From: an uncultured Nitrososphaeria archaeon
GTDB taxonomy: Archaea > Thermoproteota > Nitrososphaeria_A > Caldarchaeales > Wolframiiraptoraceae
DNA length: 64,000 nt
NCBI GenBank assembly: GCA_964655015.1
Contig: CAZZKR010000022.1
Location: 6,583-70,582 of the forward strand
Direction of reading: 5' to 3'
Part shown: in pieces, positions 1 to 64,000 of the stretch
Layout: every line of letters starts with the position of its first letter
Position numbering within the stretch: position 1 is the stretch's first letter
Made by a program: the position numbers and the translations under genes
Notes under the pieces: model-generated
Database searches by the model: none
Seen by the model: the letters and a program-made list of their open reading frames with translations, nothing else
What the model was told of the DNA's origin: nothing

Positions 1-411
1 CTGGTCTATAATCACCAGGGAGTTAAGTTTTGACAACAGAATCCTTTCTTTTTCAGACTCATTGTCCTCAACTTCTTCGTTACCTATCAATGCCGCAAGG
101 GCTTTATCGACTTCTCTCAACAATTCGTTAAACTCTTTCGGCACAGTTGGTTCGACTACTTGATAATAGAGTCTCTCACCTTTAGCGCGCTCGTAAACAT
201 GGATGAATATCGGATCTCCAACGGGATAAAGTATGTTTATGTTATTCATGTACCTCATGTCCCTTGAAAGTTGAACATAATACGCCGGCTGAGCGATCCC
301 CTTGCTACGCAGGCTTGTCAGATACCTTGCGAGATGAGGGTTCGCTTTAACGGCCTCTGCTAGGCTCTTATCCGTTTCTTTTATTTTCTGTTCATAAGCC
401 ATCATACTCAT
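1..411 (-). CDS. arlI: Archaellum assembly ATPase ArlI/FlaI, N-terminal part (gene continues past the window start)
   Basis: Hand translation of the minus strand from ATG 409-411 gives MSMMAYEQKIKETDKSLAEAVKANPHLARYL...ERLYYQVVEPTVPKEF..., with no stop to position 1. The start overlaps the arlH stop (ATGA). Its position after FlaH matches the canonical fla operon order. Confidence 0.7.
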   Translation of the reverse strand, partial: MSMMAYEQKIKETDKSLAEAVKANPHLARYLTSLRSKGIAQPAYYVQLSRDMRYMNNINILYPVGDPIFIHVYERAKGERLYYQVVEPTVPKEFNELLREVDKALAALIGNEEVEDNESEKERILLSKLNSLVIIDQ

Positions 412-1169
412 GCCCTCGCCTGAGAGAACGGTAACACCTTAATACCGAAGGCTGTATCCACTTCAAAGCTTAGGATAACCGATGTCGATTTTATTGCGCC
501 CTTAATTTTTGGTGCCTGCAATATTCTAACCATTCTGTCACCTATCTCCTTTATTGAAAGCAGAAAATGTACATCGCAAATTGAGCGGATCCTCAACATC
601 ATTTCTTGGGTGAAGGCGTGCGTGTGAACGGTTATGATGAGAGTTTTGTTTTCCTCTTCAACCAGATTCCTCACATCTGTGAAGAAGCTTAGTATGTCCT
701 CTTCTGAAGCATATGTGGCTATGTATGTAAGCGAATCTATGACAAAGATGTCGAACGTTGGATTGTTTTTAATAAGGTTTATGATCAGATCTAGAAATTT
801 TTTCGCCAGGTCCCTTTTCCACTCTAGCTCCTTTACATGAAGTTCAGCGATCTTCAAATCGCCAGTGAGGAAATAATACTTAACATCAAACGAGACATCC
901 TCCATGTTTTTGAGTAATTGTCTATAACCACTTTCCGTTGTGACATAATAGACTCTGAGACCGCTTTGCAAAGCTCCATAAACATACTGTTGAGATAACA
1001 CACTTTTCCCGGAATCGTTAGGCCCTTCTATGAGTACGATCGACGGAATCTTTATTGGGCCTATTTTTCTATCTAGCTCTGAGTTGGAAGACGTGAATTC
1101 TTTTTTGGAGATACCTACTGTGAGCCTCTCACTCAATTTAAAAACCCCCTTCTGCTGTGGATACACCAT
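408..1169 (-). CDS. arlH: Archaellum protein ArlH/FlaH (KaiC/RecA-like ATPase)
   Basis: Walker A GPNDSGKS, RecA/KaiC-like fold signature, about 250 aa, located between FlaG/F-like genes and FlaI. Confidence 0.8.
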   Translation of the reverse strand: MVYPQQKGVFKLSERLTVGISKKEFTSSNSELDRKIGPIKIPSIVLIEGPNDSGKSVLSQQYVYGALQSGLRVYYVTTESGYRQLLKNMEDVSFDVKYYFLTGDLKIAELHVKELEWKRDLAKKFLDLIINLIKNNPTFDIFVIDSLTYIATYASEEDILSFFTDVRNLVEEENKTLIITVHTHAFTQEMMLRIRSICDVHFLLSIKEIGDRMVRILQAPKIKGAIKSTSVILSFEVDTAFGIKVLPFSQARA

Positions 1170-1707
1170 TCGGTGTCACGAATACTATGTTAACTGGATA
1201 CGTCAGATTGAGTGCGTGCTCGTTACTTAAGCTAATTATAATAAACAATTCTTCTGATGGGTCCCACTTACCACTCGAAGCGTAGGGTAGGTTTATCGGA
1301 TTCAGCACTTCGCCCACAACACCATTGGTGGAGACGGATAATACTCGCCAACCTTCATCTCTAATTGAGAACTGATCAAACGGCACCCTTACGACGGTCG
1401 GGCATGTATGGTTTACCAGTGTACCGATGACAAAAACTTCCGACATGTCAAATTGGGCTATCGGTATTGGATAGGAGCCTACGTTCTTGATTTTGACGTA
1501 AATCGTCGTGTTGCTTTGAGGCGTTACATCAAGTACCCTTATGTCAGTCTTTTCTAATGAGATGCGATGCTTAAAGGTCTCTAACCCCTCATTATACATC
1601 CTAATCCCTGTCTGCATCATATAGGACCATTGACCGAGAACCATCACAATAATTATCACAAGAATGCCTGTTGCGATTAACGTACCAAAGCTACCCAATA
1701 CGATCAC
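1138..1707 (-). CDS. Archaellum stator-like protein, ArlG/FlaG family (the F versus G assignment is tentative)
   Basis: N-terminal hydrophobic helix (GTLIATGILVIIIVMVLG) followed by a beta-rich soluble domain. Operon position is directly upstream of arlH. Confidence 0.55.
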   Translation of the reverse strand: MIVLGSFGTLIATGILVIIIVMVLGQWSYMMQTGIRMYNEGLETFKHRISLEKTDIRVLDVTPQSNTTIYVKIKNVGSYPIPIAQFDMSEVFVIGTLVNHTCPTVVRVPFDQFSIRDEGWRVLSVSTNGVVGEVLNPINLPYASSGKWDPSEELFIIISLSNEHALNLTYPVNIVFVTPNGVSTAEGGF

Positions 1708-2198
1708 CTCGTTATGGAAAACGTGAAGTCCGTATACTGGCCCGTGTAGATAGTGAATCTAAGAAAGTAATCCCCGCTTTGCAGACTGGATGCCCATTCT
1801 ATCGTTACCTCAATTGTTTCGCCGGGGTCCCATCTGCCGTCGTTATCAACATCGGTTACAAGCTCATATCGCCATCTTGGTAGATTCGCCCCTCCGTAAG
1901 GTACGTGCTGCAGAGATGCTTTAGGACCGAAGAAGATGTCTGATAATTCCATCAGATCTGAGGGTATGTCCTCTTGACCGACGTTCTTTAACCAAACTTT
2001 AATTACTGTATCGCTTACTGGAGCGGCGAAGATTATTTTCACACTAGTCTTTAGTTCGCGCCCTGCTTGATTGATTGCAAATTTGTTTGCATCAGAGACC
2101 GCATATAGACCGGACATAAAGGTGGTTGCGAACACTGAAGTGGCGACAATTGCGGCAACCATTATTATCGCCTCGCTGATAAACGTCGTCGAGACCAT
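1704..2198 (-). CDS. Archaellum stator-like protein, ArlF/FlaF family (the F versus G assignment is tentative)
   Basis: N-terminal helix SEAIIMVAAIVATSVFATTF plus a beta-sandwich-like C-terminus. 4-nt overlap with the next gene. Confidence 0.55.
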   Translation of the reverse strand: MVSTTFISEAIIMVAAIVATSVFATTFMSGLYAVSDANKFAINQAGRELKTSVKIIFAAPVSDTVIKVWLKNVGQEDIPSDLMELSDIFFGPKASLQHVPYGGANLPRWRYELVTDVDNDGRWDPGETIEVTIEWASSLQSGDYFLRFTIYTGQYTDFTFSITR

Positions 2199-2204
2199 AC
2201 AACA

Positions 2205-2843
2205 TCACTCCCTTCTATGTGCTGCGTTATTGGGCTGGAGTTTGTTAATGATGAGTAACAGAAGCATAAAGAGCGGATCATCGTCCCCTTCCGCTAACTT
2301 ATTCAAAAGGTACGCGGATATCAAACCATCTTCAATCATTAACGTCTTTTGAGAATTTGGACTTTGTGCTTCGTTTTCGAACTTCTTGAGTATCTCCAAG
2401 GATTCTATTATTTGAATAATTACATCGGATGGTATTAGCGACCTCCACGATGTGGAGCTAAGCATACTCAGCAGTCGTTCATGTCCTATAAGCCTCACCA
2501 TTAAACTCGTAAGTACCAAAACATTAAGAAATTTTGTTACACTTGAATTACAATGTCTGGCTGGTGAACGTGAGTGAGCTGTCCCCTCCAAGGTACGCTC
2601 TGCTTGGGTCATCTGTTGGTGCGGGTTTTGCTCGGCTTTTCCAATTCCGTTGCTAGGCCTTAACTCCTTCACAGGGAATGTGCCGATGAGTTTCGTGACA
2701 TACTCAAATGGGTTCTCTAGTTCGTTTATCAAACCCCTGATATCCATCAAAGTCTTTTCTAGAGGCTCCTTCATTTTCTGGATTTCTTCTTCTAACGTCT
2801 TGACTCTTTTTTCTATATCGTCATGCTTTTTATCCACCGACAA
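2205..2843 (-). CDS. Archaellum accessory protein, ArlC/D/E (FlaD/E)-like
   Basis: N-terminal coiled coil (EKRVKTLEEEIQKMKEPLEK), then ENPFEYV and a C-terminal helical domain resembling FlaD/E. Operon context supports the call. Confidence 0.5.
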   Translation of the reverse strand: MSVDKKHDDIEKRVKTLEEEIQKMKEPLEKTLMDIRGLINELENPFEYVTKLIGTFPVKELRPSNGIGKAEQNPHQQMTQAERTLEGTAHSRSPARHCNSSVTKFLNVLVLTSLMVRLIGHERLLSMLSSTSWRSLIPSDVIIQIIESLEILKKFENEAQSPNSQKTLMIEDGLISAYLLNKLAEGDDDPLFMLLLLIINKLQPNNAAHRRE

Positions 2844-2856
2844 CTTACGTCACCCT

Positions 2857-3372
2857 TCACACTTTTCTGATCACGTATTCGCAGAATTGTTTGTTCTTCA
2901 GTTGACATTCACTCTCAACAACATGCACCCTATTCCCCAGAAGCTTTGCGAATATCGATTTTAGCATGCCACGCATAAAATTGCAGAAGCGCGAATTTTC
3001 TTGCCCGTCTATGTTGTGTTCTTGCTCTAAGAGCATAAACAAGACGGGATTGTTACTAACGCGGATATGATATTCCTCAACATTACTACTTGGGACTTTT
3101 GATTCAAAAAACCAGACCTTTTCGACATAGTTGTTTTCTATTAGAAGTTTCGAGATTCTTTTAAAAACCTCGTGAATGTCTAATCCATTCTTATTATTGA
3201 AGGAGTCGTTTTCTTGTAAGAATGAGTCGACAATTTTGCACCCTTCAGCAACCCCAAGCATGAAGAATATCGCGTTGCATGCTGAGTTACCAAACAGTTT
3301 TGCGAGTATGTTACTTATATAAAGCAGGGTGCGCCATTCTAAAACTTCCCCATGCATGCTTTTTTGCGTCAT
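2857..3372 (-). CDS. V4R-domain-like small-molecule-binding protein, first gene of the archaellum operon
   Basis: The C-terminal pattern FCNFMRGMLKSIF...VVESECQLKNKQFCEYVI resembles the V4R signature (C..G...E.kC...g...C.f.i). Confidence 0.4.
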   Translation of the reverse strand: MTQKSMHGEVLEWRTLLYISNILAKLFGNSACNAIFFMLGVAEGCKIVDSFLQENDSFNNKNGLDIHEVFKRISKLLIENNYVEKVWFFESKVPSSNVEEYHIRVSNNPVLFMLLEQEHNIDGQENSRFCNFMRGMLKSIFAKLLGNRVHVVESECQLKNKQFCEYVIRKV

Positions 3373-3496
3373 TACCTATTCACCCTCTGTCTGATTTTTG
3401 TATTATCAAAATATTATTTAAGTTTTTCTAAAATTGCTCGAAAAATTTAAATAACTGTAATATTATGATACTACTGAAGTAAAAGTGGTGATTGAC

Positions 3497-4096
3497 ATGA
3501 AAAGTACTCCAATACAGAAAAAACGTGCACGAAATAGGGGGTTAACGGGGTTGGAGACCGCCATCATACTTATTGCCTTCGTGGTAGTTGCTGCTGCCTT
3601 TGCGTTTGCCGTGTTGAACCTCGGCTTCACGACGACCCAAAAGAGTTCGGAGGTCATAAGGGCGGGACTTAGTGAGGCCACCTCTGCGATAGAGTTGAGC
3701 GGTGGGGTTATAGCAAGGTCTGAGGAAGTGAATGGCAAGCGATACGTGTCTAACATAACGATTTACATCAAAACCGGCCCTGGGAAGGAACCTATAGACA
3801 TGAGCGACAAAACACTCACGGTAAGTTATATGGACCCGCACGTTCATGTTGCACGGTTAATCAACGGTACCAATCTAATAGTCAGCGAAGTAAGGGGTGA
3901 CGGCGACGTTCTAATAGAGTACGGTGAAACATGGCAAATAACCATAAAGATGGACGTGATTTATGGTGGTTTGACGAACATTAAGGTTGGAGCGAACGAT
4001 AAGTTCGTCGTAGAAATAAAGCCTGCTGTCGGTGCGATGCTGACCGTCGAGCGCATCCTCCCGCCCTCTATAGACCCACTAATGAACCTAGGATAG
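3497..4096 (+). CDS. arlB: Archaellin ArlB/FlaB
   Basis: Class III signal peptide MKSTPIQKKRARNRG|LTGLETAIILIAFVVVAAAFAF followed by a beta-rich domain. The ORF track begins at GTG 3485; ATG 3497 is the more likely start. Confidence 0.8.
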   Translation: MKSTPIQKKRARNRGLTGLETAIILIAFVVVAAAFAFAVLNLGFTTTQKSSEVIRAGLSEATSAIELSGGVIARSEEVNGKRYVSNITIYIKTGPGKEPIDMSDKTLTVSYMDPHVHVARLINGTNLIVSEVRGDGDVLIEYGETWQITIKMDVIYGGLTNIKVGANDKFVVEIKPAVGAMLTVERILPPSIDPLMNLG

Positions 4097-4169
4097 CCAG
4101 CCAATATCCCCCTAAATTTCCCCTTTCTTTTTTATTTTTTCAAAAAACTAAAAATAGGGCGGCTTTAGT

Positions 4170-4442
4170 ATGCTTTCTGCCATGGACCCACAAAAAGTGA
4201 TAAAAAGAGTCGTCATAACCCAAGACACCGTCCCACTTGTCGAGAAAGAGAACAAGATAACGTTCATAGTCGACATTAGGGCAACGAAGAAGCAGATAAA
4301 GGATGCCGTGGAGAAGCTTTACGAAGTTAAAGTGGAAAAGGTTAACACGCTGATAACGCCGCTCGGTGAGAAGAAGGCATTCGTGAAGCTTAGGCCAGAA
4401 TACAGCGCATCCGAACTTGCGGTTAAGCTCGGAATATTCTAA
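4170..4442 (+). CDS. rpl23: 50S ribosomal protein L23 (uL23)
   Basis: [18 protein letters not shown] motif, about 85-90 aa, directly upstream of L2. Confidence 0.9.
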
Positions 4443-4515
4443 ACCTATCAAAAGCTCTTAAGGTAGTTCTTAGCTATTTTCGACGGTCGCTTAGGGCTAA
4501 GATGGTGGCATCAGT

Positions 4516-5241
4516 ATGGGAAGAAACATAAGGGCTCAAAGACTCGGCAGAGGCTCGCCAAGCTTCGTCGCCTCACTTAGGAGAAAGTTTCAACTGGGAT
4601 TCCCCTCAAGTCTTGTAGAGGCAGGGAAGACGCTCGTAGGTATCGTGAGAAGGTTTTATCACGACCCTGGCCGTGGCGCTCCCGTGGCTGAGGTGGAGCT
4701 CCAAAATGGTGAATGCTTCGCTATAGCAGCAGTAGAAGGCATGAGCGAGGGACAAAAGATTTACATAGGCTCGGACGCACCCGTCCAACCCGGGAATATC
4801 CTTCCGCTTGGTAAACTGCCAGAAGGAACGGTAGTGTCTTCAATCGAGCTTAGACCTGGAGATGGGGGTAAATTAGCCCGCTCCTCGGGTACTTACGCTA
4901 CCGTTATGGCACAGATGGGTGACAAGACGTTAGTGAGGTTGCCGTCAAAGAAGATCGTGGAGTTGAGCTCTAAGGCCCTTGCGGTAATCGGTGTGGTAGC
5001 AGGGGGCGGAAGACCAGATAAACCGTTCTTGAAAGCCGGCAAGAAATTCTACTGGATGAAGGCTAAAAGAAGGCCCTATCCGAGGGTTAGAGGTGTCGCG
5101 ATGGCACCTGCCTTCCATCCTTTCGGTGGTGGTAGCCATAAGCGCATAGGCAGGCCTGAAACGGTTTCTAGGAATGCACCTCCTGGAAGAAAGGTCGGTC
5201 TTATAGCTGCTAGGAGAACCGGAAGGAAAAAGAAAACCTAA
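4516..5241 (+). CDS. rpl2: 50S ribosomal protein L2 (uL2)
   Basis: GRNIRAQRLGRGS..., VRGVAMAPAFHPFGGG, basic C-terminal tail. Confidence 0.95.
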   Translation: MGRNIRAQRLGRGSPSFVASLRRKFQLGFPSSLVEAGKTLVGIVRRFYHDPGRGAPVAEVELQNGECFAIAAVEGMSEGQKIYIGSDAPVQPGNILPLGKLPEGTVVSSIELRPGDGGKLARSSGTYATVMAQMGDKTLVRLPSKKIVELSSKALAVIGVVAGGGRPDKPFLKAGKKFYWMKAKRRPYPRVRGVAMAPAFHPFGGGSHKRIGRPETVSRNAPPGRKVGLIAARRTGRKKKT

Positions 5242-5285
5242 ACCCTTAATAAAAACCGTTATGATATGATCCTTGCTGACCTTAA

Positions 5286-5684
5286 ATGGTAAGGGAATTC
5301 CTCTACAGGGGTTACACACTGGAGCAGCTCAAGTCCATGAGCATGGACCAGTTCATTAAGTTACTTCCGAGTAGGCAGAGAAGGAGTTTGGGAAAGAGAG
5401 GTTTAACGCAGGCGCAACTGAAGCTTCTCGCTAAAATTAGAAAGTACAAGAAGCTTGGGATTCAAAAGCCGATCAAGACGCATGCAAGAGACATGATAAT
5501 ATTGCCCGAGATGGTTGGGTTAACTATACATGTACACAACGGAAAGGATTTCGTACCGGTTGAGATAGTTCCGGAGATGATCGGCCATAGGTTGGGTGAG
5601 TTTGCGATAACGAATAAGCGTGTTATACATGGAAGGGCCGGCGTCGGTGCTACAAGATCCAGCATGTACGTACCGCTAAAGTAA
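5286..5684 (+). CDS. rps19: 30S ribosomal protein S19 (uS19)
   Basis: [29 protein letters not shown]...GHRLGEFA. Confidence 0.95.
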
Positions 5685-5685
5685 A

Positions 5686-6531
5686 TCACATTTTTAATTC
5701 TAACGATATCAATCCAGAATATACAAGCGTGTAAGCGGTTATGGCACCTACAATTGTCGCAATCAGGTTTACCATGTTATTATCGATGTACTTAATCCCC
5801 TTCAAGAGCTGAGTTTCGACGTTACAATGGACATTCTTCTCGGTCATCTTACCGCATACCCTGCATTTGTATACTGCCTGTGCCGTGGCTCCTATAAGGC
5901 TATCAAAAGTAGCGCCTAGGAAACTAGATATGATTACGATTGCTAACAAGCTCAAAAATACCGACAGCTTATCTCCAGCAGGTAAAAATAACACGGTCGC
6001 CGGAACTATCGTAAAAGCGCTGAGAAGCTGCGCTGCGGTTCCATAGGGCGATACCCCTCCGGGTGTTCCGGCGGGTACGGGTTTCATGTTTGTTATTAAT
6101 CTCGGCTCCCGCGGGTATAACAGACCTATCTCTGTAGCAAGTGTGTCAGCATAGGCGGTTGAGATGGCGCCCAAATATGCTGCCAAGAACTCAGGTCTTG
6201 TTGTGCTGTTTGTGTATGCAGATGCACAAACAATCGCCATTGCTACGCCGCCGTTCGCAAGCACGTTCTTCCATCCTCTAGCACCGAGCTTCTCCTCTGC
6301 AGCACCTTTGAGCCTTTTATCCTCATAACGTATTTTTGTCATTAAACCCGCTACGATATAGAATATTAGTAGTGGAACAAAGAAGAGCTTATCACCGAAT
6401 ATGTATATTGTGTAACCAACGACAAATGACGAAATCAGGCCGCTTGGGTCGACGAAGCCTGCTTTGATGGAGAGTAGCGTAATGATTACCATAACGATTG
6501 TCGCCTCTATGATTAACCCTACCGAGAACAA
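5686..6531 (-). CDS. DUF92/TMEM19-family integral membrane protein
   Basis: Multi-pass membrane protein carrying the GARGWKNVLANGG motif typical of DUF92. Confidence 0.6.
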   Translation of the reverse strand: MFSVGLIIEATIVMVIITLLSIKAGFVDPSGLISSFVVGYTIYIFGDKLFFVPLLIFYIVAGLMTKIRYEDKRLKGAAEEKLGARGWKNVLANGGVAMAIVCASAYTNSTTRPEFLAAYLGAISTAYADTLATEIGLLYPREPRLITNMKPVPAGTPGGVSPYGTAAQLLSAFTIVPATVLFLPAGDKLSVFLSLLAIVIISSFLGATFDSLIGATAQAVYKCRVCGKMTEKNVHCNVETQLLKGIKYIDNNMVNLIATIVGAITAYTLVYSGLISLELKM

Positions 6532-6542
6532 AGTAGATGCCC

Positions 6543-7841
6543 CTATTGTTTCTTGAAAACATTCAAGAGTGCGCTTTCGTCATCAAGCTTCGTCTCCACT
6601 TGCGTCCTCGTCTGTAAATCTCTTATTGTAACAGTATTCTGCTGAGCTTCTCGTTCACCGACTATGACTAACCATCTTATGCCTTTCTTTTCACAATACT
6701 CTATGGCCGCTGGTATCCTTTTTCCTATAACATCCAACTCTAGCGTCATGCCTAGATTTCGTATAGTCGCGGCCGCCTTTACTGCGTATCGTAAGCTTCC
6801 CTCACCAACGCTCACAAGGAGGGCATCGATCTTTGGTGTATTGTAATATTGTGTTCCGACTTTTTCTACAATGTACTGTTGGATTCTGGTGATACCTATG
6901 GCGCAACCCACGGCAGGCAAAGACTTTCCACCGAACAACTCCGTAAGCTTGTCGTATCTACCGCCACCGTTAAAGGCTATGTCTATGCCCGGCACATACT
7001 GTTCAAATATGAAGCCCGTATAGTAGGCCAAGCCTCTAGCAAAACCGAGGTCTACAATAATCTTCGAATCAACACCCGCACTACGCGCAAAGTCTATTAT
7101 CTCGGACAAATTATCTAATGCCTTGATAGCCTTATCCCATGACGACATTAGGTCGTAACCTTTTTTCAGAACTTCCTCGGCACTGCCGGAGATGTTTACC
7201 AATTTCTCGATAACTTTTTTCTCATCACATTCTTTCATGAACGAAAGTGCCTCAGTAAACCTTTTTCTATCAAGCAAAGAGAGCACAACGTCTTGCTCGG
7301 CTTCACTCATGCCCGCAGTCTCCATCAAAGACCTGAGTGTTCCAACGTGACCGACTTTAAAAAAGTGCTCTTTCAGGCCGACCATGTTAAACACGTCCCT
7401 GCTGACCTGGATTATTTCAGCATCTGCTGCAGGGCTGGAACTGCCGAACAATTCGAAGCCGCCGTGGTAAAATCTCCTTCTCCTTCCCCATTGGGGCTCA
7501 TCATAACGATAGCAGTCTGCTATGTATCCCAACCTAATAGGCAGCGGTGCACTCTTAAGTTTAGTGGCCACGAGCCTGGCAACTGGCGCTGTCATCTCAG
7601 GCCTAAGGACGAGTTTCCTTCCGGATTTGTCCACGAAGGTAAACATCCTCTCCCTCAGTTCTTCGCCCGATTTTGCCTCGAAGATTTCATAATGCTCGAC
7701 GGTAGGTGTTTCTATCTCTTGGTAGCCATACTTGTTGAATACTTTTCTCACAACATCCTCGATTGCTCTCTTGACCGTCATCTCTTCTGGTAGTAGGTCA
7801 TCCATGCCCCTGACGGTCGAAAGTCTTATTTCCCTTGACAT
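6543..7841 (-). CDS. hisS: Histidyl-tRNA synthetase
   Basis: Class II motifs: RGMDDLLP, LRPEMTAPVAR, CYRYDEPQ.GR.R.F, GGGRYD. Confidence 0.95.
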   Translation of the reverse strand: MSREIRLSTVRGMDDLLPEEMTVKRAIEDVVRKVFNKYGYQEIETPTVEHYEIFEAKSGEELRERMFTFVDKSGRKLVLRPEMTAPVARLVATKLKSAPLPIRLGYIADCYRYDEPQWGRRRRFYHGGFELFGSSSPAADAEIIQVSRDVFNMVGLKEHFFKVGHVGTLRSLMETAGMSEAEQDVVLSLLDRKRFTEALSFMKECDEKKVIEKLVNISGSAEEVLKKGYDLMSSWDKAIKALDNLSEIIDFARSAGVDSKIIVDLGFARGLAYYTGFIFEQYVPGIDIAFNGGGRYDKLTELFGGKSLPAVGCAIGITRIQQYIVEKVGTQYYNTPKIDALLVSVGEGSLRYAVKAAATIRNLGMTLELDVIGKRIPAAIEYCEKKGIRWLVIVGEREAQQNTVTIRDLQTRTQVETKLDDESALLNVFKKQ

Positions 7842-8009
7842 ATGTCGCTAGGAACTTTCATAAAAATGCAATATAAAGGTTAGGCTAAACTTTTGCAGAC
7901 CTTCAATGAAGCATGCATGTTACAAAAAGTTAAATTTTGCGTAAGATGAAATTGTAAGTAGACCCAACAATGTACGTGGTGTAGAGCCCTGAGCGAATCA
8001 CGAGAAGAT

Positions 8010-8933
8010 TTGTGTAATGTATGCAACAAAGGCAAGGTCGTATACTTTAGGGCGTATTCTGGCGAGAGGTTGTGCTCAAGGTGCTTTACGAAGACATTCG
8101 AAAAGAGGGTTGCGAAGACCATAGCTAAATACGATATGCTGAGATACGATGATAGGATAGCGGTAGCGGTCTCTGGAGGAAAGGACAGCCTGGCGTTACT
8201 GAGGGTTCTAGCGAAAATTGAGGCCAAATTTCCAGAATCGAGTATAGTCGCAATAACGGTTGATGAGGGTATAAGCGTTTACAGAGATGAAGCTATAAAA
8301 AATGCAGAAGACTTCATCTCTAAAATGGGTAATATCGAACACGTAAAGGTGAGCTTCAAAGAACTTTTCGGCTTTACCTTAGACGATGTAGTGAGAAATG
8401 GTGATGTAGATAGGGCAGGCATTAAACCTTGTACGGTTTGCGGCATACTCAGAAGGAGAGCTTTGGACATCGCGGCTAGACAAGTCGGTGCGAGCGTCAT
8501 AGCAACAGCCCACACCCTGGATGATGTCGTCCAGACGTACCTCATGAATATGTTCAGGGGCGATATAGACAAGCAACCGTTTGGTATAAGAATGGAAATC
8601 GAAGGTTTCGTTCCAAGGGTTGCACCGTTTAAGCTCACACCGGAGAGTGAGGTTGTAATGTACGCATACTTACACAATATACCGTTCCAATCTTACGTCT
8701 GTCCATATGCGAGAACCTCGATGCGCGATATGATTAGGAACTTTTTAACCGAGTACGAAGAGAACTATCCTGGGACGCTTTACACGGCTTTGACATCGTT
8801 TGAAAAGTTGATAAAACCATCGAGTGTTTCGCTCCAAAAATGCGAGGTGTGCGGTGTCCCTACTAGCAGAAGAATTTGCAGAGCATGCGAGATACTTAAG
8901 CAGCTTAAAATAAGAGAGGTTTCAATTCAATAA
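8010..8933 (+). CDS. tRNA 2-thiolation PP-loop ATPase, NcsA/Ncs6/TtuA family
   Basis: N-terminal CxxC...CxxC finger, PP-loop SGGKDS, C-terminal CEVCG...CRAC finger. Confidence 0.8.
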   Translation: MCNVCNKGKVVYFRAYSGERLCSRCFTKTFEKRVAKTIAKYDMLRYDDRIAVAVSGGKDSLALLRVLAKIEAKFPESSIVAITVDEGISVYRDEAIKNAEDFISKMGNIEHVKVSFKELFGFTLDDVVRNGDVDRAGIKPCTVCGILRRRALDIAARQVGASVIATAHTLDDVVQTYLMNMFRGDIDKQPFGIRMEIEGFVPRVAPFKLTPESEVVMYAYLHNIPFQSYVCPYARTSMRDMIRNFLTEYEENYPGTLYTALTSFEKLIKPSSVSLQKCEVCGVPTSRRICRACEILKQLKIREVSIQ

Positions 8934-9031
8934 AATATATGTGAGCATATTAATGCTTACTTAATTTTGCACAAGTAGGCCCTTCTATTTCGTGAATGTA
9001 TGGAAAAATTATTGATTGGGATTTTTGTTGT

Positions 9032-9364
9032 CTATTTCTCGCATCCTATTCCGTCTTTGTCTTTATCGAATCCGTGCGGGTCTGGTGGGAGTACCCTGAA
9101 GTTCCTGTACTCGACATCACTGCACTTCAGGTACGGCGGTGGAGGAGGAATGCATACGTCGGGATACGAGGGGTCGCAGCTCTGAGTAGTAGGTGACGTA
9201 GTGATAGTTGTTGGCTTCTCGGCAGTAGTCGGGGTCATGCTCTCAGTCTCTGTATGGGTTGCTATAGTCGTTGACGGAGGAGAAGCAGGAGGGGAAAAGA
9301 TGGAAGCCACGAAAAGTAGCACGACCACGACGAGAATCACTATAACTAGAAGGACCTTCTTCAT
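9032..9364 (-). CDS. Small secreted or anchored protein with a Thr/Pro linker and a C-terminal Excalibur-like Ca-binding motif
   Basis: N-terminal TM segment (VLLVIVILVVVVLLFV), T/P-rich linker, C-terminal DKDKDGIGCE resembling the Excalibur DxDxDGxxCE motif. Confidence 0.5.
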   Translation of the reverse strand: MKKVLLVIVILVVVVLLFVASIFSPPASPPSTTIATHTETESMTPTTAEKPTTITTSPTTQSCDPSYPDVCIPPPPPYLKCSDVEYRNFRVLPPDPHGFDKDKDGIGCEK

Positions 9365-9477
9365 AATTATAATGATGGTAGTTTGGTCTTAATAAAACTT
9401 TAAGACGCACTTTAGTGAACAACATCACAACTAGATAGATAAAAGATATGTTGATTGTAAGTATAACATTATTTCGA

Positions 9478-10098
9478 CTACTTTAACTGGCTACTTACCT
9501 CAAGCCCTTTGGAGAAGCCAGCTTCGAATGCCCGGATGTTAATTTTTGCGACCTTCTCCGCAAACATCCCCTCTATCGCTGCGTGGAAATTGTTTTTGGG
9601 TATTGGAATATCAGAGACGGCTTTCATAAACCCAAGCAGTACAGTACCCGCGGCTAAACTTGAGCCAGCTGAAATGGCTAGCTCGGACGCATTAACCGCA
9701 AATGCCTTCTTTGCGATGCTCGTAAGGGCTGACTTTATGTCATCCAGTGGAGGATATTTTTGTTGTTTTAGTTGGACCGTTAAAGGATAGACGGGTTTCT
9801 CATTAAATATAACCATGCCGTCTTGCCTAAGATATTGAAGAGACGTTCTCAAGGCTTCCAGTGGTTCTATTCCAACCACTATGTCCGCAAATCCATCCGG
9901 GACTATCGATGAGTACACGTAATTGCCGAACCTTACGTGGCTGAGTATAGCACCACCTCTTTGCGCACCGCCTACGATGTCTGTGGTCTTGACCCTATAA
10001 CCCGAAGCTAACGCCGACTCTGCTAAAATTCTAGCAATGGTTACTACACCTTGGCCGCCTACGCCAGCGATTATAATATTCCAAACTTTATCCATCAT
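9478..10098 (-). CDS. iorB: Indolepyruvate:ferredoxin oxidoreductase subunit beta
   Basis: IAGVGGQGV N-terminus, about 200 aa, 4-nt overlap with iorA. Confidence 0.85.
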   Translation of the reverse strand: MMDKVWNIIIAGVGGQGVVTIARILAESALASGYRVKTTDIVGGAQRGGAILSHVRFGNYVYSSIVPDGFADIVVGIEPLEALRTSLQYLRQDGMVIFNEKPVYPLTVQLKQQKYPPLDDIKSALTSIAKKAFAVNASELAISAGSSLAAGTVLLGFMKAVSDIPIPKNNFHAAIEGMFAEKVAKINIRAFEAGFSKGLEVSSQLK

Positions 10099-11999
10099 GA
10101 CACCTCCCTAACGATAGCTCTGTATGGACAAATCTGAGCACAAACTCCGCAGCCTGTACAATCGCTACTCTCTATCTTGGCCTTGTTGTTTTCACTTATT
10201 ACAAGGGCAGGGCACCCAAATTGCTGTGTGCATATGCCGCAACCGGTGCACTTATCATCTAAAACTACGTATCTGGGTAACCGCTCGCCCTTTATCCTAG
10301 CCTCCCTAGCTACGTATACTGCGCATGGAGAGCGTGAGACGAGCATAGCGGGTCCAGGCCCTTGGAAATTGATTGCTTCCTCGAAAGCCTTTTCAGCCTC
10401 TTTCAAGTCTAAAGGATTGAACGTTTTTACGAACTTTACACCGACGGCCCGTGCTATATCTTCCGGTAGTATGCGCGCAGTACTACTACCGTTTGCATTC
10501 AGCCCTAGGCTTGGCGATGGTTGCTGGCCGGTCATACCGACTACGAGGTTGTCCAGCACTACTATAACGAACCTAGCGTCGTTGTACACAGCATTTAACA
10601 GACCAGGTATGCCTGCATGGAAGAATGTTGAGTCGCCGATTATTGCAAACACTTTGCTATCAACATTAGCCTTTGCGAAACCACAGGCCAAACCTATGCT
10701 TGCACCCATCGAGAACTTCAGGTCTATCAGCTGAAATGGAGGTTGAGATGCGAAGCTATAGCAGCCTATGTCGCCGCAGAATAGTGCCTTATCTTTGAGC
10801 ATTTTATTAACCACCTTTCTCATCGCATAGAAAGTGGCCCTATGAGGACAACCGCTACACATGGTAAGCGGTCTGGAAAGTAACATATGCCTAAACTTAG
10901 CAACATGGGGCCTTTCTTGTATTGGATAAGATAATTTCTCTCCAGTTACCATTTCGAGCAATCTTACTACCTCACTGAACGTAACCTCGCCTACAAGTCT
11001 TGGGTTAAAGCTATCACGCCCATACACTTTACAATTTATCCCTTTCTCAGCTAAGACAGCCCTTATGTTATTTTGTAAGTAGGGTTCCACATCCTCCACT
11101 ACAATAACAGCATCAAGATCGTTGCAGAAATTCATGAGGAGTTTCTTTGGTAGTGGATGGGGCGCTGCCAACTTAAGCATCGCAAATTTATCCTCCAAGT
11201 TATAGCACTTCAAAGTCTCCACAGCAATATCATAACTCATTCCCGCTGAGATTAGTCCCCATTTTTCGTTACCACGCTTTACTATTTTGTTAAATGGTGA
11301 TTGTTCAATAATTGACTCGATTAGTTCTTGCTTTTTATGCAAGTTTTCATGAAGCCTTACCGACCTTCCGCCAGCACCTGCGACTATATATCTCTCATCT
11401 TTTTTGAATTCGGCTTTAACATTAGACCTAATTATCTCTCCCAAAACAACATCTTCAAGACCGTGTGAAACCCTTTGTGCTGAACGTAAAAGTACTGGAA
11501 GTTTAATGCGCTCCGAAACCTCGATGCCCCACACGACCATGTCTTTTGCCTCTGCCGGGCCTGAGGGTTCTAGCATGGGGAGCTCGCTCATGGACGCTAG
11601 GAACCTTATGTCTTCCTCGTTTTGCGAAGCTCTGCTTTGCGGGTCATCGCCGACCACCACAAGCATGCCGGCCTCAATGCCGCTGAGACTTATACACATC
11701 AGAGGGTCAAGGGCCCAGTTCAACCCAACGTGCTTCATCGCAGCAAGAGACCTGAGACCCGCAATCGATGCTGCAGATGCGGCTTCCAAAGCCACCATTT
11801 CATTAATGGACCATTCGGCATATATGCCAAGTTCCTTAGACACTAATAAAAAAGTATCAAGTATCTCGGTGCACGGATTTCCGGGATAAGATGTAGCAAA
11901 CTTGACGTCGGCCTCTATGGCGCCCCTAACGATGGCTTCGTTTCCAGAGAGGATGACACGTTTGCCTTTTTCGTTGCTGAGTAGAGATTGCTTTAACAT
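10095..11999 (-). CDS. iorA: Indolepyruvate:ferredoxin oxidoreductase subunit alpha
   Basis: TPP-binding GDSTFFH motif, C-terminal 2x CxxCxxCxxxCP, about 630 aa. Confidence 0.9.
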   Translation of the reverse strand: MLKQSLLSNEKGKRVILSGNEAIVRGAIEADVKFATSYPGNPCTEILDTFLLVSKELGIYAEWSINEMVALEAASAASIAGLRSLAAMKHVGLNWALDPLMCISLSGIEAGMLVVVGDDPQSRASQNEEDIRFLASMSELPMLEPSGPAEAKDMVVWGIEVSERIKLPVLLRSAQRVSHGLEDVVLGEIIRSNVKAEFKKDERYIVAGAGGRSVRLHENLHKKQELIESIIEQSPFNKIVKRGNEKWGLISAGMSYDIAVETLKCYNLEDKFAMLKLAAPHPLPKKLLMNFCNDLDAVIVVEDVEPYLQNNIRAVLAEKGINCKVYGRDSFNPRLVGEVTFSEVVRLLEMVTGEKLSYPIQERPHVAKFRHMLLSRPLTMCSGCPHRATFYAMRKVVNKMLKDKALFCGDIGCYSFASQPPFQLIDLKFSMGASIGLACGFAKANVDSKVFAIIGDSTFFHAGIPGLLNAVYNDARFVIVVLDNLVVGMTGQQPSPSLGLNANGSSTARILPEDIARAVGVKFVKTFNPLDLKEAEKAFEEAINFQGPGPAMLVSRSPCAVYVAREARIKGERLPRYVVLDDKCTGCGICTQQFGCPALVISENNKAKIESSDCTGCGVCAQICPYRAIVREVS

Positions 12000-12121
12000 T
12001 TTCTTTTACCCGTCTAGCACAACCAGTTAAAAAATGTTACTTTTATGAGTAGAATTACGGGTTTGCTAATGTTTCCAACAAATGTTAATTAGAATCACTG
12101 AAGTAATCACAACAGACGAAG

Positions 12122-12820
12122 TTGAAGCACCGCTTTCCCGTAAGATATGTTACATATGACGATGAGCATTGGAGGTTACTAAAGAACCTCCGGATAAAAG
12201 CCATCAACCTCATGGAAGCGCTCAGGAGACGTAACCTGTTTTCCTTAACCTACGGTAGCATAGTAAGGGGCGACGTCAAACCGACCAGCGATGTTGACAT
12301 CTTCATACCCTACGTCGTACCATCACAAGATATCGAGTTGGCACTAATGAGTGCTGGTTACAGCATAGTTTCAAGGGAAGTTGTGCAAGCTACACCTTCG
12401 TACGTCGTAAAGGGATACATCTATGTTGATGAATTAACATCAGTTTCTTTCCCCCTAATTCCGATGAGAATTGAGGAAGAAATGTTCTACTCACTCGCGG
12501 GAAAAGCAGACCTGGATGAGTTAATAAAGGATGTAAGGAAACCTGGTATAAACAAAGAGTTGATGCTTATTGTACCAACAGAAGAAGGTCATTATGAACT
12601 CGCGATTGATGGTGGAATAGAAGAGGCGGCGAAAGTGCTTTCTGTAGACCCTAGCGTACTCAGAAAGAGGGTGTACGTTCTTAAAAGACGAAAAGAAATA
12701 GGCAGGACTGGTGTTTATAGGTCGATTCTACTCCAACCCGATGATTCCTTCGAAAGTGTCCTGAAAAGGCTAATAAATACATCCCCGTCGCTTAGGAGAA
12801 GACTTAAAGAATATGAATAA
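12122..12820 (+). CDS. Nucleotidyltransferase (Pol-beta-like fold) domain protein
   Basis: GS.VRGD..P.SDVD motif (GSIVRGDVKPTSDVDIF). Confidence 0.6.
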   Translation: MKHRFPVRYVTYDDEHWRLLKNLRIKAINLMEALRRRNLFSLTYGSIVRGDVKPTSDVDIFIPYVVPSQDIELALMSAGYSIVSREVVQATPSYVVKGYIYVDELTSVSFPLIPMRIEEEMFYSLAGKADLDELIKDVRKPGINKELMLIVPTEEGHYELAIDGGIEEAAKVLSVDPSVLRKRVYVLKRRKEIGRTGVYRSILLQPDDSFESVLKRLINTSPSLRRRLKEYE

Positions 12821-12869
12821 TAGAGACGTTCATTGATGCTCGCATATTGCAGCTAAGGGGTATGGTGGT

Positions 12870-13952
12870 TTGGAAATAATATCGGTAAATCCCAGCAAGA
12901 GGTTTGTAAAGCTGATACCCGAGACGACGCTTGACCTGCTTAACCTCTACAGGATAATATCTGTAGGCGATATCGTTTACTCTGATACGAGCAGGGAAAT
13001 CAAAAAGCAAAGGGCGAACGGAAAAGTTGACAGCGAAAGGGTTAGAGTCACCATAGGTGTGAGGCTCGAAAAGAAGTCTTTAGACCCCCTCATGAAAAGG
13101 CTCCGCCTCCTTGGTAGGATAACGCATGCTGATGTAGATCTCGATTTAATCGGAAAGCACCATTCATTGAATGTGGATGTCGGGACTGAGCTGGGAATAA
13201 AGGCCGAAAAAGACTTTTCTAGGTTGGAAAGTTTTGCGGAACATTATCGAAAATTAGGTAAAGCAAAATTTTTGCTCTGTGTGTTATTAGATGATGAACA
13301 ATTCACAATAACGTCTTTAAGCAACTCAGGTATAGAGGTAGTACATAAAGGCAGATTCGTTTCGCAGAATAAAGAGAGACCAGATGAACACGTAAAAAGC
13401 GTAGAAAATATTTACGCAGAGATCGCTGAAACCATTGAAAGAAAGCTCGAGATAGAAAAACCAATCGTCGTTGTTTTAGGGAACGAGATAGCAGTGGAAA
13501 ATTTTATCAAATTCTTGAAGAAGGATAGAGAGAAAGTTTTCAAGACTATCAAAAAAATTGGTTACGTTTCGGACGGCTCCTTTGCAGGACTACAGGAAGC
13601 ATTAAGGAATAAACTCCTTGACGACGTTGGCAGCTCAATCAAACCGGTAAGGGATGCAGAGATTGTCGAAAAATTCATAGAGTTTATGTCGAAAAATTCG
13701 ACGAACGTCGCCATAGGGTTTGAAGAAGTTTGCAAGGCGGTAGAGTTGGGAGCAATTAAAGACATCATAGTAACTGAAGATTTTATCTGGGAGAAAATGC
13801 ATGACGAAAGGCTCCAGCGAATTATGGATTTGGTTGATGAACGACGCATCGAAATGCACATAGTGCTTCCTGGTACGGAAGCAGGTGAGAAAATAAGGGC
13901 ATTCGGAAGCATTGTAGGTATATTAAAGTATCCGGTGAAACTTAATTACTGA
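12870..13952 (+). CDS. pelA: Pelota/Dom34 mRNA surveillance protein
   Basis: Pelota-like N-terminus (VKLIPETTLDLLNLYRIISVGD), eRF1-like middle and C-terminal domains, about 360 aa. Confidence 0.9.
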   Translation: MEIISVNPSKRFVKLIPETTLDLLNLYRIISVGDIVYSDTSREIKKQRANGKVDSERVRVTIGVRLEKKSLDPLMKRLRLLGRITHADVDLDLIGKHHSLNVDVGTELGIKAEKDFSRLESFAEHYRKLGKAKFLLCVLLDDEQFTITSLSNSGIEVVHKGRFVSQNKERPDEHVKSVENIYAEIAETIERKLEIEKPIVVVLGNEIAVENFIKFLKKDREKVFKTIKKIGYVSDGSFAGLQEALRNKLLDDVGSSIKPVRDAEIVEKFIEFMSKNSTNVAIGFEEVCKAVELGAIKDIIVTEDFIWEKMHDERLQRIMDLVDERRIEMHIVLPGTEAGEKIRAFGSIVGILKYPVKLNY

Positions 13953-15096
13953 CAAGCTGGTCGGCTGATATTATATGAACATTTGGTGACCTCTTTGATA
14001 TTTCGCCTATTCTCATTCCTATCAGGTACACATCGTGATCAAGTGTTGCTGCAATATCTACGAGCCTCTGAGTCACCACGCCGTCAAATACCACGTACTT
14101 CATATTTTTGTATTCAGGCATCTTTTGAGCCAGTTCACTCACGGGCATCTTTGCTAACACTTGAAACGCTTCATCCAATATTACTGCCACGAGGTTTCCA
14201 TCAACTTCTCTCACGAATTGTACGAGTTCCTCGGGTATTTGAGCGGATTTTTCTGCAGCCCAGTGCTTAATGTTTTTAATGGCCTCTTCTACCGTTACGG
14301 CACGCTGTAAAGCTTCCGATATTTCCTTGCCCGTTAGTTCTTCGACCTCCTTACCGTAAGGTGCCCTTGCCACGAAATCTATCTTAGAATTTTGCAACAA
14401 TTCCCTAAGTATCAAATCGCCGCCTCTATCACCGTCGAGGAATGCTATGACAGTTTTCTTCCTTTTCGTTAACTCTGAGATCGATTTTGGTACTTTTACA
14501 CCTTCAACAGCTATGACATTCCTATAACCATGACGTAGGAGGTTTATCACATCAGCCCTTCCCTCGACTATTATTAATTCATTACAGGATTCAACATCAG
14601 GTCCAGCGGGAAGTCTATCAGGTCCAAATTCTATGACCTTGCTTCTGATAACGACCTCTTCAAGTTCTTTAAGAACATAGTCGTCTTCTGGAATCTTTTC
14701 CTTTTCCCATTCGTAAAGTATGGCCTTTGCTCTTTCGATAATCTTTCTCTTCTTTTCAGCCCTCGTATCTTCAATCTTTTCTATGGTAACCCTCGCATGA
14801 TAAGGCCCCACCCTATCAATGCTCTCTACCATCGCAGCTATAAGGGCCGTCATGAACCTGTCAAGGTTTGTAGGGATAAAGATTTTTCCCGTAGTTTTGT
14901 TGCCTTGGGATGTTGAAGTTAGTTCTATCCTTCCTATCCTTCCCGTCTTCTGGAGCTCTCTGAAATCCAACTCCGAGCTGAATATCCCCTCGGTCTGTCC
15001 GAATATTGCGCCGATTATGTCGTTTTTGTCAACAACCCCGTCAACCTCTATCTTAGCCTCTATTACATATTTGACGGATGTTATTCCTGTGCTCAA
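13942..15096 (-). CDS. dnaG: Archaeal DnaG (TOPRIM) primase/exosome-associated protein
   Basis: YVIEAKIEVDGVVDKNDIIGAIFGQTEG N-terminus and TOPRIM motifs (IIVEGRADV, DGDRGG). Confidence 0.9.
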   Translation of the reverse strand: MSTGITSVKYVIEAKIEVDGVVDKNDIIGAIFGQTEGIFSSELDFRELQKTGRIGRIELTSTSQGNKTTGKIFIPTNLDRFMTALIAAMVESIDRVGPYHARVTIEKIEDTRAEKKRKIIERAKAILYEWEKEKIPEDDYVLKELEEVVIRSKVIEFGPDRLPAGPDVESCNELIIVEGRADVINLLRHGYRNVIAVEGVKVPKSISELTKRKKTVIAFLDGDRGGDLILRELLQNSKIDFVARAPYGKEVEELTGKEISEALQRAVTVEEAIKNIKHWAAEKSAQIPEELVQFVREVDGNLVAVILDEAFQVLAKMPVSELAQKMPEYKNMKYVVFDGVVTQRLVDIAATLDHDVYLIGMRIGEISKRSPNVHIISADQLVSN

Positions 15097-15238
15097 AAAT
15101 TATCACCTCGTTATCATTTTTAGAGTTAATTATTAACCATCACCGGATTCTCATGAATATGGGTCGAGAGACTTAATATAAGCTTTAACTTTTTGACGAC
15201 ACCTGTCGAGGTCGTAGGAATCGCAGAATGTTGCCACG

Positions 15239-16450
15239 TCAAAAGCTTATTCTCGTGGCCCTTGGAAAGGTCTCAAAATATTCCTTGGCGGCTTTATACA
15301 CCCTTTCCCTATATTCATTTTCTGTATAGACCCTGATTATGTTGTAAACTTCGCTTACGGATTTGAGCAAGAAGGATTCTACGCTCACCTCTCTTATGCC
15401 TTCGGCGCTCTCCTCGTAGAACGTAACCTCCTGAGAATCTGAAAGCGGCAATGGTGGAACATACGGTGTATCTACCCATACGTGTTCAGCGCTTATTCCA
15501 GCCATCGAAGCTATCTCTTCCTCAACACTCTTTTTTATATGTGGTTTGCTCAGAATGGTTAATGAGATCTTCTCACCAGATATTCTGCCCTCAAAAGCCC
15601 GTTTTGGCAACACCCTTCTCTCTATTCTTTTTATTATTTCCCTCGACTTTTCGTTGGACTTCATCATGCACCACACCGTGTAATCGTCGTGCGAAATGTA
15701 CTCCTCGACCGACATGGAGGAGAAATCCAAGAGATGCTCGATTAACCGAACACCCTTTAAGAATAAAGACTGGGCAGCCCTGGCTGCATGATGGAAGTAA
15801 ATATTCATGAAAGACTGAAAGCGTGCTAGCGCTAATTCCTCTAACACACCTAACCCACGAACGCTTATCATAGTTTTTCCGTCGACGATTTTTGTCATCA
15901 TGATTATTCTCTTAGCATCCACTATTCCGTATGTGGCACCGGTAAAGTAAGAATCTCTTATGAGGAAGTCGAGTTTATCTACGTCCGTCGGTCCGGATAT
16001 TATGGCGGATTCTGGTCTGCGTTTTTCAATGACGTCTATGACGTCCTTAACCCTAATGCCTGATGCTTCTATCGCGGATGCAAGCTCGGCATCCTCATTT
16101 AATATTTTTACACCCATCATTTCATGATTCATGCCTTTTTCGATTAACAAAGCTTCCAGAAGATGGGAGTAGGGCGTGTGGCCTATGTCATGAACTAATG
16201 CTGCATACCTCAACACTCTTGACCAATATTCATCGAATTCGAGATGTTTAGCATATTCTCCTGCGAGATAAAAGCAACCCAATGAATGGTCAAACCGTGT
16301 GTGCCTCGCACAAGGGTATACCAGGTAAACTAAGGGTAATTGCATTATCCTCCTTAATCTTTGGAAAGATACCGTATCAACGACCCGCCTGTCGTACTCA
16401 TCAAGCTCTATGTATCCCCATATTGGGTCTTTTACCAGCTTAACTTTCAT
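15239..16450 (-). CDS. HD-domain phosphohydrolase (dNTP triphosphohydrolase-like)
   Basis: RFDHSLG...HDIGHTPYSH motifs. Confidence 0.8.
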   Translation of the reverse strand: MKVKLVKDPIWGYIELDEYDRRVVDTVSFQRLRRIMQLPLVYLVYPCARHTRFDHSLGCFYLAGEYAKHLEFDEYWSRVLRYAALVHDIGHTPYSHLLEALLIEKGMNHEMMGVKILNEDAELASAIEASGIRVKDVIDVIEKRRPESAIISGPTDVDKLDFLIRDSYFTGATYGIVDAKRIIMMTKIVDGKTMISVRGLGVLEELALARFQSFMNIYFHHAARAAQSLFLKGVRLIEHLLDFSSMSVEEYISHDDYTVWCMMKSNEKSREIIKRIERRVLPKRAFEGRISGEKISLTILSKPHIKKSVEEEIASMAGISAEHVWVDTPYVPPLPLSDSQEVTFYEESAEGIREVSVESFLLKSVSEVYNIIRVYTENEYRERVYKAAKEYFETFPRATRISF

Positions 16451-16554
16451 CGCATTTATGAATGAAGTCTACCTTTTTAGATTTTTTGTAACAACGTCCC
16501 GGCCTATTGCCTAATTCTCCACGAAGTTTATAGTCTACTGTAATCAAGCAAATC

Positions 16555-17439
16555 TTGGTTAAAATGAAGCTAGTCCCGGGTCCTGCATCCACGGAGCTTG
16601 CAATTAAGGTGTCTGGCATATTAGGTCTGAGGTTAACGAACTTGGAACATAAGACGTTCCCAGACGGCGAATCCTACTTTAGGTATGTAGATAGTGTGGA
16701 AAATGAAGATGTAGTGATATTCCAAGGCACCCATCCGCCCCAAGACAAGCATATACTTCAACTTTGCCTTCTATCGAGCGGGGCAAAGGATTTAGGTGCT
16801 AGTAGTGTTGTGGCAGCTATACCTTATTTGGCGTATGCTAAGCAGGACAAGCGATTCAAGGAAGGTGAGGTGGTAAGCATAGATGCTGTGTTGAACATCC
16901 TTAAGCAATCCGGTGTAGACAAAATATTGACAGTAAATATACATGCGCCGTGGATTATCGATAGATCACCAGTCCCTATTGAGAACTTGGATGCTATCGG
17001 TATACTCGCCTCCTACATCACCCAAATGAACCTAAAAAACCCCATAATCTTGGCACCAGGAAAGAAGGGGGAGGAGATGAGTGCCGCTGCCGCAAAGGTC
17101 TTGAATGCCGATTATGGTACTATTAAAACAAAAAGGGACATCAATACGGGAGCTGTGGAGGTTAGCTTAGAGGATGTAAACGTTAAGGGTAGGGATGTTA
17201 TAGTGGTCGATGACATGATAAGCACAGGTGGCACGATTGTTAAGTCCGTGAATGCCCTCAAGTCGGCCGGAGCTAGAAGAATACTCGTCGGCTGTGTCCA
17301 TGCGATAATGGTAAACGATGCTGATAAGAAAATTATTTCATCGGGTGCGGATACTATAGTGGCCACGGATACCGTTCCCAACAAGTATGCTTTCGTGTCT
17401 GTAGCAGGTCTTCTAGCAGAAAGCTTGCGAAAATTATGA
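16555..17439 (+). CDS. prs: Ribose-phosphate pyrophosphokinase
   Basis: FPDGE, PYLAYAKQDK, VVDDMISTGGT motifs. Confidence 0.9.
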   Translation: MVKMKLVPGPASTELAIKVSGILGLRLTNLEHKTFPDGESYFRYVDSVENEDVVIFQGTHPPQDKHILQLCLLSSGAKDLGASSVVAAIPYLAYAKQDKRFKEGEVVSIDAVLNILKQSGVDKILTVNIHAPWIIDRSPVPIENLDAIGILASYITQMNLKNPIILAPGKKGEEMSAAAAKVLNADYGTIKTKRDINTGAVEVSLEDVNVKGRDVIVVDDMISTGGTIVKSVNALKSAGARRILVGCVHAIMVNDADKKIISSGADTIVATDTVPNKYAFVSVAGLLAESLRKL

Positions 17440-18476
17440 AGGAAAGAACACGATATTTCTTCCACCTGTCGGGCGAGTATCCCGAGCTGTCTTTCGGCGA
17501 GCTAAAGGCCATACTCTCTACATTCGATAGTTCCTCAAAGGTCGCTTTGGATTTTAAAAACGTTGGAATAGCGGAAACTACAAAAGATTGCGCAATCTTA
17601 GCCGTAGAGCGTTCTGCTTACGTTAAGGAAGCGGCACTGCTTGTGGCTAAATCTACAGATATGCAGGAGCTACTCAATAACGTAAAATCAGCACCTTTGT
17701 ATGAGTTGCTGAATGATGGAGAAACGTTCGAGGTAAGGTGCGTAAAATGTTGGGGTGCGGAGTACGAGACAAAAAAAGTTGAAGCAGAGTTGGGAAGAAT
17801 CATCCTGAATTGTGGAAAATACGTCTCAGTAAACTTGGAAAAACCTGACAAAAGGTTCGTAGTTTTGGCGACACCGCATGGGCTTTTCTTTGGACTATCG
17901 ATCGCAAAGAAGAGAAAGAAGGAGTTCTATGAGAGGAAGGCAGGCAAGAGACCATTCACGTTACCTTCTGCCCTTCAGCCTAAAATTGCTAGATGTATGG
18001 TTAACTTGGCTAGGATTAGGCCTGGTGGTAGAGTCCTCGACCCATTCGCTGGCTCAGCATCAATACTTAGCGAGGCATGGTTGTTAGGATATGAGCCTGT
18101 AGGGTTGGAGATAAAATACTGGATATGTAAGGGTGCGAGGCTAAACTTGGAGCGTTATGCGCCTGGCGGTCTAGGTATAATAAATGCCGACGCAAGAGCT
18201 GCACCATTAAGGAGGGGCTTTGACTCAATTGTGACAGACCCTCCCTATGGTAGGTCCACGACGATACCGGCCAACTCGTTAACCAATTTACTAGAAGATT
18301 TTCTATCGAAGTTAACAGACCTCCTTATAGAGGGAGGGAGCGTATGCATGGCCTCGCCCTCGGACATCGATGTAATCTCCCTAGGGAAAGCATACGGTTT
18401 AGAAGTCTTAGAAACGTACACCATCAAGGTACACAGGACCTTGACGAGAAACATAACAGTTTTTAGGATGCGATAA
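17436..18476 (+). CDS. tRNA (guanine10-N2)-methyltransferase, Trm11/Trm-G10 family (THUMP plus MTase)
   Basis: THUMP-like N-terminus, DPFAGS SAM motif and catalytic DPPYG. Confidence 0.75.
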   Translation: MKERTRYFFHLSGEYPELSFGELKAILSTFDSSSKVALDFKNVGIAETTKDCAILAVERSAYVKEAALLVAKSTDMQELLNNVKSAPLYELLNDGETFEVRCVKCWGAEYETKKVEAELGRIILNCGKYVSVNLEKPDKRFVVLATPHGLFFGLSIAKKRKKEFYERKAGKRPFTLPSALQPKIARCMVNLARIRPGGRVLDPFAGSASILSEAWLLGYEPVGLEIKYWICKGARLNLERYAPGGLGIINADARAAPLRRGFDSIVTDPPYGRSTTIPANSLTNLLEDFLSKLTDLLIEGGSVCMASPSDIDVISLGKAYGLEVLETYTIKVHRTLTRNITVFRMR

Positions 18477-18525
18477 AACAATTATTAAAATCAAGACCTC
18501 AAACAATCATCGGCAGGAATGTCGA

Positions 18526-19449
18526 TTGACGATTATGAGAATAGTCTTCTTGGGTACTGGGGGTGGCATGCCGAGCAGGAGACGTGGACTTCCAGCCATA
18601 GCAATAAAATATGCTGGTGGTGTGCTTTTATTTGATTGTGGCGAATCAACACAAAGACAAGCAATATTGGCTGGTGTAGGTTTTAAGAAGGACTTTAAGA
18701 TATTCTTAACCCACCTTCATGGGGATCACGTCCTAGGTTTGCCGGGTTTATTGTATACGATGTCCATGTTAGGTAGGGATGACCCCGTTGAGATCTACGG
18801 TCCTGCCGGCACGAAAAAGGTTATCGATTGTTTGCTTGTTACCACATCTGGCACGGTAGGTTTTCCAATAGAGATAATTGAAGTGGATGAAGGCGTTGTG
18901 TATTCATCACGAGAATATAAAATAGAGGCTATCAAAACGGAGCATACTACTGAGTCGTTAGCTTACAAGCTTCAAGAGAAAGAAAGGCCGGGTAAGATGC
19001 GCGTGGAATATTTAGAGAGTATAGGTCTACCAAGAGGTCCTTTATGGGGTAAATTGCAAAGAGGGTACGCCGTGGTTTACAAAGGTAGAAGGATAACGCC
19101 GGAAGAAGCGGTCGGTCCTCCAAGGAAGGGTAGGGTTGTTGTTTACACAGGAGACACGAGACCTACGGAGAGGATTGTGGAGTTTAGCAGGAATGCAGAC
19201 GTCCTAATACACGATGCAACGTTCTCTCATGAGCTCCTCGAAAGGGCAAAAATAGAGGGTCACTCTACAGCAAAGGAGGCTGCAGAAATCGCTGCCGCGG
19301 CCGCGGTGAAGAGGTTGTACTTGTTTCACATAAGTCCTAGATACGATGACAATCCAGAGCAACTTTTGTCCGAAGCAAGGAGCATATTCCCGCAAACGTA
19401 CCTATCCGAAGATTTTATGCAATTTGATGTACCATACCCCTCAGAGTAA
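18526..19449 (+). CDS. rnz: Ribonuclease Z
   Basis: LGTGGG.P, metallo-beta-lactamase THLHGDH, about 307 aa. Confidence 0.9.
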   Translation: MTIMRIVFLGTGGGMPSRRRGLPAIAIKYAGGVLLFDCGESTQRQAILAGVGFKKDFKIFLTHLHGDHVLGLPGLLYTMSMLGRDDPVEIYGPAGTKKVIDCLLVTTSGTVGFPIEIIEVDEGVVYSSREYKIEAIKTEHTTESLAYKLQEKERPGKMRVEYLESIGLPRGPLWGKLQRGYAVVYKGRRITPEEAVGPPRKGRVVVYTGDTRPTERIVEFSRNADVLIHDATFSHELLERAKIEGHSTAKEAAEIAAAAAVKRLYLFHISPRYDDNPEQLLSEARSIFPQTYLSEDFMQFDVPYPSE

Positions 19450-19483
19450 GACTGAAATTAAAAATTCTCGTGCTCTGTTCAAT

Positions 19484-20227
19484 TCAAAGAATTTTGAATC
19501 TTAGCAAGGTTTCATTCAATTTGTTTAAGCTCTCTTCAACGTTGCTTTTGCATTCTAACGTCACGAATCCTTCATATCCTTTTTTAGCCAAACTTTCTAA
19601 AATCCTTCGCCATGGAATCTTACCAGAATCTAGGGGCATATGCAGGTCGTGCAATCCATCGTTATCATGCAAATGAACGTTCGCGAGTCTTTCGTAAAGA
19701 CGGCTCAAAAAATCCTCCATGTTCTTCTCAATATACGCATGACCTAAATCTAGGCATAGGCCCAAGTTTTTTGCGCATGTTGTATCAAATAGTATGATAA
19801 AATCTTCAAGGGTGTTTAAGTATGCGCTTTCGTTTGACGTGCAGTTCTCAACAAGTAATTTTATTCCAAACTTCGAGGCGACGTATGATAACTTCTCTAA
19901 GTTCTTAAGCGTAACTTCAAAATCTTCACACTTCGGGGCATGAATTACAACATAACTGGAGCGTAAAAGCCCAGCCAAAGATATCGTATTTTCAAGCCTT
20001 TTAAACGAAAAGGGTCCGAATGCTAACGGGTTATAGGGGCCGTGAACGTTTATCAAAGTTAAGTCGCTCGATACAGCTTTTTTGTAACTCTCAATCTTTT
20101 TGATGTCTAGCTCGTTAGGTTTTTCGTCTATTATTTCCCATGCTTTAACTTCTATACGCCTCAACCATTCTATAATTTTACTAAATGGTGATTCGTGAAC
20201 GAAGAGTGTTGATACACACGGTATCAT
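19484..20227 (-). CDS. Xylose-isomerase-like TIM-barrel protein (sugar phosphate isomerase/epimerase family)
   Basis: Pattern LCLDLGHA...HLHDNDG typical of the AP-endonuclease-2/xylose-isomerase-like TIM family. Confidence 0.7.
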   Translation of the reverse strand: MIPCVSTLFVHESPFSKIIEWLRRIEVKAWEIIDEKPNELDIKKIESYKKAVSSDLTLINVHGPYNPLAFGPFSFKRLENTISLAGLLRSSYVVIHAPKCEDFEVTLKNLEKLSYVASKFGIKLLVENCTSNESAYLNTLEDFIILFDTTCAKNLGLCLDLGHAYIEKNMEDFLSRLYERLANVHLHDNDGLHDLHMPLDSGKIPWRRILESLAKKGYEGFVTLECKSNVEESLNKLNETLLRFKIL

Positions 20228-20239
20228 ACTTTTACATCC

Positions 20240-20614
20240 TTATTCGGTGAGCCACTCTATCAACTTATTCGGATCGTCCGTCTTTATTGTAACCTTGATA
20301 GGGCCGAGCGGTGATTCACCTTCAGCATTCGAAAACGACACCTTACCAGCATATGCTGCCTGCTTATGCAGATAGAATTCCACAACGTTGCCCTTTATAC
20401 CGCTCCTCATAACGGCCTTGGCAGCAGACCTTATTTTCCTCTGCCTTATCATGCGCTTTAGCTTTTCAAGAGAATTTATATTCCCTGAACAGACTATCAC
20501 TTCATCCTGCACCGTATCCACCTTGACTTTAAATATGCTAAGTATACTCCTCACAACTTTTTCCCCGTCTTCGGTCGGGTTTAGGGGTGCTCTGACTTCT
20601 AGTTCGACATCCAA
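20240..20614 (-). CDS. UPF0201-family predicted RNA-binding protein
   Basis: N-terminus VELEVRAPLNPTEDGEKV is characteristic of archaeal UPF0201 (COG1931). Confidence 0.55.
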   Translation of the reverse strand: MDVELEVRAPLNPTEDGEKVVRSILSIFKVKVDTVQDEVIVCSGNINSLEKLKRMIRQRKIRSAAKAVMRSGIKGNVVEFYLHKQAAYAGKVSFSNAEGESPLGPIKVTIKTDDPNKLIEWLTE

Positions 20615-20763
20615 CTTTACACGCCTAACAACCAGTAGAATATCCCTTTAAGATAAACCTTAGCCCGCTTTACAACATTCAGCCTAATATGGTGAGCGGG
20701 CGCGACTCTGTATATATGCGTTAATGTCTAGCTATAAATAAAAGGAAATGAAAAAATAGACCG

Positions 20764-21888
20764 GTGATGACCGTGGAGGATGGGCAGGACAAAAAACATA
20801 CGTCACATTCATACAAAGTTGATAAAATTAAGGAGAGTGTATTGCAATCTCTGATGCAGCTCGGCGAGAAGATAGTAAATAGTATTGAGGAAGGCGTTTT
20901 TCCAGAAATCCAGCTTCCGTTAAGGTCAACAAGTAATATAATATACGATCCTAATCTAAGACAGTACGTCTTAGGGAATAAGCAGGTTTTAAGGACAACA
21001 AAGAATGTTAAACATCTCAGACCATTCGCCCAGCTAGTCTGGATCAGTAGCTTCGCTAAGAAGCTGATAAAGGCTGGCAAAACTTCCACCCTTAGGGATA
21101 CTTACTACGTTGCTATAGGTGAGGGCATAGATTTCGAAGATCAGAATGAAAGCGACGAAGCAATAATCGAGTTAGAAAGCTTGCTGGGCCATCCTAGAGA
21201 GGACTTTAACATATTCCCAGAAGAAAGGGCATCCATATACGGCGACTTGGTAATAGAGTATACGGTGCCAGGTTTTAGGGGTAAAAGGGTCGACCTCTCA
21301 TCGCACCCGGATGGCTTTGCCATAGGCCCGGCTCTTACGACGGCTGAATTCGTTAAATGCGGTGCCGAAGTTCTTTTCGTTATAGAGAAGGGTGCAGTCT
21401 TCGCAAGGTTCGTGGAGGAAGGAGCTGACAAGAAATATAAGGCTCTCCTCATCCACACGGCTGGCCAATCTCCGAGAAATGCGAGAAAGCTGATTAGGAG
21501 GTTGAACGAGGAACTTAACCTGCCTGTCTACATCTTTGCGGATGCTGACCCGTTCGGTGTCCACATAGCATCAGTACTAATACATGGTTCGGCAATATCG
21601 GCGCACTTACGTGAGTTGAACATCCCAGATGCCATATGGGCTGGTTTGTACGCATCCGACATCATCAAGTATAAACTCCCCTCTATGAAATTTACTGAAC
21701 AGGACGCGAAAAGGTTGGAAGAACTAAAAAGAGACCCGCGATATCAGACCGACCCATGGAAAAGAGAACTGGGCGTGTTTTCAAAAATTGGAAGAAAAGC
21801 AGAGCTTGAGGCCTTTTCCAAGTATGGTCTAGAGTTTATCGTAAAGGAATTCTTACCCGAAAGGTTAGCAGAGCTGACCAAGAGGTAA
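20764..21888 (+). CDS. top6A: DNA topoisomerase VI subunit A (Spo11 homolog)
   Basis: TLRDTYY catalytic Tyr region; TOPRIM motifs (VIEKGAVF, ADADPFGVHI). Confidence 0.9.
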   Translation: MMTVEDGQDKKHTSHSYKVDKIKESVLQSLMQLGEKIVNSIEEGVFPEIQLPLRSTSNIIYDPNLRQYVLGNKQVLRTTKNVKHLRPFAQLVWISSFAKKLIKAGKTSTLRDTYYVAIGEGIDFEDQNESDEAIIELESLLGHPREDFNIFPEERASIYGDLVIEYTVPGFRGKRVDLSSHPDGFAIGPALTTAEFVKCGAEVLFVIEKGAVFARFVEEGADKKYKALLIHTAGQSPRNARKLIRRLNEELNLPVYIFADADPFGVHIASVLIHGSAISAHLRELNIPDAIWAGLYASDIIKYKLPSMKFTEQDAKRLEELKRDPRYQTDPWKRELGVFSKIGRKAELEAFSKYGLEFIVKEFLPERLAELTKR

Positions 21889-21968
21889 TGGGCTTAATCA
21901 CCAATTTTTGAATGGAGAATGGGTTTAATACCTGCGCTATTGCTCTACACTATGATTAGGGGCTGGTT

Positions 21969-22763
21969 TTGTTTAGGATACCAGAAGTACCTGCCCTACT
22001 AATTGAGCGGCCCATTAAGAGTCTCATAGTGTCAGACGTCCACGTAGGCTTCGAGGAAGAACTTCATGAGGTTGGCTTCAGGGTCCCCTCCCAAAGCTGG
22101 AAACTTGTCGAGGAAATCAAGCAATTAATAGAAAAGACTAAGGCCAAAAGACTAATAATCTTAGGCGACCTCAAGCACAAGGTTCCTGGAACCTCTAAGA
22201 TTGAATGGAGGTACTTGTCCAGTATGGTCGAGGAAGTTCGAAGGGTTGTCGAGGAAATCGTACTGGTTCCAGGAAACCACGATGCCGGTATAGGCAAGAT
22301 ACTTGGAAATTCCGTCACTTATGCCCCATCGAGAGGTTTTATAATCGAAGACGGGGAACGTAAGCTCGGCTTATTCCATGGTCATACATGGCCATCACTA
22401 AGTCTCTCTAATGCCGACATACTGGTAATGGGACACATGCATCCTGTCGTCAGACTAAGAGCCGAACTTGGTTATACTATCAGGAAAAGGGTTTGGTTAA
22501 ATCTCGAAACCGAGAGGGCTTCCTTAGTGAGGAGGCTGAAGCACCAACGGAGCTCGAAGGTTCCGAAGGGGCGTCTAAGCCTTTTGGTGATGCCGTCTTT
22601 TAACGACTTCCTTTCGGGCGTTGCTGTGAATGCTGTATCAGAGGGGCGAGAGTTGTTGGGGCCAGTGATGAAATCTGGCTTATTCGACCTGTCTAAGGCC
22701 GAGGTTTACATGCTTGACGGCACGCATCTGGGTAAGGTTTCGGACTTGAGGGAGTTTGCATGA
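21969..22763 (+). CDS. Calcineurin-like metallophosphoesterase (COG1407-type)
   Basis: SDVHVG, GDLKH, GNHD, GHMHP motifs. Confidence 0.75.
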   Translation: MFRIPEVPALLIERPIKSLIVSDVHVGFEEELHEVGFRVPSQSWKLVEEIKQLIEKTKAKRLIILGDLKHKVPGTSKIEWRYLSSMVEEVRRVVEEIVLVPGNHDAGIGKILGNSVTYAPSRGFIIEDGERKLGLFHGHTWPSLSLSNADILVMGHMHPVVRLRAELGYTIRKRVWLNLETERASLVRRLKHQRSSKVPKGRLSLLVMPSFNDFLSGVAVNAVSEGRELLGPVMKSGLFDLSKAEVYMLDGTHLGKVSDLREFA

Positions 22764-23095
22764 AGGATGAGCTGAGTTCTTTAAAGGAAAAATATGGTCC
22801 GATGTACGAAGAGGCAATCAATGCTGTAGAAAAGGGTCTCGTGAAACGTTACGTCTTTAGGCCGAGTGGTAAGATTAGGTGGGTTGTCGTGGGTAGGACT
22901 CAAGATTACCTCATTTTACTTAAAGCAGGCTACTGCACATGCGATGATTTTTATTTCAGGGTATTAAGTCATGAGAAGCCTATGTGCTACCATCTATTGG
23001 CTGCAAAGATAGCTTCGGAGAGTGGAAAATACGAGGAAATATGTGAGGAAGATAAATGGTATCGTAAGCTGCTAAATGAGTGGTTACCAAAATAG
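22760..23095 (+). CDS. SWIM zinc-finger protein
   Basis: CTCDDF...MCYHLLAAK fits the CxC...CxH SWIM pattern. 4-nt overlap with the upstream phosphoesterase gene. Confidence 0.65.
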   Translation: MKDELSSLKEKYGPMYEEAINAVEKGLVKRYVFRPSGKIRWVVVGRTQDYLILLKAGYCTCDDFYFRVLSHEKPMCYHLLAAKIASESGKYEEICEEDKWYRKLLNEWLPK

Positions 23096-23167
23096 GGATA
23101 ACATTTAAGGCGTCGTAGGAGCTGTTCTCAAGACCTTAAAATTCTACCTCATACATCAAACAAAGGG

Positions 23168-23920
23168 ATGCTAAACATAGTTTTCATCGGCACAGCTGGG
23201 TGCGGGAAGACTAGCTTAACATATGCCTTCGGTAAATGGTTAGAGAATGAACTGGATGCAAATACATCTTACGTTAATCTAGATCCCGGAGTCTATATAA
23301 CACCATACAATCCCTCATATGATGTAAGAGAAATAATAACTGTCGATGAGTTGATGAAGCGTGGGCTGGGACCTAACGGAGCGATGGTTAGAGCAGCTGA
23401 AATAATAGAAGAGAAAATCTTCGAAGTATCTAGGAAAATTCACGACCTGCGGTCGGATTTTAAGCTGATAGATACTCCTGGACAAATGGAGCTCTTTTTA
23501 TTTAGACCTATGGGCCCAAGATTCATCGAAGAGATAGCCAAACACTCTCCGACGGTCTCTGTATACATAATTGATCCGGCTCTGGCCTCCACTCTAAGTG
23601 GTTTAGCCACATCACTCTTGCTGCCTATGATAACTAGGCTCAGATTAGGTGTCCCAGTCGTCTCGGTGATAAATAAAGCTGATTTGCCCGAGATCTATAA
23701 AGTTGAAGAATTCTCAAAGAATCTGCATGATCTAGAAAAAGAGATGATATCGGAAGAAAGGGGGTTGATAGTGGACTTGGCATCGAGATTTCTCGAATTG
23801 ATTGAGGAATTCTCTAAAACCATTAGGATAGTTAAGACTTCAGCTAAGACAGGAGAAGGTATGAGCGACCTCTACACACTAATCCATGAAGCTCTATGCG
23901 AGTGCGGCGACTTAATGTAG
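23168..23920 (+). CDS. GPN-loop GTPase
   Basis: P-loop GTAGCGKTS, GPNGAM (GPN loop), DTPGQ, NKAD. Confidence 0.85.
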   Translation: MLNIVFIGTAGCGKTSLTYAFGKWLENELDANTSYVNLDPGVYITPYNPSYDVREIITVDELMKRGLGPNGAMVRAAEIIEEKIFEVSRKIHDLRSDFKLIDTPGQMELFLFRPMGPRFIEEIAKHSPTVSVYIIDPALASTLSGLATSLLLPMITRLRLGVPVVSVINKADLPEIYKVEEFSKNLHDLEKEMISEERGLIVDLASRFLELIEEFSKTIRIVKTSAKTGEGMSDLYTLIHEALCECGDLM

Positions 23921-24046
23921 CATGAATTGCAAAGTTAACTCTCCCTACTCAATTACATTTTAAGAAGAAGATACGCACAAAGAGGATAAGGAAAAATAGT
24001 GGACGTCTTACAAAATTAATATTAAGGGACGTTATACTTCACCTGA

Positions 24047-24160
24047 GCCGGGGTCCCTTAGCCAGGTAGAGGGGCGGCCTCGAGATCTCTACAAGAGGTG
24101 CTGGTCAAGAAAGCCGCTGACCCGGTGAGGGTCGCCTGGGTTCAAATCCCAGCCCCGGCG
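24047..24160 (+). tRNA. tRNA-Ser(CGA) with a 27-nt intron at the canonical 37/38 position
   Basis: Hand fold: acceptor GCCGGGG/CCCCGGC, anticodon stem GCGGC/GCCGC, loop CU-CGA-G[intron]A, long variable arm, T arm CTGGG-TTCAAAT-CCCAG. Confidence 0.85.
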
Positions 24161-24321
24161 CTCTACTTCTTACACTACTTAAACGCTTAAAATTGAAGTT
24201 AGTTGTAAAGTGGCAGAACGTAGATCATAAAATGGACTAAATACCTTAGAGGTCTATGAAAATTTATCTGTAAAGCCTCCGTATGGAAGTATGATAAAAT
24301 TCAAAAATACCGTGAGATATA

Positions 24322-25128
24322 ATGCACGTTATGACAAAGGGCGAACGCTTCAAAGATCATGTTGTCCTCGTTGTTGGCGCGTCCAGCGGGATAGGAAGGG
24401 CTACGGCAGAAGCATTCTCAAGAGAAGGGGCGAAAACCATACTTTCCGCGCGCTCTGCCGATAAACTTGAGTCTATAGCAAAAGCTCTTCGCTCTGAAGG
24501 TTTCGAGGCCTATCCGTTTCCATCGGACGTAAGTATCAGACAGCAGGCTGAGGGGCTTATAGAATGGGTAGTCAAAACTTTTGGAACCTTAGACATACTC
24601 GTAAACAGTGTTGGAGTGTACGACATAAGGAGGGTGACCGAAGCGGACCCGGCCGATATAGAAGAGGTCATGAGGATAAATTTCTTTGGACCAGTTTACT
24701 GCACACTAAGGGCTTTGAGGGAGATGCTGAAGAAGGGAAAAGGTGTCATAGTAAATGTATCCTCAGTTGAGGGCAAGAAGGCCTTGAAGCACCCTCCTGG
24801 CTATGTATGTAGCAAGTTTGCCCTTACAGGCTTTACGGACCTTCTCAGGCAAGAGTTGTACGGGACAGGCATACGTGTCGTGGGCGTCTACCCTGGATAT
24901 GTTAAGACGCCTTTGATAGAGAAACTGAGGCTGCCTGATATTAAAGCAACAAAGCCTATTCCACCAGAACAGGTGGCGGCTGCAATACTCGATGCTGTAG
25001 AAAAAGGTAAGGCCGAGGTCATAATACCTAATCCAATAAGTGTCAAGTTTTTCCTCACACTAAATACTCTATCCCCAAACATCGGCGATTGGTTTGTAAG
25101 AAAGTATAACCTCTCTGGAGAATTTTAG
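24322..25128 (+). CDS. Short-chain dehydrogenase/reductase (SDR)
   Basis: GASSGIG cofactor motif, NSVG, Y..SK catalytic motif (YVCSKFA). Confidence 0.85.
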   Translation: MHVMTKGERFKDHVVLVVGASSGIGRATAEAFSREGAKTILSARSADKLESIAKALRSEGFEAYPFPSDVSIRQQAEGLIEWVVKTFGTLDILVNSVGVYDIRRVTEADPADIEEVMRINFFGPVYCTLRALREMLKKGKGVIVNVSSVEGKKALKHPPGYVCSKFALTGFTDLLRQELYGTGIRVVGVYPGYVKTPLIEKLRLPDIKATKPIPPEQVAAAILDAVEKGKAEVIIPNPISVKFFLTLNTLSPNIGDWFVRKYNLSGEF

Positions 25129-25889
25129 TAATCTAAAACTCTGTAAGTTATCTTAAAACAGTTCCCAATCTGCTCAATCGACTCAATTTTTATATGCCCA
25201 ACTTCGGACGTGTTCTTCACATGAGTCCCGCCACATGGTATCGCGTTTATCCCTTCTATCACTATTATCCTATAAACATCCAAACGAGGTAACCGACCCA
25301 AGTTGGGTGCACCAAAGACTCTCTTGTTTAGTTCATGTGCGCTCACGTATTCTGCAAAGACTGGCTTGCTTGATGTCACAACTTCGTTGGCAACTTCTTC
25401 TATCCTTTTTTCCAAATCACCAGAATATTCACCGAGGTATTCTTGAAAACCGTGCCCTACATCATGCATCGCCGATTGAGATTGAAAAGATCTTCCGCAG
25501 ACTGTTACGACCGCGTAATCGACTATATGGCCAGCAGTGTGCGTCCTCATTATTTTATATCTCCTTTCCCAGTCGAGGGACAGTTTCACATAGTCTCCCT
25601 CTTTAAAATCACCGCCGCTTATTTCTCCATAATGTACGATGACACCATTGTATTCCATGACCTTGCTTACTGTGAAGGTTGTGCCAGCAGACTCTAAGAC
25701 GCCGTGGTCGGATGGTTGGGCTCCAGACTTTGGATGCATTATCGTTTCCCTAACGACAACGTAGCCCTTTCTTCCCGCATCCTTTACCCAACGAAGTACA
25801 TGAGATTCTGCCTCTCTTTTGTAAGAGTCGTCAAGGTAAAGCTTTTTTGTCTCAGGCAGGCCAGCAACGACTTCGGCCAAGCTTACCAT
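25125..25889 (-). CDS. alaX: Alanyl-tRNA editing protein AlaX (AlaX-M type)
   Basis: HTAGH and CGGTH zinc motifs of the AlaRS/ThrRS second additional domain. Confidence 0.85.
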   Translation of the reverse strand: MVSLAEVVAGLPETKKLYLDDSYKREAESHVLRWVKDAGRKGYVVVRETIMHPKSGAQPSDHGVLESAGTTFTVSKVMEYNGVIVHYGEISGGDFKEGDYVKLSLDWERRYKIMRTHTAGHIVDYAVVTVCGRSFQSQSAMHDVGHGFQEYLGEYSGDLEKRIEEVANEVVTSSKPVFAEYVSAHELNKRVFGAPNLGRLPRLDVYRIIVIEGINAIPCGGTHVKNTSEVGHIKIESIEQIGNCFKITYRVLDY

Positions 25890-26003
25890 TCTATGAGACC
25901 TCTAGACGTCTCTGAAACTTCTTAATATTAAAGAGTTGTTGAAGCAAACTTCTCAATATCCGTAATCTTGCTAAACGTTTAATGCGGGTTTGAGGAGGGA
26001 TAT

Positions 26004-26678
26004 TTGAGGAGAATGGTGCGCATCCCTACGGGTCTACCGAAGCTTGATAAAATCATAGGCGGCTACGTAGGTGGCATGCTTCACTTTATCTATGGTGAGG
26101 AGAAAAGCGGTAAAACGAGCCTCGCGCTCTTAGCGGCTGCAAACGCCATTAAACTCGGTGGTAAGGTCTTATGGGTTGATTGTGGGCAAAGAATGCATGT
26201 TGAGAGACTTTTGCAAGTACTCTCCACGAATAGAGCAGATGCCTCTAAACTCATACTCACCCCTGTTAGGAATTTTGACGAGCAAGAGACAACGATCATA
26301 AGCTTGCTTGAAGGTACATCACCCGGTACGAGGTTGATCGTGCTTGACGATTACACATATCTACACAGGATAGCGATGAAAGGTGAAGTGAAAGAGGACG
26401 CGCCAATATTCAAGAGATTGACGTTTCAAACGGCCGCGCTCAAGGAGGTTGCCCTTACAAACCGTATACCAATAATCATAGTGGGTCAGGTCCATGAGGT
26501 ACCTGGGTTGGGTACAAAGCCTGTGGCATCTAGGATAGTCGGATACTGGTCTGACGTCATACTCAGGCTTGAGAACACTCATACGGCTATAAGAATCCTT
26601 AGAGTCGAAAAGGGTGGGCCGTCGTTTGAGCAAAGGTTTAGGATAACAGATGCGGGTGTAGAGGTTTTAGGTTTATAA
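26004..26678 (+). CDS. RadB/KaiC-like RecA-superfamily ATPase
   Basis: TGLPKLDKIIGG, Walker A GEEKSGKTS, Walker B LIVLDD. Confidence 0.65.
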   Translation: MRRMVRIPTGLPKLDKIIGGYVGGMLHFIYGEEKSGKTSLALLAAANAIKLGGKVLWVDCGQRMHVERLLQVLSTNRADASKLILTPVRNFDEQETTIISLLEGTSPGTRLIVLDDYTYLHRIAMKGEVKEDAPIFKRLTFQTAALKEVALTNRIPIIIVGQVHEVPGLGTKPVASRIVGYWSDVILRLENTHTAIRILRVEKGGPSFEQRFRITDAGVEVLGL

Positions 26679-27122
26679 TGCAATTTTTGCCTGCAAAGCC
26701 AGTATTATGCCGACAAATGCTATCAGCAAAAGTATGAAACTAAAAACGTACATGTACTTTACCTTCCTGCTTACAATGCTCTCCTTTCCTGCCATAATGT
26801 AAAGTATAACGCCGATAAAGGCCATAAGATAGTACGTGAACATGACGAACAACTCACCAGATGTCTGCATCATGAACTCGGGAATGAAAATACGTGCTAC
26901 ACCTCCTATAAATATTATTGCCGCGGTCGGGTTCGTGATGCAGTACAGGAGACCACTCATAAAGATTATGACGAGCAGCGCAATAGCTAACGGAAGGCCT
27001 GTCTTGAACTGCCTCGCCGAAATAATTTTGCTAACCGACCCAGCAAGGCGGTTGTAAAGTTCCTCCAGCTTCTTTTCCATTTCACGCGCACCGTTCTTTA
27101 GTGTGATGACTGAACGTTGCAT
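26673..27122 (-). CDS. Hypothetical membrane protein (3-4 TM)
   Basis: Only hydrophobic segments seen; no recognised motif. Confidence 0.4.
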   Translation of the reverse strand: MQRSVITLKNGAREMEKKLEELYNRLAGSVSKIISARQFKTGLPLAIALLVIIFMSGLLYCITNPTAAIIFIGGVARIFIPEFMMQTSGELFVMFTYYLMAFIGVILYIMAGKESIVSRKVKYMYVFSFILLLIAFVGIILALQAKIAL

Positions 27123-27213
27123 ATATTAAGCGATTGCGGTTAGTTTTAAAGATTCCTAAAGCTATATAAAACTCATTAACAAACACTTCTTACAAGTAGC
27201 TTGGTGGTCGGGC

Positions 27214-27378
27214 TTGCTGACAATAGTCTGCGGACACTGTGGTTACGTGCTGTACGAAGGTAACGAATTAAAAACGCTTAATGAAGTGGTTCGGGAATAT
27301 GCCAACACCTGTCCTAACTGTGGAAAGACGCTTAAACCATCAGTCCAGAAAATTAGCATTTTAAAGGGAGAAGGGTGA
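27214..27378 (+). CDS. Unannotated Zn-ribbon micro-protein (about 54 aa; start codon uncertain)
   Basis: Hand translation: (L)LTIVCGHCGYVLYEGNELKTLNEVVREYANTCPNCGKTLKPSVQKISILKGEG*. It has two CxxC pairs. The stop TGA at 27376-27378 overlaps the aglB GTG at 27375. It is below the 60-aa cut-off of the ORF track. Confidence 0.35.
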   Translation: MLTIVCGHCGYVLYEGNELKTLNEVVREYANTCPNCGKTLKPSVQKISILKGEG

Positions 27379-29471
27379 GGTCTATGGAGATTAAAAGCAG
27401 TCTTCGCTCATTTTTTAGATCCAGGCCCGTTGTCCTAGAGATTGCAGCCTTGTTGTCCATCTTAGCTATTGCTTTCACAATCAGGATGTTGCCTATTAGA
27501 TGGGGCACCCTCCTGTCAGAGTTTGACCCATGGATGCAGTTCCGCCAGGCCGAATTCATCGTCGAAAGAGGATGGTCAGGCTTCTCCGAATACTTCTCTT
27601 GGGTAGACATGGAGCGCTGGTATCCCTATGGACAAGTGGTGAGTAGGAGCTTTTACCCAGGACTTCCTTTCGCACTAGCATTCATCTATCTTTCCTTATC
27701 ATCGATAGGTATACACGTCAACCTTTTGGAACTGGCTGTCGTCTTTCCTGTTATAATGTCTATGATAGCGATACTTGCAGTTTATTTCTTAGGTAAAGAG
27801 GTTGGTGGGAGGTCAACCGGCCTATTGGCAGCGTTTGCTTTAGCGATAAGCAATGCATACATAGGCAGAACGCATGCGGGCTGGTTCGACGATGAGAGCA
27901 TTTCCATACCTCTTATGTTACTAAGCTTTCTCATGTATGCATACGCAATCAAGAGGGGGAAGAGCTACAAACACGTGGTTGTATGCTCTGTATTATCCGG
28001 TCTATTCCTAGGATATGTTGCTACATGTTGGGGTGCCCATAGGTTCCCGTTCATGTTTATACCTATAATAACCTTGCTGCTTTCTTTCATAGGGCGGTAC
28101 AGAAAGGAGCTTTTGATAGCTTATTCAATAACCTTTGGGTTATCGTCAACGATAGCCACGTCCGTTCCCAAGTTAGGCGGTGTAAGTTATGTAAATGAGC
28201 TGACCATAATGAGTGGACTGGTCGTCCTCGTGTTACTTGTAGTTTTCGAGCTGTCGAACAATCTCAACAGTAAATTCTTGAGAAGTTTCATACCTAGGAT
28301 TACGACAGTAGCTTTATTAGCATCGCTTGGCATCCTAGCCGTTCTTCCGGGCACGAAGTTCCTTTCAACGATACTGCCAGGCATAAGGGGTGAGTTACCG
28401 ATTCTGATATCCGTTGCGGAGAACCAAATGAGCACCTGGGCAACAATATTCACGGATTTGGGATTCTTCTTGATATTCGTCCCAGTTGGGATTTATTACA
28501 TGTTGAAGGAAGGAACTGACGAGGCAATATTCATCTCTACCCTTACTGTCTTGAGCATATACTTCGCAGCATCCATGGTGAGGTTGTCTGTGCTAGCCGC
28601 ACCATTCGTCGCCATAGCTTCCGGGTATGCAATTAGCAGACTCTTCGAATCTCTCGGGAACGTAATAGCGAGGAGGACCGAAAGGAGGAGGGGCGAAAAG
28701 GTTCCAATAGAATACGCGATTGCGACCCCTATACTCGTTGTGTTACTGTTGGCAATCCCGCTAGCACCTTCTTTCCTTATCGGCAGAAGTTTGCCGAGTC
28801 TATCACCGGTAGACCAAGCATACTTCCCTCCTACAGTGATACAGTCTACGCTACCGGTCGCCGCAAATATACCTGATTGGATAAATGCCTTATCATGGAT
28901 GAGAGACAACCTCCCGGACAATGCAGTCGTTGCAGCATGGTGGGACTATGGTTATTGGATTACCGTGATGGGGAACAAAACCACGCTTGCTGATAACTCG
29001 ACCACGAATAGCACACAGATTGGAGTATTGGCCCTAGCATTCATGTCGCCGCCTGAAAAAGCTGCCCAGATACTGAGGCAGCATGGCGTGACACATGTCT
29101 TAATATTTGTAACGCATGAGGTAAGATCGTACGCCGGTACGTACTTTCCAAGGTTGCTTGGTTATGGTGACGAGGGAAAATGGGTCTGGATGCTGAAGAT
29201 AGCGAATCAAGAGGCACAAAAGCTCGGCATAGAACCATTTAACGAAAATGAGTATTATGACGCAACGAAACCGTTAACCGAGGGCGCCACGGAAAAATTC
29301 TGGAACGATACCTTGCTCGGTCAGCTTATACCCTATAAGCCGCGTACAGAGGGTAACATCATCACGCACTATTACGAAGAGCCTAACGTAAAGGGCTTCA
29401 GACTCATTTACTCGTCAAGCCAACCATACACTAGCTACGCATACGTATATATCTACGAGCTCACGGGTTGA
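27375..29471 (+). CDS. aglB: Archaeal oligosaccharyltransferase AglB (STT3 family)
   Basis: 13-TM-like N-terminal half, WWDYGYW motif, about 700 aa. Confidence 0.9.
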   Translation: MRSMEIKSSLRSFFRSRPVVLEIAALLSILAIAFTIRMLPIRWGTLLSEFDPWMQFRQAEFIVERGWSGFSEYFSWVDMERWYPYGQVVSRSFYPGLPFALAFIYLSLSSIGIHVNLLELAVVFPVIMSMIAILAVYFLGKEVGGRSTGLLAAFALAISNAYIGRTHAGWFDDESISIPLMLLSFLMYAYAIKRGKSYKHVVVCSVLSGLFLGYVATCWGAHRFPFMFIPIITLLLSFIGRYRKELLIAYSITFGLSSTIATSVPKLGGVSYVNELTIMSGLVVLVLLVVFELSNNLNSKFLRSFIPRITTVALLASLGILAVLPGTKFLSTILPGIRGELPILISVAENQMSTWATIFTDLGFFLIFVPVGIYYMLKEGTDEAIFISTLTVLSIYFAASMVRLSVLAAPFVAIASGYAISRLFESLGNVIARRTERRRGEKVPIEYAIATPILVVLLLAIPLAPSFLIGRSLPSLSPVDQAYFPPTVIQSTLPVAANIPDWINALSWMRDNLPDNAVVAAWWDYGYWITVMGNKTTLADNSTTNSTQIGVLALAFMSPPEKAAQILRQHGVTHVLIFVTHEVRSYAGTYFPRLLGYGDEGKWVWMLKIANQEAQKLGIEPFNENEYYDATKPLTEGATEKFWNDTLLGQLIPYKPRTEGNIITHYYEEPNVKGFRLIYSSSQPYTSYAYVYIYELTG

Positions 29472-29518
29472 GAAGAAAATTTTATTATCGAATATGTGTG
29501 TCTTTATAATGCTCTGGG

Positions 29519-30349
29519 TTGACATCAAAGAAGACGGAGGCTTCTAAAAAGAAAGTAAAGGGTCGTTTTTTGGTCAGGTTAATCTTTGGACTATTCGTAG
29601 TGTTTGCCGTATGGTTAGTGTCCGGCATAGTAGCGGCGACTGCGGGAATTCCGAACTTCGCGGCAAAAGAGGCCGGCCTTGATTGTCTTTGTAGTCCTGA
29701 GCTTGTTAATCTTCTGGGATATTATGCTAAATTTGGAATGTTAGAGATTAACCTAAGTTTTCTGGTTCCAACACTGATTTTGGGGGTGTTGCTTCTGCTA
29801 ATCTACGCCTATAAAAAGGATATTTTTCAAATCAAACCGAAACAAACCGTGACAATATCGTTGATGGTTTCGTTCATCGGTATAGTGGGTGTGTTAGCGA
29901 CGGCATACGTTGGTGGGGTGTTAGGGCCTGCTACTCAGCCACATCTTCATGCGAAGTTTGAACTTTTGAATGGTGAGGTTGTAACCTTATCGGATTTTAA
30001 GGGTAAGCCCTTGCTGTTGGAGCTCATGTCGCCTTGGTGTAAGTACTGCGGCATGCAGGCTTATGAGTTAAAGAAAATCGTGGAAAAATATCATGATAAC
30101 GTTACCGTACTCTCTGTTTGTATAGTGCATGGGGCTACGGTTGAGGATGTTGCCTTGTTCAACGAGGCTCACGGTGTTTCCTGGCTAACGGGAATAGACA
30201 CTACGGGCAGTCTTCTGAATGCTTTTGGAGCAACTGGGGTGCCGTACCTGGTGTTGCTGGATAAAGACGGAAACATAGTCATGAGATTCAAAGGGTTAAT
30301 GAGTGCAGAAATGATTGAAGCATACATCGACGAGCTTATTAGTCAGTGA
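29519..30349 (+). CDS. Membrane-anchored thioredoxin-fold thiol:disulfide oxidoreductase (TlpA/redoxin-like)
   Basis: N-terminal TM helices followed by a thioredoxin fold with WCKYC active site and a GVPYLVLLD strand. Confidence 0.7.
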   Translation: MTSKKTEASKKKVKGRFLVRLIFGLFVVFAVWLVSGIVAATAGIPNFAAKEAGLDCLCSPELVNLLGYYAKFGMLEINLSFLVPTLILGVLLLLIYAYKKDIFQIKPKQTVTISLMVSFIGIVGVLATAYVGGVLGPATQPHLHAKFELLNGEVVTLSDFKGKPLLLELMSPWCKYCGMQAYELKKIVEKYHDNVTVLSVCIVHGATVEDVALFNEAHGVSWLTGIDTTGSLLNAFGATGVPYLVLLDKDGNIVMRFKGLMSAEMIEAYIDELISQ

Positions 30350-31736
30350 TCAGGACTTTAACATCTTCTACGACACCAGAAAAAGTCTTCTTTAGGCGGG
30401 AGACCACGTTATTGTCACCCGGCAACAGCTTTGCCTTTATTACCATATCCACATCACCGTAAACTTCATCGATACTTTCCACATCATCCCATGCTACGAG
30501 CTCGCTTATTATCTTCGATACTGGGAACTGAGGCTTTAGCCTTATCAGGATGTATGCATTTTCAGCTCCGAACAAACTTGAGACGTCCTCCATCGTGATG
30601 GGTATGCCGGCGTTCACCAGAATTTCCCTAACCTCTGAGGGTAGGAGTCTCCTTCCCTTGCTGCTCGCAGTAGAGGCGAGAAGTTCTGTAATCTTCCTTG
30701 CCTCGTCATCTTTGATTCCGTATTTTGATAGAAGTTTTTCAACAATCTTATGGCTCAAGTAGGGAGTGGCTTCAAACATGAGGCTTCCATTGAAGTCGTA
30801 TATCAGCTTCTTTTCGGGAACATATCCCTTCGGCATCTTAACAACCATAGATTGATGCACACCTGCTCTAACAGTTCTTGCCTCTTTTGAAAGCGGATGA
30901 GAAAAGTAGGGTCTTATGCCTGTAAGCCTTGAAAATTTTTCGTAAAGCTTAGAAATAGCCTCTCGCTTCACACCGGTGCTTATGTTGTATAAATCCTCCA
31001 GCCCCGCAACAACCTCATAGAGGTCAGCTATTCCGTTCCTGTCACCAATTCCGAGTATGCACACGTGCACCTCGTCCGCACCTTCGGCTGCCGCCTCGAC
31101 GGTGTTGGCTGAGGCATAACCGTAGTCGTTGTGAAAGTGACATGCTATTGGAGTCTTGCATTTCTGCTTTACCTTCGATACAAAATCCCTGGCTTGAGTT
31201 GGAGATAACATGCCAGCGGTGTCTGGTATGCTGACCAAGCTGGCACCAACATCACCCAACAAGTCAATAAGCTTCACGAGCTTCTCCATACCAGCTGGGC
31301 CCTCTAAGTAAAACCTGCTCGCATCCTCTACTGTCGCTCTTATGTACTTAAAACCGAAGGATTTTGCTAACTCTATTGATTCCTCCATTCTCTGAACGGC
31401 TTCCTCATAAGATATGCCGCCCAGCTTATACTCTCTATGGATGTCTGTTGGTGCAAGATAGAGGGCACAACCTTCGATGTCGTACTTACTCATAGCCTCT
31501 ATATCTCTTTGATAGGCCCTGCCGTGCATCACAACCTCCACATCGTAAGGGCTCAGTGCATCTACAATGCATGCAACATCCTCGTACGTGGTCCTAGGCG
31601 GATAATCGACTGTTAGCTCTATCCTTGGAATGTTTATCTCCGCTAGCTGAACGGCTATCTGCTTGTTAACCTCACGACTAAAAATCCTGTAAAGTTGACC
31701 TTCGCGCAACGTCGAATCGAGGATAACCGGCCCCAT
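30339..31736 (-). CDS. Homocitrate/2-isopropylmalate synthase family enzyme with a C-terminal RAM/ACT-like regulatory domain
   Basis: HMGL-like barrel (DSTLREGQ, HFHNDYG). The C-terminal roughly 75 aa (AYILIRLKP...VYGDVDMVIKAKL) resemble an AsnC/Lrp-type RAM domain. Confidence 0.75.
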   Translation of the reverse strand: MGPVILDSTLREGQLYRIFSREVNKQIAVQLAEINIPRIELTVDYPPRTTYEDVACIVDALSPYDVEVVMHGRAYQRDIEAMSKYDIEGCALYLAPTDIHREYKLGGISYEEAVQRMEESIELAKSFGFKYIRATVEDASRFYLEGPAGMEKLVKLIDLLGDVGASLVSIPDTAGMLSPTQARDFVSKVKQKCKTPIACHFHNDYGYASANTVEAAAEGADEVHVCILGIGDRNGIADLYEVVAGLEDLYNISTGVKREAISKLYEKFSRLTGIRPYFSHPLSKEARTVRAGVHQSMVVKMPKGYVPEKKLIYDFNGSLMFEATPYLSHKIVEKLLSKYGIKDDEARKITELLASTASSKGRRLLPSEVREILVNAGIPITMEDVSSLFGAENAYILIRLKPQFPVSKIISELVAWDDVESIDEVYGDVDMVIKAKLLPGDNNVVSRLKKTFSGVVEDVKVLITD

Positions 31737-31880
31737 GTCCGATCCGTGTGTCTATCGTTTACTATAATGCGTATTTAAGAATAATGTTTACGTTTTTCGT
31801 AAAAAAATGCGCATATATTTCCATTAAAGTGAAAATTTATTCCGAAAAATTTCAAGAAAGATATATCCTTGATATTAGGG

Positions 31881-32537
31881 CTAAACTTCGGCGAGCACGA
31901 CACAGGGCGCGCTATCGATGCCCTCTATGAAAAGAGGCAAGACTATTACCGTTTTTGGACTTTCAACGAGCTTAGAGAGGTCCATATCCTCTATAATAAA
32001 GAAATCCCGGCCACTCAGCAATATCTTATGCGAAAGCCTACCATCTTCCCTATGGTCGACGGAAGACAAGGATACGGTGTCCAAACCTAAGGCCCTGAGC
32101 TTCGGAAAGTTCTTAACGATGTAGCTGGCAGCATCGGAGGAGAAACCTGGGTTGTGCATGCTATACCTTTCGGGGTTGGATTCCCTGAACCTCTGGAAGC
32201 CGGTCTTTATTAGGAGTATATCAGATTCCGCAATCTTCTCCTTATATGCCGTCAAATCCTCGGCTGTGATAAGCTCTGAATCTTGCTTCGGTATGTTAAG
32301 CAGCAAAGGTCTTCTAAATGTTAAGTCCTCTATTCCATACTCTGCTATCGAGCGTCCGGAGGGGTCGAAGTGTCGAGGAGCATCTATATGTGTTCCCAAA
32401 TGGTTTGGCATCTCTATTAGGTAGCTGTTGCTGCTGTCACCCTTGGCTATTTGCTTTAGCGGCTTCAGTGTAAGACCTGGACCTCCGGCATATGCTGGTG
32501 TCGTTGTGCTGAGCTTATGCGAAAGTAGTATAAACAT
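31881..32537 (-). CDS. Cyclase-family metal-dependent hydrolase (kynurenine formamidase-like)
   Basis: HLGTHIDAPRHF motif. Confidence 0.75.
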   Translation of the reverse strand: MFILLSHKLSTTTPAYAGGPGLTLKPLKQIAKGDSSNSYLIEMPNHLGTHIDAPRHFDPSGRSIAEYGIEDLTFRRPLLLNIPKQDSELITAEDLTAYKEKIAESDILLIKTGFQRFRESNPERYSMHNPGFSSDAASYIVKNFPKLRALGLDTVSLSSVDHREDGRLSHKILLSGRDFFIIEDMDLSKLVESPKTVIVLPLFIEGIDSAPCVVLAEV

Positions 32538-32637
32538 AGACCCAACCCGATTTGACCAATATATCGTATCGTTAAATAAAAAATATTTTAGGATTTATTA
32601 GTAAGGCTAAATAGGGTCTAGTTCCGCTTACGGGTAG

Positions 32638-33678
32638 GTGAATATGAGAACGCTTAGGCTGGGTTATTGGGCGGCGCAAGAACAATATGATCCAGTCCGT
32701 TTGCTGGACTTTGCGGTTAGAGCAGAGGTCGCGGGTTTTGACATAATAGCCACGAGCGACCACTTCCATCCATGGCGTGACACTGGTGGACAGGCGGGTT
32801 TCCCGTGGGTCTGGCTTGCAGCGGTTGCGGAAAGAACGAAAAGAGTTCAGGTAGGTACTGCTGTGACCACGCCGATGTTTAGGTATCATCCGGCAATCGT
32901 GGCCCAAGCTTTCGCAACGCTAGATTATATGTACCCTGGCAGAGTATTCTTGACAGTCGGCACGGGCCATGCTATGAATGAAAAACCTTTGGGATTTGAA
33001 TGGCCAGGTTTTGAAGAGAAGGTCGGAAGACTTGAGGAAGCTATCAAAATAATACTAGAGCTATGGAAGGGCGATTTCGTAAATTTTGAGGGGAAGTACT
33101 ACAGACTGAGTAACGCGAAGCTCTACACAAAGCCAAAGACGAAGATACCGATTTATGTGGCATCAGCATGTCCAAAGGTTGCGAAGATCGCCGGAAGGCT
33201 TTGCGACGGTATGCTGATAAATCCTAGGGGCCTTGAGAAATACTACGAGATAGTTCGTGCTATGGAGAAGGCTGCAATAGAGGCAGGAAGAGACCCTTCA
33301 ACGCTTGTAAAGTCTATGGAATTCAAAGTATCGTACGATGTGGATTATGATAGGGCATTGAACTCTGCCCTCTTCTGGGCGTCAACAGCTATACCGAGGG
33401 AGAAGCGGGAAAAGCTTTACGACCCGAGAGATTTAGAGGCCAACGTCGGTCCAGAAGAGGTAGAAAAAATCAAAAAAACGTGGCTTATTACGACCGATCC
33501 AGACGACATATTCAAGGAACTTGCGGAATTCCTTAAACTGAGGCTTGACATAGTATACATACACAGTGCTAGCCCAGATGAGGAAAAGTTCATCAGCATT
33601 CTTGGAAGGGATATACTGCCTTGGATGAGGGAATTCCACGAAATGCTGGATAAACCTATAAGGAAAGTTGTTGAGTAA
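32638..33678 (+). CDS. fgd: F420-dependent glucose-6-phosphate dehydrogenase-like LLM oxidoreductase
   Basis: Recalled alignment to mycobacterial FGD1 shows long shared blocks: LGY.A..EQ, SDHF.PWR..GG, AV.ERT.R...GT.V.TP.FRY.PA..AQAFAT, RVFL.VGTG.A.NE, LW.GD.V.F.G.YYRL. Confidence 0.75.
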   Translation: MNMRTLRLGYWAAQEQYDPVRLLDFAVRAEVAGFDIIATSDHFHPWRDTGGQAGFPWVWLAAVAERTKRVQVGTAVTTPMFRYHPAIVAQAFATLDYMYPGRVFLTVGTGHAMNEKPLGFEWPGFEEKVGRLEEAIKIILELWKGDFVNFEGKYYRLSNAKLYTKPKTKIPIYVASACPKVAKIAGRLCDGMLINPRGLEKYYEIVRAMEKAAIEAGRDPSTLVKSMEFKVSYDVDYDRALNSALFWASTAIPREKREKLYDPRDLEANVGPEEVEKIKKTWLITTDPDDIFKELAEFLKLRLDIVYIHSASPDEEKFISILGRDILPWMREFHEMLDKPIRKVVE

Positions 33679-33679
33679 C

Positions 33680-34837
33680 TCACATTACTGAATGGTACCA
33701 TTTGAGTATGTATTCAGGGAGCTTTAGGCCGCGTTCTTCGATACGACCAACCAAGTATATAGGCAAAGGACTTAGCGCGAATGCTGCCTTGATGTAAAAA
33801 TCGCTGGGTTTGCCAGGAACCCTCTCGCCACTTATTACATACGATTCATCGGCAATTGATTGTAGTGTTGAACCAGGTCTTCCCACTATGGCAGCAAGCT
33901 TGCCGCCAAGCCTTTTGAAGTTCTTGCACCAACTCAGAACTATCTCGGTCTCGCCACTTTGAGAAATAACTATCAAAATGTCACCAGCCCTTGGAGCGGG
34001 TGTACTCGACTCGCCCGCAACGTATACATGGTCACCTATCGCCCTCTTCACGTGTCCAACCCTTACGGCGGTCATCCTGGCAACTTCCTGACCGCTACCG
34101 AGACCGGCAAAGAAGCACGCTTTTCTCTCCTCCAGATTATCCAACAAGAATTCAAAGAATTTTGACTTGATAATGTCATCTACCATGCTACCGATCTCTA
34201 CTGAAAGTGGGCGTATGTAATCCCGTATCTTTTCTGGTGGCTTCTCATCGTTCATGGCACATGCCATGCCGTAAAGCAATACCATGCTACTCAAGATGAA
34301 CACGTCCTCCAGTATACCATACGCTTGGAATTCCCTTGCTTCACCCTCTGTCCGTTTATTCTCCTCCCGTCCCTTGATTACGAGCACGTTTCCGTATTTC
34401 TCACCCAATTTTCCTATTGGCGAGTTGGGGTCAGAGGTCATGACGTCTATGCTGAAGTTTTTAACATCTCCTGTCTTTTCGATGTAAAGGGCCATGCTTT
34501 GAGCGTCTATAAGGGGCATGAGCGATTTTCCGCTACCGCTGTTTATCAGTAGACTTACATAACCGTATCTATGCTTTAGGATTGGTGCCGCCTCGGAAAT
34601 GCTCCTTCCTGGAAAACCAAGGTCGCTCCTGTCCACTATTATCTTCCCTTTGCTCATCTTGGCCATTTCGCTGCATATTATGCTGAGCGCGCCCTTGGAC
34701 CTTCCCTCGGCCGATGGGATTATCACACCGCTCTTCACGAGACTATAATAGAAATTCTCCTGTTGCGTTGCGTCAACGAGCTCTATATTTTGAAATATCC
34801 TATTAATGTAACCTAAACTACTAACGGCTTGGGTCAT
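33680..34837 (-). CDS. Double-SIS-domain sugar-phosphate isomerase-like protein
   Basis: SIS motifs: NSGSGKS and VISQSGETE. Confidence 0.65.
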   Translation of the reverse strand: MTQAVSSLGYINRIFQNIELVDATQQENFYYSLVKSGVIIPSAEGRSKGALSIICSEMAKMSKGKIIVDRSDLGFPGRSISEAAPILKHRYGYVSLLINSGSGKSLMPLIDAQSMALYIEKTGDVKNFSIDVMTSDPNSPIGKLGEKYGNVLVIKGREENKRTEGEAREFQAYGILEDVFILSSMVLLYGMACAMNDEKPPEKIRDYIRPLSVEIGSMVDDIIKSKFFEFLLDNLEERKACFFAGLGSGQEVARMTAVRVGHVKRAIGDHVYVAGESSTPAPRAGDILIVISQSGETEIVLSWCKNFKRLGGKLAAIVGRPGSTLQSIADESYVISGERVPGKPSDFYIKAAFALSPLPIYLVGRIEERGLKLPEYILKWYHSVM

Positions 34838-34935
34838 GTTTCTCGAAATCCATGAAGAAAGGTTAGAATTATAGTTTTATGCCGGCACGTCGTTTTGGTC
34901 ACGATAAGCTTTTTTTGCTAGCTTGAAGAACAAAT

Positions 34936-36348
34936 ATGGTTATGCGGGGGTCGGACGTAGGGCTTATAGGACTCGCGACTATGGGTGCTAACCTTGCCCT
35001 CAACATCGAAAACAAGGGGTTTGCTATATCAGTTTACAATAGAACCGCAGAGAAGACCAGGGCATTTATGGAGCATAAGGCGAAGGGAAAAAACATATCC
35101 GCACACTTTTCATTGGAGGACTTTGTTAAATCTCTCAATAAACCTCGTAGGATAATATTGATGGTTAAGGCGGGTGAAGCAGTTGATGAATTTCTCAACC
35201 AGCTGATGGCATGGCTCGAGCCGGGAGATGTTGTTGTAGATGGTGGTAATTCACACTTCAAAGATACTGAAAGAAGGATGAAGAGGCTTGGAGAGCACGG
35301 TATACACTTCATGGGTGTTGGGATAAGTGGTGGCGAGGAGGGTGCGCTGAAAGGACCTTGTATAATGGCTGGCGGTCCTCCGGAGGCTGAGGAACTCATG
35401 AGACCTATATTCGTAAAGATTGCCGCAAAGGTTGAAGGTGAAGCATGCTACGGTTACATGGGTTCCGGCGGTGCTGGTCACTTCGTGAAGATGGTGCACA
35501 ACGGCATCGAGTACGCGATAATGCAGGCCATAGCAGAAGTTTATGATACCTTCACGACCTTGCTCGGGTTAGATGCTGCGACCATCTCAGAAATATTTGC
35601 TGAGTGGAATGCTGGTGAGCTAAACTCCTTCCTCTTAGAGATAACCTCTGAAGTTCTGACAAAGATGGATGATGAGACTAAGAGGCCACTTGTTGAGCTA
35701 ATATTGGACAGGGCAGGTCAAAAAGGAACCGGAAAGTGGACATCGCAGACAGCAATGGACTTGGGCGTGCCCGTACCTACAATTGACGCTGCGGTTTCTG
35801 CAAGAAACCTATCATCGTTGAAAGAGGAAAGGGTCGCAGCATCTAAACTCATAAAATATACAGCAGATGTAAAGCATGTTGACAAATCGTCTCTTATAAA
35901 TGCGGCAAGGTCTTCTCTCTATTGCACGATGCTCATAGCGTTTGCCCAAGGTATGTCCCTCATATCTACGGCGTCAAAGGAATTCGGCTATGCCACAAAG
36001 CTTGGGGAGGTGGCCAAGATATGGAGGGGTGGGTGTATCATAAGAGCGAGACTACTTAACATGATAATGGATGTTTACTCCAGAAGACCAGACCTGGCGA
36101 ATCTTCTGCTCGATAGTGCTTATGCAAAAGAGTTGTGCGATAGGCAAGTGGAATGGAGGTCATTCGTGAGCACGGCAAAACTTAATGGCATCCCATGCCC
36201 TGCGATAACTTCTGCCTTGGACTACTTTGACGGCTTTAGGCGTGAACGTTTACCAGCAAACCTCATACAAGCATTAAGGGACCGCTTCGGTGCGCATGGA
36301 TACGAGAGAATTGACAAGCCGGGAACTTTTCACACAGAGTGGGTTTAA
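34936..36348 (+). CDS. gnd: 6-phosphogluconate dehydrogenase (decarboxylating)
   Basis: GLIGLATMGANLALN Rossmann motif, GVGISGGEEGA, HFVKMVHNGIEY, RDRFGAHGYER. Confidence 0.95.
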   Translation: MVMRGSDVGLIGLATMGANLALNIENKGFAISVYNRTAEKTRAFMEHKAKGKNISAHFSLEDFVKSLNKPRRIILMVKAGEAVDEFLNQLMAWLEPGDVVVDGGNSHFKDTERRMKRLGEHGIHFMGVGISGGEEGALKGPCIMAGGPPEAEELMRPIFVKIAAKVEGEACYGYMGSGGAGHFVKMVHNGIEYAIMQAIAEVYDTFTTLLGLDAATISEIFAEWNAGELNSFLLEITSEVLTKMDDETKRPLVELILDRAGQKGTGKWTSQTAMDLGVPVPTIDAAVSARNLSSLKEERVAASKLIKYTADVKHVDKSSLINAARSSLYCTMLIAFAQGMSLISTASKEFGYATKLGEVAKIWRGGCIIRARLLNMIMDVYSRRPDLANLLLDSAYAKELCDRQVEWRSFVSTAKLNGIPCPAITSALDYFDGFRRERLPANLIQALRDRFGAHGYERIDKPGTFHTEWV

Positions 36349-36355
36349 TAAATTC

Positions 36356-36910
36356 TCAGAACTTTAACACGTGCGTTTTTATGAATAAGTACGCCTCCTC
36401 CAAGTTCATGACGCGCTTTATCCTGTCGGTATCCTTCACGTATCTGTTCCATGGCCTATCGTACAAGGCTACATGCTTTCCTGCAGATGCTATCTCCTCG
36501 GCGTTGACTGGAGAGTCGTCTATGTAAACATCATAGTCGAGTTCTGACTTATTGCTTTTAACGAACACTATGTTCTTATTACCAAGTCCATGCCTTTCCA
36601 ACCACTTTAGGACGTATTCTCTAGTATTCTTCGGCCTCGAGGTTACAATATCGACTTTTCCCAACTCCTCTAACATGGATACCTTAGAAACAAGATCCGG
36701 CTCCGTTGGTGGTATTAGTTGCCAATTTTTCCACGTCTTGTAGAATATTCTATGAAACTCGCCCGAGGTGATTCCCAACTCCTTCCAAAAATCCCAAGAT
36801 TTTACGTCTTCGAGCTTAAGCGAGCTACCCTTCAACGCATTCCATATCGCCAGCCACACTGATATGCTGTCAGCTAAGACACCATCAAGGTCTAGCGCTA
36901 TCTTCAACAT
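36356..36910 (-). CDS. HAD-superfamily 5'(3')-deoxyribonucleotidase-like phosphatase
   Basis: DLDGVLAD motif I; NT5C-like size and layout. Confidence 0.65.
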   Translation of the reverse strand: MLKIALDLDGVLADSISVWLAIWNALKGSSLKLEDVKSWDFWKELGITSGEFHRIFYKTWKNWQLIPPTEPDLVSKVSMLEELGKVDIVTSRPKNTREYVLKWLERHGLGNKNIVFVKSNKSELDYDVYIDDSPVNAEEIASAGKHVALYDRPWNRYVKDTDRIKRVMNLEEAYLFIKTHVLKF

Positions 36911-36934
36911 TATTAAGACACGACGGAGTCGATA

Positions 36935-37393
36935 TTAAGCCTTTGACCCGAACCCCTCGGCTATTCTCTTGACCTCTTTCAGAACCTCATCACCGTATCC
37001 GTGTTGTTTCAATCCTTTTTGCATCATCGCAAGGTATTCTGCCGACGGTTTAACGAATTGTCTCGGATTAGCGGCGACGTATGTCACGGCTTCAACCTCA
37101 CCATCGTCCGTCTTCACGATTACCTTCCTTCTAAGGTAAATGTTTGGAACACCCTCGTACCTATCCAAAACCTTTAGCTGTTCTTCATCAAGCAAATAAA
37201 CCGCACCATAAACCTTGGAGTTGCTTTCTTCCACTATATTTGCCACACCACCTCCCCAGCTTTTCGAGAAAACACCAAAGCTCAACCTGTAACCCTCCAA
37301 CACACCCCTTTTACAATCCTTCCATTCACCAACCCTTTTCCTCATCAACTCCTTGTTGAGGTTGGCACCATAAGCGAAGTACCAAACAGCCAT
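36935..37393 (-). CDS. Gamma-glutamylcyclotransferase/AIG2-like protein
   Basis: YFAYGANL N-terminal motif; E..Y..V pattern. Confidence 0.7.
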   Translation of the reverse strand: MAVWYFAYGANLNKELMRKRVGEWKDCKRGVLEGYRLSFGVFSKSWGGGVANIVEESNSKVYGAVYLLDEEQLKVLDRYEGVPNIYLRRKVIVKTDDGEVEAVTYVAANPRQFVKPSAEYLAMMQKGLKQHGYGDEVLKEVKRIAEGFGSKA

Positions 37394-37428
37394 TCCAAAA
37401 CAGGATTGTTATGGATATTCAAAAATGT

Positions 37429-37914
37429 TTATATGCGTACTATCCTGGCCTTAACGGTATCCCCGATTTCTAATACACCATAGGAAGCGTAAGCAGCCGG
37501 CCAAGCACCGGTTGAGCTACCCGGGTTGAGGTACAGGATGTTATCCCGGACCTCGTTCTTTGGTTTATGGGTATGGCCGTAGATTATGACATCAACTTTC
37601 TCGAACTTTCTCCTTATTCTCTCCTCGATTCTTAGTGGTGGCCCGCCCTCGGCAGGGTGGCATATCCCTATTACGAAACCACGAACCTCGAGTAACTCGA
37701 CATCCGGAAGCAGAGCCTTCACCTCCGGCGAGTCCATGTTACCACGAACGCCCTTAAAGTTCCCGTAAGTTTTTAATTCATCGACGAGGTTTGCCTCTGT
37801 GAAATCTCCAGCATGAACCACCCAGTCTGCATTAGCAAGCTCGTCCAAAATTTTACTCGGTAACGAACTCAAACTGGACACATGGGAATCCGAGAGGGCG
37901 ATGACCTTAATCAT
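37429..37914 (-). CDS. YfcE/MJ0936-family metallophosphoesterase
   Basis: SDSH, HAGD, GNMD, GHTH motifs in about 160 aa. Confidence 0.8.
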   Translation of the reverse strand: MIKVIALSDSHVSSLSSLPSKILDELANADWVVHAGDFTEANLVDELKTYGNFKGVRGNMDSPEVKALLPDVELLEVRGFVIGICHPAEGGPPLRIEERIRRKFEKVDVIIYGHTHKPKNEVRDNILYLNPGSSTGAWPAAYASYGVLEIGDTVKARIVRI

Positions 37915-37960
37915 CGATACCCTAGACTTTCGGGTTTACTTAAAAATATTACACAGGTGC

Positions 37961-38800
37961 TTATATGTCAGTCGCAGCTGGGTACGAGCCCAAAACCTTT
38001 AGGAAGACCGTCTTATCCTTTAGCGCTTCTAGACAATGCTTTATGGGTTCATCTGAAACATGCCCCTCGAAGTCTACGTAGAAATTGTACTCCCAGGGCG
38101 TCTTCTTCGTCGGCCTCGATACCAACATCGTCAGGTTGATCTTCCTTTTTGCGAATTCCTCGAGTGCCATGTAGAGTGCACCGGGCACGTGCTTTGTTGT
38201 GAAAATTATTGAGGTTTTATCCTTACCAGTTCTTGGATTTTGTTCCTTGCCAATCACTAAGAACCTCGTGTAATTTGTAGCGAAGTCTTCTATGCCTTTT
38301 TGAAGAATCTTCATCCCATATATCTCGGCGGCCAGCTCGCTCGCGATTGCCGCGGCATCCTTTATGTTAGATTCCTTCAGCATCTTCACGCTTCCAGCAG
38401 TATCATAATATGGGATGGTTTCCCAGCCCATAGCCCTGAGGTAAGACCTGCACTGCGCGAGCGCTTGAGGGTGCGAGTAAACGCGTTTTATGTCAGCGAT
38501 TGTGGCATCCGCAATTGCTATAAGGCAGTGAACTATTCTTAGCTTCACTTCGCCCACAACATGCAAGTTAGTCTCGAGAAGCATGTCGTAGGTCTCATTA
38601 ACACTGCCCTCCAACGAATTCTCGAATGGTACGACGCCATACTTGGCCTCGGACGCCTCAACAACCTCGAAGACATCTGCTATCGTCTTCTGCGGTAGGG
38701 CGTTTATCGTCCCGAAGAACTTTAAGGCAGCTATGTGACTGTAAGCACCAAGCTCGCCCTGAAAAGCGACGGTCACACCACCGCTCATACTAAACCCCAA
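37961..38800 (-). CDS. pheA: Prephenate dehydratase (PDT plus ACT domains)
   Basis: FQGELGAYSH, ENSLEGSV, TRFLVIG, ESRP-like VSRPTKK and a C-terminal ACT domain. Confidence 0.9.
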   Translation of the reverse strand: MGFSMSGGVTVAFQGELGAYSHIAALKFFGTINALPQKTIADVFEVVEASEAKYGVVPFENSLEGSVNETYDMLLETNLHVVGEVKLRIVHCLIAIADATIADIKRVYSHPQALAQCRSYLRAMGWETIPYYDTAGSVKMLKESNIKDAAAIASELAAEIYGMKILQKGIEDFATNYTRFLVIGKEQNPRTGKDKTSIIFTTKHVPGALYMALEEFAKRKINLTMLVSRPTKKTPWEYNFYVDFEGHVSDEPIKHCLEALKDKTVFLKVLGSYPAATDI

Positions 38801-38813
38801 AAAGCATCGTCCC

Positions 38814-39356
38814 TTACTTATCCGTTACGTAGAGAGCCCTTCTGACAGCCTCCTCCAACATAAAGCCCATGACATTTATCGCCAACACGGAACCTATGGC
38901 CACGCCTAAGATAACGGCAAGCAGACCAGGCAATTCTAGGCCAAGGATATTATAGGAGCCGGGCATGCCCACTAAAACCCAGAGGTAACTCCCCACTATC
39001 AACGTGACAACAGCTGTCTGGACAAGCGTTGCGGCAAATCTTCTCACAATATCACCGTGCCTTCCTATCAACCATGCAAGGTAGCAGGCGAGAAAGTTGG
39101 CAACAGAACCCCCTGTCACGTCTATCACGGATGCACCGCCAAAAAGTATCAGACCACCAGCGTAATTGGCAACTGCACAACCTATGGATAGGCCGTACGC
39201 TGCCGGGACTCCAAATACTATCGAGAGTGGAAGAAGAGCATCAGCAACCCTCAACTGAAAAGGTAAGAAGCTGAAGGGCGCAAAGGTCACCACCAAGACT
39301 GCGTAAAGGGATGCCAGAACCGACGATATCGCTAAATTCTTTGCACTAATCTTCAA
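38814..39356 (-). CDS. QueT-like transporter family membrane protein
   Basis: LYAVLVVTFAPFSF.PFQLRVADALLPLSIVFG resembles the QueT family N-terminus; 5-6 TM. Confidence 0.5.
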   Translation of the reverse strand: MKISAKNLAISSVLASLYAVLVVTFAPFSFLPFQLRVADALLPLSIVFGVPAAYGLSIGCAVANYAGGLILFGGASVIDVTGGSVANFLACYLAWLIGRHGDIVRRFAATLVQTAVVTLIVGSYLWVLVGMPGSYNILGLELPGLLAVILGVAIGSVLAINVMGFMLEEAVRRALYVTDK

Positions 39357-39508
39357 GTCGTACGACCTCCTAATTTACACCGGTTGCTTAGCGAGTATAT
39401 CAGGAACACAATCGGTTTAGTTTTTTAAGCACAAGGTGCCTTAAATGCTTATTATCAATAGGTTTTAAGAAAACAGATTAATAGAGGCGATGTTTTTGCC
39501 CGTAGATA

Positions 39509-39937
39509 ATGATGTTGCGACCCCTGCAGGTGAAGGTTGTAAGTATAGACGCACTCATTGAACATGAGGAGATAGACCCCGTGCACTTAGAGGAGCTTAA
39601 GGCAGAGATAATTAGCGACGGCTACCTTAGGAAGTCCTTGGCAGTAGACTACAAAACCATGGTAATCCTAGATGGGCACCACCGTTACAACATACTGAAA
39701 AGGCTTGGGTGCAGTAGGGTTCCTGTGTCGTTCTTCGATTACGATTCGCCGCTTATAGTGGTGGAACCGGGGCCGCTTGGGCTACCTGTTTCCAAGGATA
39801 TCGTGAGAGATGCTGGCCTAAAAAGGAGAAAACTACCTCCGAAGTCAACCTACCACATGGTCATAACCGATTCTGGGAGGGTCCATCTGTCGGAATTCGA
39901 GCTGGACGTCTACGCTCCCTTGGAAACGCTAAAGTAA
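39509..39937 (+). CDS. ParB/sulfiredoxin-like nuclease-domain protein
   Basis: EEIDP...LDGHHRY motif. Confidence 0.6.
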   Translation: MMLRPLQVKVVSIDALIEHEEIDPVHLEELKAEIISDGYLRKSLAVDYKTMVILDGHHRYNILKRLGCSRVPVSFFDYDSPLIVVEPGPLGLPVSKDIVRDAGLKRRKLPPKSTYHMVITDSGRVHLSEFELDVYAPLETLK

Positions 39938-39985
39938 AAGTAGAGGATATCTCTATAATTGCTGGTGGGCTACAATAGACAGGAA

Positions 39986-40087
39986 GCGGGGGTTGCCAAG
40001 CCTGGTCAACGGCGCAGGGCTCAGATTCTTTTGTGAGGGGAGACCCTGTCCCGTAGGGGTTCGTGGGTTCAAATCCCACCCCCCGCA
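39986..40087 (+). tRNA. tRNA-Leu(CAG) with a 17-nt intron at 37/38
   Basis: Hand fold: acceptor GCGGGGG/CCCCCGC, D arm GCC-AAGCCTGGTCAAC-GGC, anticodon stem CAGGG/CCCTG, loop CU-CAG-A[intron]A, long variable arm, T arm GTGGG-TTCAAAT-CCCAC. Confidence 0.85.
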
Positions 40088-40333
40088 TTTCATTAAAAAT
40101 TTCAATTGAGGGAGTAAAGGTTGGCGATATGCTCATTGTTAAGTCGGGCGAAAATGCCTTTTGATTCTTGATAGACGAAGTCTACACATGAGTCAGATAG
40201 TACAAAATCTCAAAATTAATCAATCAACGGCAAACTCATACGTGTGAAACATAATAGGATCAATTTCAACTTTAAACTTAAAAGTGGGAACTGCCGCAAA
40301 ACAAATCTATAAACAATAAATTTAAATTGTTTT

Positions 40334-40912
40334 TTGGTTAAAAAGCATTATATCATGGAGAAGCATATAGTCATTCTGGGTTTTGCGGGCAGTTTAAGAA
40401 AAGACTCATACAACAAAGCGTTACTTCGCGCTGCAGCCGAGTTACTTCCGGAAGGAGCTGAGCTTGAGATTTTTGATATTGAAGGAATCCCCCTTTACAA
40501 TCAAGATTTGGAATATGAACTGCCAGTAAAAGTTAAGGAGTTTAAAGCGAAGATAAGGTCCGCAGACGCAATTCTCGTGGCTACGCCAGAATACAACTAT
40601 TCGATTCCTGGAGTCTTAAAAAATGCTATAGACTGGGCTTCTCGACCACTGGGTGACAATTCTTTTGAGGGTAAAGCCGTAGCCATCATGAGCGCATCCA
40701 TCGGAATGTTGGGAGGCGTCCGCGCTCAATACCATCTTAGACAAGTGTTTGTATCTTTAAATATGTATCCAATAAATAAGCCTGAGGTTATTGTGCCATT
40801 CGCTAAGGAAAAGTTTGATGAAAATGGACGGTTGAAGGACGATGAAACGCGGACCAAAATCCGGGAACTGCTTGAAAATCTCGTGACTTGGGCTAAAAAA
40901 TTAAAGACTTAA
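40334..40912 (+). CDS. NAD(P)H-dependent FMN reductase family protein
   Basis: ILGFAGSLRKDSYN, ATPEYNYSIPGVLKNAIDW. The likely true start is ATG 40355 (MEKHIVIL). Confidence 0.8.
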   Translation: MVKKHYIMEKHIVILGFAGSLRKDSYNKALLRAAAELLPEGAELEIFDIEGIPLYNQDLEYELPVKVKEFKAKIRSADAILVATPEYNYSIPGVLKNAIDWASRPLGDNSFEGKAVAIMSASIGMLGGVRAQYHLRQVFVSLNMYPINKPEVIVPFAKEKFDENGRLKDDETRTKIRELLENLVTWAKKLKT

Positions 40913-40985
40913 ATATCAAAAAATTCTAGCTTTAGGTAACATTTTTATTTTTCTTCTAGACTTTATTTATTTTTAAGGAAATCGT

Positions 40986-41222
40986 ATGGGAGGCAGTTCT
41001 TATAGAAAATTAGATTGCTTGGGGCTTTATTGTCCAGAGCCGGTTTTTAGGACAAGAATGGAGCTTGACAAGATGAAGGTTGGCGAGGTTCTTGAAGTTT
41101 TAGCAGATGATCCTGCTGCAGAAGAAGATATTAAAAGTCTAGTGAAGAATTTGGGACAAGAGATCATAAGCGTAACCAGAAGGGGAAATCAAGTTCAAAT
41201 TCTGATTAAAAAAGTTAAATAA
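40986..41222 (+). CDS. tusA: TusA/SirA-family sulfur carrier
   Basis: LDCLGLYCPEPV (CPxP active-site motif), 78 aa. Confidence 0.8.
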   Translation: MGGSSYRKLDCLGLYCPEPVFRTRMELDKMKVGEVLEVLADDPAAEEDIKSLVKNLGQEIISVTRRGNQVQILIKKVK

Positions 41223-41241
41223 ACGGTCATGAGGTGAAACG

Positions 41242-41610
41242 TTGGCGGAAAAGAAAAAAATTTTGTATATTCAAACAAGCGGAGTTGACACCCCTGAACG
41301 TGCCTATGCCCCGTTCATTTTGGCAACTACAGCAGCCATGATGGGAATCGATGCTACAATATATTTTCTAATAAAGGGTGTAACTATAGTTAAGAAGGGC
41401 GAGGCTGAAAAAATAAAGATGGGTGGTTTTCCATCCTTGAAGGAAGTTATGGATCAAGCGGTCAAGGCTGGAGTTAAACTCATGGTGTGTGAACAGAGTT
41501 GTATGTTGCTTGGCATTCCACGGGGTGACTTCACACCAGAAGCCAAAATAGTAGGCGCAGCGACCTTGAATGATCTGGCCTTAAACGCAGATGCGGTTAT
41601 ATGCTTCTAG
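41242..41610 (+). CDS. DsrE/DsrF-like sulfur-relay family protein (COG2044-type)
   Basis: About 120 aa; ILYIQTSG...P....FILA N-terminus and conserved Cys pair VCEQSC. Confidence 0.65.
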   Translation: MAEKKKILYIQTSGVDTPERAYAPFILATTAAMMGIDATIYFLIKGVTIVKKGEAEKIKMGGFPSLKEVMDQAVKAGVKLMVCEQSCMLLGIPRGDFTPEAKIVGAATLNDLALNADAVICF

Positions 41611-41624
41611 AGGAGGAATTATAA

Positions 41625-42809
41625 ATGTCAACTCCTAAAAAAATTTATATGGATCATGTTGCTGGGAAACCTGTTGATCCCCGCGTTATAGAAGCCATGA
41701 TACCATTCATTAAGGATTTTTACGGTAACCCATCATCGATTCATTCATTTGGATATGAGTCGAAAAAGGCTTTGGAGGAAGCAAGAGCGAAAATTGCCAA
41801 ACTTATAAACGCCGAAAGCCCTGAGTCTATAATTTTCACTTCTGGGGCCACAGAAAGTAACAATATGGCTATCAAAGGTGTCGCGTATAGAAATATAGAT
41901 AAGGGTAAACACGTAATAGCCTCAAGTATCGAACATATGTCGGTAATTAACCCGTGTAAATACTTAAAAACTAAAGGTTTTGATGTGACCTTTCTTCCGG
42001 TAGACAAGTACGGTTTAGTCGACCTCAATAGTTTAGAACGTGAGTTGAGGGAAGAAACGATTCTCGTTTCCATCCAGTATGCTAACAATGAAATAGGAAC
42101 AATTCAACCAATAAGGGAAATAAGTCAAATAGTCCACAGAAAAAACGCATATCTGCACGTGGATGCTACGGCCGCCAATGGACAAATCCCAATAGATGTT
42201 CAAAAAGACGGAATTGACCTTCTAACACTATCTTCCAACGACATGTATGGACCTAAAGGGGTTGGGGCCCTTTATGTTCGTAGCGGAGTACGCATTGAAC
42301 CCATAATCCATGGCGGCGGCCAAGAAAGAGGTTTACGTTCAGGAACAGAAAACGTGCCAGGCATAGTTGGGTTTGGAAAAGCGGCGGAAATAGCTGTTAA
42401 TGAGATGCAAGCCGAAAGTGAAAGGCTTAGCAGGCTTAGAGACAAACTCATTAAAGGCTTACTAGAATCCATACCATACGCTTTCTTGAATGGTCACCCA
42501 ACAAACCGCTTGCCAGATAACGCCGCGGTGAGGTTCAACTTTATAGAAGGCGAATCCATACTATTAAGCCTTGACATGATGGGGGTGGCAGCCTCGTCAG
42601 GCTCTGCCTGCACCGCAAAAACTTTAGAGCCTTCCCACGTACTGCTTGCAATTGGACTGAAACATGAAGAAGCCCACGGTTCAGTACTATTCACCCTTGG
42701 AAGACAAAACACAGAAGACGAAGTAGACTATGTTATTCAAATAATGCCAAACATAGTAAAAAGGTTAAGAGCCATGTCTCCCTTAACGCCTAAGGAGTTG
42801 CTTGGTTGA
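41625..42809 (+). CDS. Cysteine desulfurase (NifS/IscS class)
   Basis: PLP-enzyme layout, SSGSACT active-site Cys loop, HVDA...Q motif. Confidence 0.9.
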   Translation: MSTPKKIYMDHVAGKPVDPRVIEAMIPFIKDFYGNPSSIHSFGYESKKALEEARAKIAKLINAESPESIIFTSGATESNNMAIKGVAYRNIDKGKHVIASSIEHMSVINPCKYLKTKGFDVTFLPVDKYGLVDLNSLERELREETILVSIQYANNEIGTIQPIREISQIVHRKNAYLHVDATAANGQIPIDVQKDGIDLLTLSSNDMYGPKGVGALYVRSGVRIEPIIHGGGQERGLRSGTENVPGIVGFGKAAEIAVNEMQAESERLSRLRDKLIKGLLESIPYAFLNGHPTNRLPDNAAVRFNFIEGESILLSLDMMGVAASSGSACTAKTLEPSHVLLAIGLKHEEAHGSVLFTLGRQNTEDEVDYVIQIMPNIVKRLRAMSPLTPKELLG

Positions 42810-43195
42810 TGTATAGCGAAAAAGTAATGGAACATTTCAGAAATCCCCGAAACATGGGGGAAATCAAAGATGCTGACGGTGTCGGCACAGTCGGAAATCC
42901 TGTTTGCGGAGACATGATGACCATATACATAAAAGTTAAAGATAACCGCATAGAGGACATAAAATTTAAAACCTTTGGCTGCGGCGCCGCAATAGCAACA
43001 AGCAGCATGATAACTGAATTGGCAAAAGGAAAAACTCTGGAAGAAGCGTTAAAAATAACACGTAAGGATGTAGCAGACGCCCTAGAAGGGCTTCCGCCAG
43101 TAAAGATGCACTGCTCAAATCTAGCGGCAGACGCCCTCAAAGCTGCAATTGAAGATTATTACAAAAAACAGAAAGGAAAGGTGGAAAAACAATGA
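42806..43195 (+). CDS. iscU: IscU/NifU-type Fe-S scaffold
   Basis: GNPVCGDMM, FGCGAAIATSS, HCSNLA (three ligand Cys). Confidence 0.9.
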   Translation: MMYSEKVMEHFRNPRNMGEIKDADGVGTVGNPVCGDMMTIYIKVKDNRIEDIKFKTFGCGAAIATSSMITELAKGKTLEEALKITRKDVADALEGLPPVKMHCSNLAADALKAAIEDYYKKQKGKVEKQ

Positions 43196-43358
43196 AAAAA
43201 GAGTTTATTAGGTGCGAGTTCTGTAACATACCGATTCCGTTAGAAACGTGCCAATTAGCAACTTATCGCGTTACTATCAACGGAAAAGAGTACGTTTTTT
43301 GTTGTCAGAAATGCGCTGAAAAGTATCAAAATCTTCAATCAAATAAGCATCAAGAAAA

Positions 43359-43365
<7 letters not shown>
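43192..43365 (+). CDS. Unannotated TRASH/zf-like Cys-rich micro-protein (57 aa)
   Basis: Hand translation: MKKEFIRCEFCNIPIPLETCQLATYRVTINGKEYVFCCQKCAEKYQNLQSNKHQEKW*. The pattern CxxC...CxxxC is TRASH-like. The ATG overlaps the iscU stop (ATGA) and its own end overlaps the next gene's start. Confidence 0.5.
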
Positions 43366-46257
<2,892 letters not shown>

Positions 46258-46357
46258 CTGACTTTATATTTTTAAACAATGTAGCCTCTGAGGTTTACGA
46301 AAATATCATCGAAGAGCGGTACGTCCCTACAAAGTAAATTTCGCCTGATCCTCATTT

Positions 46358-46627
46358 TTATTTTTCAATGATATATTTAACTCTGATGGTTTCGTGTCCA
46401 AGTTCCTTGAAACTTTTGATTTTCATTTTTACATCAATCAATTCCCGCAATTCGTAAATGAAATCTTCAAAATAGTCGACCACTCCGCAAGTCCTACAGA
46501 AACTTCCCTCAAAATCTAACACGAGCTCTCTATCGCTTATCTTAACAAGCTTAGCTTTAGCTTCAGGGCTTCTATATTTGTTGTATTCTTCTATTGCCTT
46601 TAAGACAGAATCCTTAAAACTTAACAT
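46358..46627 (-). CDS. Hypothetical small protein
   Basis: 89-aa ORF with a single CRTC pair; no recognised family. Confidence 0.35.
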   Translation of the reverse strand: MLSFKDSVLKAIEEYNKYRSPEAKAKLVKISDRELVLDFEGSFCRTCGVVDYFEDFIYELRELIDVKMKIKSFKELGHETIRVKYIIEK

Positions 46628-46892
46628 CGCGGGATACCAAAAAGAAAAAATGAAAGGTTCTGGGATTTAGCCTTTAACTTTGGGCAAACATAGTTATGCT
46701 CTGTCTAGAGCACATTCGTCCAATTTTAATATTCGCCCGATTTTCAGTCGCATCTGCCTACATGTAGGGTTTTTCTCCGAAGCAAACGTAACAGACTATT
46801 CTTCCATAACCATTAGCATTGCTTGCGTTAGTTTTGATTAGTCTTGCCTTAACATCTGAACGAATGGCAACAATAGGTGTAGAAGGAAAAAT

Positions 46893-48206
46893 TTGCAGAA
46901 TAATCTCCAACCATCTGCTGAAGTATGTGTCAATCGATCGGCGATAAAAACAATATATACTCACTTCGAAAAATCTTTTTTTAAAAGTGAAAAATATAAA
47001 TTAACCTCAGAAATAGGTAAAACATCCTTGGGGGTAAAGGGTACGAAAACTTTAGTTGATGCTAAAACAATTACTGCGATAGACCCCGAATTCCCAAATG
47101 CAATTATAAAGTTGGGAGCGGAGAGGTTTCATAGATGCTTTAATTGTGGCAATTGTACGGCTATCTGCCCGCTGACCCAAGATAAGGCATCTTATCCTAG
47201 GAAGCTTATACGTTACGCCGTTATGGGTTTAGAAGAGAGAGTAACGTCTTCTACTGATCCATGGTTATGCTACTATTGTGGTGAATGTAGCGATTATTGT
47301 CCTAGGGACGCCGACCCTGGAAGTTTTATGATGGCTTTAAGAAGATTGCTCATCCAAAAATACTCGATAGTTTCTAAAGCATTTTTCAATAAAATAGCCG
47401 CTGCGATAACTTGGATAGTTTTAACTATAATAGCTGCTCTAGGTATTTACTTTTTTAGAGGACACTCCCCAAATCTTGAAACTGTTGATTTATCATCTTT
47501 TCTATCAATAGATTTTATACATGATGCCGGACTAGCAGTTGGGGCAGTAGTGGGACTGTTTGCTTTATTGAATCTCATAAGCATGTATCGGAGCATCGCT
47601 AAGGGTATTTCATATTCTTACTCAAAAGTAGAGAGCAGAAATCCTGCGTTGTGGATTAAGAACTTCTTTAAAACCATAATCTACGAAGTCGCTGCACAGT
47701 TAAAATATAGTAAATGTTTAAAGAAAAGTCGATATGTTGCACACTTGGCATTATTCTGGGGCTTCTTAGGTTTATTTGTAGCAACGCTAATAGTCTTCGG
47801 AATAGACTTCTATGGGCTCCAGATATCGAGGGTTGTTCCTTTCGTTATTGGTGTTATATCCGGGGTAGTCATGCTTTACGGCTCTATCTACTTTATTATT
47901 GCAAGATTAAAGAAGAAGGAAACCTACGCAATGTATTCGTATCATACTGATTGGGTCTTTCTAATACTGCTGTTTCTTGCGGGCGTTACTGGATTCTTAC
48001 TGGCAATATTTGTAAAAGTAAATTTGCCCATGGAATCTTACATAACGTATGCAGTGCATTTAATAGTGGTATTTGACTTACTAATTTCTGCCCCATTTAC
48101 TAAATTTGCCCATGCAATTTATAGACCTCTAGCCCTCTGGATTGATAGTACAGTAAGAGAATCCCCGATTATAGGAGGCATAATGGGAGGTGGTAGGGGT
48201 GGCTAA
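46893..48206 (+). CDS. QmoC-like protein: HdrC-like 2x[4Fe-4S] domain fused to a NarI/HdrE-like membrane cytochrome-b-type domain
   Basis: CFNCGNCTAICP and CYYCGECSDYCP, then about 6 hydrophobic helices with conserved His residues, ending FTKFAHAIYRP. The first roughly 45 codons have no ATG. A TTG at 47028 downstream of a TATA-like AAATATAAATT is a plausible true start, giving about 392 aa. Confidence 0.7.
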   Translation: MQNNLQPSAEVCVNRSAIKTIYTHFEKSFFKSEKYKLTSEIGKTSLGVKGTKTLVDAKTITAIDPEFPNAIIKLGAERFHRCFNCGNCTAICPLTQDKASYPRKLIRYAVMGLEERVTSSTDPWLCYYCGECSDYCPRDADPGSFMMALRRLLIQKYSIVSKAFFNKIAAAITWIVLTIIAALGIYFFRGHSPNLETVDLSSFLSIDFIHDAGLAVGAVVGLFALLNLISMYRSIAKGISYSYSKVESRNPALWIKNFFKTIIYEVAAQLKYSKCLKKSRYVAHLALFWGFLGLFVATLIVFGIDFYGLQISRVVPFVIGVISGVVMLYGSIYFIIARLKKKETYAMYSYHTDWVFLILLFLAGVTGFLLAIFVKVNLPMESYITYAVHLIVVFDLLISAPFTKFAHAIYRPLALWIDSTVRESPIIGGIMGGGRGG

Positions 48207-49476
48207 ACCAGTCCTAGTTATTGGTGGCGGTATTGCGGGTATACAAGCATCGCTCGACCTTGCCGATCAAGGTGTTAAGGTCTACCTAGTAGAGAAGCTG
48301 CCTAGTATAGGTGGTAAGATGGCTCGCCTTGACAAGACTTTCCCAACCTTAGACTGTGCCTCATGCATTCTTACACCTAAGATGGTTTCGGTTGCGAGGC
48401 ATCCTAACATAGAACTTCTAACATACTCTGAAGTAGTGGAGGTTAAGGGCTCGGCTGGAGACTTCCATGTAAAAGTGTTGAAGAAGCCAAGGTATGTCGA
48501 TGAAGATAAGTGTATAGGATGTGGGGAATGTATTGCTAAGTGTCCATCCAAAGTTCCGGATGAATTTAACATGGGTATGAGTCAGAGAAAAGCGATATAC
48601 TTCCTATTCCCGCAAGCCGTTCCGCTTAAAGCAACCATAGATAAAGAACATTGCCTCTACTTTACTAAGAACATATGCCGTGTATGTGAAAGGATCTGCC
48701 CAACCAAAGCAGTAAACTTTGAACAGAAACCTGAAACCCTAGAACTTAATGTAGCTTCCATAATAATTGCTACAGGATACGAATTGATGGATCCACATCT
48801 CGCAGCAACATATGGTTATGGAAAATATTCAAACGTATATCTATCGTTAGAGTTTGAAAGGCTTGTATCATCCACTGGACCGACTGGAGGAGAGATCGTG
48901 AGGAGGTCAGATAATAAGCATCCGAAGAGCATAGCTTTCATACAATGCGTATGTTCCAGAGACGTTAAGATAAACCCGAACTGTTCAGCTTTCTGTTGCA
49001 TGGCTTCAGTTAAGCATGCAATCCTAGCAAAAGAACATTTGCCAGAAGTCGACTGCACAATATTCTACATGGATCTTAGAGCATTCGGGAAAGGATACCA
49101 AGAATTCTACAATAGAGCCATGAAAGAGTTTGGTATAAAGTTCATCAGAGCTAAACCCGCAAAGATCGAAGAAGACCCTGAAACCAAGGACTTAATAATA
49201 ACCTACGATGATACATTAACAAGCATTAAGAGAACTATGAGGGTAGATATGGTCGTATTAGCTGTGGGTGTTAAACCCGTTTACCCAGAAGTGTTGCCTT
49301 TAAAAATCGGAGAGGATGGGTACGTATGTTTAAAGGACCCAATCATGGAATCTATAGCATCAACTATAGACGGGATATACGTTGTAGGTGTAGCAGCGGG
49401 CGCAAAGGACATCCCAGACTCTGTTGTACAAGCGGGTTCAGCAGCAGCTAAAGCATCTATATTGGCTGGGGTGTAA
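48190..49476 (+). CDS. QmoA-like short HdrA-family flavoprotein
   Basis: VIGGGIAGIQAS FAD motif, TFPTLDCASCILTPK, inserted CIGCGECIAKCP. It lacks the HdrA N-terminal and C-terminal ferredoxin domains. The likely start is GTG 48202. Confidence 0.8.
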   Translation: MVGVAKPVLVIGGGIAGIQASLDLADQGVKVYLVEKLPSIGGKMARLDKTFPTLDCASCILTPKMVSVARHPNIELLTYSEVVEVKGSAGDFHVKVLKKPRYVDEDKCIGCGECIAKCPSKVPDEFNMGMSQRKAIYFLFPQAVPLKATIDKEHCLYFTKNICRVCERICPTKAVNFEQKPETLELNVASIIIATGYELMDPHLAATYGYGKYSNVYLSLEFERLVSSTGPTGGEIVRRSDNKHPKSIAFIQCVCSRDVKINPNCSAFCCMASVKHAILAKEHLPEVDCTIFYMDLRAFGKGYQEFYNRAMKEFGIKFIRAKPAKIEEDPETKDLIITYDDTLTSIKRTMRVDMVVLAVGVKPVYPEVLPLKIGEDGYVCLKDPIMESIASTIDGIYVVGVAAGAKDIPDSVVQAGSAAAKASILAGV

Positions 49477-49479
49477 AAC

Positions 49480-51492
49480 ATGAGTGAAGAACCTAGGATA
49501 GGAGTGTACATATGCCATTGTGGATTAAACATTGCAGGTACGGTCAATATAAAAGAAGTAGTTGAATACGCAAAGAACCTTCCAAACGTCGTAGAGGCGA
49601 GAGATTATGTCTTTATGTGTTCTGCTCCAGGTCAGGACATCATTAAAGAAGGCATAAAGAAGCATAATCTGAACAGAGTTGTAGTAGCAGCTTGCTCTCC
49701 AACTATGCATGAACCTACTTTTAGAAATGCGCTGGCTGAAGCTGGCTTGAACCCGTACCTGCTAGAAATGGCGAACATCAGAGAACAATGTTCTTGGGTT
49801 CACTCGGACAAGGAGGCGGCAACCGCTAAAGCTAAGCTATTGGTGAGAATGGCTGTGGCTAAAGCATCATTACTTGAACCACTTAAAGATATAAAATTCA
49901 AAGTCAATAAGAACGTATTGATTATAGGAGGAGGGGTTGCGGGACTCTCTGCTGCTAGGGATCTAGCCGCCAAAGGTTTCAAAGTCTACCTTATTGAAAG
50001 GAAGCCTGTAATTGGTGGGAACACTGCTAGACTTGGGAGGCTCGTACATACAAAATTAAAAGGAATAGATGTTGTGAAGGAATTATCAAAGGACGTCATA
50101 AACAACCCAAACATCCAAATATATGTAAACACTGAGCTAACAAACGTCGACGGCTCTGTTGGAGATTTTAAGATTAAGCTGATAAAGAATCCGAGGTACG
50201 TCAATGAAAACTGCAACCTGTGTGGTGAATGTGTTAAGGTATGTCCAGTCGAGGTTCCAAATGAATACGAGTTCGGCTTAACAAAAAGGAAAGCGATCTA
50301 TCTACCATATAAAGGAGCCTATCCACCACTCTACGTAATAGACTCAGAGAACTGTACAAGATGTCTTGAATGCGTTAAAGTATGTCCAACGCATGCTATA
50401 AACTTAGATCAGAAACCTGAGGAAATAGAATTAAGAGTTGGAGCAATAATAGTTGCCGCAGGACACGAACCATACGAACCGCCAGTCGGAGAATTCGGGT
50501 ACGGTTTATCGAATAGAATAATAACGCTATTCCAGCTTGAAAGGCTGCTTGATACAGAAGGTCCAACAAACGGTGAGTTAAAGATAAATGGTATACAACC
50601 CAAAAACATCGTATTCATAATGTGTGTGGGATCGCTTAATACAACTCCAAACGCATACCCGTACTGCTCCAGAATGTGCTGTGCATCGACGATAAAGAAT
50701 GCATTAATAATCAAAGAGAAATATCCAGAAGCAAACATATACATCCTACACAAAGACATAAGAACGTACAATAGGCTGGACGAGCAGCTTTACATTAAAG
50801 CTGGAGAAGGTCTGATCAGGTTTGCAAGATACAGAGAAGCTCCAAACGTCGTCCGCCTCTTTGAGATAATGGGTAGTGAAAAATTGCCTACCGAACTCCT
50901 TAAAAAATTCCCCCTCCTCGTCAATCCTGATGGGAGCATCAATGTAAGATTCTTCGAAGAAACAATTCAAGAAGAAATATCTATCCCCGCCGACCTAGTA
51001 GTGTTATCAGTTGGTATGAAACCTCCAAAAGATATTGATAAAGTTAGGACGCTAACAAAGGTAGGATGCGGTCCAGAAGGATTCCTTAAGGAAGCACACT
51101 TAAAGCTTAGGCCGGTTGAAGCAACTACTGATGGGGTATATCTTGCGGGGACTGTGACTGGACCGAAAAACATAGCCGAGTCAATAGAATCTGGAAGCGC
51201 TGCAGCCTCTAAAGCATTAGGGCTTCTTACAAAAGAAGAAGTTAAAGTAGAACCGCTAATTGCTGTAGTAAATGAAGAAATATGCAGTGGCTGCGCAATA
51301 TGCATAGGAATGTGTCCATACAACGCGATAAGATTAAAGGTTCAAGAAAACGTTAGGGTTGCAGAAGTGGACCCGGCACTATGTAAAGGGTGTGGAACAT
51401 GCGTAGCTTCATGTCCAACGGGTGCAATGCAACAGTATAGCTTCAAAGACAATCAATTGAAGAACCAACTCGTAGCAGCTTTTATCGGGTGA
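49480..51492 (+). CDS. hdrA: Full-length HdrA-family (QmoB-like) FAD/FeS protein
   Basis: N-terminal IGVYICHCGLNIAG...VVVAACSP domain, IIGGGVAGLSAA, CNLCGECVKVCP, C-terminal CSGCAICIGMCP and CKGCGTCVASCP. Confidence 0.85.
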   Translation: MSEEPRIGVYICHCGLNIAGTVNIKEVVEYAKNLPNVVEARDYVFMCSAPGQDIIKEGIKKHNLNRVVVAACSPTMHEPTFRNALAEAGLNPYLLEMANIREQCSWVHSDKEAATAKAKLLVRMAVAKASLLEPLKDIKFKVNKNVLIIGGGVAGLSAARDLAAKGFKVYLIERKPVIGGNTARLGRLVHTKLKGIDVVKELSKDVINNPNIQIYVNTELTNVDGSVGDFKIKLIKNPRYVNENCNLCGECVKVCPVEVPNEYEFGLTKRKAIYLPYKGAYPPLYVIDSENCTRCLECVKVCPTHAINLDQKPEEIELRVGAIIVAAGHEPYEPPVGEFGYGLSNRIITLFQLERLLDTEGPTNGELKINGIQPKNIVFIMCVGSLNTTPNAYPYCSRMCCASTIKNALIIKEKYPEANIYILHKDIRTYNRLDEQLYIKAGEGLIRFARYREAPNVVRLFEIMGSEKLPTELLKKFPLLVNPDGSINVRFFEETIQEEISIPADLVVLSVGMKPPKDIDKVRTLTKVGCGPEGFLKEAHLKLRPVEATTDGVYLAGTVTGPKNIAESIESGSAAASKALGLLTKEEVKVEPLIAVVNEEICSGCAICIGMCPYNAIRLKVQENVRVAEVDPALCKGCGTCVASCPTGAMQQYSFKDNQLKNQLVAAFIG

Positions 51493-51550
51493 GTTACATG
51501 AAGATTAAAAACACATATATTGTAATAATAGGTTGGTGTTGTGGACATAG

Positions 51551-51988
51551 GTGATTCAGATGAGCCAAAACTTTGAACCGAAAATAATCGCTTTTTTGTG
51601 TAACTGGTGTTCTTATGCTGCTCTCGACCTCGCAGGTACAAGCCGAATGAAGTATCCTCCAAACTTTTTAGTGATTAGAGTTATGTGCTCGGGCAGAGTT
51701 GATCCACAATTCATTCTTGAAGCTTTCAGAAGAGGTGCAGACGGAGTGCTTGTTGCGGGATGCCATCCGGGAGACTGCCACTATATTGAAGGTAACATTA
51801 AAACGTTGAGGAGGATGACGCTTCTAAAGAGGATGCTTGAAGAATTTGGGATAGAGAAGGAGAGGTTTAGGCTTGAATGGATCTCCGCAGCAGAAGCGGA
51901 TAAATTTGTTAAAGTGGCTAACGAAATGTTTGAGAAGATAAAGTCTCTAGGTCCGTTGAAACTAAAAGAGGTGAATACTCATGAATAA
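51551..51988 (+). CDS. mvhD: MvhD-like hydrogenase delta subunit
   Basis: IIAFLCNWCSYAALDLAG...VMCSGRV...AGCHPGDCHY. The probable start is ATG 51560, behind a GGTGAT Shine-Dalgarno sequence. Confidence 0.85.
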   Translation: MIQMSQNFEPKIIAFLCNWCSYAALDLAGTSRMKYPPNFLVIRVMCSGRVDPQFILEAFRRGADGVLVAGCHPGDCHYIEGNIKTLRRMTLLKRMLEEFGIEKERFRLEWISAAEADKFVKVANEMFEKIKSLGPLKLKEVNTHE

Positions 51989-52961
51989 ACCTAAGATAGC
52001 TCTATACTGGTGTGCAAGTTGTGGAGGATGCGAAGAAGCACAAGTAGACCTTGCAGAAAAGATCCTAGACCTTGTAAACCTTGTAGACATAGTATTCTGG
52101 CCAGTCGCCATGGATTACAAGATCGAAGACGTTGAGAAGCTTCCAGATGGATCGATTACTGCCAGCTTCATAAACGGTGGAATCAGGCTTAGCGAACACG
52201 AATACGTGGTAAAACTGCTAAGAAAGAAATCCAAGTTAGTCGTAGCCTATGGAGCATGCTCAGCGTGGGGCGGAGTCCCAGGCCTTGCAAACCTCTACAG
52301 TAGAGAAGAAATACTGAAATACGTATATCATGAAGCACCAACAGTAGAAAATCCTCAGAAGATACAACCACAATTAAAAATTAAAGCAGAGGAGGGGACA
52401 ACGCTTGAGCTACCTGAAGTCCTCCCGCGCCTCCTCCCACTAGACCTTGTAGTAGACGTGGATTATTATATTCCAGGATGTCCCCCAACACCAGAAGTAA
52501 CATGGAAAGCAATAGAAACTCTGCTGTCCGGAAATCTTCCAGCTAAAGGCTCCGTGCTTGGAGCATTAGATAAATCGCTCTGCTACGAGTGTCCATTAAA
52601 CGAGACCAAGCCTGAAAAAGTACTAATCAAAGATATCAAGAGACCGCATGAAGTAATCGCCGACCCATCCAAATGTTTATTAACACAAGGACTAATGTGC
52701 CTTGGACCAGTAACCCGTGGAGGATGTAGTGCACTCTGCATAAAAGCAGCCATGCCATGCACAGGATGTTTCGGCCCACTCAACGAAGTAATGGACTATG
52801 GTGGAAAAGCTGCATCGTACTTCGCAAGTATAGTGGATTATAGCGATGAAGAAGAAATTAAGAAAGTGTTGGGCAAGATTCTGGATCCGATGGGAATATT
52901 TTATAGATACTCCCTGCCAGCCTCAAGGCTTAGAGGGAAGATAACGGTAACGAGGAGGTGA
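51981..52961 (+). CDS. mvhG: [NiFe]-hydrogenase small subunit, MvhG-like
   Basis: YWCASCGGCEEA proximal-cluster motif, GACS.WGG, PGCPP, and distal Cys clusters. Confidence 0.85.
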   Translation: MNKPKIALYWCASCGGCEEAQVDLAEKILDLVNLVDIVFWPVAMDYKIEDVEKLPDGSITASFINGGIRLSEHEYVVKLLRKKSKLVVAYGACSAWGGVPGLANLYSREEILKYVYHEAPTVENPQKIQPQLKIKAEEGTTLELPEVLPRLLPLDLVVDVDYYIPGCPPTPEVTWKAIETLLSGNLPAKGSVLGALDKSLCYECPLNETKPEKVLIKDIKRPHEVIADPSKCLLTQGLMCLGPVTRGGCSALCIKAAMPCTGCFGPLNEVMDYGGKAASYFASIVDYSDEEEIKKVLGKILDPMGIFYRYSLPASRLRGKITVTRR

Positions 52962-54436
52962 GCAAGATGAAAGAAGTGGTAATAAACCCCATCACGAGGC
53001 TTGAAGGGCACGGCAAGATCGTGGTAATACTCGACGATGCTGGGAACTGTGTTAAAGCATACCTCCAAGTACCTGAACTCAGAGGTTTCGAAACATTCGC
53101 CGTAGGAAGACATGCGGAAGACATGCCGCAGATAACTTCTAGGATATGCGGCGTATGCCCGACAGCCCACCACATGGCCTCAACAAAAACTCTAGACGAC
53201 CTCTACAAGGTAGAGCCGCCGGAACCTGCAAAGAAGATTAGAGAAATGTTCTACAACATATTCATGCTTGAAGACCATGCACTCCACTTCTACATCCTAG
53301 CAGGACCAGACTTCATAGTAGGACCGAAGGCATCCAAAGAGGAGAGAAACGTCGTAGGAGTAATCAAGAAGGTTGGAACGGAAGTCGGTTTAAGAGTAAT
53401 CCAGACTAGGAAGAAGCTTAGAAAATTAATGGAGATAATCGGCGGAAAAACAATACATCCAGTCCTCGGCCTACCAGGAGGGATATCAAAACCGCTATCT
53501 CAAGAAGCGGTTGAAACAGCAAGGAAAGTATCGGAAGAAGCGGTACAATTCGCAGAGTTCACATACAAGATCTTCAAAGATGTAGTCTTAGCAAACAAAG
53601 AATACGTAGACCTCATAACAAGCGAAGCGTACACGCATAGGACATACTACATGGGTTTAGTGGATGAAAAGAACAGAGTAAACTTCTACGATGGAAAGAT
53701 CAGAGTAGTCTCACCAAGAGGGATAGAACACGCAAAATTCGACATCCATCAATACCTGGATTACATAGCAGAACACGTAGAACCATGGACGTACATAAAA
53801 TTCCCGTACCTCAAGAAGATAGGATGGAAAGGATTCATAGACGGAGAAGATAGCGGAGTGATGAGTGTAGCACCGCTAGCAAGACTCAACGCAGCAGATG
53901 GAATGGCAACACCGAAAGCACAGGAAGCATATGAAGAAATGTACGAAACACTGGGAGGAAAACCAATCCACCACACGCTAGCAAACCACTGGGCAAGAGT
54001 AATAGAGATAATCTATGCGGCAGAAAGATTCAGAGAATTAGCAAATGACCCAGACATAGAAAGCAAAGAAGTAAGAAACCTGCCAACAGCAACACCAGAA
54101 GAAGGTATAGGAGTAGTAGAAGCACCAAGAGGGACACTAATACATCACTACCAAACAGACCAAAACGGAGTAATCAAGAAAGCAAACCTGCTAGTAGCAA
54201 CACAGCACAACGCGGCGAGAATAGCGCTCTCGGTAGACAAAGCGGCAAGAAGTCTCGTCAAAGCGGGACAGATAGACCAAGGAATACTAAACATGGTAGA
54301 GATGGCGTTCAGAGCATATGACCCATGTCACGCCTGCGGGACCCATTCGCTACCAGGTGGTATTTCAGTCAAGTTCTATCTATACAGCATGAATGGTCAA
54401 CTTTTGAGAATCGTCAATTCCGAGGATTTGGTTTAA
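52958..54436 (+). CDS. mvhA: [NiFe]-hydrogenase large subunit, MvhA-like
   Basis: RLEGHGK, RICGVCPTAHH (L1) and DPCHACGTH (L5), followed by a C-terminal extension of about 29 aa. Confidence 0.9.
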   Translation: MSKMKEVVINPITRLEGHGKIVVILDDAGNCVKAYLQVPELRGFETFAVGRHAEDMPQITSRICGVCPTAHHMASTKTLDDLYKVEPPEPAKKIREMFYNIFMLEDHALHFYILAGPDFIVGPKASKEERNVVGVIKKVGTEVGLRVIQTRKKLRKLMEIIGGKTIHPVLGLPGGISKPLSQEAVETARKVSEEAVQFAEFTYKIFKDVVLANKEYVDLITSEAYTHRTYYMGLVDEKNRVNFYDGKIRVVSPRGIEHAKFDIHQYLDYIAEHVEPWTYIKFPYLKKIGWKGFIDGEDSGVMSVAPLARLNAADGMATPKAQEAYEEMYETLGGKPIHHTLANHWARVIEIIYAAERFRELANDPDIESKEVRNLPTATPEEGIGVVEAPRGTLIHHYQTDQNGVIKKANLLVATQHNAARIALSVDKAARSLVKAGQIDQGILNMVEMAFRAYDPCHACGTHSLPGGISVKFYLYSMNGQLLRIVNSEDLV

Positions 54437-54698
54437 TTTATTACATCAAATATTTATCGGATAACGGATTGGCGAGGTTTCTGTTTTATGTATTGTTGGA
54501 GTTAATTTAAATTCTTTCAAAGACATTTTAGAAGAGTAGGCCGACAATTGTTGTTATAGCTGCATATAAGTAATAGCAGGAAAAATTTAGCATCCACGAA
54601 ATTCTCTAGGGGGCCATAAAGATGCATTTAATGATTCGCAGTTAGTCTTATTTTTTAAAATTTAAGATTTTAATGTAATAGAACAGGCTACAAGATCC

Positions 54699-55991
54699 TT
54701 AGGCAGGTAAACCAACTTTAAGCAAAAAGTCTATGAGCCACTGAGGCTTAACTGGAAACCAGACGATAAACCATGCTACTTGTACTGCAGTCATAGAGAA
54801 TAGTATAATCTTTGAGAATTTGTCTTCTCCGAGTATGTATGGTAACCCTATAGCTATTATCGGTACAGTTGAGTAGAAGTAGAACGGGTATACCCATCTA
54901 TGGAGTATGTATGCAATAGGGAAGAAGACTAGATAGGTTAGAGAGATCCATGAAAGTATTAACATCTCAGTGTCTGGAAACGCTTTACTCCTCAATATGA
55001 GGATGGATGAATAGATTGAGAACGCAAATATAACCCAGGTCGTCCACCATAAAGGTGTCTGCATGCCGTAATATGCTATTGGATGATATTCTTTACCATC
55101 AATAGTTACCTTTACGACAAAGTATGATTCACGGGAGAAAGGCATGATCGGATTAGCCCAAGTAATGGGCATGTGGACTACATCCCCCTCTTTAAATGTT
55201 AAGGTAGAATGGTAGTTTAGTATATAGTCGAGATGCTCAAAAGGTGTAGAATAAGCATTTAAAGAATAATCGTAGATAGCTAACCCAGCTAACAGGACTA
55301 ATAGAGAAATTATTAACGTCTTCTCAACGATCTTTAACATCTCTTTAATCGAATTTATGAATCTCTTCTGCGAATAAGACGTTTTCAAGAAATAGTATAG
55401 TAGTAGAGCAGCAAATATGAAGAAACTCGAGATCTTGCATAGTAATGCAAAACCAATCGCGACGCCTGAATAGAAATATCTCCTCTTAAGGAAAAATATT
55501 GCCGATAATAGGCTGAACATCATAGCAGGGGCATCTAGGATTGCCATCGAGCTGATGTTAAATGAAGTAACATCACAAGCAAAGAGTATTGCTGAACATA
55601 GAGCTAAAACATTGTTCTTTAATACTATGTGTGCAAGTTTACCCAGTAAGTATACCGTTATTGCTCCCGATAACGCTATGAAAACCCTCCACCCTATTGG
55701 GTTATCTCCAAACAATAGTATCCCTAATATGATTAATGCTTTAGAGAGGGGTGGGTGCTCATTATTCACCGCCATTCCCATAAGCATCTTGCGAGCAGCC
55801 GGGACATAGTGAGCTTCATCAAAGATTAATGCGCAATCTGTTGATAAAGGTGGATTAGTACAGTTGGAAGGTGGGAGTTTAGGCCAAGGTTCATTTATTA
55901 TCAATAATTTCAATACAAGGATGATAATAGACAAGATTGCTAACTGGACGTCTAGCTTACTTAGATGTCTTCTTAAGAAGGCTATGCTCAT
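54699..55991 (-). CDS. GT-C fold membrane glycosyltransferase-like protein (GT39/PMT_2-like)
   Basis: About 11 TM helices. The first loop carries FDEAHYVPAARKM, resembling the DE motif of PMT/ArnT-type lipid-carrier-dependent glycosyltransferases. Confidence 0.6.
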   Translation of the reverse strand: MSIAFLRRHLSKLDVQLAILSIIILVLKLLIINEPWPKLPPSNCTNPPLSTDCALIFDEAHYVPAARKMLMGMAVNNEHPPLSKALIILGILLFGDNPIGWRVFIALSGAITVYLLGKLAHIVLKNNVLALCSAILFACDVTSFNISSMAILDAPAMMFSLLSAIFFLKRRYFYSGVAIGFALLCKISSFFIFAALLLYYFLKTSYSQKRFINSIKEMLKIVEKTLIISLLVLLAGLAIYDYSLNAYSTPFEHLDYILNYHSTLTFKEGDVVHMPITWANPIMPFSRESYFVVKVTIDGKEYHPIAYYGMQTPLWWTTWVIFAFSIYSSILILRSKAFPDTEMLILSWISLTYLVFFPIAYILHRWVYPFYFYSTVPIIAIGLPYILGEDKFSKIILFSMTAVQVAWFIVWFPVKPQWLIDFLLKVGLPA

Positions 55992-57115
55992 AAAATCTTC
56001 ACCAAGCTTGCTAAAGGTTTAATCAATTCTTTAAAGATCATCTTTTTCCCGGAAGCTCTAAGATACGTCTCAGCCAACATGTATAATAATGCCACAGCTC
56101 TTATTAATGCAAGATTTTGAGGTAATGTCCCAGGCATTAGCGGATCCTTCTCCATAAACCATGTAAGAATTATTCCTACATTAGCACCTTCAAGAATATA
56201 GAATGTTGGTTGAATTCTACCAATTATTGCTAAGAAAGGAAGAATAAATATAACCATCTGTGGAGTGAAAACATAGTTTGTTAAAAGGAAGACTGATAGT
56301 AACATAAAGGATCTCTCATAGAGGTTGCCGACATTGCTTAGGTAGATTTTCAGTAAACCATAAGCCATGAGAAGAGCGCTGAATAGCTTAGCTGTATCCC
56401 ATGAACCTCTTGAAGGAAATAGGTAAACGAACCAAGCATTCTCAAGCCCCCAATTAAGATGATAAAGGTATGTACCTTTAAAGAAGCTTGGATTAAGTAT
56501 CTGTAATCCTATATTAACAATCGCAATAGGCATAAAAACATAAAATAGATAATTTAACCTACTCTTCCAATCCTTTAAGCTAACAAGCAGCATCGGTAGA
56601 AGTATAATATTGACTAGTTTTACGAGGGTTGTGGCTGAGAATAGCAGTGCTGAAATCTTATACTTGCCCTTCTCAAAAAACATTAAAGATAAGATTAAGA
56701 GTGCAGCGAAGACTACATCGAAGTTATAATTTAGATAGACGATCATTGAAGGTGAAAATATAAGGAAGACAAAGATGTAGATTGGTGGGACATTCTTTTC
56801 ACGCATTATCTTGAAGACTGTTAAAACAAGGAGAATATAAAATAAGTAGAGTATGGTGGAGAAAGCATTATAGTATGGGATCATTTCTCCTCTACCAATA
56901 ACTGATGAGACATAGGTTATCAATCCTGCCAATGGAGGATACTCAAAACTTTCTTGTATGTATGGTATCCTAACATCCATTACTAGAGGTCTATACCAGA
57001 AAGAGATAATGTCTGAATAGATATTCCCTCCAATCTTTGGATGGTGAAGCAAATACGATGTAATAAAGGATAATGTAGATGCGATGATGATTATCTTCCT
57101 CAACACTTTTTTCAT
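55988..57115 (-). CDS. Polytopic membrane protein, DUF2029/GT87-like putative glycosyltransferase
   Basis: FEYPPLAGL loop motif after TM1; about 10 TM; 4-nt overlap with the downstream GT39-like gene. Confidence 0.45.
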   Translation of the reverse strand: MKKVLRKIIIIASTLSFITSYLLHHPKIGGNIYSDIISFWYRPLVMDVRIPYIQESFEYPPLAGLITYVSSVIGRGEMIPYYNAFSTILYLFYILLVLTVFKIMREKNVPPIYIFVFLIFSPSMIVYLNYNFDVVFAALLILSLMFFEKGKYKISALLFSATTLVKLVNIILLPMLLVSLKDWKSRLNYLFYVFMPIAIVNIGLQILNPSFFKGTYLYHLNWGLENAWFVYLFPSRGSWDTAKLFSALLMAYGLLKIYLSNVGNLYERSFMLLSVFLLTNYVFTPQMVIFILPFLAIIGRIQPTFYILEGANVGIILTWFMEKDPLMPGTLPQNLALIRAVALLYMLAETYLRASGKKMIFKELIKPLASLVKIL

Positions 57116-57157
57116 AAATTTCTCAACCTCTTACCCTAAATACTAAAACTTTGGATG

Positions 57158-57172
57158 ATTTTAAATTGTATA
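57158..57172 (+). repeat. Copy 1 of the exact 15-nt direct repeat ATTTTAAATTGTATA (TATA-box-like)
   Basis: Read directly from the sequence; the second copy is at 57316-57330. Confidence 0.6.
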
Positions 57173-57315
57173 AACATAGCTAATCGCGCAGTAATGGTTT
57201 ATAAGACGAATTTAAACATTCAAGCAAGAAATGAATGTGACGACATTGACTTTAAGTTTACGTAACCAGCGGAACCTCAAAGCTTTAATGAATATTGTTG
57301 GCACTTTAAGTGTTC

Positions 57316-57330
57316 ATTTTAAATTGTATA
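57316..57330 (+). repeat. Copy 2 of the exact 15-nt direct repeat ATTTTAAATTGTATA
   Basis: Read directly from the sequence, 158 bp after copy 1. It is followed by a degenerate segment of about 43 nt that resembles 57268-57310. Confidence 0.6.
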
Positions 57331-57495
57331 TACGACCGGAACCCCCAGAGCATAACTAATGATTGGAACTTTGAAATTTTTAATAATAAAGAGACCAAAA
57401 TAGCTATTTTTAAATTAACTTTTCAACCTTCTCAAAAAACGCTACGTTTATATATAAGATAAATAAAACAAAATCTAAGTATGCGGTGTTTATAA

Positions 57496-58509
57496 ATGAA
57501 AATAAATCCTAAGGCTGTGTTCTTCTTAGTAGTGTTTCTTGGTTTCTTAACTATAGGTGCGGCTCAGCAAATAATAATAACAACAACTACGACTACGCTC
57601 ATAACAATACCTGGAACCACTTATGTTACAACTCTTCCAGGTGGGGAAATTACAGCAACGATAGTCATACCAAAGTATACATTGATAGCCGTAGAAAAAC
57701 GTCCAGACCAAACGTGTTCAATAGTATTAAAACCCATAAAAACTGAGGGAGTAATAACCATCCCCGGCACTACTGTTACTATTCCTGGAACAACTGTGCA
57801 AACTGTATTTACTGAGCCTACGATCAAGTATTCTATAACTTATGAAGAAGATGGGGTAACAACTACTACGGGATATACGTACATAGAGCTTGTTACCACA
57901 ATAGCTGGACAAACATTCTCTATACCAATACCTCTATATGCAGAGATCATAGAAAGCTGCCAGACAATACAAGTCGTACAGGAAGTAACGATTATCATGG
58001 GAAGTGTACCTGCCACATTCTACTATGCATACCCAGAGATGACATATTCATTCGAAGGAGCAACCTTTACTATAGAAGAGATGACAGAAGAATTGCCAAC
58101 AACTATAACTACTACGACTATTACACCTGGAACAACATATACTGAGTCAACAGTTTTTCCTGGAACGACTATGGCCACCACAATTACTCTGCCATCTACT
58201 ACCGTTACAGTAACCGAGCCTGAAAAGACAGTAACGTCTACGATAACATATGTGACAACCATTACTAGACCGACTACGGAGACTACGCCTACAACACCTA
58301 CACCAACCACAACCACTCAAACTACTCCGACCACTGTAACTACACCGACACCCACCCCAACTCTAACAGAGACTGAGACGACTAGACCAGGAATGGAATT
58401 TGCAGGGTTACCTCTTGACATACTTGCAGGAATAATAGCAACCGTAGCAATCATAGCAATAGTCGTAGCTGCTCTGCTGTTTAGGAGAGGTGCAGGCAGG
58501 ATTAGATAA
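57496..58509 (+). CDS. Thr-rich secreted surface protein with PGTT repeats and a C-terminal TM anchor (PGF-CTERM-like layout)
   Basis: Signal-like N-terminus (VFFLVVFLGFLTIGAA), repeated I(T)IPGTT(Y/V) units, a TTETTPTTPTPTTTTQTTPTTVTTPTPTPT linker, then RPGMEFAGL plus a hydrophobic helix plus RRGAGRIR. Confidence 0.7.
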   Translation: MKINPKAVFFLVVFLGFLTIGAAQQIIITTTTTTLITIPGTTYVTTLPGGEITATIVIPKYTLIAVEKRPDQTCSIVLKPIKTEGVITIPGTTVTIPGTTVQTVFTEPTIKYSITYEEDGVTTTTGYTYIELVTTIAGQTFSIPIPLYAEIIESCQTIQVVQEVTIIMGSVPATFYYAYPEMTYSFEGATFTIEEMTEELPTTITTTTITPGTTYTESTVFPGTTMATTITLPSTTVTVTEPEKTVTSTITYVTTITRPTTETTPTTPTPTTTTQTTPTTVTTPTPTPTLTETETTRPGMEFAGLPLDILAGIIATVAIIAIVVAALLFRRGAGRIR

Positions 58510-58532
58510 CCTCCTTATGTCGCAACTATTAT

Positions 58533-58560
58533 AACCTATTCTCTTTTTATGAGATAGGTT
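58533..58560. terminator. Hairpin between convergent genes (10 bp stem with one bulge, T-rich loop)
   Basis: AACCTAT(T)CTC-TTTTTAT-GAGATAGGTT, read directly. It lies between the ends of 57496..58509(+) and 58607..59563(-). Confidence 0.35.
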
Positions 58561-58606
58561 TCGAGTATGATAAAAAGTGTTTAAAACGCTCACTTTTTCA
58601 CGACTA

Positions 58607-59563
58607 CTAGGAAAACCTCCTCACGATAAACTTTTCATCAGCAAAAGTAACCACGCTTATCTCGTGCTTATCTATAAGCTTTCGTATGAGACCTTCTGGG
58701 TCATCTACAACTTTTTCAAGTACCCTTACCGCATGGCTTAGCCTCAACGGGTGTACCGATACTAGGTTTAGGAGCCAAACCTCTGGATTCCCATAAACAG
58801 AAAGTTCGGGAGGTTCTGGCAAGTTGAGCAGTTCCACATGGTCTTCTCCGAGCTTGTCGGCAAAGAGCGTGTATGCCTCCACGAGCCTTTCCGGCGGCGG
58901 AGGCTTAGCGTACACTTCTGCAGGAGGTCTTACTGGGATTGCTATGTAAGCTCTCCATGGTTCAAGGTCCCTAATGAAGTCTACGATTAACTTTAGCTCT
59001 TCTGGGCTAGTGTTAAACTCATTTACGAGCATTGTCTCTGTGACCAGCTTCCCTTTAAACATACCAGCAAACTCTTTAATGCCCTTAAGTATGTCTGCGA
59101 GCTTTAAGCCCGGGTGCGGTCTGTTGACCTTCTTCCATGTATCTTCAGTTAGAGCATCAATTTTCACGGAGACGAGGTCTGCATCGAGGAGGTCTTTTCT
59201 AACATCCTCCCGAAACAATAGCGAGGCATTGGTAAGTACGGCTATGGGTTTTGATACCGACTTCTTAATCTCGGCTATCTCTTGGCCTATGCGTATGTCT
59301 AAAAGTGGCTCCCCATCGGGGACGAACGTCACGTAGTCTACTTTTTCGTCTACATTGTTAATAAACTCGGAAACCTCGGATACCACCTCTTCAGGACTGT
59401 AGAATGCCCTCCTTTCGATGGAAAGGTTTCTCGTCCTGCCGAGCTGGCAATATATGCAGGAGTACGTGCAGGTCTTGTACGGTATATTGTTAATACCTAA
59501 GCTTCTCCCTAATCTCCTAGACATTACGGGACCGAAGACATGCTTGAATGTAGGCATGCTCAC
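58607..59563 (-). CDS. Radical SAM protein (COG0731-like)
   Basis: CTYSCIYCQLG CxxxCxxC motif near the N-terminus; 318 aa. Confidence 0.8.
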   Translation of the reverse strand: MSMPTFKHVFGPVMSRRLGRSLGINNIPYKTCTYSCIYCQLGRTRNLSIERRAFYSPEEVVSEVSEFINNVDEKVDYVTFVPDGEPLLDIRIGQEIAEIKKSVSKPIAVLTNASLLFREDVRKDLLDADLVSVKIDALTEDTWKKVNRPHPGLKLADILKGIKEFAGMFKGKLVTETMLVNEFNTSPEELKLIVDFIRDLEPWRAYIAIPVRPPAEVYAKPPPPERLVEAYTLFADKLGEDHVELLNLPEPPELSVYGNPEVWLLNLVSVHPLRLSHAVRVLEKVVDDPEGLIRKLIDKHEISVVTFADEKFIVRRFS

Positions 59564-59611
59564 AGATATGTTCCTCCACTCGACATATAGTAAAAAAGGT
59601 GTATTATACGT

Positions 59612-60112
<501 letters not shown>

Positions 60113-60529
60113 TTAAGCGAATTTGTCCCCTTCCTTTAGCCAACGATAAATAGTTTTTAAAGGCACGCCCAACTCCTCTGACATTTGCTTAGCGTTATAA
60201 CCCATGCGCCTTAACTCTTGCATCTGCCTCTTCTTCAACCTTCTTTCGGCCTTATTGAATTTGGCTTTATTCTCGAAAATTATGCGGTCCTCTTTGCCGA
60301 AGAGTGAAAGGGCCAACGTGAAGGCTTTAATGTAGTTATATTCCCTGTTAATGTAACCTATTAACTTGATACGATAATCTTCGGCAATATATTCCCTTAA
60401 CTGATTTAGCACCTCCTCTACCATATCGAAGCTTATGGAAGGCCCGAACTCGACCTCGACCGTCTTACTCTCGGACTTAACCTCAATCGAGTAACCTTTG
60501 TTCATTTCCGGTCGCCTCTTTTTTATCAC
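60113..60529 (-). CDS. Hypothetical protein with a C-terminal helix-turn-helix (resolvase/Hin-type HTH-like)
   Basis: C-terminus [32 protein letters not shown]. The N-terminal 90 aa match no family I recognise. Confidence 0.5.
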
Positions 60530-60871
60530 AGTGTCCGTATTTTCAGACTTATAAACTTTCCCATTTTGAGATTTCTTTATAATGCGAAAAGTTTATATAC
60601 TGTCGTTCTCATATTGTAAAAATGGAGAAATGAGAAACGGGGGTGGTCCCTATGGTGGTAGAAAAGGTATTCAAGCTAAAAATGATTAAGTACAAAATAA
60701 CTGATCGCGGACCTCCGATAATGATCTAAAACATCCCCTTTTTATTTTTTCTTTTTTGTTCGCTTTTTTATTAAAATGGGCGCTAATAATTCACGAACTC
60801 TAACTCTCTTGCAAAAACCAAGCAACACGGGTCTCATAATTGTTCGAATAATGTTTTTAAAAGCAAAACAG

Positions 60872-60945
60872 AGCCTCGGGCGGGATTTGAACCCGCGACC
60901 GCCGGCTTACCAAGCCGGCGCCCCACCCGGCTAGGCTACCGAGGC
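60872..60945 (-). tRNA. tRNA-Thr(GGU), no intron
   Basis: Reverse-complement fold: GCCUCGG-UA-GCCU..GGGC-G-CCGGC-UU GGU AA-GCCGG-CGGUC-GCGGG-UUCAAAU-CCCGC-CCGAGGC-U. Confidence 0.85.
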
Positions 60946-61035
60946 TGTTATAATTGGTTAAACCGAAAATTATTAGCTTTACCGTTCGGATCGCAAAAAT
61001 AATTTATAAACGTGTTAGAACAAAAGCTCAAGCGA

Positions 61036-61164
61036 GGGGGCGTGGCCCAGAGGAGCAAAAGTCTCCGGGGAACAAGGTCTACGGCGCCGGGCTCCAGATC
61101 TCTGCGAAGCAGATCAGGGTGTGCAGAAACCCGGAGACCGCCGGTTCGAATCCGGCCGCCCCCA
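61036..61164 (+). tRNA. tRNA-Trp(CCA) with two introns (about 23 nt in the D-arm region and 31 nt at 37/38)
   Basis: Acceptor GGGGGCG/CGCCCCC, T arm GCCGG-TTCGAAT-CCGGC, anticodon stem CCGGG/CCCGG with loop CU-CCA-G[31 nt]A. There are 42 nt between position 9 and the anticodon stem where about 19 are expected. The exact D-arm splice junctions were not resolved. Confidence 0.7.
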
Positions 61165-61209
61165 TCTTTAATTGCAATTCTAGGAGGCCAGATACCGACG
61201 TTCCAAGGT

Positions 61210-62013
61210 CTATCGGAATTGTAGCACCAGCCTTACAGCGACAAGCAGGAGCGTAAGACCCAGCAGCCTCTTGATTTTCACGTCGCCCACGAGACCCGAT
61301 ACACGCGCGCCCACTTGAGCACCCAACACACCGCCTAAGCCCAAGAGTATGGCGTACTCGAATGAGACATTGTTCAGCATAGAATGAGTAACGGAGCCGA
61401 AGAGTGTTGTGAACACTAGTATAAAATGCGATGTGGCCGTCGCAACGTGGACTGGTATGCCGAGTATGTGTATCATGATGGGCACATGCAGCACGCCTCC
61501 GCCGATGCCGAAGATGCTGGATGCAAAACCTGCGACAAAGCTCGTCACAAGCCCTAATGGTATGTTAATTGAGTATGTGTAGACTTTGCCACTAGAGTCG
61601 ATAATCTTCCTTCCATATCCTCCAGTCTTAACGGTGTCGAATTGACCCTTAGGCTTAATTAGAAGGTAAAGCGATGCCCAAACCAAAAGGGCCGCAAAGA
61701 TAAGCCTAAACATAAAGTGCTCAATATATCCCACAAGGTACGCACCTATGATCGCGCCCGGAATCGTGGGAACGGTAAGTAGGAGTCCAAGTTTAACGTC
61801 GACCCTCTTAAGTCTCAGGTACGAAATGCTCCCAGATAAAACGTTTAGGAAGACGAAAAACAAGCTCGTCCCAGTCGCCAGTCTGGGCTCGAAACCATAT
61901 AGCAAAATGAGGGCAGGGACAAGATACGCCCCACCGCCTATTCCTATCAGCGTCCCCAGCCCGCCTATTCCGAAACCAAGAGCCACAAGTATCAGACACT
62001 CGTACCATAGCAT
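61210..62013 (-). CDS. TauE/SafE (DUF81) family anion exporter
   Basis: 7-8 TM helices; duplicated GIGGG(A/V) motifs typical of TauE/SafE. Confidence 0.8.
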   Translation of the reverse strand: MLWYECLILVALGFGIGGLGTLIGIGGGAYLVPALILLYGFEPRLATGTSLFFVFLNVLSGSISYLRLKRVDVKLGLLLTVPTIPGAIIGAYLVGYIEHFMFRLIFAALLVWASLYLLIKPKGQFDTVKTGGYGRKIIDSSGKVYTYSINIPLGLVTSFVAGFASSIFGIGGGVLHVPIMIHILGIPVHVATATSHFILVFTTLFGSVTHSMLNNVSFEYAILLGLGGVLGAQVGARVSGLVGDVKIKRLLGLTLLLVAVRLVLQFR

Positions 62014-62240
62014 TTTTCAACACCTTTTAAACCCCGCTCGTTTGAGTAGTACAAAAGAAATTTTCGTATTCAATACGACCGCCTTTGTTATTTACGGGAA
62101 TTTCGTTAAAAATGATTTAAATATGTTTTAAACGAGGCACCAGCTCTTGAACGTTAATATTACGCAACCTTGGATGCCTCAAAGAAGTCCGCAAACCTTA
62201 AAAACAAGATGTGGTCGTAGTTTTCAATACGGTGGTTAAT

Positions 62241-62378
62241 ATGGTATATCCACACATATTCTCAATCGAAGAAGAGGAAGAATTCGAAGAAGAGTTTGAA
62301 GAGGAATTCGAGGAGGAAGAAGAATTCGAGGAAGAAGAGTTCGAAGAGGAAGAATTTGAGGAAGAGGAAGAATTTTAG
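62241..62378 (+). CDS. Candidate 45-aa acidic repeat micro-protein MVYPHIFSI(E3-5F)x7
   Basis: Hand translation with every codon checked. GGTGG lies 5 nt upstream of the ATG. It is below the ORF-track cut-off and could instead be a non-coding purine-rich tract. Confidence 0.35.
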   Translation: MVYPHIFSIEEEEEFEEEFEEEFEEEEEFEEEEFEEEEFEEEEEF

Positions 62379-62411
62379 CGCTTGATACTAATCACTTAAC
62401 TATCCTTTTAT

Positions 62412-62966
62412 TTATGCGCCTTTTCTAAACTCAACCACGCTTACCTCTTCGAAGAACAGTTTAACGGATTTGAGAGTTCTGTACTCGAGCCCCAGTTTTG
62501 ATGCTGCTGCCCATAACTTCTCCAGATCCGAAATGCTCGAAACCACCAATAGGATGCTACCAGCGTGTGAAAGCACATGATGGGCTTGACTTAGGAACTC
62601 TAACGAGGTTTCCACACCATGCTTGCCACCGAATATTGAAACGTCATTTAAGCACTCATCAGGAAGGTATGGAGGGTTGAAAACGATGAGCTCAAAGTCC
62701 GAGTTTTCCCTAAAGGCTGAGAGGAGATCGCAACAAACCACATCGGTATTAGCCCTTCGATTGTGCTTACGAAGCCGTTCCAACGTGGCATAGCACGCGT
62801 TCAGGTCTATGTCTGTAGCTATTACATAATCGGCCTTATGCGCCAAGGTCACAGAGATGACACCGCTACCGGAACCTACCTCCAACGCCTTTCTGACGTA
62901 GGGTGCTTCGTCGATGACATTCATTAGCAGAAAGGTATCCTCTGACGGTTGATACACCTCGTTCAT
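62412..62966 (-). CDS. Mtq2/PrmC(HemK)-like N5-glutamine methyltransferase
   Basis: VYQPSEDTFLL, EVGSGSG SAM motif, catalytic NPPY. The start is chosen at MNEVYQP (ATG 62964-62966), contiguous with the asnS stop rather than at ORF-track start 63038. Confidence 0.7.
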   Translation of the reverse strand: MNEVYQPSEDTFLLMNVIDEAPYVRKALEVGSGSGVISVTLAHKADYVIATDIDLNACYATLERLRKHNRRANTDVVCCDLLSAFRENSDFELIVFNPPYLPDECLNDVSIFGGKHGVETSLEFLSQAHHVLSHAGSILLVVSSISDLEKLWAAASKLGLEYRTLKSVKLFFEEVSVVEFRKGA

Positions 62967-64000
62967 GGATAAACCCTTGTCGGAGTTCTTGGAAATAGCG
63001 TGACGCTCCTGATATGCATCATGCCAAGTAGCCACCAAAGCATCCTTTCCAAGCCGAGGCCAAACCCACTATGCGGCACCGAACCGTACTTCCTTAAATC
63101 CAAATACCACTCATAATCCGAGGGGTTAAGACCAGCTTCCTTTATTCGCTGGACAAGTAGCTCGTAATCATGAATCCTTTGACCTCCTCCGACTATCTCA
63201 CCATAACCTCCGGGTGCCAGAAGGTCGGCGCTGAGCGTAACTCTGGGGTCTGACGGGTCCGGCATATGGTAGAAGGCCTTTGCTTCCTTGGGGTAATGGG
63301 TAACGAAAAATGGCTTATCGAACTCCTTAGAAAGCTCCCTCTCCTCGTCGGCCCCAAAATCCTGTCCCCATTCTATGTTGAAGCCTTTACCTCTTAGAAT
63401 CTCTAACGCCTCGGCATACTTTATTCTGGGATATGGAGGTTCTGCGATTGAGGCGTCTATACTCTTGCCCAAAATTTTAAGATAGGGCTTAGCTAACTCT
63501 GCCAACGCCTTGACAGTGTCGCCGACGAGCCTTTCCACAACCGCCATCATGTCCTCCAGCGTAGCGTTGGCCATTTCGGCCTCGACGTGCCAGAACTCAG
63601 TCAGATGCCTTCTGGTTCTGCTTAGCTCAGCCCTAAAGCTTGGCTGTATCGTGTAAACCTTCTCTAACCCGAATATTGCAGCCTCTTGATAGAACTGAAC
63701 ACTCTGAGTCAGATAGACGTTCTTGCCGAAGTAGTCTACCTTAAAAAGCGTGGCCCCTCCCTCGACAGCGGCCGTTATAAATGTGGGGCAGTGGATTTCA
63801 GTAAACCCGTTCTTCCTAAACCATTCGTGGAGGAGCCCCGTCAGTAACGCACGTATCTTCATTATAGCAGTAACCTTGGGGCTTCTGAGGTGTAGGTGCC
63901 TGTTGTCCAGTAGGAACTTAACGCTAGCACCGGGCTTTATCGGAAATTCGGCTATCGATTTGCCAATAACCTTAAACGACTTGCAGTGAATTTCCGTTCC
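62963..64000 (-). CDS. asnS: Asparaginyl-tRNA synthetase (5' end lies outside the window)
   Basis: FRAELSRTRRHLTEFWHVEAEMA, GGYGEIVGGGQRI, WYLDLRKYGSVPHSGFGLGLERM. The frame stays open upstream of M63862 to the window end (TEIHCKSFKVIGK...LLDNRHLHLRSPK). Confidence 0.85.
   Translation of the reverse strand, partial: GTEIHCKSFKVIGKSIAEFPIKPGASVKFLLDNRHLHLRSPKVTAIMKIRALLTGLLHEWFRKNGFTEIHCPTFITAAVEGGATLFKVDYFGKNVYLTQSVQFYQEAAIFGLEKVYTIQPSFRAELSRTRRHLTEFWHVEAEMANATLEDMMAVVERLVGDTVKALAELAKPYLKILGKSIDASIAEPPYPRIKYAEALEILRGKGFNIEWGQDFGADEERELSKEFDKPFFVTHYPKEAKAFYHMPDPSDPRVTLSADLLAPGGYGEIVGGGQRIHDYELLVQRIKEAGLNPSDYEWYLDLRKYGSVPHSGFGLGLERMLWWLLGMMHIRSVTLFPRTPTRVYP

Follow-up and report, generated by a model that had tools for sequence, protein, structure and literature searches.

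Six-gene cluster of Ca. Terraquivivens probably links H2 oxidation to reduction of both membrane quinone and ferredoxin

In the hot-spring archaeon Ca. Terraquivivens (Wolframiiraptoraceae), six genes form a predicted operon that probably lets H2 reduce both membrane quinone and ferredoxin. They span positions 47028-54436 of the window (the whole 64,000-nucleotide stretch of DNA analyzed here) and, in its ORF map, lie overlapping or near-adjacent on the + strand in the order qmoC-like, qmoA-like, full-length hdrA, mvhD, mvhG, mvhA. We favor, with a probability of roughly 0.55, a single membrane-anchored complex of all six proteins that would pass electrons from H2 to quinone and ferredoxin by flavin-based bifurcation. 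What is observed is the parts list, the synteny, the ligand residues and a complementary distribution of Cys197 and the N-terminal domain between two HdrA-like proteins. The features are as follows.

46990..47002, + strand: TATA-like element AAAAATATAAATT, which precedes the probable start of qmoC by 26-38 nt
47028..48206, + strand: qmoC-like gene, 392 aa from TTG; the longest ORF runs from 46893
47127..47348, + strand: FeS (HdrC-like) domain of QmoC
47388..48152, + strand: membrane (cytochrome b) domain of QmoC
48190..49476, + strand: qmoA-like gene, 425-428 aa, HdrA-type flavoprotein
49480..51492, + strand: full-length hdrA, 670 aa, QmoB-like, without a fused MvhD domain
51551..51988, + strand: mvhD, [2Fe-2S] adaptor subunit of the FlpD family (PF02662 196 bits, VhuD 151 bits)
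51981..52961, + strand: mvhG, [NiFe]-hydrogenase small subunit (PF01058; VhuG 215 bits)
52958..54436, + strand: mvhA, [NiFe]-hydrogenase large subunit, group 3c-like (VhuA 404.8 bits)
54437..54500, + strand: T-rich spacer after the mvhA stop codon, from the sequence and ORF map

The six co-directional ORFs described in the earlier note were all located on the + strand at the positions given there, the motifs quoted from them (CFNCGNCTAICP, CYYCGECSDYCP, FTKFAHAIYRP, RICGVCPTAHH and DPCHACGTH) are present in the translations, and the domain assignments for all six proteins agree with Pfam and NCBIfam profile searches and with the closest solved structures. The start of qmoC, formerly taken as 46893, is probably further downstream: DNA homology with relatives begins at 47028 and a conserved TATA-like element lies upstream, which makes the TTG codon at 47028 the most likely start (homologues are 384-385 aa long). 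This element, AAAAATATAAATT, is kept in L001 despite otherwise diverged upstream DNA and may be an archaeal promoter from which the operon would be transcribed with a short leader or none. The gene caller places the starts of qmoA, mvhD and mvhA at 48199, 51560 and 52967, respectively. qmoC and qmoA overlap by 17 nt, qmoA and hdrA are 3 nt apart, the largest gap (58-67 nt) separates hdrA from mvhD, mvhD and mvhG overlap by 8 nt, and mvhG and mvhA by 4 nt; the start chosen by the gene caller would instead leave 5 nt between the last two. Since the gene after mvhA lies on the opposite strand and is convergent, the operon probably ends at 54437..54500, where the T-rich spacer could serve as terminator.

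The single-operon layout is conserved. The same six-gene order was found in more than 25 loci (L001, L007, L015, L087-L109, L168, L169 and L170, several of L087-L109 ending at contig edges) from Caldarchaeales, Archaeoglobaceae, Fervidicoccaceae and unclassified metagenome contigs, and this recurrence indicates a conserved module and not a chance arrangement. At the family level, the carriers belong to Wolframiiraptoraceae (the window and L007), Archaeoglobaceae (L015) and Fervidicoccaceae (L169). The Archaeoglobaceae MAG L015 has the same order with 70-82% amino acid identity for five of the six proteins, and the flanks of the cluster vary between loci.

The two HdrA-like proteins are complementary. 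The QmoA-like protein is a thioredoxin-reductase-fold flavoprotein with an inserted ferredoxin domain; it covers only positions 137-559 of the HdrA profile, aligns with residues 140-563 of methanogen HdrA (5odc_A, 476.8 bits), and lacks the N-terminal cluster domain while its Cys56 and Cys59 align with Cys194 and Cys197 of 5odc_A. The full-length HdrA (profile positions 1-640; 665 bits to 5odc_A) has N-terminal Cys, FAD, inserted ferredoxin and C-terminal 2x[4Fe-4S] domains, and carries Lys and Asp in place of Cys194 and Cys197. This division holds widely, with both cysteines kept and the N-domain absent in 180 of 182 QmoA-type proteins, and both cysteines absent in 161 of 173 N-domain-bearing HdrA/QmoB-type proteins. 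Tandem HdrA heterodimers with the same pattern have been described (Chadwick et al., 2022, PMC9012536), and the complementarity points to an asymmetric heterodimer of QmoA and full-length HdrA. The earlier description of the 428-aa product as a truncated, QmoA-like HdrA thus stands as regards a short, QmoA-like HdrA; it is not degenerate, and is instead the Cys197-bearing partner of the pair.

QmoC is a fusion protein: its HdrC-like domain contains two [4Fe-4S] motifs, and the cytochrome b domain that follows is NarI/HdrE-like and has six helices (Pfam 4Fe-4S dicluster and Nitrate_red_gam). Its top NCBIfam match is qmoC (NF038018; profile positions 2-358 of 360), at 226.6 bits against a curated cut-off of 300 bits, and we counted this sub-cut-off score against the six-protein model. 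The N-domain matches HdrC (7bkb_C, E 1e-18) and six hydrophobic helices are predicted. The fold HdrC plus NarI is supported by an AF2 model (pLDDT 88.5), for which HdrC and NarI are the top Foldseek matches; the NarI E-values are weak (0.09-0.18) and were also counted against the complex. Conserved His residues that could ligate haem were found: of 84 homologues, 99-100% keep the eight Cys, His284, His389 and His407, and 74% keep His210 (numbering of the 437-aa ORF).

The two parts of QmoC have different histories. In amino acid sequence the FeS domain shares 85% identity with the copy in Geocrenenecus and 78% with that in Archaeoglobaceae, so it goes with the other cluster proteins. The membrane domain is only 28-30% identical to the L007 and L015 copies, 40-46% identical to QmoC of the canonical mvhD-qmoA-qmoB-qmoC loci L002-L006 and 63% identical to P0012, from a dsrE-tusA-mvhD-qmoABC locus. 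QmoC is thus chimeric, the membrane domain alone having been exchanged for one of another origin. This pattern, an FeS domain that co-evolves with the cluster and a membrane domain that is exchangeable, would be expected if the FeS domain were the docking surface.

The hydrogenase is of the Mvh type. MvhA has both metal-ligand motifs (RICGVCPTAHH and DPCHACGTH) and retains its C-terminal extension uncleaved, and its best similarity is to group 3c Mvh structures (5odc_F, 369 bits; 7t2r_D, 372 bits) as against 299 bits for group 3d (5xf9_D) and about 110-115 bits for groups 3a and 3b. Relatives have hyp genes and a maturation protease next to the cluster; these are absent beside this one, so hydrogenase activity would depend on genes outside the window, a point that counts against our model.

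From these components we infer the six-protein assembly, quinone as an acceptor, flavin bifurcation and the physiological direction. H2 would be oxidized by MvhA/MvhG, the group 3c-type [NiFe] hydrogenase, and MvhD would relay electrons to the C-terminal ferredoxin domain of full-length HdrA and then to its FAD, with QmoA donating its Cys197-equivalent ligand (Cys59) to the N-terminal [4Fe-4S] cluster of HdrA in the heterodimer. The electron pair would be divided at the flavin, the low-potential electron reaching ferredoxin by way of the N-terminal cluster and inserted ferredoxin domain, and the high-potential electron reaching the membrane quinone via the HdrC-like di-cluster domain of QmoC and two b haems. 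Overall, the complex would catalyze 2 H2 + quinone + 2 Fd(ox) -> quinol + 2 Fd(red) + 2 H+, a reaction reversible in principle. Quinone would fill the role that CoM-S-S-CoB and HdrB have in methanogen MvhADG-HdrABC, and its replacing the heterodisulfide as high-potential acceptor is plausible from the parts list. With H2 at about -414 mV, menaquinone at about -75 mV and ferredoxin at about -450 to -500 mV, the split would be exergonic, similar to the heterodisulfide case. In sulfate reducers QmoA docks APS reductase (Ramos et al., 2012, PMC3333476), so a further soluble partner may exist here, which counts against our model.

Three other functions of the complex could be considered. First, H2 and the quinone pool could be co-substrates of a Qmo part that serves a soluble sulfur-linked acceptor or donor, for example DsrC, APS reductase, an unlinked HdrB/HdrD, or a persulfide or thiosulfonate bound to TusA/DsrE. 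This matches the three-partner confurcation model for sulfate-reducer QmoABC, in which a hydrogenase was proposed as the missing third partner and QmoA docks AprAB (Ramos et al., 2012, PMC3333476). Of 58 canonical qmoABC-type genome loci, 39 (e.g., L167) encode TusA on the same strand as qmoA and no more than 2.5 kb upstream of it. In addition, the close relative L091 has DsrE-like, TusA and SQR/FCSD-type flavoprotein genes directly upstream of qmoC, TusA-DsrE genes lie 5.4 kb upstream of the cluster in the window, and an Aigarchaeota Mvh:Hdr cluster was previously interpreted as DsrC-reducing. However, most six-gene clusters have hypE upstream and no adjacent TusA/DsrE, and L087 has neither; the six proteins show no evident catalytic site for sulfur chemistry; and the genes checked in the window include no apr or dsr gene. 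CCG (PF02754) matched neither the called genes at about 95-61500 of the window nor the two remaining large ORFs, so that the reported lack of a CCG-domain protein holds among the genes checked; the scanned ORFs that neighbour the L007 and L015 clusters and the called genes of L168-L170 likewise yielded none, which also favors the six-protein model. Nor is the hinted link with the 2-oxoacid oxidoreductase and TusA/DsrE genes upstream conserved: a relative with 92-96% nucleotide identity lacks the block at 40088-46354 that encodes them, as do the flanks of the other clusters compared, and the block is a strain-specific insertion. We consider a sulfur-linked role unlikely.

Second, the same proteins could form a plain, non-bifurcating H2:quinone oxidoreductase, a QmoC-anchored uptake hydrogenase in which HdrA/QmoA is a mere electron wire and ferredoxin is no substrate. 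With its NarI-type domain, QmoC would make a typical anchor on the quinone side, and by textbook potentials H2 to menaquinone is strongly exergonic by itself. Yet the full HdrA retains all domains of the bifurcating methanogen enzyme, two flavoproteins kept across more than 25 loci would be costly for a simple wire, and the retained N-terminal cluster, completed by QmoA Cys59, sits on the ferredoxin branch (PMC9012536). We regard this reading as rather improbable.

Finally, the complex could run mainly in reverse in a fermentative host, confurcating reduced ferredoxin and quinol to H2 for reductant disposal. Group 3c enzymes and HdrA modules are reversible in principle, 2-oxoacid and aldehyde oxidoreductases would supply reduced ferredoxin (the window encodes two 2-oxoacid:ferredoxin oxidoreductases), and Wolframiiraptoraceae are described as anaerobic, fermentative and ferredoxin-centred. 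Against it, we estimate from textbook potentials a mean of about -290 mV for donors at about -75 and about -500 mV, so that H2 evolution would require very low H2 pressure; there is also no evident quinol source, the OorAB link is a strain-specific insertion, and the Methanoglobus cluster has been read as H2-oxidizing. Reversed operation also seems rather improbable. That a QmoC/QmoA pair and an HdrA-MvhDGA hydrogenase are unrelated neighbours is very improbable: the widest gap lies between hdrA and mvhD and canonical Qmo and Mvh-Hdr occur separately elsewhere, but the six-gene order is kept with differing flanks across phyla, qmoC/qmoA and qmoA/hdrA are tightly joined, and the Cys197/N-domain complementarity ties qmoA to hdrA across the supposed boundary.

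The proposed H2:quinone/ferredoxin complex combines features of several known systems. With MvhADG-HdrABC of hydrogenotrophic methanogens (5ODC) it shares the MvhA, MvhG, MvhD and HdrA modules, an HdrC-like domain (in QmoC) and the same presumed flavin-based bifurcation logic. Here there is no HdrB (CCG, non-cubane clusters) and hence no disulfide-reducing site, HdrC is fused to cytochrome b so that the complex would be membrane-bound whereas the methanogen one is soluble, and the HdrA homodimer would give way to a QmoA/HdrA heterodimer whose subunits divide Cys197 and the N-domain between them. VhtGAC plus HdrDE of Methanosarcina is a functional analogue that links H2 oxidation to a membrane carrier via a b-type cytochrome; it relies on an extracytoplasmic group 1 hydrogenase, methanophenazine and CCG-containing HdrD and, unlike the complex proposed here, involves neither a flavoprotein nor bifurcation. 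QmoABC of sulfate reducers and Chlorobi (Pires, 2003; Ramos et al., 2012, PMC3333476) has the same QmoC architecture, short-HdrA QmoA, QmoB-like long HdrA plus MvhD, and presumed quinone link. There the gene order is A-B-C and MvhD is the C-terminal domain of QmoB, whereas here the order is C-A-B, mvhD is a separate gene, the operon encodes a hydrogenase, aprBA is not nearby, QmoC falls under the equivalog cut-off and QmoA/HdrA are closer to methanogen HdrA. The cluster may represent what Neukirchen et al. (2023) call 'type II' Qmo. The tandem or fused HdrA pairs of ANME (Chadwick et al., 2022, PMC9012536) also include one HdrA with Cys197 and without the N-terminal domain, but have other partner modules, in place of Mvh and QmoC cytochrome b.

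The nearest precedent is the Mvh-Qmo-Hdr cluster described in Ca. Methanoglobus nevadensis and Ca. M. hypatiae (Buessecker et al., 2023, bioRxiv 10.1101/2022.12.01.518715; Lynes et al., 2024, bioRxiv 10.1101/2023.09.08.556235), which shares MvhA/G/D, two HdrA homologues, a QmoC-HdrC fusion and the absence of HdrB, is highly expressed in Ca. Methanoglobus hypatiae (995-2,431 RPKM), and for which electron flow from H2 to menaquinone and ferredoxin was already proposed. Methanoglobus is a methane-making member of the Archaeoglobi, whereas the host here is Ca. Terraquivivens and the window contains no methanogenesis gene; hypE and the maturation protease are not adjacent here; and the QmoC membrane domain is of another type (28% identity to L015, our stand-in for the published Methanoglobus sequences). 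In summary, the gene set and the idea are already published for methane-making Archaeoglobi and the arrangement is not new to the literature. What is new is the host, the chimeric QmoC with its exchanged membrane domain, and the strain-specific insertion of the upstream Oor and TusA/DsrE genes.

The six co-directional ORFs that the earlier note placed at 46893-54436 are present exactly as listed there, the motifs quoted for them were all found in their translations, and Pfam and NCBIfam profiles assign them to the QmoC, HdrA, MvhD, VhuG-like and VhuA-like families. They lie on the + strand in the following order:

ORF1, qmoC, + strand, from 47028 (probable start): 4Fe-4S dicluster domain and Nitrate_red_gam domain; top family match qmoC (NF038018), 226.6 bits across almost the whole profile, short of the curated equivalog cut-off of 300 bits
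ORF2, qmoA, + strand, 428 aa: HdrA profile positions 137-559 only
ORF3, hdrA, + strand, 670 aa: HdrA profile positions 1-640
ORF4, mvhD, + strand: FlpD/MvhD
ORF5, mvhG, + strand: VhuG-like small subunit
ORF6, mvhA, + strand, ending at 54436: VhuA-like large subunit

Neighbouring genes overlap or are separated by 3-67 nt, a spacing compatible with a single transcript of all six, and the gene 3' of the cluster is convergent on the opposite strand. The contig is archaeal, with genes for Topo VI, AglB, Pelota and archaellin, and we therefore set aside a sigma-70 promoter/terminator scanner and inspected the DNA on both sides of the cluster visually. Translation of qmoC probably begins at the TTG at 47028 and not, as first proposed, at 46893, because this is where DNA similarity to relatives sets in, a TATA-like element (AAAAATATAAATT) is conserved 26-38 nt upstream of it, and homologues measure 384-385 aa.

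Homologous loci were sampled by a QmoC scan of one genome per species and a QmoA scan of JGI metagenomes, and the six window proteins were mapped onto them by tblastn. The order qmoC-qmoA-hdrA-mvhD-mvhG-mvhA was found again in a Nitrososphaeria MAG (L001), Ca. Geocrenenecus huangii (L007), an Archaeoglobaceae MAG (L015), a Fervidicoccaceae MAG (L169), two further loci (L168 and L170) and some 20 metagenome contigs (L087-L109; QmoA 59-98% identical), several of which end at contig edges. The six-gene cluster is thus a conserved module and not a chance neighbourhood. Looser linkages of Mvh and Qmo genes occur in some bacterial loci (L066, L070, L072, L080), and most other QmoC homologues, from many phyla, stand in the canonical order qmoA-qmoB-qmoC. 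A CCG-domain protein of the HdrB/HdrD type was found in none of the six-gene neighbourhoods examined: PF02754 had no match among the called genes of the window or its two remaining 3'-end ORFs, as the first reading of the DNA had stated, nor in the flanking ORFs scanned in L007 and L015, nor in L168-L170. Apr and Sat families were likewise absent from the window's Pfam lists.

The flanks of the module vary by locus, with hypE commonly upstream and a HycI-type protease downstream, at times with hypCDEF or nikR. In L007 (6468-7511, 15115-15591), L015 (4883-9919, 17226-17702) and L168 (10186-14027), hypE (plus hypD/hypF or hypCDEF) and a gene for a HycI-type maturation protease border the cluster; neither hyp genes nor such a protease were found in the window, and the window MvhA keeps a C-terminal extension beyond its DPCHACGTH motif. 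Sediment metagenome contigs (L112-L153, e.g. L114, L125 and L149) repeat the qmoA-hdrA-mvhD unit two or three times in tandem, accompanied by short HdrC-like ORFs and sometimes by mvhGA; their QmoA is ~50% identical to that of the window.

In methanogen HdrA, Cys197 of one protomer completes the N-terminal [4Fe-4S] cluster of the other. The 670-aa HdrA of the window aligns end to end with the solved bifurcating HdrA (5odc_A, 665 bits) and has Lys and Asp at the positions of Cys194 and Cys197, and the 428-aa QmoA, which aligns with residues 140-563 of that structure only, is missing the N-domain and keeps the cysteine pair. Among the loci of this analysis, the cysteines are kept in 180 of 182 QmoA-type proteins and lost in 161 of 173 proteins that bear the N-domain. 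The generality of this reciprocal pattern makes an obligate, asymmetric QmoA/HdrA heterodimer, which would have one Mvh entry and one ferredoxin exit, the most likely arrangement. Tandem HdrA genes with reciprocal loss have been described before, with heterodimers inferred (Chadwick et al., 2022; PMC9012536), and the adjacent qmoA and hdrA show the same reciprocal N-terminal domain and Cys197. The 428-aa protein had been read as a truncated HdrA; aligned homologues show a conserved, Cys197-bearing partner, and a decayed HdrA was rejected on this ground.

For ORF1, the proposed fusion of an HdrC-like FeS domain to a NarI/HdrE-like membrane domain, which is the architecture of QmoC, agrees with the profiles, with an HdrC-like N-domain (7bkb_C, E 1e-18) followed by six predicted hydrophobic helices, and with an AlphaFold2 model (pLDDT 88.5) whose best PDB folds are HdrC and NarI. 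Foldseek gives these folds a probability of ~1 and E-values of only 0.02-0.18, and owing to the weak E-values the NarI match was used as support only. In 84 QmoC homologues the eight cluster cysteines, His284, His389 and His407 (numbered on the 437-aa ORF from 46893) are conserved at 99-100% and His210 at 74%, consistent with an HdrC-like 2x[4Fe-4S] domain fused to a dihaem cytochrome b with predicted haem sites.

The two domains of QmoC differ sharply in their similarity to relatives. The FeS domain (47127-47348) is 85% identical to the Geocrenenecus copy and 78% to the Archaeoglobaceae copy, and it and the five other genes are 70-87% identical to L007 and L015; the membrane domain (47388-48152) is only 28-30% identical to the same two copies. 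DNA similarity to L007 covers 47128-47346, is then lost, and is back at 48185, five bases before the qmoA start. The window-type membrane domain is 40-46% identical to QmoC of canonical mvhD-qmoA-qmoB-qmoC loci (L002-L006) and 63% identical to P0012, a protein encoded in a dsrE-tusA-mvhD-qmoABC locus, and the L007/L015-type domain is nearer to Archaeoglobales QmoC. Among metagenome clusters with ~91%-identical QmoA, some have a QmoC of 76-80% identity and others one of about 45%, so that both membrane types are present. QmoC is thus a mosaic, and recombination at the boundary between its two domains has replaced the membrane domain. Our neighbour-joining tree of QmoC is rough, and the argument for a swap is drawn from the domain-wise identities. 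Orthology of the whole qmoC gene across clusters was rejected; the FeS domain alone is orthologous.

The MvhDGA hydrogenase with its metal-ligand motifs also held up. MvhA is closest to MvhA-type structures (5odc_F, the best named hydrogenase, 369 bits; 7t2r_D, 372 bits), against 299 bits for group 3d (5xf9_D) and about 110-115 bits for groups 3a/3b. With its N- and C-terminal Cys-pair motifs, VhuA as top NCBIfam match, and MvhG and MvhD alongside, it is, as judged from sequence, a group 3c-type [NiFe] hydrogenase large subunit.

Five housekeeping proteins of the window cluster at 90% identity or more with proteins listed at NCBI under the name Candidatus Terraquivivens yellowstonensis, of the Wolframiiraptoraceae (Caldarchaeales or 'Aigarchaeota'; NCBI phylum Nitrososphaerota). 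The defining paper of the family portrays its members as fermentative anaerobes that centre on ferredoxin and carry a membrane-bound group 4 hydrogenase; hdr, qmo, mvh and quinone do not come up anywhere in its main text. A second 2-oxoacid:ferredoxin oxidoreductase is encoded at 9478-11999 (- strand; a 634-aa fused ferredoxin and TPP subunit and a POR gamma-type subunit), so ferredoxin-reducing enzymes are abundant in this host.

The first of these oxidoreductases (OorAB, two subunits) belongs to a 6.3-kb block at 40088-46354 that also holds FMN reductase, TusA, DsrE, NifS-like and NifU genes, and the earlier note had drawn its 2-oxoacid oxidoreductase and TusA/DsrE genes into the context of the cluster. 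The block is absent from one near-relative contig (L087, 92-96% nucleotide identity to the window) and replaced in another (L091, 87-90%) by genes for a DsrE-like protein, TusA and an SQR/FCSD-type flavoprotein, and the flanks of L007 and L015 hold hyp genes instead. We therefore rejected a functional link to OorAB, TusA, DsrE, NifS and NifU as a conserved feature and place this indel outside the conserved system. Between OorB and qmoC lies an 89-aa ORF (46358-46627, - strand) without a Pfam match that is 90% identical in L087. Downstream, 54443-58606 is taken up by a pair of glycosyltransferase genes (PMT_2, GT87) and by a 337-aa ORF with no match in Pfam; L091 is without this glycosyltransferase block and has a radical-SAM gene immediately after mvhA. 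GC3 is 0.30-0.45 for the genes between 40.3 and 58.5 kb, compared with 0.46-0.52 elsewhere in the window, and in composition the cluster and the insertions on either side of it look foreign. Farther on, an AAA ATPase gene next to tRNA-Thr(GGT) is apparently split into three called genes (59724-60504 and 60871-60945; 49, 86 and 130 aa) and may be a pseudogene.

TusA does recur beside Qmo-type modules. Among L002-L080, 39 of 58 canonical qmoABC-type loci have a same-strand tusA no more than 2.5 kb upstream of qmoA and 14 of the 58 have dsrE, often with an mvhD-like gene between (e.g. L167, 2168-7939). By record titles, the loci span Chloroflexota, Bacteroidota, Planctomycetota, Aminicenantes, Bathyarchaeota, Heimdallarchaeota and others, and we found no explanation of the link in the literature.

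Our preferred reading, to which we give a probability of roughly 0.55, is that the six proteins would form one membrane-anchored complex that splits electrons from H2 at a flavin between quinone and ferredoxin; its assembly, acceptor, bifurcation and direction are all things that we infer. MvhAG would oxidise H2 and MvhD would pass the electrons into HdrA, where they would be split at the flavin, one branch leading to ferredoxin and the other, by way of the QmoC FeS domain and a pair of b haems, to quinone. By textbook potentials, this quinone-dependent split is roughly on a par energetically with the heterodisulfide-dependent reaction. Quinone-linked bifurcation had been proposed from the window itself, and the parts do fit one membrane-anchored complex; the idea is not original, having been published for Methanoglobus.

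Other functions could be served by the same genes. A three-partner scheme in which the acceptor is soluble and sulfur-linked, beside which both the recurrence of TusA and the indel upstream of this cluster have to be set, is improbable. A plain H2:quinone enzyme is a shade less probable, and operation in the reverse, H2-evolving direction, in a host from a family described as fermenters, less probable again. That two unrelated systems are merely adjacent is very hard to credit, as synteny and Cys197 complementarity both count against it.

Going beyond the preferred bifurcating complex, it is possible, if doubtful, that the cluster is an H2:quinone/ferredoxin bifurcating module, complete in itself and able to move laterally, that spread between archaeal phyla with a swappable cytochrome b and gave the Wolframiiraptoraceae an unrecognised energy route. 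Archaeoglobaceae, Caldarchaeales and Fervidicoccaceae copies are 60-87% identical and lie in unrelated genomic contexts, and the cytochrome b swap would keep the FeS docking domain, perhaps to match the host's quinone. Were this so, H2-linked, quinone-dependent ferredoxin reduction and energy conservation would have gone unrecognised in a family so far described as fermenters, and a role linked to sulfur would come on top through the wider tie of Qmo-type modules to TusA/DsrE.

Should the proposed reaction prove correct, the cluster would encode a membrane-bound, flavin-based bifurcating hydrogenase with the quinone pool as its high-potential sink, and we know of none that has been characterised biochemically. 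H2 could then supply reduced ferredoxin with no heterodisulfide involved, and would do so in organisms outside both the methanogens and the sulfate reducers. The enzyme is an attractive candidate for such a hydrogenase, and the comparative data yield three rules of design that can be put to the test: QmoA and HdrA as an obligate heterodimer, a QmoC FeS domain that serves as the conserved docking part, and an exchangeable membrane domain. Since the module is widespread, a tractable source for purification should exist.

In the literature, QmoC in company with MvhADG or MvhD is found in the Methanoglobus papers. Buessecker et al. (10.1101/2022.12.01.518715) reported "a fascinating gene cluster" in Ca. 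Methanoglobus nevadensis, with Mvh subunits, two HdrA homologues and a QmoC-HdrC fusion, and offered, as speculation, a flow of electrons between H2, ferredoxin and menaquinone. Lynes et al. (10.1101/2023.09.08.556235) found the same cluster highly expressed (995-2,431 RPKM) in cultured Ca. M. hypatiae and proposed bifurcation from H2 to menaquinone and ferredoxin. A hydrogenase had been suggested earlier as the missing Qmo partner (Ramos et al.; PMC3333476), and a 2018 report of an Aigarchaeota hdr-mvh cluster read it as HdrABC reducing DsrC.

Like the Methanoglobus cluster, that of the window combines mvhA, mvhG, mvhD, two hdrA homologues and a qmoC/hdrC fusion, without hdrB. The published cluster was matched by description, with the Archaeoglobaceae locus L015 as its stand-in; L015 has the same order and close proteins (QmoA 81%, HdrA 70%, MvhD 81%, MvhG 80%, MvhA 82%), which ties the window cluster to this literature, but a QmoC membrane domain only 28% identical. 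With QmoABC, the cluster shares the architecture of QmoC; however, QmoB carries a fused C-terminal MvhD-like domain, whereas the window HdrA ends after its C-terminal ferredoxin domain and MvhD is separate, the two together covering HdrA2 profile positions 1-640 and 643-774. The known order qmoA-qmoB-qmoC with aprBA/sat linkage also differs from the window order C-A-B without Apr or Sat in the window. MvhADG-HdrABC resembles the cluster in MvhG, MvhD and what is predicted to be a group 3c-type large subunit with both Cys pairs, but its HdrB, with two CCG domains at the disulfide-reducing site, is unmatched within the window, and its HdrA homodimer has the N-terminal cluster domain and Cys197 in each protomer, where the window splits them over HdrA and QmoA as in the complementary heterodimers of Chadwick et al. 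(2022). Given the Methanoglobus publications and the tie through L015, the window cluster is a new host lineage for a known, biochemically uncharacterised gene set; the cluster and the hypothesis, the core of the finding, are already in print for Methanoglobus, and our analysis adds the heterodimer signature and the QmoC domain swap.

Follow-up and report, generated by a model that had tools for sequence, protein, structure and literature searches.

Gene organisation of the locus

The window analysed here, a 64,000-nucleotide stretch of DNA, belongs to the genome of a Candidatus Geocrenenecus-like archaeon (Caldarchaeales) from a hot spring. On its minus strand, the gene of a putative compact GT-C glycosyltransferase of the GT87/DUF2029 type (55988-57115; 375 aa) stands upstream of that of a putative GT39/PMT-like GT-C glycosyltransferase (54699-55991; 430 aa). 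Divergently from this pair, across an AT-rich intergenic region of 380 bp (57116-57495), the plus strand carries the gene of a Thr-rich type-I membrane-anchored surface protein (57496-58509; 337 aa). The three open reading frames have exactly the positions and lengths given in the initial annotation, and the 4-nt overlap on which it had based an operon was read directly from the sequence: at 55988-55991 (minus strand), in ...TTATGAGC..., the TGA stop codon of the upstream gene lies inside an ATGA shared with the start of the downstream gene, an arrangement typical of translational coupling. An assembly artefact is excluded as the source of the adjacency between the enzyme pair and the Thr-rich gene, because contigs from independent hot spring metagenomes span the junction (56987-58124 and 56987-59161).

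The GT39-like enzyme

The GT39-like protein scores above the cutoffs of PMT_2 (PF13231; 43.3 bits, cutoff 26.1) and PMT (PF02366; 31.4 bits, cutoff 22.7), and 21 of 22 members of its family match both profiles. Among the NCBIfam models it scores E 8e-11 with Pmt against 1.6e-3 with ArnT, and the Pmt equivalog NF058602 is matched over aa 55-164 only (41.5 bits, far below its cutoff of 800). The first outer loop contains the DE motif FDEAHY (aa 57-62; 55806-55823, minus strand), which the initial annotation had likened to PMT/GT39 and ArnT-type transferases. It aligns with F76-D77-E78-V-H-F of yeast Pmt1 (ScPmt1), and its F57-D58-E59 is invariant in a 22-sequence alignment of the family. Other key motifs are NNEHPPLSK (aa 76-84), W101-R102, the EL2 Asp D153 in ILDAP (55527-55541, minus strand) and, in the last outer loop, R365-x-x-Y368 in HRWVYPFYFY (54873-54902, minus strand). 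D58, D153, R365 and an aromatic residue at position 368 are invariant in the same alignment. D153 aligns with ScPmt1 D189, and R365/Y368 with ScPmt1 R649/F652 in an HMM segment that is not significant by itself; in hhalign, the same motif lines up with an R-x-x-F of P0115, a protein with PMT and PMT_4TMC regions. Mutagenesis of the Mycobacterium tuberculosis enzyme (MtPMT) demonstrated that D74, D176, R441 and Y444, the equivalents of ScPmt1 D77, D189, R649 and F652, are essential (PMC12331936). By these alignments, the archaeal protein possesses the complete set of four mutagenesis-validated PMT active-site residues.

The AF2 model of the protein (pLDDT 87, pTM 0.90) finds its best PDB fold matches among fungal PMTs (TMq 0.66-0.69; Pmt4 0.68, Pmt1 0.69), with lower values for ArnT (0.51), AglB/PglB (~0.5) and ALG9/12 (~0.52). 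The hhalign alignment with P0115 extends over aa 54-418 (probability 99.6%, E 1e-24) and places aa 263-418 onto the PMT_4TMC region (PF16192). In direct Pfam searches PF16192 was matched neither by the protein itself at E<=1 nor by any of 22 relatives at E<=0.01. The N-terminus, with three K/R and no acidic residues, precedes TM1, after which comes the DE loop. The positive-inside charge distribution and the superposition of the model on PMTs predict that this loop faces outside, as the initial annotation had expected of it. Taken together, the protein is best described as a predicted lipid-carrier-dependent GT-C glycosyltransferase of the PMT family.

The GT87-like enzyme

The match of the second enzyme to GT87/DUF2029 (PF09594) is borderline (26.4 bits, cutoff 25). 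The same profile is matched by 25 of its 26 homologues, with a best E of 1.2e-11, and the DUF2029/GT87-like assignment made at the outset stands. Sequence similarity to any solved structure was not detectable. The AF2 model (pLDDT 95.3) matches the folds of GPI-mannosyltransferase I (TMq 0.71), PIG-U (0.57-0.68), ALG6 (0.63) and PimE (9dm5; 0.58); PIG-U is a non-catalytic, GPI-binding subunit. GPI mannosyltransferase I (PIG-M/Gpi14, GT50) fits better than PimE (GT87), and the modelled fold does not separate GT87 from GT50. Invariant residues comprise Y33-S34-D35 and F57-E58-Y59-P60-P61 in the first outer loop, together with N131/D133. D35 and E58 are acidic, and an acidic residue in this loop is common to the GT87-like protein, PimE and GPI mannosyltransferase I, all of them compact GT-C proteins of ~370-400 aa. 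The protein is a predicted lipid-carrier-dependent GT-C glycosyltransferase of the GT87 type.

Conservation of the enzyme pair

Of the 72 non-redundant GT39 loci, 31 have a GT87-like gene next to the GT39 gene, nearly always on the same strand and directly upstream; one of these cases is bacterial (Anaeromyxobacter). Across related loci, the spacing of the called open reading frames ranges from overlap to less than 150 bp, the larger overlaps being partly due to the choice of the most upstream start codon. The two genes form a two-gene operon that is conserved well beyond the window genome. In close relatives the gene order is ETF-ELP3-GT87-GT39-MFS-rpoB, and in the closest ones ELP3 takes the place of the Thr-rich gene upstream of the pair. 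This conserved context (ETF, ELP3, MFS, rpoB) gives no hint as to what the acceptor is. Neither aglB nor other agl-type genes are linked to the pair in the window or in relatives with annotated flanks, and no lipid-headgroup biosynthesis genes were noted among its annotated neighbours. AglB is encoded separately at 27375-29471 (STT3, 146 bits, and AglB core), in agreement with the initial annotation, which had located it at 27.4 kb.

Possible functions of the enzyme pair

Archaeal O-glycosyltransferases, which the initial annotation took to be unidentified, are still described as such in the literature (PMC8241124; PMC11607397). The presence of a complete PMT active site in one of the two enzymes makes the operon a fair candidate for encoding them. 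The mechanism that we prefer, with a probability of roughly 40%, is protein O-mannosylation of Thr-rich stalks, in which the PMT homologue initiates and the GT87-like enzyme elongates. Both proteins would be polyprenol-phosphate-sugar-dependent GT-C enzymes with active sites outside the cytoplasmic membrane. The GT39-like protein, a compact, MIR-less homologue of prokaryotic-type protein O-mannosyltransferases, would most likely transfer a hexose from dolichol-phosphate-hexose to Ser/Thr of exported proteins during their emergence. D58 would serve as the base, and D153 together with R365/Y368 would hold acceptor and donor phosphate in place. One or more further hexoses would most likely be added from a similar lipid donor by the GT87-like enzyme, as proposed for PimE after Pmt in Mycobacterium; the O-mannose of M. 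tuberculosis is reportedly elongated by glycosyltransferases including PimE (PMC12331936). Obvious acceptors would be the Thr/Pro-rich stalks of membrane-anchored surface proteins. Proteins with Thr-rich stalks are enriched around GT39 homologues, with eight within 3 kb against three at 3-10 kb, which amounts to ~5-fold by density (p~0.01-0.02, ~6 independent events). They belong to several unrelated families, including an SBP_bac_5 binding protein, PLD-like and pilin-like proteins.

The prokaryotic GT39 PMTs used for comparison were those of M. tuberculosis (MtPMT/Rv1002c), C. glutamicum (Cg_1014), S. coelicolor (Pmt) and C. bescii (Cbes_1864). The GT39-like protein has in common with them the GT-C fold, the DE motif, the EL2 Asp, the R-x-x-Y/F motif and the lack of a MIR domain, as well as four C-terminal TM segments whose homology shows at the profile level. 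As for these enzymes, a polyprenol-phosphate-hexose donor is expected, and the organism offers acceptors rich in Thr/Pro. It is shorter (430 aa against ~520-590 aa), has a short, poorly predicted beta element in outer loop 4 where MtPMT has a WW-like domain, and comes from an archaeal host, its activity being predicted. In fold alignments it is ~12-16% identical to the fungal PMTs of solved structure, and its identity to the bacterial-type P0115 is ~25%. In mycobacteria, pmt and pimE are not known to be adjacent, unlike the overlapping genes of the window. In C. bescii, the GT39 enzyme, encoded close to celA, the gene of its substrate, glycosylates Thr/Pro linkers (PMC6151902).

The two proteins are new members of known families with predicted functions. 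It is a tentative and rather improbable extension of the preferred mechanism that this conserved operon, shared by Caldarchaeales with related Nitrososphaerota, encodes the protein O-glycosylation machinery long sought in archaea, with the PMT homologue initiating O-hexosylation of Thr-rich stalks on exported proteins and the GT87-like enzyme elongating it. If so, the operon would represent an archaeal counterpart of mycobacterial Pmt and PimE, and its enzymes a prokaryotic relative of the eukaryotic GT-C enzymes of the ER lumen.

Extension of N-glycans or glycolipids by the pair is a serious rival. One or both enzymes could finish N-glycans outside the cell by adding sugars from Dol-P-mannose or Dol-P-glucose after the flipping of the lipid-linked oligosaccharide, either to the lipid-linked glycan, as the eukaryotic ALG3/9/12 and ALG6/8/10 do, or to the protein-bound N-glycan. 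We regard this reading, with either acceptor, as real, if somewhat doubtful. The precedent for the second acceptor is Haloferax volcanii AglS, the one characterised archaeal PMT-like enzyme considered here, which transfers mannose onto an N-linked glycan and not onto Ser/Thr, and which counts against O-glycosylation (PMC4973528). By its description, AglS resembles the GT39-like protein in being archaeal, PMT-related and, as predicted for the latter, a user of Dol-P-mannose that is active on the outer face of the membrane; the difference is that AglS supplies the final mannose of an N-linked glycan already bound to protein. Prokaryotic proteins with a PMT or a DUF2029 domain are the nearest relatives that can be detected for the ALG enzymes of the ER lumen (PMC4973528), ALG12, ALG9 and ALG6 are also among the fold matches (TMq 0.5-0.63), and one member of the GT87-like family matches Pfam ALG3. 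AglB is encoded in the genome, and a core envelope function is compatible with the housekeeping context of the operon. Set against this, the best fold matches of the GT39-like protein are PMTs rather than ALGs, the PMT-specific R-x-x-Y/F motif and EL2 Asp are kept, and the pair is unlinked to aglB and agl-type genes in the window and in relatives with annotated flanks.

Less likely still is a role of the pair in making a glycolipid or lipoglycan of the membrane instead of modifying protein, in the manner of PimE, MptA/B and PIG-M, with mannosylated archaetidylinositol, a GPI-like lipid or a lipomannan-like polymer as possible products. The top structural match of the GT87-like enzyme, GPI mannosyltransferase I, points in this direction, as does PimE, and the nearest solved structures (GPI mannosyltransferase I, PimE, ALG6) all act on lipid-linked glycans, which argues against O-glycosylation. 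MptA_B_family is listed on many homologues in precomputed Pfam annotations, and there is a weak NCBIfam match to a 'cell surface glycopolymer formation protein' family. ArnT, whose acceptor is lipid A, shares PF02366 (InterPro IPR003342) with the GT39-like protein. The latter is nevertheless closer to PMT than to ArnT (E 8e-11 against 1.6e-3; TMq 0.68 against 0.51) and carries both the DE and the R-x-x-Y motifs, and the annotated neighbours include no noted lipid-headgroup biosynthesis genes.

The Thr-rich protein and its relation to the pair

The protein encoded beyond the 380-bp gap is made up of a hydrophobic signal peptide (aa 1-~25), a beta-rich ectodomain with two invariant Cys and PGTT motifs, a Thr/Pro stalk recognised by composition (aa ~258-297; 58267-58386, plus strand), a TM segment recognised by hydropathy (aa ~309-327; 58420-58476, plus strand) and the basic tail RRGAGRIR. 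Thr accounts for 94 of its 337 residues (28%), and PGTT occurs five times (aa 39, 90, 97, 211 and 222). The family is conserved in Caldarchaeales (74 homologues, 304-355 aa) and has no Pfam match; N-X-S/T sequons are completely lacking in 20 of 22 aligned members. Because it is exported, lacks an N-glycosylation sequon and is so rich in Thr, the protein would be a plausible substrate of the pair, one among many. It resembles haloarchaeal S-layer glycoproteins, whose membrane-proximal Thr-rich stalk is O-glycosylated, in being exported and in carrying a stretch rich in Thr immediately ahead of its C-terminal membrane anchor. The haloarchaeal proteins bear Glc-Gal disaccharides and a PGF-CTERM signal processed by ArtA, whereas the window protein is small, is anchored by a plain TM segment and comes from a family specific to Caldarchaeales. 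The PGF-CTERM-type tail suggested initially was not borne out, with TIGR04126 at 10.8 bits (cutoff 24.5, E 0.3) and PGMEF replaced in homologues by PSVEA, PTIQP, TPMAF and others. No archaeosortase/exosortase family match was found among the scanned multi-TM open reading frames of the window.

Three orthologues (72%, 66% and 57% identity) lie in unrelated contexts, with no glycosyltransferase gene closer than 6 kb, and a search with the family profile found none of its members in the 10-kb surroundings of the other 71 non-redundant GT39 loci. The position of the Thr-rich gene beside the operon is a rearrangement seen in this species only and not a functional module. A dedicated three-gene module, in which the pair specifically glycosylates the divergent PGTT protein before archaeosortase processing, could draw on the divergent arrangement across 380 bp, its reality in several independent metagenomes and the C. 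bescii precedent (PMC6151902), but it is largely refuted by synteny and highly improbable, given that PGTT orthologues are located elsewhere in related genomes, none lies near other GT39 loci, the gene is absent from the ancestral operon context, the PGF-CTERM match is sub-threshold with an unconserved motif and the scanned membrane proteins of the window include no archaeosortase. Of the O-glycosylation module put forward in the initial annotation, the enzyme pair has held, the dedicated substrate and its expected co-occurrence with GT39 beyond this locus have not, and the archaeosortase/PGF-CTERM part is unsupported. Both membrane proteins fall into the GT-C families named there, and their classification does not lead away from a role in glycosylating proteins. 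The hypothesis of O-glycosylation therefore still stands, though weakened, its substrates being general and not dedicated.

The divergent intergenic region

The region between the operon and the Thr-rich gene is, to judge from its sequence, a putative promoter region. A TATA-like element, GTTTATATATAAG, is found at 57447-57459, ~40 bp 5' of the ATG of the Thr-rich gene. An 18-nt direct repeat, ATTTTAAATTGTATA(A/T)AC, is present at 57158-57175 and 57316-57333, and a search of the whole window located it in the intergenic region only. A strain variant carries a 10+2-nt insertion within the second copy of the repeat.

The three genes and their surroundings

ORF calling recovered, where the initial annotation had placed them, a GT39-like gene (54699-55991, minus strand, 430 aa), a GT87-like gene (55988-57115, minus strand, 375 aa) and a gene for a Thr-rich protein with PGTT motifs (57496-58509, plus strand, 337 aa). 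The overlap between the two minus-strand genes can be read in the sequence as ATGA. The GT39-like protein is 86% identical to that of Ca. Geocrenenecus arthurdayi; this value and the names that homologues carry assign the window to the Caldarchaeales ("Aigarchaeota", Nitrososphaerota). The window sequence recurs in about 10 metagenome runs from hot springs or sediment. Independent contigs run from the GT87-like gene across the intergenic region into the Thr-rich gene, so the adjacency of these genes is genuine. AglB is indeed encoded separately, at 27375-29471 (STT3, 146 bits, plus the AglB core). The ORFs at 55555-55809 and 58023-58316 were rejected as genes, being mirror images of real ones (Val/Gly-rich antisense of Thr codons).

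The divergent intergenic region contains an 18-nt direct repeat, ATTTTAAATTGTATA(A/T)AC, at 57158-57175 and 57316-57333, that is confined to this region of the window; in a strain variant from other metagenomes the second copy is interrupted by a 10+2-nt insertion. Adjoining the operon, 46893-54436 holds a plus-strand block of heterodisulfide-reductase-like and hydrogenase-like genes (Fe-S/FAD proteins and a large [NiFe]-hydrogenase-like subunit), in which 46893-48206 and 48190-49476 were scanned against Pfam and the remaining genes judged from sequence. We see no relation between this redox block and glycosylation.

A compact PMT homologue

The GT39-like protein lies above the Pfam cutoffs for PMT_2 (43 bits) and PMT (31 bits), and in NCBIfam the Pmt model (E 8e-11) ranked ahead of ArnT (E 1.6e-3), both far under the equivalog cutoffs. 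An AlphaFold model made with 22 homologues as input (pLDDT 87, pTM 0.90) matched best in the PDB to Pmt1 of S. cerevisiae (TM-score figure, TMq, 0.69), Pmt4 of C. thermophilum (0.68) and Pmt4 of S. cerevisiae (0.66), with ALG9/12 (~0.52), ArnT (0.51) and AglB/PglB (~0.5) lower. The residues F57-D58-E59, N76, E78-H79-P80-P81, K84, W101-R102, D140, D153 and R365 are invariant in the family alignment. HMMER alignment to yeast Pmt1 equated D58 with D77, R102 with R138 and D153 with D189, and, from a sub-threshold segment, R365/Y368 with R649/F652. Mutagenesis of the M. tuberculosis PMT in 2025 demonstrated that D74, D176, R441 and Y444 are essential (PMC12331936); D58, D153, R365 and Y368 of the GT39-like protein occupy these positions. 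A direct search of the protein for Pfam PMT_4TMC gave no match, and profile-profile comparison aligned aa 54-418, including the R-x-x-aromatic motif, with a protein carrying both PMT and PMT_4TMC (probability 99.6%, E 1e-24). On these family, fold, active-site and profile matches, the GT39-like protein is a compact, MIR-less, prokaryote-type PMT homologue with an apparently intact active site. The charge distribution predicts an inside N-terminus and an outward-facing DE loop, the orientation that had been supposed.

The GT87-like partner and conservation of the pair

The GT87-like protein is barely above the Pfam GT87 threshold (26.4 bits vs 25), and the match is common to 25 of 26 homologues. 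Searches of its sequence and profile against the PDB returned nothing meaningful, only spurious chemokine matches, and fold comparison alone was informative. The predicted model (pLDDT 95) resembles GPI mannosyltransferase I (TMq 0.71), PimE (0.58), PIG-U and ALG6, all of which handle lipid-linked glycans.

The proposal that the two enzymes form an operon is borne out by their relatives: a GT87-like gene is adjacent at 31 of the 72 non-redundant GT39-like loci, nearly always immediately upstream on the same strand and called as overlapping or at most 150 bp away. It is convergent in one lineage and downstream in two, and one paired locus is bacterial (Anaeromyxobacter). The two genes thus form a conserved unit. 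In the closest relatives the order is ETF-beta, ETF-alpha, ELP3-like radical SAM, GT87, GT39, MFS, rpoB, rpoA, a housekeeping neighbourhood that is uninformative on the acceptor.

The ELP3-like gene (~532 aa, called as overlapping or abutting GT87) directly precedes the pair in most relatives (L005, 1399-8638; L006-L008, L010, L012, L014, L018 and L020), a linkage conserved across genera. ETF beta/alpha stand before it in close relatives, and the pair is followed by MFS and rpoB/rpoA at the closest loci of Geocrenenecus-like type. No rationale was found for a functional tie; since the gene is absent from the window's arrangement, it was treated as operon hitch-hiking.

The Thr-rich PGTT protein

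The PGTT protein belongs to a family of 74 homologues in Caldarchaeales (304-355 aa, no Pfam match). All have a signal peptide, a mature N-terminus of the form QQ-V-I-TTTTTT, PGTT motifs, a Thr/Pro stalk, a single C-terminal TM segment and a basic tail. Two cysteines are invariant, suggesting a disulfide-stabilised extracellular beta domain. The supposed PGF-CTERM-type archaeosortase signal was not recovered (TIGR04126 10.8 vs 24.5; PGMEF not conserved), and the C-terminus is a plain membrane anchor. Although Thr makes up 20-28% of the residues, 20 of 22 members have no N-X-S/T sequon, and Asn numbers 0-5 per ~330 aa in the homologue alignment, vs 3.3% in window ORFs of at least 200 aa. Given this near-absence of Asn and sequons, the linkage, if the family is glycosylated at all, must on its composition be O-linked.

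Orthologues sharing 72%, 66% and 57% identity are encoded beside genes for TrmO, a HAD hydrolase, a metallophosphatase and DNA repair, and none has a glycosyltransferase within 6 kb. At 80 GT39 loci, neither phmmer nor the family HMM found a PGTT homologue within 10 kb; the sole marginal match (L026, 6934-7287, E 5e-4) was rejected as a 117-aa low-complexity ORF. The genes to the right in the window (radical SAM, TauE, MTS methyltransferase, Asn/Asp-tRNA synthetase) occur in this setting otherwise only in Ca. Terraquivivens tengchongensis, where GT87 is convergent with GT39 and the PGTT protein is absent. The position of the PGTT gene beside the operon is a rearrangement seen in this species only.

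Upstream of GT87-GT39 in Ca. Terraquivivens tikiterensis (L009, 4600-8300), small unannotated ORFs accompany a 153-aa C-terminal remnant with a Thr stalk and TM anchor. This suggests a site of rearrangement, and the remnant was set aside as weak evidence of a Thr-rich neighbour.

Thr-rich proteins near other GT39 genes

Thr-rich stalk proteins of unrelated families were found near GT39 homologues, 8 within 3 kb and 3 at 3-10 kb, an enrichment of ~5-fold by density (p 0.01-0.02) that represents only ~6 independent events. They include an SBP_bac_5 solute-binding protein (Bathyarchaeon), PLD-like membrane proteins (Calditenuaceae) and proteins with pilin-like N-termini (several lineages).

A GT39 paralogue of Calditenuaceae and related MAGs has, 0.4-1.7 kb upstream, the gene for a PLD-like (PLDc_2) protein that carries a membrane anchor and a Thr-rich linker (L057, 7761-9002; L059, 7468-8208; L072, 8645-9385), a synteny of GT39 with a Thr-linker protein that is conserved in another lineage. 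At L003/L004 (2478-5833), L067 (2699-8414) and L069 (2257-3714), GT39 (and GT87) genes adjoin clusters of genes whose products have pilin-like (class III signal-peptide-like) N-termini and stretches very rich in Thr. A 551-aa protein of L004 ends in a Thr stalk, TM segment and basic tail like the window protein, of which it is not a homologue.

Proposed protein O-glycosylation and its alternatives

General protein O-hexosylation is the preferred reading of the pair, with a rough probability of 40%. It is favoured by the predicted PMT-type active site, by the enrichment of Thr-rich stalk proteins close to GT39 homologues, and by the near-absence of Asn and sequons from the PGTT family. In M. 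tuberculosis, Pmt (GT39) initiates O-mannosylation and enzymes including PimE (GT87) elongate the glycan (PMC12331936), the same two families as in the archaeal operon. In C. bescii, a GT39 protein encoded near celA is needed to glycosylate the secreted enzymes, among them CelA, whose linkers are rich in Thr/Pro (PMC6151902).

On the other side, H. volcanii AglS is PMT-related but mannosylates the N-glycan (PMC4973528), and the ER-lumen ALG enzymes have their nearest relatives among prokaryotic PMT-domain and DUF2029-domain proteins (PMC4973528). That the pair extends an N-glycan or its lipid-linked precursor is a serious rival, somewhat less probable than O-hexosylation. The use of lipid-linked acceptors by all structural relatives of the modelled GT87-like protein also counts against protein O-glycosylation; synthesis of a glycolipid or lipoglycan is unlikely. 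The genuine adjacency notwithstanding, a dedicated three-gene module of enzymes plus substrate is highly improbable and does not hold as a self-contained unit, since PGTT orthologues occur elsewhere without a glycosyltransferase, no family member lies near other GT39 loci and the setting is confined to this species.

Archaeal surface proteins were found to carry O-glycans decades ago. The pathway and its transferase were still "elusive" in papers from 2021 and 2024 (PMC8241124, PMC11607397), and a review considered Pmts absent from archaea (PMC8147084). Archaeal PMT-domain and DUF2029-domain proteins had been noted previously (PMC4973528), and databases already name such proteins GT39 and GT87. 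This analysis adds the conserved GT87-GT39 operon, the apparent retention by an archaeal family of a 4TMC-equivalent region and of the PMT catalytic residues defined by experiment, and the suggested parallel with Pmt and PimE. The pair is thus, by homology, a reasonable, testable candidate for archaeal O-glycosylation: a thermophilic Nitrososphaerota family with a full predicted PMT active site and architecture and a GT87-like partner offers concrete, clonable candidates. Because cultivated relatives exist, the O-glycosylation hypothesis is directly testable: Wolframiiraptor gerlachensis has the same pair (L020) and Calditenuis has GT39 homologues (L057). The findings also touch on the proposed descent of eukaryotic ER-lumen glycosyltransferases from PMT/DUF2029-type prokaryotic enzymes (PMC4973528).

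Other features of the window

A DUF92 (TMEM19-family) polytopic integral membrane protein is encoded at 5686-6531 (minus strand, 225 bits). The only structured RNAs that an Rfam scan of 54000-61500 detected were two tRNAs further downstream; the divergent intergenic region gave no match. The second tRNA (61036-61164, plus strand, 44.3 bits, 129 nt span), missed by ARAGORN, is probably an intron-containing archaeal tRNA, and the 100-aa ORF overlapping it (60954-61256) is likely spurious.
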